Shown here piece after piece: positions 1 through 64,000 of a stretch of DNA of 64,000 bases. The stretch covers positions 55,614,001-55,678,000 of the forward strand of contig OX597833.1 of NCBI GenBank assembly GCA_951406725.2, read 5' to 3'. Both the position numbers and the translations under genes were made by a program. This stretch comes from Octopus vulgaris (Eukaryota). The notes beneath the pieces were generated by a model, which saw only the letters and a list, made by a program, of their open reading frames with translations, made no database searches and had not been told where the DNA came from. Every line of letters starts with the position of its first letter. Positions within the stretch are counted from its first letter, which is position 1.

Positions 1-291
1 GTCGAAACTGTTTGCTGTCGTTATTGCCATGGCAACAAACAGTATCGTTGAAAATAAAGACAAAGGGAATGTGAAAACTGAATTGCTATTTTTAAAAGAG
101 AATTTAATGAAATTAAACAAATGAAAAGAAGTTTTTATTTATTTTTTTTTAAAGAATTTAATGAGAGAAAACAAAAGATTTGTATCTATATATTAGAATT
201 GTGTCCCTGCAATTTCAACCAATCAATGACCGTCTATTGAGTTAAAAAGCATTCTGTCAGAGAGGCTGTTTCAGTACATCTCCCTTGCCAT

Positions 292-1125
292 TCTATAGAG
301 GGTTGGTAGAGGCGGAATGTGAAGATACCTTGGGGGAAACCCTAGGTCTCGACGATAATCAGCTGGCCAGTCTGTTCCGACGTACGTTCAAGCCGAAGAC
401 ACTGGACAACTTCCAGAAGTCTCTGGCATGGCAATGCTACAGAGGAGCTCTACCTGTTCGGGATAAACTCGCAAGGCACGGTGGCCGAGACAGTCCGATA
501 TGTCCAAGATGCGGGCGGGATAGGGAAACCGTCCCGCATGCTATTGTTCATTGTCCGGACGTGTCTGAGGTGTGGGTTTATGCCGAACAGCTGTTGTCAA
601 GTACACGAAGAGTACAGCTGTCGACTGATTTGTCATCAACATGCAAAACTATATCAAAAGAATATTGTTTGAAAATTTTCAGATTAAAATTTGTGATTGG
701 AGGAAAATGAAAAAAGATCTACAGTCAGGCAAGTTCATCTCCGGCCCTGGTTTGATGAATTATTTCATCTTTCACCTGAAAAGGAAGATAGGGCTGGAGA
801 GAATATGCCTGACTAAGAGAGTGTATGAAAAACGATGGAAAGATGTAGCACGAAAGTTGCGAGTGAATGATACAACATAAATGTAACATCAAACGAAACC
901 AAAAGTATCAGTGGGGAGGCGGGGCTCGTGGGGTCTGAGCTAAACCCGCACCCACTCCACCCGTAATGTCTTCCGGTCTGTTCCAACATTCGATTTCTTG
1001 CTATTTTTGTAAATTTCTGTAAATTTTTAAAATTCGCTTTTTTGTAAAACCCATTCGTGTGTCTGACCCCATCATCAGATTGTATTGTCCCCTCTATGTG
1101 GCCCCTAGTGGGTAATAAAGAAATA
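292..1125 (+). mobile_element. 5'-truncated L1/Tx1-clade LINE (ORF2 C-terminal Cys-rich domain plus 3' UTR)
   Basis: ORF 285-710 contains LPVRDKL..CPRC..ETVPHAIVHC (zf-RVT-like). Ends in the tail GCCCCTAGTGGGTAATAAAGAAAT. 16-bp TSD ACATCTCCCTTGCCAT at 276-291 and 1126-1141. Confidence 0.85.
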
Positions 1126-1587
1126 ACATCTCCCTTGCCATCCTCCGGCGCAACGGGTGCTTTATGTCATTGACCCTGAAAAAAGTATGAAATAATAGTC
1201 AAATGCAGTATTTTATGTGATTCGTATTCTAAAAGAGAGCTAGACATCGAAATGGAATACCATTAGTGATAAACAGTGTTAATATTAGCTCTGATATAGC
1301 TGTGTGATTCAGAACATCGTACTTTCAGGTTCAATCCCTCTGCGTAACACATTCAGTCAGTGTCTTCTATTATAGGCTCAGGGTGGTCAAAGCCTTTAAG
1401 AGTGAAATTTGGTAAATGGTTATTTAGAAGCTCAATGGAGCGACCGTTCCTGTTTTGTAGTTGAGAGGCTTAACAGTTACGTTCGTTTATTATCATCACC
1501 AGAATCCACTTCGAGCATTCGATGGAAGAACCCCCAACTGGGAATAACTTCTTTCACGTTACCAATGTCACCGTAAAAAGGGCTATG

Positions 1588-2024
1588 GGATCTTTTCGGT
1601 TTGAACGGCAATTTTTAACATAATTTCCTGGTAACTAAACACTTTTAAACTTCGTATACTGGTAGAATGTGTTTATAAAACATCTTTTTCTCTTGGCTTT
1701 ATTGAGAAAATTCTATAGTTTGTAAGATATTTGTTGTTGTTTTTTCTTCAATTTCTGCAATTTCAACCAATCAATGACGTCTATTGAGGTAAAAAAAAAC
1801 ATTCTGTGCCGTATGAATATATCCCTCGTTTAAGAAACAGATTGGGTTTATTTACATTTATGAAGAAATAAAGATACCCTTCCCCCCACCCCTAACCCAA
1901 CACCTAACTAACCCTAACCCTAAAACAGATTGAAATGCAATAGATCGATACTAGGGTCATAATTATGGGCGACAATTTCATATGACACCTCTAGAAAAAA
2001 CTGCCGTTCAAACCGAAAAGATCC
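1588..2024. mobile_element. MITE with GGATCTTTTCGGTTTGAACGGCA terminal inverted repeats (TIRs)
   Basis: TIRs at both ends; 8-bp TSD GGGCTATG/GGGTTATG; internal CCCTAA repeats. Confidence 0.85.
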
Positions 2025-2280
2025 GGGTTATGACCATTACTCTCCTACCAAGCCATAAAAAAAACTGAAGCGAACCGTTTCCAAACAAGAATTGTAACCA
2101 GGAAGCGTTTGCAGCTTTCACGACTTCACCTTATTCTCAGCAAATCTCAACACATTTATGATATTGATTTTTGTGTCTAAGAACACATTCTTTTTATAAG
2201 AAAGGGAAACTGGAAAGATATAGTGTTCATGTATTTTAAACGACATCTTGAAGTGAAAGTGATGTTTGATGGCGTCAACT

Positions 2281-2395
2281 AAGAATTGAAACCGGGTCGT
2301 GGATAAGAATGTACTGCATGCAAAACAATGTGATTGATTAAAGGGGAAAAAAAAAGACGTACGTTGAAATTATGGAATTACACATTTAAGGCCAC
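2281..2395 (+). promoter_or_regulatory. Conserved upstream cassette of 4TM paralog 1
   Basis: AAGAATTGAAACCG...TGCATGCAA...ATGGAAT..CATTTAAGG; recurs upstream of all seven paralogs. Confidence 0.55.
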
Positions 2396-2550
2396 TTTTT
2401 AAAATCAGAACAAAGATTTGCTTAATTTTTATTGTTTTTTAAAGAATAAATAGGAAAACATGGTGAGGTACTAAAATTTTAAGGAAAGGAAACGTTTCAT
2501 GTTAGCTGGCTTCGAATAAGAAAAAAAAAAAGAATTTATCTCACGGCAGA

Positions 2551-3171
2551 ATGGAGGATTCAGACAGCGTGGAAGAAAGCATTGACACTGATAGCTCTGC
2601 GGATAATTTGAACAATGCTCCACTTACAATTGAATCGTTGCTAGCCTCGACTGATTCGTGGTCATCTTATCGTCTGTCGTTTACTTCCTCTACCAGCAAC
2701 GATGAAAACGAAGAAACGACTGATCCAGGTGGATCTCAGCAAAATCAGGGCTACCGTCGCATGGCCAAGTATTCTGACATACACTGGGTGTTTATATTCA
2801 TCTTCCTGGTGTTGAATGCGATCAGTTTATCCTGCAGTGTTTCAGATTTGTTGCATCTCGTTCGCATATATCCAGACCTAGCACATAACTGGAGTATTGG
2901 CATGGACGTGCTTATAGCAATTAACTCGTTGATAATCTTCTGTTCAATTTTCCCGATTTCGAAGCGAAGAGTACTTTTCCCAAATCGTACTCTCACCTAC
3001 TGTCTCTTCTGTACCATATTTAACCTGTTGCCCGCTGCCATTATCTTCGGATTAAATTATGACCTCTTTACACTCGCAGTTTTTTTCTGTAGTATCATAC
3101 TTTTTGCATTACTGTGTGCACACCGCTTCAGGTTGGGCTTTATAGTCATTCAAAACTTGGAACCAACTTAA
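2551..3171 (+). CDS. Uncharacterised four-TM protein, paralog 1 (206 aa, intronless)
   Basis: Acidic/Ser-rich N-tail, then KYSDIHW, four hydrophobic segments and the FPISKRRVLFPNRTL loop. Clearly homologous to six other ORFs in the window. Confidence 0.85.
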   Translation: MEDSDSVEESIDTDSSADNLNNAPLTIESLLASTDSWSSYRLSFTSSTSNDENEETTDPGGSQQNQGYRRMAKYSDIHWVFIFIFLVLNAISLSCSVSDLLHLVRIYPDLAHNWSIGMDVLIAINSLIIFCSIFPISKRRVLFPNRTLTYCLFCTIFNLLPAAIIFGLNYDLFTLAVFFCSIILFALLCAHRFRLGFIVIQNLEPT

Positions 3172-3713
3172 AATTCTGTATATTCGATGATTCCTGTTTT
3201 ATATTACTTTTCCATGTACATATAAATTTTAAATATTTTAATTGTTTTTTTTTAATTGTATATAAACTATAGCCAAACATTCTAATTACTGTGACTCCAT
3301 TGTTGGCGATTAATATTCTTTCAACTTTAGTTTTTAATAATTCCAATTTTTTATCCATGTTAGATTAATGAATTTTACACCCAGATCTTCTCAGAAAACC
3401 TGTAACATTTCACACGATGTCAGACATGCGACAGCGATTTAATCCTAATATACCCACTACACCAACTCCTACCTACATATAGTGAAATTAATAACACCCA
3501 AATCATTATTACAACAGAATATTCCCATCCGTAAAATATATGTAAATCCATCTGTCTTTTCATCCTGTATTTAATAAGCGTGTTTGTACCCTACATGTCC
3601 CTTGTCTGTCCTTGTAACGTCCCCTCTATGTAAACCTTTTTAAAGGTAAATAAAGAAATATATTACAACAGAATATTCAGAATTTTTGCCTTCCTTTTGA
3701 AAACCGACTGTCA

Positions 3714-4045
3714 TTAACCCATAAAGCGCTCGGATTTTCATTTACATAGCATGAATTGCAGAGCACATCTTATGAAAATGAGACTACCATGCACTCATAA
3801 AAAAACAAAAAATAGCCAAAATATCTTCTTAGTATATAATAGTAGCAACTTCTACATTATCTGAAAAGTCATTAGTTTAAATATTAGTCCTCTTTCATTC
3901 TGGGGGAGTATCGGAGTATTTGGGTGACATGAGACCCCCAACAAACGCCCATGAATTAAATGCATCTATCTGGGCCACGATCGTGGTATGTGTCGACTTG
4001 TACCTGACGACCACGATCGTGGCCCGTCGCACTTTATGTTTTAAT
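3714..4045. mobile_element. Possible degenerate piggyBac-like MITE
   Basis: TTAACCCATAAAGCGC ... GCACTTTATGTTTTAA imperfect termini with TTAA flanks. Confidence 0.35.
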
Positions 4046-4363
4046 TAACATAGACGATTACAAATTTCTCCAGGTACAGACATCCACATCAATCGCTACT
4101 TTGTCGTTTTATGAAACTCTTCACAGCTGTCTTCCAAAATCTGCGTTTTGCTCTGCTAGTTTCGAACCCCACGTTTTTAGTTTTAAGCAAGATAACCTGG
4201 AAATATATGGCAATCATAAATTTTCATTGAAAAACGATACAAAAGTACTCGTGTACATTGTTTCTTAGACTACATTGCAAAACCTGCTCATAATTTCAGA
4301 CAGCGGAATTTTTATGTCGTTTGGTTTGAAATCTGCTAAAGAATATCTTTATTCTTTAAAACA

Positions 4364-4555
4364 ATGGCCGATTCCGAAATAACTGATGGAAAGAGTCACG
4401 TGAGCTAGTCAACACTGATGCAAACTAGTTGTAACCTTCTATAAACATTGATCCGTGGCCATTCTCTTAACAGTACGCCATCTTGTCTTGGTAAGAGAGC
4501 TTAAAACAATCATTAGGGCTATGCTACGAGGGTCTACGTCGTCCTTCCATCCTTT
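4364..4555 (+). pseudogene. Decayed remnant of a 4TM-family 5' end
   Basis: Reads MADSEITDGKSHVS*, compared with paralog 2 MADSERTSRDSSM; nucleotide-similar to 16578-16770. Confidence 0.55.
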
Positions 4556-4619
4556 ATTTCTGTCCCGATAATTTCAAAAATTTCTAGTTGGCCCTGCTAG
4601 GCTATTCTATCGATCTCGC

Positions 4620-4812
4620 TTAGCGAACCGCTAAGTTATTTTGTCGATCATGTTTGGCGAACCGCTAAGTTATTTTATCGATCTCCTTTGGCGAACCGCT
4701 AAGTTATTTCATCGATCACGTTTGGCGAACCGCTAGGTTATTTTATCGATCATCATTGGCAAAGCGCTAAATTATTTTATCGATCGCCTTTGACGAACCG
4801 CTAAGTTATTTT
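4620..4812. repeat. ~35-bp minisatellite (GGCGAACCGCTAAGTTATTTTATCGATC), SINE-derived
   Basis: About 5-6 imperfect copies. The core GAACCGCTAAGTTA also occurs in SINE 3' parts in this window. Confidence 0.75.
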
Positions 4813-5068
4813 AAGATTGGACACCTTTTGCCTGATTTCAATCTAATTTTCAACATGGTAAAGTGGAAGTGGATTTGTAATTTAAGCGCGGAAATCTAAT
4901 TTTTTATAAATGGGAGAGAGATAGATAGAGAAAGATAGAGAGTAAGAGAGAAAGGGAAAGTAAAAGAGTGGAAAAAGTGAGAGAGAAAGGAGAGAGAAAC
5001 AAAGAGGGAGAATGTGGCGATAAGAAACAGAAAGGAAGCAACGTATAGTAACAACCACACCCTCACCC

Positions 5069-5240
5069 GGAGGAAGTGGAGGAGGAAGTGGAGGAAGTGG
5101 AGGAGGAGGAGGAAGTGGAGGAGGAGGAGGAAGTGGAGGAGGAGGAGGAAGTGGAGGAGGAGGAGGAAGTGGAGGAGGAGGAGGAAGTGGAGGAGGAGGA
5201 GGAGGAGGAGGAGGAGGAGGGGAGAGTGGAGGAGGAGGAG
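5069..5240. repeat. (GAG)n purine repeat with 21-bp periodicity
   Basis: GAGGAAGTGGAGGAGGAGGAG units. Confidence 0.9.
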
Positions 5241-5633
5241 GTTGCTATTCGATTACATCGACCTCAGTAGCTGACTGGTACTTTACTTTATACGCTCCGA
5301 AAGTATAAGACACAGGTCAAATGCAGTATTTTTAATGTGCTTCGACGTGTAATAGCCAGTTGAACATTGAAATGGGGTATACAGTATAAATGTGATCGAA
5401 GACTGTCTCTGTGATTAAGGACGTCGAGGTTTCAGGTTCAATTGCTCTGCGTGATACCTTAAGCGAGTGTTGTATATTATAGCCTCGGATCAGCTTCTCA
5501 CGAGCTTAAGTGTTTGCCGTGTTGCCCTCGATACATTTTTCATATTAATTCTTTGCGGCAAAGAATACAAATTTGTTTTTTAAGAGTGACTGGGAGGAGG
5601 TAGTATTCATGTATTTCCGATATTTCGAAGCCT

Positions 5634-6395
5634 AAATGAAGTTTGATAGCTGACTTCTTATTACCCACAAGGGGCCAACAAAGAGGGGACAATACAATCT
5701 GATTTTGGGGTTAGATGAGCGAATGATTATACAAAAAGATGACATTAAAATTTTTACAAAATTAAGAAAGTATAATGAAATCGAAATGAAGTTTGATAGC
5801 TGATTTTTTATTGCCCACAAGGGGCCAAAAAAAGGGACAATACCATTTGATTTTGGGGTTAGATGAGCGAATGATTATACAAAAAGATGACATTAAAATT
5901 TTTACAAAATTAAGAAAATATAATGAAATCGAAATGAAGTTTGATAGCTGATTTTTTATTGCCCACAAGGGGCCAAAAAAAGGGGACAATACAATTTGAT
6001 TTTGGGGTCAGATGAGCGAATGATTATACAAAAAGATGACATTAAAATTTTTACAAAATTAAGAAAATATAATAAAATCGAAATGAAGTTTGATAGCTGA
6101 TTTTTTATTGCCCACAAGGGGCCAAAAAAAGGGGACAATACAATTTGATTTTGGGGTCAGATGAGCGAATGATTATACAAAAAGATGACATTAAAATTTT
6201 TACAAAATTAAGAAAATATAATGAAATCGAAATGAAGTTTGATAGCTGATTTTTTATTGCCCACAAGGGGCCAACAAAGAGGGGACAATACAATCTGATT
6301 TTGGGGTCAGATGAGCGAATGATTATATAAAAAGATGGCATTAAAATATTTACAAAATTAAGAAATATAATAAAATCGAAATGAAGTTTGATAGC
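5634..6395. repeat. ~149-bp tandem repeat, about 5 copies
   Basis: AAATGAAGTTTGATAGC recurs at about 5635, 5784, 5932, 6081, 6230 and 6380. The unit contains the reverse-strand LINE tail TTATTGCCCACAAGGGGCC. Confidence 0.9.
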
Positions 6396-6647
6396 GTCGA
6401 TTAAGAATTGAAACCGCACGCGCATGCAAATAGCTGTTGATTGACCAAAAGAAAAAAATTGTTGGCATGATGGAATAGTTTATTTAAGGGCACTCTTTAA
6501 AATCTATGCAAGGTGTTTTCATAATTTCTATTGTTTCCGAGACAATAAATACTAAATATGGTGAATTGCTAAAAATTCAGAGAGAGGACATTTTTTTTAT
6601 GTTCGTTAGCTTCAAATCGACGAAAGAAGATTACATATCAAGAAAGA

Positions 6648-7265
6648 ATGGCGGATTCTGAAAGAACTAGTAGAGATAGTTCTATGGAGAGTTTGAATAT
6701 TGCTCGAAGTATGATGAATTTGCCGGGAACATCATATGGTTCGAGGCCAACGCGTCGTCTCTCACTTTCTTCTAATGTCAGCGATGAGGAACACATAGAA
6801 ATGACCGCGCTAGGAGCATCTCGACAAAACCAACCCCACGATCGACAGCAGAACCAGCAGCGTACTACAAACGATCGTATGAGACACAGTGTCTATATAC
6901 GATGGGTTTATGCACTCATCTACCTGTTGATGTCTTTCATTTGTTTATTCTGCAGCCTTATAGATCTGTCGCTACGAATCCGCAGTTTTTCAACTTTGCC
7001 ATACTACTGGAATATTATTCTAGACGCATTTATAGCCGTCAGCTCGTTGGTAATCTTCTGTATCGTGTTTCAACTTTCGAAGCGAAGATCAGATTTCCGT
7101 ACTCGCTCTCTCAATCTGACTTTCGCATGTTCCATAGTTAATTTGTTTTCTGCTTCCAGTCTGTACTATATGCACACGCAGTGGCTAACTTTAGCCGCTC
7201 TTCTTTGTACTTTATTGCATATCATTCTGTTTTCGTGTGCGTTATACGTTTGCAAGAAACGATAA
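6648..7265 (+). CDS. Uncharacterised four-TM protein, paralog 2 (205 aa)
   Basis: RRLSLSSNVSDEEHIEMTALG motif plus the conserved 4TM domain; upstream cassette at 6403-6490. Confidence 0.85.
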   Translation: MADSERTSRDSSMESLNIARSMMNLPGTSYGSRPTRRLSLSSNVSDEEHIEMTALGASRQNQPHDRQQNQQRTTNDRMRHSVYIRWVYALIYLLMSFICLFCSLIDLSLRIRSFSTLPYYWNIILDAFIAVSSLVIFCIVFQLSKRRSDFRTRSLNLTFACSIVNLFSASSLYYMHTQWLTLAALLCTLLHIILFSCALYVCKKR

Positions 7266-8604
7266 TAAACTGTCTTACCAAAAGACCAGATTCGCACGTA
7301 ATGAATCTAACGGAATTTGCCAGCCTCTACAATAATGGCAAAAATTTCATTGTTGTAAATATCAGCATTTCTGCTTCCCCACCCTGCATTGAAGCTCAGA
7401 TACTCTATACACTGTCGCTTGATGTCTCTCACTTCAAAACCTTCACATTACCAAGCCATAATCGTCTTCTCGACAATCAGATCATCCGACTACTCTCATT
7501 GGCCCAACTCCCCAACACAAATATACCACACAATTCTGATTTTTTATTATCCACAAGGGGCCAACAAAGAAGGGACAATACAAATCGGGGAACTTAAAAA
7601 ATAACAAAAGTGGATGAAAATATTTGCCCAAATCTCTTATTTTCAGCTTTTCTGTAGTAGATAGTTTCACGAAATATTTTTCGACAGACTAATTATCTAT
7701 CTATCAATCTATCTATTTTTTTTCCTCTCCCCCTTTTTCCTCTTTTTTCTTCTTTTTTTTTCATTTTTCTTTTTTCTTTTTTTCTCTTTCCCTTTTTTCT
7801 TTTTTTCTTTTTTTTGTTTTTTCCCATTTACGATCCCTTTTGATCGAAAACCTACGCCACCTTTTTTTTTTTCTTTTTTCTCCCCCAAAAGAAAAGCTCT
7901 ACCTTGTAACTTGTCCCATCTGTGTGCAGCCCTGTGTGGCCAATAAAGAAACTTATCTATCTATCTATCTTACTATATCTATGTGTCTATCTATCTGTTT
8001 TACTATATCTATCTGTCTTACTATATCTATGTGTCTATCTGTCTGTTTGACTATATTGATATGTCTGTTTGTTTGACTATACCTATATATATATATATAT
8101 ATATATATCTCCATCTGACTGGATATGACTAAGAATACAGATTTCTTTTTGTTTTTTTTTTATAAGAGCGACTAGGAGGAGGTAGAGACCATATATTTCC
8201 AATAACATTTTGATGCCCTTAAGAAGATTTACAGCGTTAGGAATTGAAACCGCGCGTGGATTAGAATGATCTGCATGCAAGAAACTGTGACAGACTTTGA
8301 CAGAGAGGAAAAAACTGAAGTTGAAATGATGGAATAGTTTATTTAAAATCAACACGAAGTATTTTTTCTGAATTTCTATTGTTTTCTAGACAAAATTCTG
8401 TTATATGTATAACAAAGTTTTTTACTAACTGGCTCACTACAAGCACTGGCCTTTCTACTAAACTACGGTTAAATACTAGAATTGATCGATTGTTCATAAT
8501 TCGGGGAAAGGAATTTTTTTTTTTATCTCGGTTAAACAACAAATTTGCAAATGAAGAAAACATAAACTTCAAATTTGGATATGAAGAAAACATCTCGAGA
8601 AAGA

Positions 8605-9240
8605 ATGGAGAATTCAGAAAGAATGGAAAATTCTGAGGGAATTAATGGAGAACGTCCTGTGGAGGATTTCAATAATGCGCCAGCTATGAGCAATTTGCCA
8701 GGAACATCGAATGCTTCGAGGCCAACACATCGTCTGTCACTCGCTTCCAACGTCAGTAATGAGGAGAATATCGAAATGACCGCGCTGGGAGCATCTCGCC
8801 AAAATCAACCCCGCGATCAACAGCAGAATCAACGGAACACTACTAAATACTATAGAATACACTGGGTCTTTCTGCTCTTCTACCTGGCGATGTCATTTAT
8901 CTGTTTATTCTGCAGCATTATAGATCTGATAGAAAGAGTTCGCAATTACTCAGTCATGTCAGACTACTGGAATATACTTCTAGACGTGGTTATTGCCGCC
9001 AACTCGTTGACAATTTTCTGTATCACCTTTCAGTTTTCGAATCGAAAATCAGACTTTCCAAATCGTACTCTCGTCCACTGTCTCCTATGTGCCGTATTTA
9101 ATCTGTTGTCTGCTACAATTATCTACTATTTACATTACGAATGGATAACTATAGTAATTTTCATCTGTACATTCATACTTTTATTTCTGTTGTATCTACC
9201 GAGGTTGATGTCGAATTTTACAGTTATTCAAAATCTATAA
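8605..9240 (+). CDS. Uncharacterised four-TM protein, paralog 3 (211 aa from the homologous ATG; in-frame ATG also at 8581)
   Basis: HRLSLASNVSNEENIEMTALG plus 4TM domain; upstream cassette at 8241-8345. Confidence 0.85.
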   Translation: MENSERMENSEGINGERPVEDFNNAPAMSNLPGTSNASRPTHRLSLASNVSNEENIEMTALGASRQNQPRDQQQNQRNTTKYYRIHWVFLLFYLAMSFICLFCSIIDLIERVRNYSVMSDYWNILLDVVIAANSLTIFCITFQFSNRKSDFPNRTLVHCLLCAVFNLLSATIIYYLHYEWITIVIFICTFILLFLLYLPRLMSNFTVIQNL

Positions 9241-9806
9241 TTAACTTCAACTGTCTATATTCGAGATTTCCAGCATTTTTTTTTTATTACGCTTTGATGT
9301 AGTTAATTCATTATAACACTTAAATATTTTAATTACCTTTAAAAACTTTTGAGATTAACTTAAACATAACCAGGCTTTTCTAAAAATAGTGACTACACTG
9401 TCGGAGAAAATTCTTCTTTTAATATTTATTTCTTGGTTCCATTACATTAGTGGATTCCACTCCCAGAACTTTTATAACAGAAAATTTATAACATTTTACA
9501 TTATATAGGATATGCTTGTGGAATGGAATACTAAAATGCCTTCCACAAGACCAGATTCACATAAAACGAATCTAATAAAATTTGCCAACCACTACAATAA
9601 TGAGAAAAAAAAACTTATTTTCTCTAACCATCAAGATTTCTCTCTCCCTGCTAGAATAAGACCTTCACAAAATAATTTTTCTTGCACAGACACCACTAGC
9701 TTTTTCAAACTATCATACATAAATACACCTAATCTCCGAACAACTTGAATCACCAGCAACTCTTAGAAAATATACCCTCTTGCATTTGTAATATATGGAT
9801 CACATA

Positions 9807-10845
9807 AGGGCGGCGAGCTGGCAGAAACGTTAGCGCGCCGGACGAAATACTTACCGGTATTTCGTCTGCCACTACGTTCTGAGTTCAATAGCTCCACGTT
9901 GTTACAAGTGTGGCCTGAGGGGTCACATAAGAGCCTTCTGCCCTCCCCCAGGGAAAGAAATGGATTCCGAACCACAGAGAGAGAAGCAGAAACCAGAGGA
10001 GAAGGAGACAGTAGAAGAAGAGAATTCACAGAAATGGAAAGAAGCTGGAAATAAGAGGAAGAGAAGAATACGAGGAAAAGAAAATAACATAGAACACCAA
10101 TCCACCCCAACACCACCCACACCCTCTGAGACCCACCCTATCCCTGCAGACAGTGAACCCACCCGCTCCCCTCCAACAAGAAAACAAAAGAAAAAAAATA
10201 ATACAGACGGACAAGAGTTTGAAATCGAACCCAGGCCGAACATTTATATTATGACTGAACAGAAAGAAGTTAAAAGGGTAATGGAAGAGCATAAATGGTA
10301 TGAAATAGGTTAGACCAGATATGCAGTGCTGGAAAAGAAGAATATAGATGAGTTTGTGTTGAGGTGTGAAAGGGAGAATTGGGAGGTGAAAGATACAAGA
10401 ATGAGCGATGAATTCGTGGAAAATATGGAGGAGTATTTCGGAGTAAGAATGGATATGGATGGTCTTCGTATTGGGAATGAACATTCAGGTGACAGTGAAA
10501 ACAAAAGGACAGGTAAGTGATGCTGGCGGAGGGGGCCGTTAGCATCGCTTTCATATTATCATTTTTTCATCTTAATATTCATTTGCTCATAAATTTAATC
10601 ATATTGTTCTATGTCCCTCATGTTTTGTTATGTACGCCAGTCTTCGTAACCCCTGGTGGGTAATAAAGAATTAACTACGTTCTGAGTTCAAATTCCGCCG
10701 AGGTCGACTTTGCCTTTCATCCTTTCGGGGTCGATTAAATAAGTTCCAGTTACGCACTGGGGTAGATCTAATCCACTTAATCCGTTTGTCTGTCCTTGTT
10801 TGTCCTCTCTGTGTGTAGCCCCTTGTGGGCAGTAAAGAAATAAGA
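9807..10845 (+). mobile_element. tRNA-derived SINE (family A) interrupted by a retro-insertion
   Basis: Head GGCGGCGAGCTGGCAGAAACGTTAGC. The body resumes at 10674 with GAGTTCAAATTCCGCCGAGGTCGACTTTGCCTTTCATCC and ends in GTGGGCAGTAAAGAAAT. Confidence 0.8.
9889..10673 (+). mobile_element. ORF1-only (HAL1-like) non-autonomous retroelement, 5'-truncated
   Basis: CCHC knuckle CYKCGLRGHIRAFC starts at 9900, in frame with ORF 9960-10313. No RT. LINE-type tail. 18-bp TSD ACTACGTTCTGAGTTCAA at 9871-9888 and 10674-10691. Confidence 0.7.
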
Positions 10846-12482
10846 AACATTAACACACCGGGTGAAATGCTTAGCAGTATTTCGTGTGTCTTTACGTTCT
10901 GAGTTCAAATTCCACCGATGTCGATTTTACCTTTCATCTTTTCGGTGTCGATAAATTAAGTACCAGTTGCATACTAGTGGCGGTCTGATCGACTGGCCCC
11001 TCCCCCAAAATTTCGGGCCTTGTGCCTAGAGTAGAAAAGAATGTTTCACATCACCCCATTCTGAAGTCCTCGTTCTCGGTGACTTCAATTCTCACAACTG
11101 ATGGTAGCACTCATACTCATCCTACACCGATGCAGTCAGTGAGAAGCTAAATCTCTTACAATTCTCAACTCCTTACATGAACTTGTTGCATCCTTTATTC
11201 ACCTTCTAAATCGACACTTAAATACTCCATACACGCTCGATGTCTTTCTCACCTCAAAACTCACACATTACCATACCACAATGTTCTTAACTATCAGGTC
11301 ATCCGTCAAGGTGAGGAATTTGTACGCCACTGAAACCGGGAAACTGGCCCTTATGAGCCTGGCATGGCTCGAGAATGAAACATTTATTTTGTTTTATTTT
11401 ATCTGTATATAACTGAGTGAAACTAAATAAAACTTGTACAACATTTTTTGCTACTCTCTCGTTTCCAGTGACAAGCATTACAAGATGCTCGGTACTCTTC
11501 TGACGATGAGTATTATGCCGGAGTATCTCTCCCCTAGAAGAGCTACCTTCCCCACAGCTTTGTCAAAAACAACGACTGCCTCCTATACCCCCGGGAAATC
11601 TATTTAGTCCATACGCGGAACTCCCAAAAGTCCTATTGATCCGGGTCAGAACAGACTGTGGAGTAATGGTAATTAAGGGTCCACGTTCTTCAGAACTTCC
11701 GAACTAGAGCCCCATAACCGGATGCAGTTTAATGTCATATTCAAGACCCCCCACCCCCACACACACATCTATATATCATCGATTATTTAGGCACTCACCG
11801 CTGAAATTTTGTTTTGTGATTCACAACACAAGTATAGTATTGATTCGTTATGACAAGTACTATCCACTTTTTGCTAGGGTTTCTAAGAGGACTTAATTTT
11901 TCTTAAATTTCCAACGCTATTACAATTCTACATTGCCCAGACGGTTTTAGTCGGAAAAAATCAATCCCAGTACATATTTTGAAGTCTAGTACTTAATCTA
12001 TCGCTTAGTTTTATCGATATGCGAGCTTTCAGCAATGTAAACAAATTGAGTTACCACCTGTATGTCCGTGGGTAACCCGAAGTGATTTTGTAGAACTTTT
12101 TCTGTTGCTGTCAAAGTTTTTGAAATTTCAAAAGTAAATAAAAATTTTCAAATTTGGTCTGTTGATGTAATTTTTCACACTGAATCTGATGCTGGTATTC
12201 ACGCGTTCCAGAAAAGTTTTAGAAAAATGTTACAGAGGTTTAAAAGTTGATCCTTTTTATCCAATCAGAAAACAGGATTTGGAAGCTGGCATTTTGTGCG
12301 TGATAGCTGTCTAGCACAAGATTAATGCAAAAACCAAAGCATAATATTATCACAACGAAAGTTGTAAGAAGTTTTGAAGTTTTAATAAGTTTAAATGAAT
12401 AAAGTCATGTGAAACAGACAATATAGAGATTGTAAAAATGTATGTTAGATTACAAAAAAAAAAAAAAAAGACACATACATAT

Positions 12483-12681
12483 AGGCGCGGGCGTGGCTGC
12501 GTGGTAAGTAGTTTGCTTACCAACCACATGGTTCCGGGTTCAGTCCCACTGCGCGGCACTTTCGGCAAGTGTCTTCTACCATAGCCACGGGTCGACTAAA
12601 GCCTTGTGAGTGGATTTGTTTGACGGAAACTGAAAGAAGCCCGTCGTTTATGTATGTGTGAGTGTGTATATACGTATATAC

Positions 12682-12747
<66 letters not shown>

Positions 12748-12945
12748 ATTTGTGTGTTTGTCCCCTATCACCGCTTGACAGCCGGTGTTGGTGTGTTTAC
12801 GGCCACGTAACATTAGCGGTTCGGCAAAAGCGTCCGATAGAGTAAATACCAGGCTTTTGAAAAAAAATTGGTTTTGGGGTCGATTTGTTCGGCTAAAACG
12901 CGGTGCCCCAGCATGGCCGCAATCAAATGATTGAAACAAGTAAAA
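12483..12945 (+). mobile_element. tRNA-derived SINE (family B) with internal (TA)n(TG)n
   Basis: GGCG..GTGGCTGyGTGGTAAGTAG..GGTTCAGTCCCACTG (A/B-box-like); many copies in the window. Confidence 0.8.
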
Positions 12946-14080
12946 GATACTGTATGTTAAATTACACAAAAATAATAACAAAAACACGTAAACTGTGCCT
13001 TATACTATTCCAGTTCGGTTTATGTAAACAATTAATTCAAATTTCGTAGCGAAAATTCCAAAATTCTAGGATTACACTCTCAGATAAATTACAATTTTCG
13101 TATCTTCTGCGTCACATAAACTCGCAGAGATACGAGTCAACCATAGAACGGTGAGTCACACAGCGTCATTTATTCCCCCTTTTTACACCGGCTCGTGTGC
13201 TTGTTTCCATTTGTTGCGAGTTGTTACCATTTTTGCGATTTTGTAAACTCAACGTTATGGTTCTTTGTCGAAACTTATAGCTATAAGTTTCAAGAATGTG
13301 AGAGTAGGCTCTCCACAAATCACTGAAAATTGTAGTTCCTGGAAGAACTCACAGACGTATGCATTCTTCTAGTGTGTCGCGATTCTGACATGGCATTGTA
13401 TAAAGAAAAATGTGTCTGGTCTCGTGACCCCCCACCAAAAAAAAAATCACTGTTCAGGAAGTACCCTTCCTCGGTTGTATTTACGTTTTGAGATGTTCGT
13501 CCCCCCACCCCCCAAAAAAAACACAGGTGAAATTGGCAAAAATGGGGTCGTACAAACGTTCAGAAAATAAGCACTTTTCAAAGGAAATAGATAGGTAAAA
13601 ACAATATACGTGCTTTTATTAGTTTAAACAGATTATAATTTGGCTTGTTTCTGTGGAAACCGGCACCTGTATCTATGTGGCTTTCGATTGGATAAAATTA
13701 CTCAAAATTTGCAAACTTTAGAAGCTATTAACGTTTTATGGCAATAATAAATTTCATTTCCATAATTAGCATATAAAACTACACCAGTATACCAAATTTG
13801 AAAATAGCTGAAACAAAATTTTGAAAATTTAAAACTGTGACAGCAACAGAAAAGATCCGCTGATGCTTTATGTAACTATATCTTGTGTTAATTATTGTTT
13901 CATAAGGTATGGATGTGTGATTAAGAAGCTCGCTTTACAACCACGTGATTTCGGCTTCAATCCCGCAGTGTGACACTAGTTGGTTGTCAAGCTGTTGAGG
14001 CGTCAAAAAACAAAGGCACACGCGCGCGCGCTCACGTGTATATATATAATCAAAATAAGTAACAAGAATAACTTCGGTAA

Positions 14081-14168
14081 TTTGGTACGATCGTTTCACG
14101 CTACATCATTTTATTAAATGTTGTAAGTATTACAACAATTTTAAAATGTTGAGCACTCATCAGCCATT
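14081..14168 (-). ncRNA. Minimal type I hammerhead ribozyme motif (Penelope/retrozyme-type)
   Basis: Minus strand: TGG-CTGATGA-GTGCT[long stem II]AGCGT-GAAA-CGATCG-TA-CCA. Intact core boxes and a palindromic stem III. Confidence 0.6.
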
Positions 14169-14804
14169 AATAGAGGTTTTCCATTAATACATAATTTTCA
14201 TATCAATTGATAACATTATAGAGAAGGTAGATATATAGACAAAGATGTGGATTTATATATATATATATATATATATGACGAGCTTCCGCATAGTTTTCGT
14301 CAACAAAATTCACTCACAAGGTATCGTGAAGCTGAAGGGGCAGAAGAAAAATATATTCTTCCGTGGTCAAGCCCTCATCGACCGTTTCGTGTTTCATGCG
14401 AAAAGGATTGTGAGTGAGGAAGTGCGGCTTCCCAGTAAACTTGTTGAAAGGTGGACAATAGTGGCGGGCATTGTCCGAGTGAACAAACCTCAAGATTAAA
14501 GGGCGAGAAAGAACGTGTTACCTTATTAGTCTGGATAACCGTAATTTTCATGGGGGTTTCGACGTGTAACATAAGACCAGCAATTTTAGGGAAGGACTAA
14601 GTCGATTACATCGACCCCAGTGTTCTGCTGGTACTTGCTTTTTCAATAAAAAAAGGATGAAAGGCAAAGTAGACCTCGGCGGAATTTAAACTCAGAATGT
14701 GAAAATGGATGAATTGCCACTAAGCATTTTGTCCGGAGTGCTAACGATTCTACCAGCTGGTCGCTTCCTCGAGTAACATAATGCCACAAACCTAAACGAA
14801 GTTT

Positions 14805-15147
14805 AGTATCGATCTATTGCATTTCAATCTGTTTTAGGGTTAGGGTTAGGGGTGGGGGAAGGGTATCTTTTCTTCTTCACAAATGTAAATAAACCCAATC
14901 TGTTTCTTAAACGAGGGACATATTCATACGGCACAGAATGTTTTTACCTCAATAGACGTCATGATTGGTTGAAATTGCAGAAATTGAAGAAAAAAACCCA
15001 ACAAATATCTTACAAACTATAGAATTTTCTCAATAAAGCCAAGAGAGAAAGATGTTTTATAAGCACCTTCTACCAGTATACGAAGTTTAAAATTTTTTAG
15101 TTACCTAGAAATTATGTTAAAAACTGCCGTTCAAACCGAAAAGATCC
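14805..15147. mobile_element. Partial GGATC-TIR MITE
   Basis: Same sequence as 1588-2024 in reverse orientation; ends AAACCGAAAAGATCC. Confidence 0.8.
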
Positions 15148-15387
15148 ACAAAATCAACTAAGAATTGAAACCGCGTCATAGATGAGAACGTACTGCTTGC
15201 AAAGCAATGAGATTGAATTTTTAAAATCCGTTAATATTATGGAATAGTTCATTTAAGGTCAGAACAAATATTTGTTTCATTCCTATTGTTTCTTACAGAA
15301 ATAAATACAAAACATGACCGAAAGAAAAAAAAAATACATCGCGTCTTAGCTTCGAGTCAGCAGAAGAACAATTTATCTCACGAGAGG

Positions 15388-15972
15388 ATGGCAGGTTCGG
15401 AAAGGGTTGAAGAAAATACTGACGGAGATTGTCCTGCGGATAAATTGGAAAATGCTACGACTACAGGAGATTCGATACCAACAAGCAGTTCGTCAATTAC
15501 TTCTTCTAGCAGCACCGACGAAAACGAAGAACTTACGCCACTAGTGGCGGAATCTTGGGAAAATCAGAACCAACGTCACACGGTCAGGTATTCTGATATA
15601 CACTGGCTGTTTATACTCACCTGCCTGGTATTGAGTTCGATCAGTTTGTCCTGCAGCATTACATATCAGTTGCAACCCGTTCGCAAGTCTACAAATCTAT
15701 CGGACCATTGGGATTTAATTCTAGACGCGATTATAATCGGCAACTCGTTGGTAGTCTTGGGTGTCTTTTTCCCGATTTGGAAGCAAAGATTGGTTTTCCC
15801 AAACCGCACTCTCGTCTACTGTCTCTTCTGTACCATATTTAACATGTTGTCTGCTGCCATTATTTTCGGTTTACATTATGACCGGAATATACTTGCTATT
15901 CTTGTCAGTAATGTCATCCTTTATATTCTATTGTATGCACAGGACACCAAGCTGAGATGTATAGCACCTTAA
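15388..15972 (+). CDS. Uncharacterised four-TM protein, paralog 4 (194 aa from the first ATG)
   Basis: RYSDIHW...FPIWKQRLVFPNRTLVYCLFCTIFN; most similar to paralog 1; upstream cassette at 15160-15258. Confidence 0.82.
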   Translation: MAGSERVEENTDGDCPADKLENATTTGDSIPTSSSSITSSSSTDENEELTPLVAESWENQNQRHTVRYSDIHWLFILTCLVLSSISLSCSITYQLQPVRKSTNLSDHWDLILDAIIIGNSLVVLGVFFPIWKQRLVFPNRTLVYCLFCTIFNMLSAAIIFGLHYDRNILAILVSNVILYILLYAQDTKLRCIAP

Positions 15973-16298
15973 TATCTGTAACAAACTTTAACTTTCCACA
16001 TTCAATCATTCATGTTTTATACTTTTTAATATTTTTCTAAGTAGTTTCTAACTTTTAAACTTTTTTAAAAATATATATAACCAAACATTCCACTTGCAGT
16101 AACTACACTGTTTGATTTCAATTTTCCTTTTAATAATTTTAATGTTTTATACATGTTACGGTAGTGAATTCTACACCCTGAACTTCACAAAAAACCCGTG
16201 ACGTTTCATATGATGTGAGACCTGCTTGTGCTATTAATTACAAACCTACCACACAAATTATACCCACATATAATGAATCTAAAGCATCCGAACCACGC

Positions 16299-16359
<61 letters not shown>

Positions 16360-16577
16360 CCACTACTTGTTTTAATCACCATGTTTTTACTTTAAGCAAG
16401 TTAAACTGCAAGGAACTTGGCAATCTTGAATTTTCAAGGTCACGAATTCATTTAAGGCTACAAAAAACAAAGACAGTTTGTCTCCTAGAATACAAGAATT
16501 TCGTCATAATTTCAGACAGGAAATTTTATGCCATTTGGTATAAAATTAGCAACAGAATATAGCCATTCTTTAAAATA

Positions 16578-16770
16578 ATGGCCGATTCTGAAAGAACTGA
16601 TGGAAAAAGCTCTATGAAGTAATAAACGCTAATGCAAGTAGTTGTAACTTTCTATGGAGATCGATTCGCGGCCATTCTCTTTACAGTACGCCATCTTGTC
16701 TTGGTAAGAGAGCTTAAACTAATCATTGGAGCTATGTTGCAAAGGGAGATGGTTACCATCTCATCCCCCC
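16578..16770 (+). pseudogene. Decayed remnant of a 4TM-family 5' end
   Basis: Reads MADSERTDGKSSMK*; similar to 4364-4555. Confidence 0.55.
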
Positions 16771-16795
16771 CCCCCCACCAGTGTGGGTTTTATCC

Positions 16796-16932
16796 AGGGC
16801 CGGATTAAGACCCATCGGGGCCCTAAGCACTCCAAAGATTTTGGTGCCCCCATAAAAGCTTATGTAATTCAAAATATAAACAATAACAAACCATTTTTTA
16901 TTTTTCAAAAAATAAAACCGTAAGAGAGGGAA

Positions 16933-16963
<31 letters not shown>

Positions 16964-17287
16964 GTATACTCCCACTTTATATGAAGTTTTTATTTTTCTA
17001 TTGTTTCCAAGACAATAAATACCAAACATGGTGAATTGCTAAAAATGATTTATTTATTATTTTATTTATTTATTTTTTTTTTTTATTTTTTTTTTTTGCA
17101 AAGTCATTAATCAGATCCTCGAAATTAATCTTCGGTGACACCTAAAGGTATCCCGAATATTATGTTAGCAAGTTTAAAGTGATTTCTTTTGTACCGTAAA
17201 CAATTTACCATTTCTGTGGTGGGGCCCCCTCCTTCCTTTGATGCACTAAGCAGTGCTTATTTTGCTTAATGGTTAATCCGGCACCGG
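16796..17287. mobile_element. hAT-like MITE
   Basis: CAGGGCCGGATTAA ... TTAATCCGGCACCG imperfect TIRs. Confidence 0.45.
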
Positions 17288-17631
17288 TAATTTCAGCGAT
17301 TTCTAATCGGTCCGGTTACATATGGATGAATTACGATAGTACGTACCTAATCTATGAAAAGACGTAAATGTCAAATTTAAGACAAAATAAAATTTGCCTT
17401 GTAAATAGCATTTTATGATATAAATTAATAAATTGTAATTTTGAAATTGATTTCTAGGAAGCGACTGTAGTTTAGACAGAAAAAAAAAGCAGCATCGGAG
17501 AGGCGATGCATACTCTGCGCACACATAATTTTTTTTTCGCAAATTATAGTGTGACTTACAATTCGTTGCTTACCCACGCTTTTTAATTGGACTGAATTAA
17601 AAAAAAAAATTTGTTATCACAATTCTTCTGC

Positions 17632-18045
17632 CGGATTTTTTTCGTTTGAACGGCAGTTTTTTTCTAGCGGTGTCATATGAAATTGTCACCCATAATTATG
17701 ACCCTAGTATCGATCTATTGCATTTCAATCAATATTAGGGGTGGGGGGGGAAGGGTATCTTTTTTTTCTTCACAAATGTAAATAAACGCAATCTGTTTTT
17801 TAAACGAGGGACATATTCATACGGCACAGAATGTTTTTTTTTTTACCTCAATAGACGTCAGTGATTGGTTGAAATTGCAGAAATTTAAGAAAAAAAACAC
17901 AACAAATCTTACAAACTATAGAATTTTCTCAATAAAGTCAAGAGAAAAAGATGTTTTATAAACACATTCTACCAGTATACGAAGTTTAAAATTTTTTAGT
18001 TACATAGAAATTCTGTTAAAAACTGCCGTTCAAACCGAAAAGATC
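17632..18045. mobile_element. GGATC-TIR MITE
   Basis: Near full-length copy of the 1588-2024 family. Confidence 0.8.
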
Positions 18046-18279
18046 CCTTCTGCCTACAGTAGAGGATATTTATTACCCTGTGTACGGAAGCAGGCTATTG
18101 TAATAAATCGTCTGTCTGTGTGTTTGCAAAATTACTGGAAATCGACTGAATGGATTTTCACCAAATTTGGCAGAAATACTCGTTGGGTGAGTGGCTCGAA
18201 ATGGGAAGGAGTGGCTGTGACGTAAGAAGCTTGCGTCCCAACCACATGTTTCAGGCCTTGTGCCTAGAAAGGAAAAGAA

Positions 18280-18560
18280 TAGTTAACACGCTGGGTAAAA
18301 TGCTAAGCGGCATTTCGTCTGTCTTTATGTTCTGAGTTCAAATTCCGCCGAGGTCGACTTTGCCTTTCATCCTTTTGGGATCGATTAAATAAATACCAGC
18401 TTCGCACTGGGGTCGATATAATCGACTTAATCCGTTTCAGTCTTTGTTTGTCCTCTCTGTGTTTAGCCCCATGTGGGTAGTAAAGAAATAGGCATTTCCT
18501 CTGTCGTCACGTTCTGGGTTCAAATTGTACTGAGGTCGACTTAGCTTTTTATTCTTTCGA
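18280..18560 (+). mobile_element. SINE family A fragments in tandem
   Basis: Body and tail followed directly by the start of a second body. Confidence 0.65.
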
Positions 18561-18844
18561 GGAACACTTTCTTTATTCTTTCGATGTAATCTACATACTT
18601 CCTCCCACGAACATGCTGGCATTGTGCGAAAATGTGAAACAAATACATGGAATTATTCCCCACCCACTTTCGCTCCACAAGCTACCAATCTCGGTGTTGA
18701 TATTTTTGGTAGAACAAGGAAGAGTCTGAAACTGACCAGTAAAAACATTGTAGAAGAAAGAACTCAATACACGAAGAATGCATTGAAAAAGAAAGCAAGA
18801 ACACAGCAGGTCTGTTATAAATAAGCAATACCATCACCAGGGAA

Positions 18845-19020
18845 CTCTTTCACTCTTTTACTTGTTTCAGTCATTTGAATGTGGCCATGCTGGAGCACTG
18901 CCTTTAGTCGAGCAAATCGACCACAGGACTTATTCTTTGTAAGCCCAGTACTTATTCTGTCGGTCCCTTTTGCCGAACAGCATTGGTTGTAAAGCGATGT
19001 TGGGGATGGGGGAACAGACA

Positions 19021-19074
<54 letters not shown>

Positions 19075-19143
19075 ATACTATATTTGTTCCACGTCCCCGC
19101 GTTGTTGTGTTTTCTCTTTGTGTTTTCATGTTTGGATTAACTA

Positions 19144-19187
<44 letters not shown>

Positions 19188-19440
19188 TTAATAATTAGGG
19201 TTCAGCAAAGATTTGCTTTACCACATACCGAAGTTTAGAAATAGCAGCCAAAACCTTAGCTATTTCTTCTACTTTAAAAAGAGACTCATATACACGATGG
19301 GCTTCTTTCAGTTTCCGTCTACCAAATCCACTCACAAGGCTTTGGTCGGCCCGAGGCTATAGTAGAAGACACTTGCCCAAGGTGCCAGGCAGTGGGACTG
19401 AACCCGGGACCATGTGGTTTGTAAGCAAGCTACTTACCAC
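18845..19440 (-). mobile_element. SINE family B, fragmented by microsatellites
   Basis: Reverse complement of the family B head (19295-19440) and 3' part (18845-19025). Confidence 0.7.
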
Positions 19441-19896
19441 AAATGTCATGTTGCCATTCTCACCAGGGTCGTTTGACCAAGTGGGTGCAATTCTGGTTGA
19501 AAGATTTTTCACGTATTAGTTTTGGAAAGTTTGATTTTAGGGTTTTCCTCCCTTTGAATGTCAGTTCCTTAAACTGTAATCATTAAGCAACATGTCGGTC
19601 GGTCGTTCGTTCGCTCGTTCGCTCGCACGTACGTACGTACGTGCATACATGCATGCATAGTAATCATTAAGACTGGTCACGTGGTTTCTTTAGCGAAATC
19701 ATATTCAGTCTGCATAAAAAAGCAATATTAGTGATATTTTCTTGTATCCAGACTTTATGGTTACTATATATATATATGTGTGTATGTGTGGTTCTGAGTT
19801 CAAATTCCGCCGAGGTCGACTTTAACCTTTCATCGTTTCGGGGTCGATCTAGTTGACTGGACCCCTCCTCAAAAATTTCGGGCCTTGGGTAGAAAA

Positions 19897-21162
<1,266 letters not shown>

Positions 21163-21307
21163 CGAGGGATGTATGAATAATTTTGATCCTTGAAGGCTTT
21201 TGACCCTTAAAGTCTTGTACCATGTTTATTTTTCTGAGGCTCAAGACTTTTCATACACCCCTCGTATATGCACACACACACACACACACACACACAAGCA
21301 CATATAG

Positions 21308-21571
21308 ATCGATGGTTCTCAACCCTTTTCTACTTATGGACCCCTTTGATTCTTATTTTACTTGGGAGTGGGGTGCCTCATAGTTATTCGATGTTTAAAA
21401 ACTCCCATTATATTTTTTATATAATTAATTATCAGGTTTTCTATCTAAAAAAATGTTTACATATTTTCGGTATTGTAGAAGTGCAGCCAATTTATTTCAC
21501 ATACATTTTTTTAACAACAAAATCTTACATGGACTCTGAAGAGTGATATGGGACCTGGTTGGGAACCACTG
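21308..21571. mobile_element. hAT-like MITE
   Basis: GATGGTTCTCAACC ... GGTTGGGAACCACTG imperfect TIRs. Confidence 0.45.
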
Positions 21572-22189
21572 AAGTAGATAAATAAAAGAAAATGAAATGA
21601 ACGACATTTAAAAATATCTACAAACGTTTCGACGCATTTGTACACCCGTATTACATTTGTGAGATACTGTATAATCACTATTATGCATGCAAGATGCACC
21701 TCCTCAGATGATTGTTTAAATAATTCCTTCGTTAAATCCTACCGTCATTCCATTCCATGTCAGAATGCATACCCAAAATTCATGTGTCATATACAGCAGT
21801 TTACAGTCAAAATTATTTTCTCTCGTTTATCTCTTTATATAAATTCAACGGATACTACGGAGTTCCTGATGTATATTCAGCAGCAGGGATATTGCCATTG
21901 TATGATGACACCAGGTAGCCAATAACTGCGGACGATCTTTGCATAACATTCTGTAAGGGTTTTACTCGAATCTTAATATATTTTCTTTTATTCTGTTATT
22001 TGTTTCAATCATTTGACTACGGCCATACTGGAGCACCACCTTTGGTCGAACAAATCGACCCAGAACTTATACTTTGTAAGCCTAGTACTTATTCTATCGG
22101 TCGATTTGCCGAACCGCTAAGTTATGGGGACGTAAACACGCCAACATCGGTTGTCAAGCGATGGTGGGGAGGACAAAGACGGACACGCA

Positions 22190-22228
<39 letters not shown>

Positions 22229-22292
22229 GTTTCTGTCTTTGTCCTCCCCACCATAGCTTGATAACCGATGTTGGTGTGTTTACGTCTCCACA

Positions 22293-22346
<54 letters not shown>

Positions 22347-22377
22347 TACACACACGATGGGTGAACGGGTGTGATCT

Positions 22378-23337
22378 CCGATCGTCAAACTGTTGCTTCC
22401 TAGGTTCACTAGTTTTAGTGAACTCGAACCATGGATCAAACGTAGACCAAAGTCGGGTGCTTGGCAGGCCGAATGTCGTAAGTCACTCATGCTCCTCTGC
22501 CACACGGGTAATGCTGGTAGCGTGGGTTCCGCTTCGTCATTCTACTGAGGGCTGGTAGAGGCTAGTGTGATGACGCGCTGGGAGAAACCCTGGACTTCGA
22601 CGATGGTCAACTAACCAGCCTGTTCCAAAGGACATTCGGGCCGGGACCCTTGGATAACTTCCAGAGGTCCCTATCCTGGCAATGTTGCCGAGGAACCTTA
22701 CCAGTTCATGATAAACTCGTAGGACACGGTGCCTCCTGCTCACCGAAGATGTGGGCAGAACAGTAATACTGTTCCGCACACATTTGTGCAGTGTTCGGGA
22801 ATTACAGAAATGTGGGTTTACGATGAACGACTGCTGCCACGCCTGGGAAGAATACATCCGTCGTCCGAGTCAGTCACAGAGATTGTTCCACCCCGCACTC
22901 TGAACAGAAAAGGTAAGGTTTGTTTTCTCGTAGTGGTCACGAATGAAAGGATCGGTGACAGGTATCTTCATTTCTGGCCAAAGATTGGCAAACTTCTTTG
23001 TTTTCCTTCTACGAAGGGAAATTAAGGCTAGAGATGAGGTGCCTGTTATCGGATACGTATGGTAAAAGATGGAAGCAAGGGGTATACATGATGGGAATGA
23101 AAGATCCTGTGTGAGCCTAGACCATAAAGATTAAACCAAAAGGTCCAGTGGAGGAACGTGTCTTGCAGGGTCTTAACCGTCTCCCCACTTCATTGCAGTG
23201 TTGTTTTCTTTGTTTTTCACTCGTTTTACTATCATAAATTTTTGATTATTCATTTCTATATATTTTCATACGCTTCCCGACCCCGTGTTCATTTTGTATC
23301 ATCCCCTCTATGATTGGCCCTTGTGGCTTGAATAAAA
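22378..23337 (+). mobile_element. Degenerate L1/Tx1-clade LINE 3' fragment
   Basis: Similar to 292-1125 (GGATAACTTCCAG, TGGCAATG, GATAAACTCG); ends CCCTTGTGGCTTGAATAAA; frameshifted. Confidence 0.7.
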
Positions 23338-23929
23338 TCCTTATTCCTATGCATTAGTAAAGTCGGTATATTTTGGATGGGCTGGCTGCTGTACGGCGAA
23401 CTGTACGCGACCCGGTGTCTATTCTCGAAAATAGTAGTTCTTCGTCCTGACGACATCATTCACGACTGATCTCAAAGGGGATCTATTTCACTGGTTTATA
23501 AGCTCACAGCTGTCGCATGATTTTGGTTTTCGACTATTCGTACTTTGGTCATATACACTCGTAATTCAGTCGTATATAACTGGACCAATCAGTTATGATT
23601 GCAACTATCAGGACAGAACTAACACTGAGGAGAAAAAAAAAACAGGATGGGTGGGGAGCGATGTTGTCCCTTCTAGCATAGCTCTGGTCATTGGTTTAAG
23701 CTATCATATCGCGAAAAGGGGGCATGCTATTATGATAAAGAGGAACACAACTCATTCACTGTTTGTATTAAGTTGCAAGTATATGAATTGTTCGTATACT
23801 TCGTGGGGCTATTTCTATCAATTCTTATAGAATCGTCCATTAGTTTCTAAGGAAATAATCATCCTTTGTTGATTTCAAACCAAATGACATGAAAATTTTC
23901 TGAACCTTTGTCCATGTCTTGTAAATACT

Positions 23930-24145
23930 GGTTTCAAATTTTGGCACAAGGCCAGCAAGTTCAGAGGAGGGGGTAAGCCAATTATATTGGCCCCAGTACT
24001 CAACTGGCATTTATTTTATTTACCCCCGAAAGAATGAAAGGTAAAGTCGACCTCGGCGGAATTTGAACTCTGAACGTAAAGACGGACGAAATGTCGCTAA
24101 GCCTGTTGTCCGGCGTGCTAACGATTCTGTAAGTTCGCTGCCTTA
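23930..24145 (-). mobile_element. SINE family A
   Basis: GTCGACCTCGGCGGAATTTGAACTC..GGCGTGCTAACG. Confidence 0.7.
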
Positions 24146-24564
24146 TGTTTTGTAAATATTCCAAGAAAGAATAGATGCGTGGTGAACAACAGCTTTCCTT
24201 ATTTAGCTTTTCTTTTTCATCTTAAATTCCATTGTTTCTGCTTTCCTGTTTTCACTTCTTTAGCCAAATCTTACAGGCAAGGAACTGTCTAAAGTGTTAC
24301 TTGTATTTAAGACATTGGAATCAACTAAGCGGTTTCAATTCTTAGCTGACGAGAAATTTTGCTTAGGGCTTAGATGCCCTTAGATATCTATGAACGGAAT
24401 ATTTTGTCAGTTTCTGTTAAAAAAAAATTTAAGCAAAAAAAAAAAAAGGATCGTGATGGTCATTCATAAATAATTAATATTGGATGTTTGAGACTATCAG
24501 AGCGAAACGTCAACTTTTATACGTCAGTCATGGAGCGTCTCACTAGTAGACAAAACCTGTCATT

Positions 24565-24672
24565 TCGAGCGAAGAATTTCATTACCGGACATTTCGAGCG
24601 AAGAATTCCATTACCGGACATTTCGAGCGAAGAATTTCATTACCGGACATTTCGAGTGAAGAATTTCATTAT
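24565..24672. repeat. ~29-bp minisatellite
   Basis: CATTTCGAGCGAAGAATTTCATTACCGGA, about 4 copies. Confidence 0.8.
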
Positions 24673-25025
24673 CGTAGCAATTCGCAAGTTTTATTCGATT
24701 CGTTATATACAAATTTGGTTTTCTGTGGGTAGCATTTTAGTATTCGATCCCACAATCATATCTTACATCATGTAAAAATTTTACTCGTTTTTCTGCAAAG
24801 TCCACGGTGTGAAGCTACTATAATATGACCAAGAAATTACAATTATTAAAATCATCTTTGTCAGAACATTCACTAATTGAAATGTCTCGTTTGTATTTAA
24901 ATTTATTTACAATTATTTTTAAAAGCAATTAAAATATTTTAAAAGATAATATACGAAGTACATCTAAAAGTAAATTTAAAAATCAGGAACGATCGAATCG
25001 AGAACGTCGAGGTTCGTTACAGATT

Positions 25026-25464
25026 TTAAACAGCTGAAAAATTCGTAACCAACCTCGGTACACACAACAGAATCAACAGTATGGCACTACCGATTAAAAC
25101 GGACAGAATAATCCAGTCGTAATGTATATAAATGATTATGCTAGCAGACAACACACTAAGTGTGGCACATAGGATGCAGTGAGCATATCTTATTTTCGAG
25201 ATACCTGGGGTTGGTTTCGAAAACGGATAGACGAAGCAGAGAACTGCCAACGAGCTGGCGCCAATAACGGCGTGTAGAACGATTGTCCAGTACTCTGCAG
25301 TGTCTAGATTATGCTTTGCTAGCTGCACTAAACACATGATACTGGAATATAAACAAAATAACGACAGCAGTATGTAGCTGAACATCAAGAAACCGGGCAA
25401 ACGATAATAAGTGGTAGTGTGTTGTTGGTTTTGTTGATGCTGCGGTTGTTGTTGTTGTTCTTGC

Positions 25465-25495
<31 letters not shown>

Positions 25496-26066
25496 GAGAT
25501 CCTCCCGGCGTGGTCGTTTCTGGGTTTTCATCGATGGAAGTTAGTGATAGACGACGTGTTGTCCTCGATTCATTCGATGGCCGTAGCAAATTGTCCATAT
25601 TTATATAATCATTCCTAGCTTCATTCGATGTCCGTAGCGAACTGTCCATATCTAGATAATTACCCCTAGCTTCATTCGATGTCTGTAGCGAACTGTCCAC
25701 AACTAGATAATTACCCCTCGCTTCATTCGATGTCCGTAACGAATTGTCCATATCTAGATAATCACTGCCCGATTCATTCGATCTCCGTAGCGAATTGTCC
25801 ATAATTAGATAATTACTCGTAGAACTATCTGCATAATTATCTTCATCATCCGTATAATTATCTTCATTATCTGCAGAACTACCTCCGTTGTCCACAAAAC
25901 TACTTTCGTTGTCCACAGAACTACCTTCGTTGTCCACAGAAATACCTTCGTTGTCCACAGAATTAACTGGATTAGTTCTTTCCGGGTTCTCCATTATTTC
26001 TTCGTATATATTTTCCGTTTGCTGGTTTTCTTCGTATACATCGTCCATTTGCTGATTTGAAGCCAT
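25026..26066 (-). CDS. Uncharacterised four-TM protein, paralog 5, with expanded Tyr-motif tail (346 aa)
   Basis: Starts MASNQQ; contains YEEI, 7-aa and 20-aa tandem repeats with YxxM, RRLSL, polyQ, then a divergent 4TM domain ending NFSAV. Upstream cassette at 26185-26295. Confidence 0.85.
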
Positions 26067-26334
26067 CTGAATGAAAAGTTTCCCCCTCTCGCTCTTCAAT
26101 ATTAGCAGTTGCCTATGTTTTGTATTTGTTACTTAAAAAAACGACACTAAAAACTCAGCAACACTTTCGTTTGATTTAAATATATAATCTTAAATAAACT
26201 ATTCCATCGTTTCGTCTTGGGTCTTTCTATTTTCTTTGGTCGATCAAAATTTCATGAATGCAGATCATTGTAAGCTACGAAACGGTTTCAATTCATAGCT
26301 AACGTTATCAAATTTCTTCTAATGTCAATGTTTC

Positions 26335-27800
26335 TTATTTCTTTATTACCCACAAGGGGCTAAACATAGAGGGGACAAACAAAGACAGACAAAGGGATTA
26401 AGTCGATTACATCGACCCCAGTGCGTAACTGGTACTTAATTTATCGACCTCGAAAGGATGAAAGGCAAAGTCGACCTCGGCGGAATTTGAACTCAGAACG
26501 TAGTGGCAGACGAAATACCTATTTCTTTACTACCCACAAGGGGCTAAACATAGAGGGGACAAACAAAGACAGACAAAGGGATTAAGTCGATTACATCGAC
26601 CCCAGTGCGTAACTGGTACTTAATTTATCGACCTCGAAAGGATGAAAGGCAAAGTCGACCTCGGCGGAATTTGAACTCAGAACGTAGTGGCAGACGAAAT
26701 ACCTATTTCTTTACTACCCACAAGGGGCTACACACAGAGAGGACAGACAAGGAGATTAAGTCGATTACATCGACCCCAGTGCGTAACTGGTACTTAATTT
26801 ATCGACCCCGAAAGGATGAAAGGCAAAGTCGACCTCGGCGGAATTTGAACTCAGAACGTAGTGGCAGACGAAATACCTATTTCTTTACTACCCACAAGGG
26901 GCTACACACAGAGAGGACAGACAAGGAGATTAAGTCGATTACATCGACCCCAGTGTGTAACTGGTACTTAATTTATCGACCTCGAAAGGATGAAAGGCAA
27001 AGTCGACCTCGGCGGAATTTGAACTCAGAACGTAGTGGCAGACGAAATACCTATTTCTTTACTACCCACAAGGGGCTACACACAGAGAGGACAGACAAGG
27101 AGATTAAGTCGATTACATCGACCCCAGTGTGTAACTGGTACTTAATTTATCGACCCCGAAAGGATGAAAGGCAAAGTCGACCTCGGCGGAATTTGAACTC
27201 AGAACGTAGTGGCAGACGAAATACCTATTTCTTTACTACCCACAAGGGGCTACACACAGAGAGGACAGACAAGGAGATTAAGTCGATTACATCGACCCCA
27301 GTGCGTAACTGGTACTTAATTTATCGACCTCGAAAGGATGAAAGGCAAAGTCGACCTCGGCGGAATTTGAACTCAGAACGTAGTGGCAGACGAAATACCT
27401 ATTTCTTTACTACCCACAAGGGGCTACACACAGAGAGGACAGACAAGGAGATTAAGTCGATTACATCGACCCCAGTGTGTAACTGGTACTTAATTTATCG
27501 ACCCCGAAAAGATGAAAGGCAAAGTCGACCTCGGCGGAATTTGAACTCAGAACGTAGTGGCAGACGAAATACCTATTTCTTTACTACCCACAAGGGCTAC
27601 ACACAGAGAGGACAGACAAGGAGATTAAGTCGATTACATCGACCCCAGTGTGTAACTGGTACTTAATTTATCGACCCCGAAAGGATGAAAGGCAAAGTCG
27701 ACCTCGGCGGAATTTGAACTCAGAACGTAGCGGCAGCCGAAACACCGCTAAGCATTTCACCCGGCGTGCTAACGTTTCTGCCAGCTCGTCGCCTTAATTG
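26335..27800 (-). mobile_element. Concatemer of 8 SINE family A units
   Basis: Units start at about 26336, 26520, 26704, 26878, 27052, 27226, 27400 and 27574 (184/174-bp period). Only the last has the tRNA-like head. 19-bp TSD CTTCTAATGTCAATGTTTC at 26316-26334 and 27801-27819. Confidence 0.9.
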
Positions 27801-27979
27801 CTTCTAATGTCAATGTTTCGGGAGCAGGATGGATACGAGAACTCGTTTCCAAAGAAATGTGTGCACTTTTTCCGGCGACGCCTTGCTTCATTGTTCTACA
27901 CGGGTGGTTATACAGATACAGTAATGGATTTTACAACCAAACTCGACGGCCCACCTTGACTCACGGTGGAATGGATGGA

Positions 27980-28360
27980 AGCACTCTGTCGGTTACGACG
28001 ATGAGGGTTCCGGTTGATCCGAATCAACGGAACAGCCTGCTCGTGAAATTAACGTGTAAGTGGCTGAGCACTCCACAGACACGTGCACCCTTAACGTAGT
28101 TCTCGGGGATATTCAGCGTGACACAGAGAGTGACAAGGCCGGCCCCTTGAAATACAGGTACAACAGAAACAGGAAGTACGAGTGAGAGAAAGTTGTGGTG
28201 AAAGAGTACAGCAGGGATCACCACCATCCCCTGCCGGAGCCTCGTGGAGCTTTTTAGGTGTTTTCGCTCAATAAACACTCACAACGCCCGGTCTGGGAAT
28301 CGAAACCGCGATCCTATGACCGCGAGTCCGCTGCCCTAACCACTGGGCCATTGCGCCTCC
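27980..28360 (-). mobile_element. tRNA-derived SINE (family C)
   Basis: Reverse complement of GGCGCAATGGCCCAGTGGTTAGGGCAGCGGACTCGCGG..GGTTTCGATTCCC. Confidence 0.8.
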
Positions 28361-28511
28361 ACTCAACATTTTATAATAGTCTGATACATTAATATTATTG
28401 TTTGTTTTCAAATTACCAGAACTTATCATAAATAGTATTTCTTTTTTGTTCATTTTAATTTCGAAGTATTTCACTTTATCTTCGTAATTATCCAATTTCT
28501 TTTTATCAGAT

Positions 28512-28845
28512 ACGAGCAGTATCGCCCGGCGTTGCTCGGGTTTGTAAGGGAAATAACTATATAAGCATTTTTAGAGAGTTATAGCCAAAAAATAGCAAAG
28601 AAATGCATTAAAAATGGAAAAAAAATGATGGTAAATTTTTTTAAAATCGTTGACTCACCGTAGACATTTTTAGAGAGTTACTTCCCTTTTATAATAGCGA
28701 AAAAATGCATTAAAATGGAAAAAAATGATGGTAATTTTTTTTTTAAATCGTAGACTCATCGTATACGCGCGCTAATACCCAGAAGGGATCGATATGAATC
28801 ACGACTATAAGATACCCGGTTTTGGTTAAACTGCACCGCAAAATG
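28512..28845 (-). mobile_element. Non-autonomous Helitron fragment
   Basis: GCAGTATCGCCCGGCGTTGCTCGGG hairpin end; same family as 45577 and 63070. Confidence 0.65.
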
Positions 28846-29524
28846 TGGGTTATCAAGCAATGCTAGGGGGACAAACACAGACACACAAAAATATACACAC
28901 ACATACATATATATATATATATACATATATACGACGAGCTTCTTTCAGTTTCCGTCTACCAAATCCACTCACTGGTCGGTCCGAGGCTCTAGTAGAAGAC
29001 ACTTGCCCAATGTGCCACGCAGTGGGACTGAAATCGGAACCATGTGGTTGGGAAGCAAGCTACTTACCACACAGCCACCCCTGCGCCTGGGAATACTTTT
29101 CTTCTTTCGTGTCACCAATGTCACCTTGAAAAGCGTTACGGTCGTTACTTTTTTACCCAGTATGGACGACGCGTAGAAGAGGAATTGAGACAGGTAAATT
29201 CATGTCCGGGCGCGGGTTGATTAGTTTTTTTCAACTATCACCTGAGGAGTAAGATCCGTCTGGAGAGGAAATTCCTGTCTCAAGGTATGTTCGGGAAAAG
29301 ATGGACGCCTGTCGTAAGAATGATGCGAGAGGAAGGTGCCGAGCCGGTGTAGCCAGTCCGAAAGGGGGGGGAAAAAAAAGGAAAAAAACAAAAGTGAAAA
29401 GAACCGGTCGATTGATTGGAACTCTAATCATTCGATTTCATATCAATTATATATTCTTCTCGATTTCCGAATTTTATAAAATTTTTAAATTTCGCTTTAT
29501 TTTTTGAATTTATACCGATTTAGA

Positions 29525-30052
29525 GAAGACTTTTGCGGATTCCATGGACAGCGAGGCTCACCAATGGAGAAGTTCTTAAGCAGATAAGGCCGATAATGTC
29601 GCTAGAATCTGGGATCACCAAGCGTAGATTGGCACATTTCGGTCATATTATGCGGAGAAAATCCCTGGAGAAGGACATCATGCTCGGAATGGTCAGTGGC
29701 AAGAGAGGAAGAGGCCGGCCAAGAACCCGCTGGCTTGACACTATCGGGAGTGATAACGGAATGGACATGACCAATCTGAAGGAAGCGGCCCAGGATAGAA
29801 CTGACTGGAGGAGGACACTGATCCACGGTCATATTATGCGGAGAGAATCCCTGGAGAAGGACATCATGCTCAGAATGGTCAGCGGCAAGAGAGGAAGAGG
29901 CCGACCAAGAACCCGCTGGCTTGACACTATCGGGAGTGATAACGGAATGGACATGACCAATCTGAAGGAAGCGGCCCAGGATAGAACTGACTGGAGGACA
30001 CTGATCCATGGAGTAACCGAGAGTCGACTTCGACCGAGCGGATAGAGAGAGA
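29525..30052 (+). mobile_element. RTE-clade LINE 3' end with internal 186-bp tandem duplication
   Basis: RIPWTAR.TN.EVL..RRLAHFGHIMRR..GKRGRGRPRTRWLD; the segment repeats at 29641 and 29827. Confidence 0.85.
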
Positions 30053-30307
30053 TTGTAACATCGTTTTATGTTGTGATGTCCTTGTTCGTCCCCTTCTATA
30101 TAAGTCTTCAATAGACAAATAAAGAAAATGGTTACACTTTTACTATCATTTTCAGATATCATTCATATTATCATATTTTAATTTGTTCTTCATGTGCATT
30201 TTCATGTTCATTCATTATATCGTATTTTATTTTTTAATTGTTATATGTCCCCACATGTGTTGTAGTGTCCCCCTCTGTGTATTGCCTTTATGGCAAATTT
30301 AATAAAA

Positions 30308-30573
30308 TAATGTAAAGTATAGAAGCCATCTTATCATGGCTAACCACATTGGGGAGGGGGTGTTACTGTAGCTTTATAGCCCCAAGAGATCGTCGTCTCT
30401 GCCCCTTGAAGTATTTGCAAAGGGAGGCCATCCCTTTGCAAATACTTCAAGGGCACTGATATGGCGTCTAAAGCCAGCTAGAGACGACGATCTCTTGGGG
30501 CTATAAAGCTACAGTAACACCCCCTCCCCAATGTGGTTAGCCATGATAAGATGGCTTCTATACTTTACATTAT
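30308..30573. mobile_element. Fold-back/MITE-like element with nested inverted repeats
   Basis: About 92-bp near-perfect outer arms around an inner ~24-bp-arm hairpin. Confidence 0.75.
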
Positions 30574-31129
30574 CGAGCGATTACTGTTTCAATCTCACTC
30601 TGAGATTTAATTATGCTTAATAAAATAATGTTACTCTTTTACTAAGCCATAAAACATGACATGAAATGTTTCCAGTCTTGAAATTGAAACCAGGAGGTGT
30701 TTGCCGCTTGTCACGACTTTACCTTTTGCTCTGCAAACTTTCATAAACATTTATAATATTGATTCTTGTGCCTAAGAACACAGACTTTATTAAGAAAGGG
30801 AAAGTGAGAGGATGTAGTGTTTATATATTTCAAACGGCATCTTGAAGCGTAAGTGAAGTTTGATATCGTCAACAAAGAACTGAAACCGTATCGTGGATTT
30901 GAATGATTTGCGTGCAAGAAATTTTGATTAATTTATGAAAATAAAAAAGATGAAAGTCGAAACTGATGGAAGAGTTTATTTAAGGTCACTTTTCTTTTTT
31001 TAAATTCAAGGAGAAATACAGTTGAATTTTAATCGTTTCTTCAGCAATAAATGCTAAACATGATAAAGTGTTACAATTTCGGAGAGAGGAAAATTTTCAT
31101 GTAAGTTGGCTTCAAATAGGCAAAAGAAT

Positions 31130-32053
31130 ATGTCCCAAGAAATAATGGAGGGTTCAGAAAGAATTGAAGACTTTGAAAGAACAGATGATTCCGAAAGACT
31201 AGAAGTCTCTGAAAAACTAGAAGGCGCTGAACGACTGGAAGGCGCTGAACGGCTGGAAGGCGCTGAACGACTGGAAGGCGCTGAACGGCTGGAAGGCGCT
31301 GAACGGCTGGAAGGCGCTGAACGGTTAGAAGGCGCTGAACGGTTAGAAGGCGCTGAACGGTTAGAAGGCGCTGAACGGTTAGAAGGCGCTGAACGGTTAG
31401 AAGACGCTGAACGGCTAGAAGGCGCTGAAATACTAGATTATTATGAAAGAATGGGATATTTTGGAACAATGGTGGATTCTGAAACAACTGATGGAGATGA
31501 CCCTATGGATATTTTGAGCTTTGATCCAACTCGGAACCATATAATAATATACCCAGGGGATAGGAGGCCAATACGTCGTTCGTCATTTTCTTCCTATCTC
31601 GGTAGTGAGGAAAACATAGAAATGACTGCGCCAGGAGAATCTCCACAAAACCAACAACAAAATAACAAGTATTCTAATCTACACTGGCTCTATATAGTCG
31701 GTTATTTAGTGTTGGGTTTGGTCTGTCTATCCTGTGGCATTGTATATCTGTTGCAACTCGTTCGCAATTTTAAAAATATGACTGAGATTTGGAGTTTTAT
31801 TCTCGACATAGTTATATTGTGCAACTCGTTGGCAATCCTCTTCATTGTTTTCCCGGCTTCGAAGCGAAGAACGGTTTTCCCAAATCGCTCTCTTGTCCAC
31901 TGTCTCCTATGTACTTTATTCAATCTGGTGTCTTCAACCATAATCTTCTATTATCATTACGATTGGATAATGTCAGTCGTTCTTGTCAGTAGTATCATAC
32001 TTTTGGTTCTGTTTACTCTACCGGGCACGAGATCGAATTTTACAGTGCTTTAA
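31130..32053 (+). CDS. Uncharacterised four-TM protein, paralog 6, with (LEGAER)n tail (307 aa)
   Basis: 18-bp tandem repeats at 31200-31430; RRSSF..SEENIEMTAPG; 4TM domain ending NFTVL; upstream cassette at 30875-30985. Confidence 0.87.
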   Translation: MSQEIMEGSERIEDFERTDDSERLEVSEKLEGAERLEGAERLEGAERLEGAERLEGAERLEGAERLEGAERLEGAERLEGAERLEGAERLEDAERLEGAEILDYYERMGYFGTMVDSETTDGDDPMDILSFDPTRNHIIIYPGDRRPIRRSSFSSYLGSEENIEMTAPGESPQNQQQNNKYSNLHWLYIVGYLVLGLVCLSCGIVYLLQLVRNFKNMTEIWSFILDIVILCNSLAILFIVFPASKRRTVFPNRSLVHCLLCTLFNLVSSTIIFYYHYDWIMSVVLVSSIILLVLFTLPGTRSNFTVL

Positions 32054-32983
32054 AATCTATAACCAACTTCGACTTGATACATTCGATCTCTTTTATTTCT
32101 TTCATCATTATTTTCTGTGTAGTCTGTCATAAATTTTAAATATTTCAGTTTATTTTTAATAATTGTAGATAAAACGTGACCTAATAACAGTGGCTACGCT
32201 GTTACAGATTAATTTTCTTTCCATTTTATTAATTTTAAAATTCTTTAATTTCATTGTCAATTCTTATCCATGTCATATTGAATTTTACACCCTGAACTTT
32301 ACAGAAAATTTTTAACACTTTACATAGTATAAGAAATGTATGATTTTAATCCTAATATTCATATTACATGAACAGAGACCGACTTACAACGGATCTCATA
32401 ACACATCCGAATAGCTACTACTGCAGAAAGGTCAAGATTCCCATCGCCATTCTGCAGACAGATCGTTAAGAAATAATTTTTAACTGACGCAAACCATCAT
32501 TAGTTTCTTCGTACGAAGATATGTCACCACTTATTGTCTTCTAATGAAGTTCTTCACGACTGGTGTCTAAAAGTTGACATTTTACTTTGATAGCCTCAGA
32601 CACGCATTTCTTTAATAGATACTGGAAGGATAAAGGATATAGCGTTCATATAATTTTCATTTTCAAGGAATAAATTTTCAATGGCAGTTGAACTTTGAAT
32701 AGAAAACGAGTCGGATTCGAACGTCTTGCATGCAAGCAACTGTGATTGACTACAGAAAGAAAAGTGAAGAATAGTTCGTTTAAGACGATTATTTTTTTCT
32801 TCTTATAAATTACAAAAACAAGGGAACCAATTGTCTCCCTACTACAAAACATGGTTAAATGTTGAAGTGGAGAAAGTTTTTTCATTTCGTTTCAAGTATA
32901 TAAGGAAGATAATTTCCTCAGAAATAACAAACGATTATGTTAGAGCTTATACTCCAACGAAGACCATTAACATTGCAAGTATC

Positions 32984-33376
32984 AGATCTTTTCGGTTTGA
33001 ACGGCAGTTTTTTTCTAGCGGTGTCATATGAAATTGTCACCCATAATTATGACCCTAGAATCGATCTATTGCATTTCAATCTGTTTTAGGGTTAGAAGTG
33101 AGGGGAAGGGTATCTTTTTTTTTTCTTCAGAAATGTAAATAAACCCAATCCGTTTCTTAAACGAAGGATATATTCATACGGCACAGAATGTTGTTGTTTT
33201 TTACCTGAATAGACGTCATCGATTGGTTGAAATTGCAGAAATTGAAGAAAAAAAAAACAACAAATATCTTATAAACTATAGAATTTTCTCAAAGCCAAGA
33301 GAAAAAGAATACGAAGTTTAAAATTTTTTAGTTACCTAGAAATTGTTAAAAACTGCCGTTCAAACCGAAAAGATCC
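32984..33376. mobile_element. GGATC-TIR MITE
   Basis: Both TIRs present; flanked by a ~115-bp direct repeat. Confidence 0.8.
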
Positions 33377-34303
33377 AAGAAAGTTTTTCATTTCGTTTAA
33401 AGTATATAAGGAAGATAATTTCCTCAGAAATAACAAACGATTATGTTGGAGCTTATACCCCAACGAAGTACATTAACATATTGCAAGTACCTACATTTCA
33501 CTAAAAACCTTGAATGATTTTATGTCCATACTATTCTCTTAATCGTACTCTACCTTGTGGAAAGCGAGCTCAAACTGGTGATCGGGGCTATGCTGCAATA
33601 GCAACGTTGCTTCCCAAACTATTTATCTCTTTTGCCTGTGGTGGTTCTTTCTCAGTATAAACCCTCATTCACAATATATGTAAATCCATCCGGTTTTTCA
33701 CCCTGTATGTAAGAAGCGAGTTTGTACCCTGAATGTCCCTTGTCTGTCCTTGTAATGTCCTCTCTATGTAAAACCTTTATAGGTTAATAAAGAAATATCT
33801 TTCTCGGTATAAAGACTTCGTTACCCACCACCACATTTCAAGTTAGCTCCTTGCAATCTAAAATTGATTTCAACTTTCAAGTTAGCTCCTTGCAGTCTAA
33901 AATCGATTTCAACTTTCCACCCGGGAGTAGCCTGATCCTGGTTTCAGATCACTCTTGCACTGTTCACATCCCACCACCCGCTTCTCTGATTTCCCTAAAA
34001 TGATAAATTCTAACGCTTATGTGTTTATAGCATTAAACACGTATAACTTTCAAGATTGTAAGCCGACCTTAAAGTGTAAACAAAAAGATATTGGAATTCA
34101 AATATCATAACATTTTTCGATGATGCTTTAAAAAAAATATTAAGTCGGCAATTTTTTTTTTTGTTTAAATAAAGACATTTTTTTCCTCCAGTAAATGTGT
34201 TTCGTTTGTATTTGAAGTGTGTATGTATATATTTTTTGTTTGCATTTGGAAGCATTTGTTTTACTTAATGATAACTTAAAATCGTTATTTCAGTTCAAAT
34301 GTA

Positions 34304-34930
34304 GGATCTTTTCCTTTTGAACGGCAGACAATTTCTAGTTAACTAAACACTTTAAAACTTCGTATACTGGTAGAATGTGTCAAAAGAAAAAACATTTTTT
34401 CCTCTTGGCTTTCTTGAGAAAATTGTAATTTGTTTGTTTAACGTAGTTTAATTTTTCGAATTTTAACCAATCCTATGCTCTCTTTTGAGCTAAAATCATT
34501 TGTTGCGTCTAAAACTGAGACAACATCCTGCAACTAACCCTAAACCTCCCCCGTAACCCTAATTTTTTTTTCTTAATTGTTAAATTAATTTAATTGTCAC
34601 ACGTGTAAAAAAAAACTAAAGCAATGGAATTAAATTAATTTAACAATTAAGAAAAAAATTAGGGTTAGGGGGAGGTTTAGGGTTAGTTACAGGATGTTGT
34701 CTCAGTTTTAGACGCAGCAAATGATTTTAGTTGAATGGAGGTAATCGATTGGTTAAAATTGCCGAAATGCTCGGATTTTCAGACGAAATATCTTACGAAC
34801 TATAGAATTTTCTCTATAAAACCAAGAGAAAATGATGTTTTATAAACACATTCTACCAGTATACGAAGTTTAAAAGTGTTTAGTTTACTGGAAATTGTGT
34901 TGACATCTGCCGTTCAAAAGGAAAAGATCC
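34304..34930. mobile_element. Related MITE subfamily with internal palindrome
   Basis: TIR GGATCTTTTCCTTTTGAACGGCAGA; perfect 8-bp TSD CAAATGTA; inverted repeat at about 34490-34730. Confidence 0.88.
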
Positions 34931-35188
34931 CAAATGTATTAGAGATAAAAATGTAATCATATATATTTATATATTCCAAATGCGATCGAAATAAATATCT
35001 TACTGAACTAAATGCATTAAAACATACTTTAAATGCATACAAAGTCCCTTGTATTAAAAGAATAGTACAGTCGCTGTCATCTCAGTCCACCATGTCACCT
35101 TGTCAGTTGGTGACCTCTTGACTCTGTATAACTTTTTGTTGCATATAATTTGATGTGTATGTGTGTGTATATATATATACATAAAAGG

Positions 35189-35545
35189 GGGCGCAATGGC
35201 CCAGTGGTTAGGGCAGCGGACTCGCGGTCGTAGGATCGCGGTTTCGATTCCCAGACCGGGCGTTGTGAGTGTTTATTGAGCGAAAACACCTAAAGCTCCA
35301 CGAGGCTCCGGCAGAGGATGGTGGTGATCCCTGCTGTACTCTTTCACCACACTTTCTCTCACTCTTACTTCCTGTTTCTGTTGTACCTGTATTTCACCTG
35401 TGTCACGCTGAATATCCCCGAGAACTACGTTAAGGGTGCACGTGTCTGTGGAGTGCTCAGCCACTTACACGTTAATTTCACGAGCAGGCTGTCCCGTTGA
35501 TCGGATCAACCGGAACCCTCATCGGCGTAACCGACGGAGTGCTTC
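35189..35545 (+). mobile_element. SINE family C
   Basis: tRNA-like head; near-identical to 27980-28360; flanked by ATACATAAAAGG direct repeats. Confidence 0.8.
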
Positions 35546-36374
35546 TTCATACATAAAAGGACGGGAATGATTACCAAAAAAGGAAACCAACCACCGGGTT
35601 AGTTCACTAACCTGAAAAACAGTGATAAATTAACATCTATATTTTTAACCTCACATTATCCGTCATACATATCTATAAACCTATTCGTTTTCAATCTTTT
35701 GTAAAGAGTGTGTCTGACCCTTATATGTTCCTTGTCCCCGAGGTCGACTTTGCCTTTCATCCTTTCGGGGTCGATAAATAAAGTACCAGTTTCGTACTGG
35801 GGTCGATGTAATCGACTTAATCCCTTTGTCTGTCTTTGTTTGTCCCCTCTATGTTTAGCCCCTTGTGGGCAGTAAAGAAATATATATGTTCCTTGTCCGT
35901 CCTTTTTTATATTCAGCAACCAATTGTGATATGCTTTTACCAAATTTTTGCAGTTTTTTCAGCTACAACCGATTTAGTGGAAGTTCTAATTCTTTCTCCG
36001 AGATTTACATGTGTTCCCTAACACATACACACGCACATACAAAAAAAACACAATTGCTCATACATTAATATCTCCTTTGACAGAAACCTCTCAAGTTTTT
36101 CTGTAATTTATAAATATATCTTATTAGTTGTAATAAGTTAGAAGAAAAAAAATTTATGAAATAATAAAAATGACACTAGCTAGCGGGATCCGTGAATATT
36201 TCACGGAATTAATGGTAAACTTATTAGGTTGTTTCTGAAAAGATTATCCAAAAAAAGAAAAAAATCTGAAAACGTCGCCTGTGTCGTGTCTGTATAAAAA
36301 AAAATAGTCGCTAATCTGCTAATCACACAAGGGGAAGGAAATTGGAATACGATGATTGCTTAATGCACTTTATA

Positions 36375-37030
36375 TAGCTTGCTTACGAACCACATGGTTC
36401 CGGGTTCAGTCCCACTGCGTGGAACCTTGGGCAAATGTCTTCTACTATAGCCTCGGGCTGACTAAAACCTTGTGAGTGAATTTGGTAGACGGAAACTGAA
36501 AGGAGCCCGTCGTATATATACATGTGTGTGTGTGTGTTTGTCCCCCCAACATCGCTTGACAACCGATGCTGGTGTGTTTATGTCCTGTAACTTAGAGGTT
36601 TCAACAAAAGAGACTGATAGAATAAGTACTAGGCTTGCGAAGAATAAATCCTGGAGTCGATTTGCTCCAGCATGGTCACAGTCAAATGACTGAAGCAAGT
36701 AAAAGAGTAAAAGTATATATATATACATACATATATATATACATACATACACATGGAGGCGCAATGGCCCAGTGGTTAGGGCAGCGGACTCGCGGTCGAA
36801 GGATCGCGATTTCGATTCCCAGACCGGGCGTTGTGTGTGTTTATTGAGCGAAAACATCTAAAGTTCCACGAGGCTCCGGCAGGGGGTGCTGGCGAACCCT
36901 GCTGTACTCTTTCGCCGCAACTTTCTCTCACTCTTTCTTCTGTTGGCCTGCTCGCTTAGCTAAAACAATGCGAAGCGCATTGTGACCAGCGATGTGTACC
37001 AACATCTGATAGCCTGGTCGGTCACGGTGA
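36375..37030 (+). mobile_element. SINE family B followed by a family C variant
   Basis: Family B at 36375-36713; family C head at 36754. Confidence 0.75.
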
Positions 37031-38131
37031 AAAACATACACACACACACACTTTGTTATACTTTATGCATAATTTTATAGACTTATAATACTCAATACTC
37101 CTTTCCCTCTTTTTATTTTCACCTTTCCCCTTCCACTAGTCACGTGAAAGCGTTACAGACTTAGTTAAAAAAAAAAGAATTACACATTTCACTCACCACT
37201 GCCATTTTGAATTGTCAAAGGCTTAAGTTAATTATAGTACTAAAAAAAAAATCTATAGCGGTACATTTCCCCATTTTTTTTTTTTTTTTTTTATTGGCTT
37301 TACAGACAGTCACATTATTACGGCGTAAGTCGTTGCTGTGTTAACCAAAGAGAATTGATTCACATTTTTTCAACAGACGTCGTGTTACCAATTTCACTGG
37401 AATTATTGGGCTGCAAAGGTACCAATTTTAGTTGAAAGAATTTCATGTATTAATTTTTGGAACGTCTGACGTTCGCTAATTCTCCCTGCTTTTAGATGTC
37501 AGTCCCTGATGCGACACTGGGAATGGGGGAGAGAGACTAGATGGGACGACGTTGCCCTTGCTGCATGGCTCTGATCACTGACTGAAGCTCTCTTACCACA
37601 AGATGGAGTACTATTAAGAGAGTGATTGTCACAAATCATTCAATGCTCTTAGTAAGATGTAGGTACTTGTATTTTTGTTGATATACGTCCCAGGGTCATT
37701 TCTAACAGTTCTTTCAGAATTGTCCCTTATTTCTAAAGATTTTTTTTTTCTCTCGGATTTCAAATGCAAAGGACATGAAAAAATTTGTCTTAACGTTTGA
37801 CCAGGGTTTTGTATTTATTCGGAAGAAACAATAGGGTGTGGGGTTAAACTGATTTCCTTTATTTTCAATGAAAATTAATCATCTTAATTGAATTGTTTCG
37901 TAGTTTCTACTTTACACATTTTTCTTTCTCCAGTCGGTCTTGCATGCAGGACATTCGAATTCACAACGTGGTTTCAATTTTTAGTGTGGAAACAAAAATA
38001 AAAATTTCACAAATGGTTCTAATGCCCTTGGAAATTATGAACATTATCGTTCCAGAAAGTAATGCCCATTCAAAGTATCATTACAAGGTGTTTTGAGATT
38101 ATCAGAGCAAAATTTCTTGATGTCAGACGTA

Positions 38132-38478
38132 AAGCGCTTCGACGACGCCGTGGTGATCTCATTCTTGCCCACAACATCATAAGCGGAAAGTGTAACCTCT
38201 CGAAAGAGCTGTTCTTCACTCCTGCTCCAGAGCGTCGGCTGCGGGGTCATTCTGAAAAGCTCTATCTGCGACGATTTCATTTCAATCGAAGGAGAGGGGC
38301 TTTCTCCGTCCGGGTTGCGGAACCGTGGAATAAGCTGCTGGACGAGATAGTGAAGATGCCGACGACCGCTCGGTTCAAAGTCTCCCTTGACCACAAATGG
38401 CCTGAACTCTTTGCATGAACACCCTCCCTGTACATAACTCCATGTCCCCCTACAAGGCCTTACTTTTTGCTTTTTGAG
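38132..38478 (+). mobile_element. CR1-like LINE 3' end with (TAAC)n tail
   Basis: RRRRGDLI..LRGHSEKL..RRGAFSVRV..WNKL; ends TTAACTAACTAAC. Confidence 0.8.
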
Positions 38479-38779
38479 CCAAAAAATTAACTAACTAACA
38501 TTTGCAGATAAAACCGTGTGCTGCCGTGAGCGATCTGAAGAAATGAGTGATAGTTTGCATCGGTAAAAATGATTTTGGAGGGTCTACTTGTAGTACGAAG
38601 ACAGAAATTCAGACGGTTCGAACAAGGAATTCTTCCATCTCTGTATAATGTTGGTTCTTGGGGTTTATTAGATTGGTTACAGGTGGACTTGGATTCTGGG
38701 TTTTGTGTGGTAGGCATTTCTTACTTTATGCGAAGTGTTACCGATTTCCTGTGAAATTCAGGACGTAAAAATTCACGTC

Positions 38780-39086
38780 GCTGTATGGTAAGAAGTTCGC
38801 TTCTCGACCACTTGGTCCCGGGTTCAGTCCCACGACGTGACATCTTGGGAAAGTGTCTACTATAGTCTCGGGCCGACCAAAACCTCGTGAATGGATTTGG
38901 TAGACGGAAACTGAAAGAAGCCCGTAGTGTGTGTCACCACCGCTTGACGACTAGAGTCGATCTGTTTACGCATCCGTAACTTAGCGGTTCGGCTAAAGAG
39001 ACCGTTGGAATAAGTACTAGGCTTTAAAAATAAGTATAATGTGGTGCTCCAGAATGAGCGCAGTCTAATGACTGAATCAAGTAAAA
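38780..39086 (+). mobile_element. SINE family B
   Basis: GGTTCAGTCCCAC..GGATTTGGTAGACGGAAACTGAAAGAAGCCC. Confidence 0.7.
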
Positions 39087-39282
39087 TATAATGTAGAGAA
39101 GATATTACAATTATTGAAAAATTAAAATTAAATCTCTAATATTCCTCTGTAATTAAAATTTTAAGTTGCATTTTATCTGCAATTATGTTTTTAAAGCAAT
39201 AAAAATATTTAAAAGTTATAGCCATCTACATTGAAAAGTACTAAAAAGAAGCGTGAACGATTGCATGTAGAAAGGGGCGAGG

Positions 39283-39876
39283 TTACGAAACTTGGACAGC
39301 TAAAAAATTCGATATCAACCTCGGTATACACAACAGGATCAAAAGCATGATACTAATGATAAGGACGGCGATTGTAATCCAGTCATTCCGCAAACCGAAA
39401 ACGATGGAAGCCGACACCAGATTACAAAAGGTACAGAAGAGACACAAGACGAGTCGGCGATTTGGTAAAATTGCTCTGCGTCTGGAAAACGGGATAACGA
39501 TGCAGAAGATTATCAGCGAACAGACGCCTATAACCAGGTCTAAAGCGACACTCAGATACGAAAATATGTCATCTGGAACGTGGTGGAATACTTTCAGTAT
39601 ATGTACGATGCTGCAAGATAAACTCAACACAGACAACACCAGGTAATTAAGCAGATAGAACCAGTGAGTCCCGATAATGGTATTTCGCTGTGGGTTCGGA
39701 TCTTGATCGTTGTGTTGACCTCTTAACGCCGTCATTTCTATGTTTTCCTCATTGTTGATGAATGACAGACGACGTGGCCTCTCATTCGCTGTTGGTGATA
39801 AATTGTTCACGCTTGGATCACTGTTCAAATTCTCCATTGGGTTATTTTCTTCAGAATCGTTTCTCTCAAGAGACAT
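39283..39876 (-). CDS. Uncharacterised four-TM protein, paralog 7 (197 aa)
   Basis: RRLSF..NEENIEMTAL; HW-TM1..PFSRRRAILPNRRLVLCLFCT..DW..PRLISNF; upstream cassette at 40050-40157. Confidence 0.85.
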   Translation of the reverse strand: MSLERNDSEENNPMENLNSDPSVNNLSPTANERPRRLSFINNEENIEMTALRGQHNDQDPNPQRNTIIGTHWFYLLNYLVLSVLSLSCSIVHILKVFHHVPDDIFSYLSVALDLVIGVCSLIIFCIVIPFSRRRAILPNRRLVLCLFCTFCNLVSASIVFGLRNDWITIAVLIISIMLLILLCIPRLISNFLAVQVS

Positions 39877-40195
39877 ACTTCTTTTGTCAACTCTAGACCA
39901 ACTTACACGAAAAAAATGAAATTGCCTCAGTCCGAAATCTGTTCATACTGGCATCGTTTTGCATATATCCCCTCAAAAAAACAATGGAAATTACGCAAAT
40001 ACTCACATGACCTCTTCTTCCTTTTTTTCTTTTTCAAAAAAGTGATGTGAAATGAACTCCTCCGCCGTTTCACCTTTCGTATTATTAGTATTTTCTTTAG
40101 TCGTCCACAAATCCCTGCATGCAGGTCATTCTAATCTGCGACGCGGGTTCAATTCTTGGTGGAAACCATCAAACATCGCGAAGTATTTTAACACA

Positions 40196-40425
40196 CGGCG
40201 AGCTGGCAGAAACGTTAGCACGCCGGGCGAAATGCTTAGCGGTATTTCGTCTGCGTTACGTTGTGAGTTCAAATTCCGCCGAGGTCGACTTTGCCTTTCA
40301 TCCTTTCGGGGTCGATAAATTAAGTACCAGTTACGCACTGGGGTCGATGTAATTGACTTAATACCTATGTCTGTCCTTGTTTGTCCCTTCTGTGTTTAGC
40401 CCCTAGTGGGTAATAAAGAAATAGG
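40196..40425 (+). mobile_element. Full-length SINE family A
   Basis: Head, core and GTGGGTAATAAAGAAAT tail all present. Confidence 0.85.
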
Positions 40426-40643
40426 TAATGTATGAACACCACAATCTCCCTGTTTCTCTTTCTTAACTACTTTGTACCCAGTCATAAAGAATCAATATTA
40501 CAAATGTGTTGAGAGTCGTAGAGAAAAGATTACCGTATTTTAACGAGTATAAGGAACTCCTTATTCTTTTTCCTTTTTTTTTTTTATCAAAAATTAGGTT
40601 TAAAAAATATGGGGGTTTCTTATACATGAATAGTATTATAATC

Positions 40644-41087
40644 GGATCTTTTCAGTTTGAACAGCAGTTTTTTCTAGCGGTGTCATATGAAATTGTCACC
40701 CATAATTATGACCCTAGTATTGATCTATTGCATTTCAATCTATTTTAGGGTTAGGGTTAGAGTTAGGGTTAGGGTTAGAGTTAGGGTTAGTGGTGGGGGA
40801 AGGGTATCTTTTTTCTTCAGAAATGTAAATAAACCCAATCTGTTTCTTAAATGAGGGACATATTCATACGGCACAGAATGTTTTCACCTCAATAGACGTC
40901 ATTGATTGGTTGAAATTGCAGAAATTGAAGAAAAACAACAAATATCTTACAAACCATAGAATTTTCTCAATAAAGCCAAGAGAAAAAGATGTTTTATAAA
41001 CACATTCTACCAGTATACGAAGTTTAAAAGTGTTTTTAGTTACGTGGAAATTATTTTTTAAAACTTCCGTTCAAACCGAAAAGATCC
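40644..41087. mobile_element. GGATC-TIR MITE with expanded TTAGGG tract
   Basis: Both TIRs present; (TTAGGG/TTAGAG)n at 40745-40790. Confidence 0.85.
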
Positions 41088-41124
41088 GGAAATTCATTTT
41101 CACCATAAATCAATAAATATAATT

Positions 41125-41300
41125 GGTTCTGGGTTCAGTCTCACTGAGTGGCACCTTAGGCAAATGTCTTCTACTATAGCCTCAGGATGACCAAGGCCTT
41201 GTGAGTGGATTTGGTAGATGAAAACTGAAAAGAAAACTGCTCTGTGTGTGTGTGTGGAGGGGGGTGTATGTGTGTGTGTGTGAGTGCACACATGATTGCA

Positions 41301-41336
<36 letters not shown>

Positions 41337-41762
41337 AATGTGAGTGCATGCATGATTGCATGTGTGTGTGAGTGCATGCATGATTGCATGTGTGTGTGTG
41401 TGAGTGCATGCATGATTGCATCGATGTGTTTGTGTGTGGGTGCACACGTGATTGCATGTATGTGTATGTGTGAGTGCACACATGATTGCATGTATGAGAG
41501 TGTTTGTGTGTGTGTATGAGAGAGAGCGAGAGTGTGTATGTGTGTGTGTGTTTATGTTTGTGTCACCACCACCACTTGGCAACTCGCGTTGGTGTGTTTC
41601 TGTCCCTGTAACTTAGTAGTTCAGCAAAAGATACCAATAAAATAAGTACCCAGTTTAAAAACTAAACAAGTACGGGGACCAATTCATTCTACTAAAAACT
41701 CTTCAAGGTGGTACTCCAGCATGGCCACAGTCTGATGACTGAAACAAGTAAAAGATAAAAGA
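41125..41762 (+). mobile_element. SINE family B with TG-rich minisatellite
   Basis: Family B head and tail with GTGAGTGCA..CATGATTGCAT repeats between them. Confidence 0.7.
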
Positions 41763-41949
41763 TAAATGATTAATCAAACCAACTTGACCAGCTTGGGAGG
41801 CCCTACACAGGTCATGGGGATTAACCCTTCCTGCTGACTAACACCATAACAATAAAAAAAGAAAAAACCTTCAAACGAGGAATGAACATCATCACATCCC
41901 ATTTCCCTTCCTGATACAAAAAAATTCAATATATTTTGAAATAGTGAAA

Positions 41950-42428
41950 TTGAAATTGAAATCAAATTCAATGACTGGCATCCATGCTAGTGGAATGCTA
42001 GAGTACCATACGAGCATGATCGTTGCCAGAGCAACAAGCTGGCCTCTGTGCCAGTGACATGTAAAAAACACCATCCGAGTGTAATTGTCACCTGCGCCGC
42101 CTTACTGGCACTTGTGCTGGTGGCACGTGAAAAAACATTCGAGTGAGGTCGTTGACAGAGTCACTGGACTGGCTCCTGTGCAGGTGGCACATTAAAAGCA
42201 CCATTTGAGCATGGCCATTGCCAGTACCTCCTGACTGGCCCTCGTGCCGGTGGCACGTAAAAGCACCCACTACATTCTCAGAGTGGTTGGTGTTAGGAAG
42301 GGCATCCAGCTGTAGAAACTCTGCCAGATCAGATTGGAGTCTGGTGCAGCCATCTGGTTCGCCAGACCTCAGTCAAATCGTCCAACTCATGCTAGCATGG
42401 AAAGCAGACGTTAAACGATGATGATGAT
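41950..42428 (+). mobile_element. SINE/retro-fragment family D with (GAT)n tail
   Basis: GAGTGGTTGG.GTTAGGAAGGGCATCCAGCTGTAGAAAC..GACGTTAAACGATGATG. Other copies at 51715-52105 (-), 54185-54770 (+) and 59930-60355 (-). Confidence 0.7.
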
Positions 42429-43120
42429 AAACAAACACTGATTTGTAAGAAATCATGATTTTAAAAATATAAACACATTTGTATAATTTTATGGGTTAAA
42501 TTGTTTTTCACATATTTAATAATTTTTTTGTTATTTCCACCCCTTTTATTACACTCTCAATTGCTTTATAATTCCTTTTTATAATTCTAAAATTGGTTAA
42601 AAAATTGTAACACAATTATATATTATATCATAAAATTATAATCATTAAATTATATATATTAATTAATTTTAATTATAAAGTTGAAATTTCATGAAAACAT
42701 AATTTTTATTATTTTCCCACCCTTTTCAAGTATCAAAAAGTACCCCACAAAATTAAATCAATTAGTCAATTAATTCTTCTCACTCAATAAATTAATTCTT
42801 GTGAAGTGTCTTTCTTCCATTGGTCAATATTAATCAGTTGACCAAAAACATAACAGGAAGAAGTCTTTCTTCAAAAACAGTTGTCCAAACATACAAAACA
42901 CTAATGGCTATCACCTAGATGTCCTCTAATCACGATACAAGGAAGTTAACAGGTAAAGTGGTGCGGCATAAAGGCACAGGTGTGGTTGTGTGATAAGAAG
43001 TTTCGCTTCCCAACCACATGGTTCTGGGTTCAACCACAATACGTGGCACTTTCGACAAGTGTCTTCAGGCCAACCAAAGCCTTGTGAGTGGATTCAGAAG
43101 ATGGAAACTGGAAGAAATCC

Positions 43121-43228
<108 letters not shown>

Positions 43229-43261
43229 TAAATATGTGTATATATGTAAGTGGAGAGGCAT

Positions 43262-43352
<91 letters not shown>

Positions 43353-43357
43353 CATAC

Positions 43358-43424
<67 letters not shown>

Positions 43425-43431
43425 TATACAC

Positions 43432-43462
<31 letters not shown>

Positions 43463-43509
43463 GATAGATAGATAGATAGATAGATACATATATATAGATA
43501 CATATAAAT

Positions 43510-43544
<35 letters not shown>

Positions 43545-43906
43545 TGTGTGTGCATTTGTCTTTGATCCCCTGAATCCTAGGAAGCAAGACAGTAATGTCC
43601 ACAGGTTGATGATGATGATGATGGTGAATCTTGACCAACCACACTTATCATGAAAAGCACTCCAGCCATGACCATCATGCTTTTTTTTAAGGATTTCTAA
43701 GACTACATTTGCAATGTATTCCCTTCGTTCTTTAAGAAAGCAGTGTGCGATTTGAGGGTGTTTTGCCTGCTGTTTCTAGCAGGACAAGCGACCATGTAGA
43801 AACTTCCTTATTGACATTTTAGTATTATTCCAGTTTGTGAATGATTCTTATTATGTATATGAATGATGACTACATTGTAGGTATGTGTTTGTGTATGTGT
43901 ATACAT

Positions 43907-44072
43907 AGGCGCAGGAGTGGCTGTGTGGTAAGTAGCTTGCTAACCAACCACATGGTTCCGGGTTCAGTCCCTCTGCATGGCACCTTGGGCAAGTGTCTTC
44001 TACAATAGCCTCGGGCCGACCAAAGCCTTGTGAGTGGATTTGGTAGACGGAAACTGAAAGAAGCCTGTCGTA

Positions 44073-44103
<31 letters not shown>

Positions 44104-44326
44104 GCATGTGTGTGTTTGTGTGTCTGTGTTTGTCCCCCTAGCATTGCTTGACAACCGATGCTGGTGTGTTTATGTCCCCGTTACTTAGCGGTTTGGCAAA
44201 AGAGACCGATAGAATAAGTACTGGGCTTACAAAAGAATAAGTCCCGGGGTCAAGTTGCTCGATTAAAGGCGGTGCTCCAGCATGGCCGCAGTCAAATGAC
44301 TGAAACAAGTAAAAGAGTAAAAGAGT
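43907..44326 (+). mobile_element. Full-length SINE family B
   Basis: Head through the AAAGAGT tail; similar to 50321-50726 and 56143-56712. Confidence 0.85.
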
Positions 44327-44332
44327 ATGTGT

Positions 44333-44381
<49 letters not shown>

Positions 44382-44403
44382 CTATTACTTTCCTTTCACT
44401 GGT

Positions 44404-45073
44404 TCAAGCCTTTTCGCAGATAGCCTTGTGACCGTTCTTCCATGACAATTTTTGACACTTCGTCGAACAATACCAGGCCTTTTTGCATCGACTGCAAACG
44501 GCAAACTTTTTACCTTCCGGCGCTTTCTTTTGACAATTTGTGCAAACATCCGAGTCGGTCCCTTCGAACTCGCAGCGCCGACATTGACACCAGAAATGAA
44601 AAGACCGGTAGAGCCAAGCACGGCGTAACTTCTGTTGCATCGCCGTGTCTATGTAGGTGATGTGGATCTCCTCTCCCTTGCTAATGGGCCTCCGAGCCAT
44701 CACCCAGATCCCTGGCCGACCAAAAACCTCCCCGTCTAATATATCAGCGTTGTTATCACAAGAGTGGTTTGTGCATGCATGTAGTGGGAAGAGACTGGCC
44801 AGAGATGCATGCGGTGGTTTTTTCTCGAGCATCTTTATCATGGCTACGACAGTCAAGTCCATTTCGGCCTCTTGGAGATTGGCAAGGAATTTGTGGTAAG
44901 GCGTCGTGTATGAGCCGAACGCTTGCAGATTACATGTGGATTGGTTGTACCGACCGTCGAAATCTGCCTTGGTTATTTCGTACGGGATTTTGTAGGACCT
45001 GAAGACGTCTTTAATCAAATCGTAAAACAGCGGATTCTTCTGGACGGCTTTCGATGATCCGAAAGCCACAAAC
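44404..45073 (-). CDS. SMYD-like TPR-SET-MYND methyltransferase, coding exon 4 (last)
   Basis: Acceptor TTCCCTAG|G (phase 2); [13 protein letters not shown], post-SET CQCRRC, C-terminal MYND CTNC..CSRC..YCSTKC..HKAIC; TGA stop. Confidence 0.9.
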
Positions 45074-45319
45074 CTAGGGAACAAAAGGGAAATAAAATTT
45101 TAGGCAAAATGATAAGATTATGTGTGTGTGTGTGTGTGTGTGAGACAGAGAGAGTGGAAAGAGAGGGAGAGAGAAAGAAAGGGAGAGGTAGAGTAGAAAA
45201 TAGAGTAAAATTAGCATCATATATATATATATATATATGTATATGTATGTATAAATATATATGTATATGTATGTATAAATATATATGTATATGTATATAT
45301 ATATGTATATGTATATATG

Positions 45320-45353
<34 letters not shown>

Positions 45354-45359
45354 TGTATG

Positions 45360-45425
<66 letters not shown>

Positions 45426-46139
45426 TAAATTAGAGATAAAACCACTATTAGGCAAATCATACAATGAAAAACTTAAGCCAATACATAAGATTATTTAATT
45501 TATATTATTTAAATATATAACAAAATTATTTAAAAATATATAACAAAATTATTAATAATTTTGTTATATATTTAAACTAGCAGTATCGCCCGGCGTTGCT
45601 CGGGTTTGTAAGGGAAATAATTATATAAGCATTTTTAGAGATGTAAAGTATAATAGCCATCTCAATATGGCTAACCACAAAGGGGGAGGGGTGTTACTGT
45701 AGCTTTTTACGTTCTGAGATTTAATAATAAATTTTAGAGAGTTACTTCCCTTATATATGTCAAAAATAGATTAAAAATGGGAAAAATTGATGGTAAATTT
45801 TTTTATAAATCGTAGACTCATCGTAGACGCGCGCTAATACCCAGACGGTCTCGATATGAATCACGACTATAAGATACCCGGTTTTGGTTAAACTGCACCG
45901 CAAAATGTGGGAGTAGTTAGGAATCTAAATCGTAGGAGACAGACACACAACCTCACTTTTATCTATAAAGATTTCCTCTATTTACATAATATTGAGGTCT
46001 CTTTCTTTCTTTTGTTATCTTACTGTTTTTACCAATATACATATATATATATATATATATATAAATATATATATAGTTACAGAGATGTACTTGCATAGCA
46101 AGTGACTTGATCTGAGATCGTGTGCTGGAACGAAAACAG

Positions 46140-46398
46140 TTGCAGCGTTGAAGGTGTTTATAAGCCATTTAAGAAACACACAAAAACCGTTAGATTCACT
46201 TCAACATTTAAATTTAATTTGTCAAAATATTTTCGTCGCTTTGAGACCGCGACCTGTTAGCACGATATTTTTGTCAGTGAACAGGTGGCGGTCTCAAAGC
46301 GACGAAAATATTTTGGCAAATTAAATTTAAATGTTGAAGTGAATGTAACGGTTTTTGTGTGTTTCTTAAATGGCTTACAAACACCTTCCACGCTGCAA
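46140..46398. repeat. Long inverted repeat (~118-bp arms); second copy at 48323-48581
   Basis: TTGCAGCGTTGAAGGTG...CACCTTCCACGCTGCAA. Confidence 0.85.
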
Positions 46399-46759
46399 TA
46401 TATATATACACATATATATATATGTATGTATGTGTGTATATGTGTATGCATGTATGTGTGTGTGTGTGTGTGTGCGTGTCTGTGCTTGTGATTGTCCTCC
46501 ACCACTGCTTGACAACGAATGTTGGTTTGTTTACATCCCTGTCACCTAGTGGTTTGACAAAGGAAACAGATAGAATAAGTACAATGCTTACAAAAATAAA
46601 ACTGGAGTTGATTCATTAAACTACAATTCTTCAAGGCATTGCCCCAGCATGGCCACAGACCAATGGCTGGAAAAAGCAGAAGAATAAAAGAATACATTCT
46701 CTGCTTTGGTCATATGTTGAAGGCATGAGAAAGCTTGAGTTTACATGAGAAGGCCTAAC

Positions 46760-47245
46760 AGACCTGGTAGAAACAGCAGCCAAATCTCCCTCAAATCACA
46801 CCTTACTGTCTTATGTATGTATATATATATATGAGCCAATGAGGGGGACCTCTACATGGTAGCTAGACCTGGTAGAAATAGCAGCCAAATTTCCCCCAAA
46901 TCACACCTTACTGTCTCATCTATGTATATATGTATGTATGAGCCTATGAGGGAGACCCCTCATGGCAGCTAGACCTGGTAGAAATAGCAGCCAAATTTCC
47001 CCCAAATCACACCTTACTGTCTTATCTATGTATATATGTATGTATGAGCCTATGAGGGAGACCCCTACATGGCAGCTAGACCTGGTAGAAATAGCAGCCA
47101 AATTTCCCCCAAATCACACCTTACTGTCTTATCTATGTATATATATATGTATGTATGAGCCTATGAGGGAGACCCCTACATGGCAGCTAGACATGGTAGA
47201 AATAGCAGCCAAATCTCCCTCAAATCACACCTTACTGTCTTATCT
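46760..47245. repeat. ~107-bp tandem repeat; also at 48912-49392
   Basis: AGACCTGGTAGAAATAGCAGCCAAATTTCCCCCAAATCACACCTTACTG units. Confidence 0.85.
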
Positions 47246-49481
47246 TTCTGCTACTTGGATATAGGTATTATATTCGTCGTAAAAAAACTTTCCTGTCACA
47301 CACTCACGCACACGCACACACACACACACACACGCACCCTCACACACACACACACGCGCACACCCACACCCACCCACTCACACACACGCACGTTAGCTTA
47401 CAATTTTATTTATATATTTGCGTGTCTGTGTGGAAAGAAGAAGTGGGAGGCAGAGTGAAAGAATCACTCACTACAGTAAGTGAATTTACTTTCATTTTAT
47501 TCGTTGCCCACTGTGTGTGTGCGTTTGCGTGTGGTGTAAACCAGACTAAGAAAAGCATTTGACACACACACCAGAATGTGAGTTTTCTGTAAATTTTGCT
47601 TAACTGGAGTTTAAATTTTAAAAACTGGAGCTGGCATGACGCGATGCATTGTACTCTTAAAAATGCAAGGTAAATTGTAATTGAAGAAATCCTATATTGT
47701 AGATTTGTATAACTCCCAAAGGGAGGCAGATAAAATCTGCCTTTTATAATAAGAAGACTAGCAGTATCGCCCGGCGTTGCTCGGGTTTGTAAGGGAAATA
47801 ATTATATAAGCATTTTTAGAGATGTAAAGTATAATAGCCATCTCAATATGGCTAACCACAAAGGGGGAGGGGTGTTACTGTAGCTTTTTACGTTCTGAGA
47901 TTTAATAATAAATTTTAGAGAGTTACTTCCCTTATATATGTCAAAAATGGATTAAAAATGGGAAAAATTGATGGTAATTTTTTTTTTAAATCGTAGACTC
48001 ATCGTAGACGCGCGCTAATACCCAGACGGTCTCGATATGAATCACGACTATAAGATACCCGCTTTTGGTTAAACTGCACCGCAAAATGTGGGAGTAGTTA
48101 GGAATCTAAATCGTAGGAGACAGACACACAACCTCACTTTTATATATAAAGATTTCCTCTATTTACATAATATTGAGGTCTCTTTCTTTCTTTTGTTATC
48201 TTACTGTTTTTAACAATATACATATATACATATATATATATATATAAATGTATAAATAGTTACAGAGATGTACTTGCATAGCAAGTGACTTGATCTGAGA
48301 TCGTGTGCTGGAACGAAAACAGTTGCAGCGTTGAAGGTGTTTATAAGCCATTTAAGAAACACACAAAAACCGTTAGATTCACTTCAACATTTAAATTTAA
48401 TTTGTCAAAATATTTTCGTCGCTTTGAGACCGCGACCTGTTAGCACGATATTTTTGTCAGTGAACAGGTCGCGGTCTCAAAGCGACGAAAATATTTTGGC
48501 AAATGAAATTTAAATGTTGAAGTGAATGTAACGGTTTTTGTGTGTTTCTTAAATGGCTTACAAACACCTTCCACGCTGCAATATATATATACACACATAT
48601 ATATATATGTATGTATGCATGTATGTGTGTGTGTGTGCGTGTCTGTGCTTGTGATTGTCCTCCACCACTGCTTGACAACGAATGTTGGTTTGTTTACATC
48701 CCTGTCACCTAGTGGAAACAGATAGAATAAGTACAATGCTTACAAAAATAAAACTGGAGTTGATTCATTAAACTACAATTCTTCAAGGCATTGCCCCAGC
48801 ATGGCCACAGACCAATGGCTGGAAAAAGCAGAAGAATAAAAGAATACATTCTCTGCTTTGGTCTTATGTTCAAGGCATAAGAAAGCTTGAGTTTACATGA
48901 GAAGGCCTAACAGACCTGGTAGAAACAGCAGCCAAATCTCCCTCAAATCACACCTTACTGTTTTATGTATGTATATATATATGAGCCAATGAGGGGCACC
49001 TCTACATGGTAGCTAGACCTGGTAGAAATAGCAGCCAAATTTCCCCCAAATCACACCTTACTGTCTTATCTATGTATATATGTATGTATGAGCCTATGAG
49101 GGAGACCCCTACATGGCAGCTAGACCTGGTAGAAATAGCAGCCAAATTTCCCCCAAATCACACCTTACTGTCTTATCTATGTATATATGTATGTATGAGC
49201 CTATGAGGGAGACCCCTACATGGCAGCTAGACCTGGTAGAAATAGCAGCCAAATTTCCCCCAAATCACACCTTACTGTCTTATCTATGTATATATGTATG
49301 TATGAGCCTATGAGGGAGACCCCTACATGGCAGCTAGACATGGTAGAAATAGCAGCCAAATCTCCCTCAAATCACACCTTACTGTCTTATCTTTCTGCTA
49401 CTTATATTCGTCGTAAAAAACTTTCCTGTCACACACTCACGCACACGCACACACACACACACACACACGCGCGCACCCTCA

Positions 49482-49520
<39 letters not shown>

Positions 49521-50725
49521 TCACACACACGCACGTTAGCTTACAATTTTATTTATATATTTGCGTGTCTGTGTTGAAAGAGGAAGTGGGAGGCAGAGTG
49601 AAAGAATCACTCACTACAGTAAGTAAATTACTTTCATTTTATTCGCTGCCCACTGTGTGTGTGCGTTTGCGTGTGGTGTAAACCAGACTAAGAAAAGCAT
49701 TTGACACACACACCAGAATGTGAGTTTTCTGTAAATTTTGCTTAATTGGAGTTTAAATTTTAAAAACTGGACCTGGCATGACGCGATGCATTGTACTCTT
49801 AAAATTGCTAGGTAAATTGTAATTGAAGAAATCCTATATTGTAGATTTGTATAACTCCCAAAGGGAGGCAGATAAAATCTGCCTTTTATAATAAGAGATA
49901 ACATAAATTAAATAATCTTATGTATTGGCTTAAGTTTTTCATTGTATGATTTGCCTAATAGTGGTTTTATCGCTAATTTAATATAATATAATATTTTACT
50001 ATAAAATTGGATTCAATCCTAAATCTGATTTTTCCCTGTAAGTTTGGATTTATTCCCTAATATTTATTATTAATTTATATATATTTATATATATATAAAT
50101 GTATATTGATAGGAATGGTAAGACAACAAAAGAATGAAAGAGACCTCGATATTATGTAAATAGAGGAATTTTTTCTGTAAAATTAATATGTGACAATTAT
50201 TCAGTATCCATGATAAAATTCCGAGTTTCAGATGTCGGAGCAGAAACCCACGCTGCCATCTCTTCAGTTATATGGCCACTGAAAAATTATATACATATAT
50301 ATATACATACATATATACATAGGCGCAGGAGTGGCTGTGGTAAGTAGCTTGTTTACCAACCACATGGTTCCGGGTTCAGTCCCACTGTGTGGCACCTTGG
50401 GCAAATGTCTTCTACTATAGCCTCGGGCCAACCAAAGCCTTGTGAGTAGATTTGGTAGACAGAAACTGAAAGAAGCCCTTCGTATATATGTATATATCTA
50501 TATGCGTGTGTGTGTTTGTGTGTCTGTGTTTGTCCCCCTAGCATTGCTTGACAACCGATGCTGGTGTGTTTATATCCCCGTTACTTAGCGGTTCGGCAAA
50601 AGAGGCCGATAGAATAAGTACTGGGCTTACAAAAGAATAAGTCCCGGGGTTGAGTTGCTCGATTAAAGGCAGTGCTCCACCATGGCCACAGTCAAATGAC
50701 TGAAACAAGTAAAAGAGTAAAAGAG

Positions 50726-50791
<66 letters not shown>

Positions 50792-50897
50792 CATGTATAT
50801 GAATGTATATGCGAGTGTGTGCTTACATGTATGTGCGTGTGTGTGCATGTATGTTTTCTCCAAACTTGGAAATACACAGAACCACCAACATATTTAC

Positions 50898-51107
50898 CTT
50901 CTGTAAGGGGCCTTAGATATAGACCAATGTAAGAGTGAGGGTTCAGTGAGGCCTTCCTCCTCCATCAGTTTCTGGGCATAGCTGATCATCGAAGCATACA
51001 TCCGTGGAATAATCATGGGGCTGAAATGGCCACCCCAGTACTCCTCTCGCATCCTTGTTTCCGGGTTAACTGCCAAGCCGTCACCATCTCGAACATCATA
51101 CAACAGA
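50898..51107 (-). CDS. SMYD-like gene, coding exon 3
   Basis: TTGCAG| acceptor (phase 2) and AG|GTAAAT donor (phase 2); LLYDVRDG..APYR. Confidence 0.85.
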
Positions 51108-51142
51108 CTGCAAGCAAAGAAATGAAAAGGAAGACATATATA

Positions 51143-51179
<37 letters not shown>

Positions 51180-51184
<5 letters not shown>

Positions 51185-51416
51185 ACACTGCTTTCTTAAA
51201 GAACGAATGGAATAGATTGCAAATGTAGCCTTAGAAATCCCTAAAAAGAGCAGGAAGGTCATGGCTGGAGTGTTTTTCATGATAAGTATGGTTGGTCAAG
51301 ATTCACCTAACTTATCATGAAAAGCACTCCAGCCATGACCATCCTGTTTCTTTAAGGATTTCTAAGGCTACATTTGTAACGTATTCCATTCTTTCTTTAA
51401 GAAAGCCGTGTGTGAT
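51180..51416. repeat. Inverted repeat of a dispersed repeat (related copy at 43620-43835)
   Basis: TCACACACTGCTTTCTTAAAGAA...TTCTTTAAGAAAGCCGTGTGTGA. Confidence 0.7.
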
Positions 51417-52427
51417 TTGAGGGCGTTTTGCCTGCTATTTCTAGCAGGACAAGCGACCATGTAGAAACTTCCTTATTGACATTTTAGTATTATTCCAGTG
51501 TCTATCGATACTGGAAAAAGGTATAAGTATTTGTGAAGGGAACAACTTCCCATCGACAACTGTGATTGTCACACGCCGATGACAGGTCAATATTCAGAAA
51601 CTCGAGTCCGTGTGTATCATAAGTTGAAGACAGGAAGGATGACTTCCCTTTGCAAATACTGCTAAGCATTTCATCCAGTGCGGTAATGATTCAGCCAGTT
51701 TATTGCCTTAGTCATCATCATCCTCATCATCATCATCATCATCACCGTTTAACGTCTGCTTTCCATGCTAGCATGGGTTGGACGATTTGACTGAGGACAG
51801 GACTGGCAAACCAGATGGCTGCACCAGGCTCCAATCTGATCTGGCAGAGTTTTTACAGCTGGATGCCCTTCCTAGCGCCAACCACTCCGAGAGTGTAGTG
51901 GGTGCTCTTACGTGCCACTGGCATGGGTGCCAGTCAGGCGGTACTGGCAATGGCCATGCTCAAATGGTGGTTTTTACGTGCCACCTGCAGAGGAACCAGT
52001 CCAGCGGCACTGGCAACTACCTCGCTCGAATGTTTTTTTCCCGTGCCACCAGCACAAGTGCCAGTAAGGTGACGCTGGTAACAATCATGCTCGAATGGTG
52101 CCTTTGAGTGTTGCCTTAAGTAAATATGAGTTTGAAATTCTGAGACAAGGCTAGCAATTTCAGGGGTGTGGGGCCAGTCAATTACAGCAACCCCAGTGCG
52201 TAACTGGTACCTAATTTATCGACTCCGAAAGGATGAAAGGCAAAGCTGACCTCAGCATAATTTGAATTCAGAATGTAAAGACAGATGAAACATCACTAAA
52301 CATTTTACCTGGCTTGTTAATCAATTCTCCCAGCTTTCTGATTTAGTGTAAATAAATACCATGTGTAAAATGGTTATAGAATGGAGTAAATGAGTATTCT
52401 GTGATAAATGGGAGAGAACTCATGGTA

Positions 52428-52706
52428 CAATTTTAAATTGAATCTTGTAATTTTAATTTGAATTTTGTAATTTTAATTTTAATTTTATAATTTTAATTTG
52501 AATCTTATAATTTTAATTTTAATTTTATAATTTTAATTTTAATTTTATAATTTTAATTTGAATTTTTTAATTTGAATTTGAATTTTGTAATTTTAATTTG
52601 AATTTTATAATTTTAATTTTAATCTTATAATTTTAATTTTAATTTTATAATTTTAATTTTAATTTTATAATTTTAATTTGAATTTTATAATTTGAATTTG
52701 AATTTT
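52428..52706. repeat. 20-bp AT-rich minisatellite
   Basis: AATTTTATAATTTTAATTTG units. Confidence 0.9.
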
Positions 52707-52749
52707 CTCTTCTCAAAAGCAGCACCATCACATTAAGAAGGTTACTCAC

Positions 52750-53263
52750 TTGGCAGCTGGATTGTTCTTTGGGCATAACACTCGGTGGTAACCTTCAATT
52801 GCTTCTGTCCGACAAGCTTTGCTGCAGTAGTTCTCACGGTAGCAGTCCTCGCAAGCCACCGAGAACCTCTTCGGCCAGTAGGACTCAATTAACTCTTTTA
52901 ATTCCTCTTTCATCGTGTTGAGTTTATCACCAAAGTAATGCTCAGGCTCCATCAGCGAATAGCCACAGTTATCACATGTAGGAGAAGTTTTGTGGGTATC
53001 CGTGGTTTGCCCGATGACCAATGGACAGTCCTTGAAGATGACCCCATTCGCTTCGATGTCTCTCGTAGCTACAACAGCTTTTCCGTAGCGGGAAAAGACT
53101 ACTTCTACTGGGTAGTCTAGACAAAGTGGGGAGTAGAGACGTTTGACACGAATTTGCTGGAAAGCAATCTTGCACTCTTCATCAGCGTTGTTAGAAAACT
53201 GTGTGGCCTTACGAATCCAGAATTCAGCCAGAACCGGCAGATCTAAATCTTTTAGAATCAGTC
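52750..53263 (-). CDS. SMYD-like gene, coding exon 2
   Basis: TTACAG| acceptor (phase 1) and AA|GTGAGT donor (phase 2); SET-N YGKAVVATRDI and internal MYND-like CDNC..CEDC..YCSKAC..HRVLC. Confidence 0.9.
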
Positions 53264-53473
53264 CTGTAATAGGAAAGGTTGATAGAGAGATATTAACAGA
53301 TAGACAGATCGGTAGCTGGATAGAGAGAGAGAGAGAGATCAATAGGTAGGTAGGTGGATGGGTGGGTAAGTAGATAGGTATGTGGGAAGGTAGGTAGGTA
53401 GGTAGGTAGGTTGGTAGGTATGTATGTAGGCAGGTAGACTGGTAGATCAATAGGTAAGTAGGTAGGTATGTAG

Positions 53474-53505
<32 letters not shown>

Positions 53506-53616
53506 AAAGAGAGAGAGAGAGGGAGGTAAATAGAAAGACAGACAGATAGACTGACAGACAGGCGGACAGACAGACACACAGAGATAGATAGATAGATAGA
53601 CAGACAGAGAGATAGA

Positions 53617-53656
<40 letters not shown>

Positions 53657-53696
53657 GTGATATAGATAGATGGATGGATGGATGGATGGATGTATG

Positions 53697-53751
<55 letters not shown>

Positions 53752-54746
53752 GGATGGATGGATAGATAGATAGATAGATAGAAGACAGAGACAGACAGAC
53801 AGAGTAGGGAAAGAAGTTTGATACTTGATGTTTTATGTTTTTTCTATTCATTGAAAAGATGCTTTAACCCGCACCTCCACCATATGCACATACAATCTAA
53901 TGTGTGACCAGGCTACATGGTAATTAGATATGCTAGAAATAATAGCCAAATCTCCCTTCCACCAAAACATAATACACCATAATATCAAACAAGGAAAAAG
54001 CTCACGAGTAGTTTGCATTGTAAGATTTGTGATACTCCAATGACAGAGAATAAGGTTTTGAATGTTTAATGTCAACTTTGTGAAGGTGAGTTGAGAAAGT
54101 ACTGATTCATTGACCGATGTAGACATGATATGCATAAACATCTCAACTCTCTCCTAATTTAAGGTTAAGATGAAAAAAAAAAATCAAACCAAATTCGACG
54201 ACTGGCACCCATGCCAACCTCCCTTCATTGGACACTAACCTCTGCTTGTGAAGACCTGTTGGAGCAAGTGAAATTGAAATCGAAATTGAACCAAATTCGA
54301 TGAATGACACCCATGCCAGTGGAGCGCTAACAGCTCCATCTGAGTGGGATCACTGCCAGAGCGGCTGTCTGGCTTCCATGCCGGTGGCACATTGTAAAAA
54401 GCACCATTTGAGCGTGATCGTTACCAGCGTCGTCTTACTGGCACTTGTGCCAGTGGCATGTGAAAAAACATTCAAGCGAGGTACCACTGGACTGACTCCT
54501 GTGCAGGTGGCACGTAAAAAACACCATTTCGAGCATGACAATTGCCAGTACCACCAGACTGGCCCTCGTGCTGGTGGTACGTAAAAGCACCCACTACACT
54601 CACGGAGTGGTTGGCGTTAGGAAGGGCATCCAGCTGTAGAAACTCTGCCAGATCAAGATTGGAGCCTGGTGCAACCATCTGGTTCGCCAGTCCTCAGTCC
54701 AATCGTCCAACCCATGCTAGCATGGAAAGCGGATGTTAAATAATGA

Positions 54747-54780
<34 letters not shown>

Positions 54781-54844
54781 TAGCTAAACACAGAAGGGAC
54801 AAAATACAATAGTAGAGCTTTTCTTTTTGGGAAGGAGAGAAGGG

Positions 54845-55072
54845 GAAAAGGGGTGGGGGCGAATTCCGATCAGAAGGGATCGGAAAAAAAGGGGTGGGGA
54901 ATTCCGATCAAAAGGGATCATGAAAAAAAGGGGTGGGGAATTCCAATCGAAAGAGATCGTGAAAAAAGGTGGGGGCAAATTCCAATCAAAAGGGATTGGT
55001 AAAAAAAGGGGTGGGGGAATTCTGATCAAAAGGGATCGTGAAAAAAAAAGTGGGGCCGATCAATAGGGATCG
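54845..55072. repeat. ~33-bp G-rich minisatellite
   Basis: GGGGTGGGGAATTCCGATCAAAAGGGATC.TGAAAAAA units. Confidence 0.75.
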
Positions 55073-55528
55073 TGTATCACAGAAATGTCAATGTAAAAAG
55101 GGAAAACAGATTAGGTTTGTCTGTGGATAGAAAAGCCTACGGAAAAGACCACGGGAACTTCAGCAAACTAAATGCAATGTAGCTTGATGCTTATGTTGAA
55201 CACAACATGACCTAAACAGAATGGTGCCTAATGAAATATGTAACACTGGTCTAGAACAGAACAAAGCATAAATTAACCCTTTAGCATTGAAACTGACCAT
55301 ATCTGACCCAAACATTCTACATATTTCATGTTGAAACTGGCCATATCCAGCCTCTCACACCTACCTTACAATGTAAACAGTCACATTTTCAAAATTTTGA
55401 AATAAGCATTACATTTGATAAATTAATCCGAATGCTAAAATGTTAAACTACAGTATCTAAGATTAGTAAGAGATTATTGTCTTATGGCAGTGGTTCTTAA
55501 CTTTTATTTTTCTTGTAGTCCCATCCCA

Positions 55529-55834
55529 TAGTAGAGATTCCTTCTCGAGCCATGCCTGGCTCCAAAGGGCCGGTTTCCCAGTTTCTTGGTGTATAGGTTC
55601 CCCACCTGGACGGGACACCGGTCCGTCGCAGGTGAGCTGCAAGATGCAGGAGGAAAGAGTGAGAGAAAGTTGTGGCGAAAGAGTCAGCAGAAGTTTCGCC
55701 ATTACCTTCTGCTGGAGCCGCGTGGAGCTTAGGTTTTTTACTCATAAACACACACATCGCCCGGTCTGAGATTCGAACCTGCAATCCCTCGACAGTGAGT
55801 CTGCTGCTCTAACCATTAGGCCATATGCCTCCAC
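55529..55834 (-). mobile_element. SINE family C variant
   Basis: tRNA-like head at the right end; TSD AGTCCCATCCCA. The empty-site version occurs at 57190-57201. Confidence 0.75.
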
Positions 55835-56304
55835 AGTCCCATCCCATCACTTTTAAGCAATTGGTATGCCTAGTGCCCACCTAAGTGGCAACTGAGGTAT
55901 CACAACTAAACTAACTTAAACTAGATGATAATTTATAAATTTTACTCTAAAAATGGATTGCATAAGTTTTTAACAGTGAAATGACAAAAAAAAAAATTAA
56001 TAAAGGCAAAACTTGTAAATTTACTTTATAAATTAATTACCAGTTAATGACTTCCCTGTGCCTGGTGAGCTCTCATCTCATTTCAATGACCATAACTAGT
56101 TTTAACATGTATAATATGATCATGACTATAGGTAAAATTAACGCTGGAGTCGCCGTGTGGTAAGTAGCTTGCTTACCAACCACATGGTTCTGGGTTCAGT
56201 CCCACTGTGTGGCACCTTGGGCAAGTGTCTTCTACTATAGCCTCGGGTCAACTAAAGCCTTGTGAGTGGATTTGGTAGACAGAAACTGAAAGAAGCCCAT
56301 CGTA

Positions 56305-56348
<44 letters not shown>

Positions 56349-57525
56349 CTGCTTGCTTAGCCAGTGGGGTGGCGTCATTTGAAGGCTAAAACAATGCGAA
56401 GCGCATTGTGACCAGCGATGTGTAGCAACATCTGATAGCCTGGTCGGTCATGGTGATCACAGTGATATATATATATATGTATGTATGTATGTATGTGTAT
56501 ATGTTTGTGTGTCTATTTGTCCCCCCAACATCGCTCGACAACCAATGCTGGTGTGTTTACGTCCCCGTAACTTAGCGGTTCAGCAAAAGAGACTGATAGA
56601 ATAAGTACTAGGCTTACAAAGAATAGGTCCTGGGGTCGATTTGCTCGACTAAAGGCGGTGCTCCAGCATGGCCACAGTCAAATGACTGAAACAAGTAAAA
56701 GAGTAAAAAGAGAGTTACTGCTCCCTAAAGCCTAATGCCTCCTAAGGCCAACACCTTCAATATGCCCAGCACCCCCTTGGAAGTGGTATGGCCCTTGTTG
56801 AGAAGGTCTGTCTTGTAGTCTTCTATAACAGTCTTTCTTATAGACTCATAGAAAGTACCAATATTACTTTTTGAAGATGCTACATAATATTCTTTCAACT
56901 GCAGTGACATGTCTAGAGTGTGTGTCACGCCGGACAGTCCATGCATTAGTGAGGCTCCATCCTCCACCTCACCCACTGGGCCCCTAATCCTATATAAACT
57001 TAATCCTATACAACACTAACTGGCCATATCCTGCCTCTCACACCTGTAAACAGTCACATTTCCAAAATTTTGAAATAAGCATTACATTTGATAAATTAAT
57101 CTGAATGCTAAAATGTTAAACTGCAGTATCTAAGATTAGTAAGAGATTATAGTCTAATGGCAGTGGCTCTTAACTTTTATTTTTCTTGCAGTCCCATCCC
57201 ACCACTTTTAAGCAATTGGTATGCTTAGTGCCCACCTAAGTGGCAACTGAGGTATCACAACTAAACTAACTTAAACTGGATGATAATTTATAAATTTTAC
57301 TCTAAAAATGGATTGCATTAGTCAGACTCCATCCTTCACCCCACCCACCCACTGGGCCCCTAATCCTATATAAACTTTTGCAACAGACCCAAAATTGCCA
57401 TCCCCACAAAAGCATTGCCTGCAGTGGACTGCCTTAGCCTCAACTATGCTATTGCTCAAATGAGATGTTATAAAACTTGACACTCCCAAATGTCAAAGCA
57501 ACTTTCTAATTCACAACACTAACTT

Positions 57526-57751
57526 TTAACCCTTTAGCGTTCAGATTATTCCATCAAACATAATGCCTATTGATTCCCATTGATTTGAATTAATCCTGCA
57601 TTATCTCATATCTTCAAGATCTTGATGGTGTAATTACTTAATGTAGAATAACATTGTAGGGTAGGTGTAAGAGCCAGGATCTGGTCAGTTTGAACATAAA
57701 GCAGATTAACTATTTGGCCGGATATGGCCGGTTTAAATACTAAAGGGTTAA
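57526..57751. mobile_element. piggyBac-like MITE
   Basis: TTAA-CCCTTTAG ... CTAAAGGG-TTAA; shorter related copy at 55272-55446. Confidence 0.7.
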
Positions 57752-57921
57752 TATCCACTGAACTTAAGAAAAATTAAGGAAAAAATTGTAAAAATATTAA
57801 TCAACAAGATATACCACAGATTAAAAATTAATTTTGCGGTACTGTCATCGAAAAATGGATTTAAAAATCCCATTTATATCCCCCAGAATCCTTATCAGAC
57901 CAAACTAAAAATCATACATAC

Positions 57922-58705
57922 CTCCAAGTTTCCAGATTTCGTGATTCCTTAAAGTTTTTGGTATTAACCAGAGCTGTTGTAAGGATTCTAAGTTTTTTTC
58001 CATCTGAAAGCAAAGCCTGGCTTTAAATAAACGGAAATTGTGATTTGTTTTATCCAACAGGATAGCCATATCAAAGAACTGCATCGCTTCTTCCAACTGG
58101 CCTCGCATTTGACAAGTCTGACCCTGAATTGCTAATTTGGCTGGGTTCTTCATATGTGCAGGCAAAAAGCTTAATCTGGGATCATCATCAGGCTCATTTG
58201 CTTCAGATACAATCTTATAATTTACTTCAAGAATCTCTTTCTCATTCTTCAGAAGAAGATCATCCCCTGGGTAAATGTCCTGGGTACAGAATTTCGTTGG
58301 ACTCAAGTTTTCTTCCTCTGCTTCACCATCTTTGGAATTTGCTTCATAGGCATCAAGAATTTCCTTCTGGATCGTTTTCAGGTCTGCAATTACTTCAGGG
58401 TTGCCAGGTTCGGTTTTAAGAACGTTCTTGTAATAAGTGAGGGCTTCTTCATATTTTCCTTGTTTGGCAGCTATTTTACCAGCCAAAATATAAACGGGAG
58501 TGGTGGTTAGTCCACTTGCGATGGCTTCTTTAACATCTGCCTGTGCGTTTTGAAAACTGTTTAGATGATAACTACATTTGGCACGCTTGAAAAGATATTG
58601 TGGATCAATGATGGGATTTGTTAACAGAGTATCATACTTCTTAATCGCTTCTTTATAATTCTTATTTTCAATCTGTTTTTCTGCTTGCCTCTCAATAGCT
58701 TCCAT
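57922..58705 (-). CDS. SMYD-like gene, coding exon 1 (TPR repeats)
   Basis: ATG at 58705; TPR patterns (KQGKYEEALTYYKNVLKTEPGN; GQLEEAMQFFDMAILLD); donor GAG|GTATGT (phase 1). Possible 5' UTR acceptor at 58915. Confidence 0.88.
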
Positions 58706-58797
58706 TGTTGTGTTTTCTGGTATTAATCAAAATCTTAATGTGCTTCAGTTCTAATCTCACTTCAAACACAATATGATTCCAAACTCAGACTTCCACA

Positions 58798-58828
<31 letters not shown>

Positions 58829-59262
58829 CTTAGACTATATGTAGTTTTGGTTTTTCAAATATAAATTCCGAAATTTGTTTTCCTTCTGACTAGTCTTGCA
58901 GCATTCTCTTAAAACCTGCTGAGAAAAGAATAAGAAAACAATGTTAAAAGTAAGATAATCACACACAATAGTTAGATATTGGAATGCAGAAAAGAGATGT
59001 ATTGAACAATCAATTTCTCTCTCTCTAAGAAAAGTTAGGATATGGAATATAGATGATCGATTTCATCTCATCCACCGAGTTTAGAACAGAAGGAACTATG
59101 AAGCAATGAGGGAGCCTCTACATTGTCACTTTGCTTGCCATAAATAACAGCCAAATATCCCTAAAATCATGTCTTATCACATTCAGAAGAAGAAAGGACT
59201 TATAGGGACAAACCACTCTATGGGTATGTGATTATGCATATGCATGTGTGTATGTGTGCATG

Positions 59263-59815
59263 TTAAGTTAAGTTAGTTAGTTAATTTTTTGGCTCAAAAA
59301 GCAAAAAGCAAGGCCATGTAGGGGGACATGGGGTTATGTACAGGGTGGTGTTGATGCAAAGAGTTCAGGCCATTTGTGGTCAAGGGAGACTTTGAACCAA
59401 GCGGTCGTCGGCATCTTCACTATCTCGTCCGGCAGCTTATTCCATGGATTCGCAACCCGGACGGAGAAAGCCCCTTTCCTTCGATTGAGATGAAATCATC
59501 GCGGATAGAGCTTTTCGGAGTAACCCCGCAGCCGACGCTCTGCAACAGGAGTGAAGAACAGCTCTTTCGAGAGGTTACACTTTCCACTTATGATGTTGTG
59601 AGCAAGAATGAGATCACCACGGCGTCGTCGTTTTTCTAGAGAATAAAGGTCGAGCGTCTTCAGGCTTTCTTCATAAGACAAATGCTTGAGACCAAGAACC
59701 ATGCGGGTAGCCAGCTTCTGGACTCTTTCGAGATGCTGTATGTCTTTGAGGAGATAAGAGAAGAGGCTTGAATCCCGCACTCCAATATGGGTCTCACCAG
59801 TGTGACATAGAGCGG
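59263..59815 (-). mobile_element. CR1-like LINE 3' fragment
   Basis: LVRPILEC..LERVQKLATRMV.GLKHLSYEE.L..L.LYSLEKRRRRGDLI; (TAAC)n tail; same family as 38132. Confidence 0.85.
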
Positions 59816-60113
59816 TAGGAATATGGCTGCTATGAGCATCCCAAAAGACCGTCGAATCAAAAACATGTGTGTGTGCGTATGTGTTTTTGTATTCATGCAT
59901 GTTTCTATGGATGTGTGTATGTATGTATTATCATCATCTCATCATCAACATCATCATCATCCTCATCATCATCGTTTAACGTCCATTTTCCATGTTGGCA
60001 TGGGTTGGTGAGCTCTACAGGGACAATGCCAGGTTCCATAATGTGGTTTTGGCTTGGTTTCTACATCTGGATGATATATATACATGTGTGTGTGTGTCTG
60101 TACATACACATGC

Positions 60114-60169
<56 letters not shown>

Positions 60170-60500
60170 CATCATCATCGTTTAACGTCCGTTTTCCGCA
60201 CTAGCACGGGTTGGACGGTTCGACCGGGGTCTGGGAAGCCAGGGGCTGCACCAGGCTCCAGTCTGATCTGGCAGTGTTTCTACAGCTGGATGCCCTTCCT
60301 AACGCCAACCACTCTGCGAGTGTAGTGGGTGCTTTTTACGTGCCACCTGCACAGGATATATATATATATATATATATATTTCTTGATTGCCCACAAGGGG
60401 CTAAACATAGAGGGGACAAACAAGAACAAACGGATTAAGTCGATTATATCGACCCCAGTGCATATGTATGTGTGTGTTTATATATATATATATATATATA

Positions 60501-60778
60501 TAGTGGCGGACTGGCTAGGTTGCCAGCTTGTCCGATGGCAAGCGGGCCCCTGTGCCATTAGAATCCATATATGAGGGCCCTCAAGTCGGGGATTTTTTAT
60601 TCCTGGAAGAATGCATTATTTCAGCCTGGCTGTGTTTGTAGACAGTTGGAAAGAATACTTTTAACAAATAAAAATAAATAAATGATACCATTGTTGTTGC
60701 AGGTGGGCCCCATTTTAGTTGTGGGTGGGCCCCTTAGTCTCCTGGCAACCAATATTTTTTAGACCCAGTCTGCCACTG
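60501..60778. mobile_element. hAT-like MITE
   Basis: TAGTGGCGGACTGG ... CCAGTCTGCCACTG TIRs. Confidence 0.55.
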
Positions 60779-61457
60779 TCGTCCTTGTTTTCGTATACAT
60801 TCACTGCTTTCTTCCAAGGGATCTAATGCTCTTAGCTTAGCTTTTCCTTGGGGCTGGCCAGATCGGAGCAATCTTGAGTATAACCAGGACGTCGAGAGAG
60901 AGAGAGAGAGAGAGAGGGGTAAGACAATGATGTTTCCGTTCTTGTTTAGCCCAAGGTCAGCCCTGATCGAACATAGGCATACATATGATCAAAGTCATTT
61001 TAGCTACGATTATCCCATCTTTGCGTTGTTTGTTTTGTTTTTGTTTTTGGGGTTTTTTTGCTTTTTTCTTACAAAAAGAACACGTCCTGACCCCTTTTTT
61101 AAAGAAAAATACAGTACGGTGTAATGTGAGGGCGATTTTGACTGCTATTTTCAAGCACGCTGCACCCCCCCTACCCCACCTCACCCCGCTTGCTTTGTTA
61201 TGTTGATTGGCAGTTGTTGACTGTAGCGTTAGTTGGTGGTGGTGGTGGTGGAGGTAGTGTAGGTGATGGTGGCGGTGGTGGTGTTGCCGATGTTTGTAGG
61301 GTCTTTTATAAAGGACGTATATAGTCAGATCACCCGAAGAATGTTTAGGGATGTATGCGTAAGACAGACAGACAGACAGACAGAGAAAGAGAGAGAGATT
61401 GTAAATAAAATAAATATTCTTCTTTCGTAATCAAAATAAAGTCAATAACATTCCACA

Positions 61458-61710
<253 letters not shown>

Positions 61711-62981
61711 ATATAATCACGCACTCTCACACACTTTCTCACGCGTGCGCGCATAAACACACATGCTCAGTTTTTTCGTACTAAACTTTTAACGTAACAG
61801 CGAAAACGTTTTAGTCATCCTGTATATCATGATTTCAAACTTCTGAAGAATTTGGAAAGAATTTTTAGAAGCAAAACACAACACTAGCCCGTAGTATAGA
61901 TAAACAAAAATTAACGATACGGATGCCGATGTAGTGATGATAACGATGATGGCGATGATGGTGATGATAATGGCGATGATGATAATGGCGATGATGAAGA
62001 TGATGATGATGATGATGTATGAAGAAAAGGCATTTATTTTCTACTTGAAAATGATGAAAAGATTTTCCTCCTCATCTTTTGTATTAGAAGATCCTCCAAA
62101 GATTCTGACACAGACAAAAAATTACATTATATAAGTCACACTTTGTGTGTGTGTGTGTACGTGTGTTCACGACTGTGTGTGTGTGCGTGTGTGTGTGTGT
62201 GTGTGTACGTGTGTTCACGGCTGTGTCTGTGTGTGTCTTTTCAAAGGGCGAAAGAAATTCACAGAAAAGGCATGCGTTAGAATTTTAAAAAAAAGCATAT
62301 ATGTGCCAACATCGAAAGATGGTTTTTAGTTAGTTTCTTTACATTTCAGAAAAAGTTAAACGATAAAAATTATTATGAGATATACCTTTTTTTTTTTTTG
62401 TTTTTGTTAAATCATGTTGTATATCTTCTTTTACCGGATGCTGAGTAGAAGAAAATACGAATAACAATAACAATAATAATAATTATAACCGAATTAAAAT
62501 TGATGGCAAAAAAGTTTTTTCTTTCGTTCGGCGAAAATCTTTCGTTCTGCAAAAACAGTCCAACTATAAGCAGAAGCTGGTCACGTGACTAGTTCTTTTA
62601 GTCGTAAGCAGCAGAGAGAGGTTTGGTGAAAACAGGTAGAGTAGATAATGAGTAAGGTGTAAAGACGGGGTGTGAGTTGAGGGTGCCTGCTTGCCCCCTC
62701 CATAGCTATATATATTACATGTACGACTGGCTGCTGGGTTCGCGTATGGAATGTCAAACAATAAGATCTCTGTTTAATATGTGTGTGAGTGTATACATGC
62801 ATATACTTGTATGTATGTATATATATATATATATATATATAATACAAATAAGAAAATGGTGGAACAAATTCATTTATAATTATAAGCATTTATGTATTTA
62901 GTATTTGGGTACCTCACCAGCAGTATATTGGATAACTGATATCCCATAGTGGATTACCCTCATAACCCCTATCTAACTTTG

Positions 62982-63069
<88 letters not shown>

Positions 63070-63070
<1 letters not shown>

Positions 63071-63580
63071 TAGCAGTATCACCCGGCGTTGCTCGGGTTT
63101 GTAAGGGAAATAACTATATAAGCATTTTTAGAGAGTTACTTCCCTTATATATGCCAATTCGGGCTTTCTTAGCCATTTCTGTCTTGGTGTCTTCAAGCCA
63201 TGAAGTCGTTGTTCTAAAAGAACGCTGGTCTCCTTGACAACGCATTACGACGTTGATTTCCTTAAACTCCCTTCCCCACAGCTTCACGAGGGAGGGAAGA
63301 AGGGGGAGAAGCAAACAGGTGCAGGTGTTTGAGCGTGGACGCCAACTCCGCCGCCATCGACACACGAAAAATTATGCATTAAAATGGATTAAAAAATGAT
63401 GTTAAATTTTTTTTTAAGTCGTAGACTCATCGTAGACGCGCGCTAATAGCCAGACGGGCTCGATATGAATCACGACTATAAGATACCCGATTTTGGTTAA
63501 ACTGCACCGCAAAATGTGGGAGTAGTTAGGAATCTAAATCGTAGGAGACAGACACGCACCTTCACTTTTATATATAAAGA
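63070..63580 (-). mobile_element. Complete short non-autonomous Helitron
   Basis: Minus strand A|TCTTTATATATA ... CCCGAGCAACGCCGGG..CTAG|T. Confidence 0.75.
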
Positions 63581-63727
63581 TTTCAGAAAAGCAAGAAAAT
63601 GTTTCCGATACGACTTACGAGATTTATGATACCTAAAAAATAATTAATTTAGTAAAAGAGTAATAAATGTTTTACTGGTGAGATATAGAGTCACGTGAAC
63701 ATTACGGACCGTCGTAATTCGTACTTT

Positions 63728-64000
63728 GGATCTTTTCGGTTTGAACGGCAGTTTGTAATATAATTTCTAGGTAACTAAAATATTTTAAACTTCTTATACT
63801 GGTGGAATGTGTTATAAAACATCTCTTTCTCTTGGCTTTATTGAGAAAATTCTATAGTTTGTAAGATATTTGTTGGGGGTTTTTTCTGCAATTTCAACCA
63901 ATCACTGACGTCTATTGAGGTAAACAACATTCTGTGCCGTATGAATATGTCCTTCGTTTAAGAAACAGACTGGGTTTATTTACATTTCTGAAGAAAAAAA
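63728..64000. mobile_element. GGATC-TIR MITE, runs off the window
   Basis: Left TIR and body as in 1588-2024. Confidence 0.8.

Follow-up and report, generated by a model that had tools for sequence, protein, structure and literature searches.

The locus raises the question of whether tandem repeat growth has equipped a membrane protein of Octopus vulgaris with a tail that recruits phosphotyrosine-binding proteins. The gene concerned, P5, is one of seven paralogs encoded in the window, that is, the whole stretch of 64,000 nucleotides that was analyzed (Table 1). We assign a probability of roughly 0.45 to the reading that the N-terminal tail of P5 is a recently built multivalent SH2-docking tail. 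As judged from the sequence, the tyrosine repeat array is a real but young feature of an unnamed family, and its SH2-docking role is putative.

Table 1. Features of the P5 gene and its paralogs, with positions counted from the first nucleotide of the window.
Feature	Position	Strand	Remarks
P5 open reading frame	25026..26066	-	346 aa from first in-frame ATG; single unbroken frame
Upstream 10-mer GAATTGAAAC	26285..26294	-	in 11/17 paralogs within 450 nt
Conserved upstream block with TATA-like TATTTAA end	26189..26205	-	exact in 6/17 paralogs, looser form in 11/17
30-bp duplication giving DDVYEE (Y11) and ENIYEEI (Y21)	25997..26058	-	upstream of family-wide start codon
Third in-frame ATG (M25)	25992..25994	-	matches start position of most paralogs; Kozak context strongest of the three ATGs (A at −3, G at +4)
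Tyr-free 21-bp/7-aa array, 4.2 copies	25874..25962	-	tandem repeat call
Acidic EDNY motif pair (Y71, Y78) without hydrophobic +3	25830..25870 (ends approximate)	-	translation
51-bp/17-aa array, 5 copies (Y86/Y103/Y120/Y137/Y154), four YxxM	25562..25820	-	repeat call and translation
RRLS...EN segment, common to the family	25497..25565	-	paralog alignment
Poly-Gln run, trinucleotide repeat	25420..25496	-	
Four-helix membrane domain; loop 2 is basic and loop 3 very short	25026..25412	-	hydropathy and model
Paralog P1	2506..3171	+	stop-to-stop frame
Paralog P2	6573..7265	+	
Paralog P3	8566..9240	+	
Paralog P4	15235..15972	+	
Paralog P6	31067..32053	+	Tyr-free 18-bp array, 12.8 copies; one YERM
Paralog P7	39283..39942	-	

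The tyrosine motifs named by the initial annotation (DDVYEE, ENIYEEI, and those of the five repeats) are all present in the minus-strand frame from 26066 to 25026, Y11 at nt 26036 and Y21 at nt 26006. The array motifs are, in order, NYLIM (Y86), DYLDM (Y103), NYLVV (Y120), NYLDM (Y137), and DYINM (Y154). YxxM is found in four of the five copies, the methionine being lost in the remaining one, and Asn at +2 occurs in copy 5 only, which forms the single YINM. The unit measures 17 aa/51 bp (TRF 25562–25818, 5.0 copies, 85% matches) instead of the 20 aa/60 bp given previously. Additional elements of the tail are the tyrosines Y71 and Y78 (EDNY twice), the Tyr-free 21-bp array, the 30-bp duplication underlying the YEE motifs, and the Gln run. 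The 17-aa unit derives from the conserved segment that precedes RRLS in the family. P5 is the only one of 17 paralogs with YxxM at the array site, and both a 12-nt deletion and a one-codon insertion are compatible with the origin of this motif. Immediately ahead of the EENIEM segment, the majority of paralogs carry a recurrent RR-x-S motif, which presumably fits a basophilic kinase site.

A genome search placed 17 family members in approximately 115 kb of contig C20, seven of them inside the window. Partial copies of the membrane domain are dispersed at C6:100891145-100891408 (87% identity to L007) and C24:37472933-37473154. Genome searches with L007, P0014, and P0010 revealed no more distant members beyond the 17 and the C6 and C24 fragments, numbers that are lower bounds. 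A gene resembling SMYD (TPR, SET, and MYND exons) flanks the cluster on the minus strand (window 44404–58726). Seventeen related proteins emerged when 1.84 billion representatives were searched with a profile. Seven of the 10 that were looked up have named source organisms, all of them octopods (O. sinensis, O. bimaculoides, and Argonauta): LOC118766890 (Octopus sinensis), LOC106882980 (O. bimaculoides), and five hypothetical proteins of Argonauta hians, all uncharacterised. These relatives resemble P5 in the membrane domain, but none has a Tyr array. The TM part of P0004 (O. sinensis) is identical to that of L009, with a different repeat make-up. PPxY-type motifs, which hint at binding of Nedd4-type ligases, occur in the N-tails of the distant members P0014 and P0017.

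P5 and L018, a second family member of interest here, were not found in the protein collection, in which none of nine ORF forms from this genome had an exact match. Used at full length as protein-search queries, both remained without a match, the repeats probably swamping the word index. No Pfam family reached the cut-off for the family, and a ThiD2 score on the P0004 repeats, which was sub-domain-level, was taken as spurious. A PDB sequence profile search gave 0 matches at E up to 5, every match of the Atlas searches stayed below 0.9, and Rfam gave 0 matches in 23000–31200. A literature search found no paper naming the accessions of the two annotated relatives, and a keyword search found no published description of the family; further supplements of PMC9068888 (e.g., Supplementary Table 4, squid arrays) could bear on it. 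The clusters that this paper lists for cephalopods are different ones, and a search of one supplement gave no match to the family. On these comparisons, the four-pass family is an orphan and octopod-only among its named relatives.

The membrane domain is under constraint in part of the family. The median TM dN/dS over all 136 paralog pairs was 0.56, and three of five pairs tested singly were significantly below 1, among them P5 versus L006 (0.38, Fisher p=5e-5) and L018 versus L016 (0.50, p=0.007). P5 versus P3 (0.70, p=0.15) and L016 versus P4 (0.92, p=0.89) were without significant constraint. In L016 (C20:55582029-55582394), the C-terminus is cut short by a TAG close to where helix 4 ends. 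Since P0007 ends at the same residue, L016 is likely not a broken gene.

A hydropathy scan of P5 detected only four hydrophobic segments, all of them C-terminal, and none at the N-terminus. AlphaFold modeled a four-helix bundle for P5 with a pLDDT of 73.9 (model helices 7–33, 38–61, 72–97, and 100–126 of the membrane domain) and for L007 with one of 82.4 (33-row alignment). Basic residues are concentrated in loop 2 (mean K+R 3.5, compared with 1.56 in loop 1 and 0.17 in loop 3; 18 rows), which by the positive-inside rule, according to which basic loops lie on the cytosolic side, would place the N-tail in the cytosol. Both termini of P5 are predicted to be inside, and the cytosolic N-terminus that the initial annotation had asked to be confirmed is thereby borne out at the level of prediction, by hydropathy and positive-inside bias. 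The matches of a structure search, at Z 10–14.7, were designed bundles along with membrane chains of the tetraspan kind, and Foldseek against PDB and viral structures gave no E < 0.001. Because these Z values are in the generic bundle range, the fold can be called tetraspan-like only. The short outside loops would make an adaptor or partner subunit likelier than a ligand-binding receptor.

The age of the array was estimated from 4 of the 24 listed sequence runs (X4, X6, X12, and X19). None of the listed runs is on record as RNA, for which X4 is at most a candidate. Small contig sets span most of P5 in X4, whose pieces match 23634–26156 and end in 23 unmatched letters past 26156, and in X12 (24073–25951). 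All five copies are present in organism C (X12; 25506–25769 with 6 differences, 25749–25951 with none) and at least three in organism B (X6; 25670–26060, where 17 differences and one gap of 21 letters were counted). The differences listed for the array, at least three, are common to X4 and X6 and affect copy 3 at positions other than Tyr and +3. Organism E (X19), approximately 10% diverged, contributed a 1587-nt contig matching 25914–26081 (18 differences) and 24648–25407 (69 differences, 15 gaps). This contig continues into the 3′ flank and therefore likely represents the P5 orthologue. Its matched pieces are separated by 179 nt compared with 506 in the window, an in-frame difference of 327 nt. 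Provided that organism E kept a short linker of Gln besides the RRLS segment (69 nt), no more than one 51-bp copy would fit. According to these alignments, the P5 array is young: It is present in close relatives and missing or single-copy in organism E. Conservation in orthologues, proposed earlier as a check on the tyrosine and methionine positions, accordingly gave a weak result as judged from array coverage. The array is spanned in organisms B (at least three copies) and C, but it is missing or single in organism E.

A second tyrosine array was found outside the window in L018 (C20 ~55,600,700–55,601,900). Its 42-bp/14-aa unit carries HTYETV, HTYEKL, HTYEEI, HIYEEI, HIYETL, and HIYGSL, and eight of the ten tyrosines in the tail have a hydrophobic +3. 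The L018 unit corresponds to the IYEEI-M-x-D-S junction and the P5 unit to the segment before RRLS, which are different parts of the tail. In a TM tree of 35 rows (fragment L013 omitted), P5 grouped with L006 (97/96) and L018 with L016, P4, and P1 (95/98). Since L018 belongs to another clade and its unit stems from a different tail part, Tyr arrays appear to have arisen twice, and the L018 array was likely built separately from that of P5. The initial annotation had stated that the other six paralogs lack such arrays and had suggested a division into signaling and non-signaling members. The statement holds for Tyr arrays within the window but not for the family of 17, in which L018 has the larger Tyr array, and the notion that P5 alone signals is wrong as framed.

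The upstream identity of P5 is 0.68 to P6 versus 0.55 to its TM sister L006. An AU test of two P5 5′-end groupings (L002 omitted) rejected neither (p-AU 0.33 and 0.42). The 5′ end of P5 may come from the P6/L016/L018 lineage via conversion, and the single IYE motif of P5, L016, and L018 may be ancestral, converted, or convergent. Because the grouping test rejected neither arrangement, this motif was not tallied as independent origins. P0007, the sister of L016, is without the IYE tyrosine. In the region C20:55594500-55601000, the promoter block of L018 lies 1.6–1.8 kb upstream of the ATG, displaced by a 1.6-kb insert with 28 ATGs, which makes its expression uncertain, though its TM domain is constrained.

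Repeat-grown tails were found in 5 of the 17 paralogs (P5, P6, L009, L012, and L018). Tyr-free repeats are seen in L009 (acidic 11-aa unit, 14.5 copies), L012 (6 aa, 3 copies), and P6 (31199–31429; 6 aa, 12.8 copies), and the Gly-Asn-rich repeats of the P0005 tail are also Tyr-free. Five large arrays were counted (P5 51-bp, P5 21-bp, L018, L009, and P6), three of which lack Tyr, so repeat growth itself requires no signaling role. The alternative that survives best, a doubtful one in our judgment, is neutral minisatellite growth in an insertion-tolerant disordered tail, where a Y..M unit was copied by chance and the motifs are unselected. Besides the repeat growth in 5 of 17 paralogs and the three Tyr-free arrays, the missing or single copy in organism E favors this explanation, as do the P5 copies themselves, whose pN/pS of 1.67, from non-independent pairwise counts, does not point to purifying selection. 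The tyrosine is one of 5 invariant codons out of 17 in these copies, and its constancy is therefore nothing unusual. When the P5 unit is shuffled, a Tyr is followed by a hydrophobic residue at +3 with P=0.25, and Met at +3 has P=0.06 when the array is counted as one unit. Whole-tail shuffles produced four or more YxxM in 0 of 10000 cases, a chance test that was dismissed because repeat copies are not independent.

What speaks against neutral growth is the presence, in each of two separate arrays, of a motif seldom seen in other tails. Y-x-x-[MILV] occurs 6 times in the 213 residues of the P5 tail and 8 times in the 268 of L018, whereas a set of 31 other tails totaling 2734 residues (15 from this genome and 16 from the database; near-duplicates P0004 and P0018 excluded) contains it 8 times. 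It is absent from 13 of the 15 other own-genome tails. The probability that a unit-length window contains the motif is 0.02–0.06 (28 array-free tails). Y-x-x-hydrophobic in two of the five large arrays corresponds to p ~0.013 in a post hoc test, and any Tyr in two of five to p=0.18. The L018 unit fits the pattern hydrophobic-Y-acid-x-hydrophobic with a shuffle P=0.009; its six core copies have a pN/pS of 0.59, again from pairwise counts that are not independent, and have kept the Tyr through a TAC/TAT change as well as the hydrophobic +3. The YEE and EDNY motifs of P5 are duplicated too, which also speaks against neutral growth.

The pattern Y-x-x-hydrophobic also serves as a sorting signal, which is recognized by the mu subunits of clathrin adaptors. 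It is conceivable, albeit improbable, that the motifs are such unphosphorylated signals and that the family comprises endosomal/lysosomal tetraspans like LAPTM. The identical motif pattern, the PPxY-type motifs of the distant P0014 and P0017, and the short outside loops fit this explanation, but no such motif is found in the 13 own-genome tails mentioned above, and long tandem arrays in combination with the acidic I-Y-E-E-I context presumably suit kinase substrates better.

Whether the tail is translated as read depends on the start codon. In the DNA alignment, the family start, used by most paralogs, corresponds to M25 of P5 (nt 25994) directly after YEEI. The YEE motifs lie upstream of this start, in a stretch that is thus likely part of the leader in the majority of paralogs. 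Two further in-frame ATGs precede M25 in P5 (M1 at nt 26066, and M7), both in a weaker context; an upstream in-frame ATG of this type is common to L016, L018, P0002, and P0007, and no further ATG is present from nt 26206 to 26067. Under first-AUG scanning, M1 would be expected to serve as the start despite its weaker context. Splicing at an AG before M1 is possible. The YxxM array is included in the protein from any of the three starts, and the YEE motifs, being upstream of M25, are translated only from M1 or M7. That the tail is not made as read, owing to an M25 start, a splice removing the 5′ part, or scant expression, is very improbable. In its favor, the start common to the family, M25, also has the best context, an AG preceded by pyrimidines stands just before M1, acceptor-like sites recur in the paralogs, and none of the three P5 start forms has a matching protein record. 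Against it, an M25 start would drop only the YEE motifs and keep the array, no ATG intervenes between nt 26206 and 26067, the upstream ATG is shared with the four members named, and the TM domain is constrained versus the sister L006.

The conserved block approximately 130 nt upstream of M1 has a TATA-like end and is likely the core promoter. Farther upstream, the 10-mer GAATTGAAAC, which we take to resemble an IRF-type site, was detected in 11 of 17 paralogs about 225–365 nt upstream of the start, though synonymous divergence is near 1, and in 6 of 284 background window tiles, which include the paralogs themselves. A short uORF of 4–16 codons with A at −3 is found at one homologous leader position (~−75 to −95 from the family ATG) in P1, P2, P4, P6, L011, L012, and L016; P5 has ATA at that position and no leader uORF. 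Translational control by this recurrent uORF is possible. Adjoining the P5 promoter block upstream, a 174-bp unit forms 6.8 tandem copies (window 26384–27746). The element is very deep in all four comparison runs and has further copies upstream of L018 and L016, which makes a SINE-type repeat likely.

According to the SH2-docking reading, P5 would be a predicted four-pass protein whose predicted cytosolic N-tail carries a recently amplified tyrosine motif in five copies. A Src- or Abl-type kinase would phosphorylate ENIYEEI and the array tyrosines, pYxxM pairs would be engaged by the tandem SH2 domains of p85, and pYINM would recruit an adaptor of the Grb2 type. pYEEI is the best ligand of the Src SH2 domain, and the Grb2 SH2 domain requires Asn at +2. 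The genome has a p85-like locus on C23, where exons for iSH2 and one for SH2 were found, and 36 SH2 matches among 54 candidates. The assignment of motifs to SH2 ligands made in the initial annotation agrees with the excerpted text of PMC3192283, in which YINM of DAP10 recruits p85 and Grb2-Vav1, and with the presence of this p85-like gene. An increase in array copy number could raise avidity, as does EPIYA-C duplication in CagA; the consulted section of PMC4623810 reports a more than 100-fold gain in SH2 binding upon duplication of a phosphotyrosine unit. Phosphorylated sites of the ENIYE and ESIYEEI type are described for Tarp and an Anaplasma ankyrin protein in the part of PMC2999339 consulted. 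L018 would have arrived separately at a similar state with YEEI-type copies, and the paralogs would differ in signaling output on a common membrane core.

A broader idea, which we consider unlikely, is that the family repeatedly gives birth to multivalent phosphotyrosine scaffolds, with the gain of an upstream ATG recruiting old leader sequence as a Src-type YEEI site, minisatellites separately multiplying YxxM in P5 and YEEI in L018, and the cluster possibly being immune-inducible, as the IRF-like 10-mer hints. If the scaffold reading is true, an animal host would itself encode, in a fast-diversifying cluster, an equivalent of the EPIYA arrays of bacterial effectors, which vary in copy number. 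If the motifs work, the birth of a signaling tail would be visible on one core that carries none, one motif, or an array, with two separate origins and the approximately 10% diverged, array-less orthologue as a natural control, and a first function would be assigned to an unnamed octopod gene family. If the motifs are idle, the locus is a warning that repeat growth alone can yield textbook SH2 motifs by chance.

Among known systems, MS4A/CD20-like subunits (IgE-receptor beta chain and CD20) and sarcospan, the four-helix chain of the dystrophin-glycoprotein complex, are comparable to P5 in clustered genes and Tyr motifs in cytosolic tails, and their four-helix bundle may be comparable to its modeled one. 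Both ends are inside in the MS4A/CD20-like proteins, as predicted for P5. The fold matches included 9c3c_n (Z 12.8 and 13.5, rmsd 2.4/2.2, 118/115 aligned), 8yvu_F (Z 11.3, rmsd 3.2, 111 aligned), and 6y92_A (Z 10.6 and 10.0), the tetraspan/sarcospan identities of these chains being inferred from entry titles and lengths. Designed bundles outscored the tetraspan chains in this search, with Z in the range of any helical bundle. Pfam CD20 matched neither the seven window paralogs (E up to 1) nor 12 relatives (E up to 0.05). Unlike the MS4A/CD20-like proteins, P5 has a loop 3 of only 2–3 residues and N-terminal tandem YxxM/YEEI motifs rather than an ITAM. A tetraspanin identity was rejected, since the loop between helices 3 and 4 comprises 2–3 residues without CCG and a large second outside loop is required. 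The lysosomal tetraspans LAPTM4/5 have PY motifs in their cytosolic tail; no such motif is present in P5, and PPxY-type motifs were seen only in P0014 and P0017. Bax inhibitor-1/TMBIM emerged as an Atlas lead of 0.82 for P0014, with the family on 36% of cluster members, and appeared neither as a Pfam match nor among the listed fold rows.

DAP10 and other single-pass adaptors have YINM in common with P5, which possesses four YxxM on the predicted cytosolic side. P5 differs in being four-pass rather than single-pass and in having five copies rather than one; its four helices exclude a DAP10-type single-pass adaptor, and the shared four letters of YINM show no kinship with DAP10. In the EPIYA-like arrays of CagA, Tarp, Tir, and the Anaplasma ankyrin protein, ENIYE, EHIYD, and ESIYEEI resemble ENIYEEI of P5 and HIYEEI (PMC2999339, in the part consulted), and copy-number growth of a disordered tail is a further likeness (PMC4623810, likewise in part). 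P5, in contrast to these secreted effectors, is a host-encoded membrane protein in an animal gene cluster, with putative phospho-sites. P5 falls outside MS4A in the sequence tests and lacks what defines a tetraspanin or a single-pass adaptor. By analogy, it would function like a tetraspan signaling subunit with DAP10- and EPIYA-like motifs.
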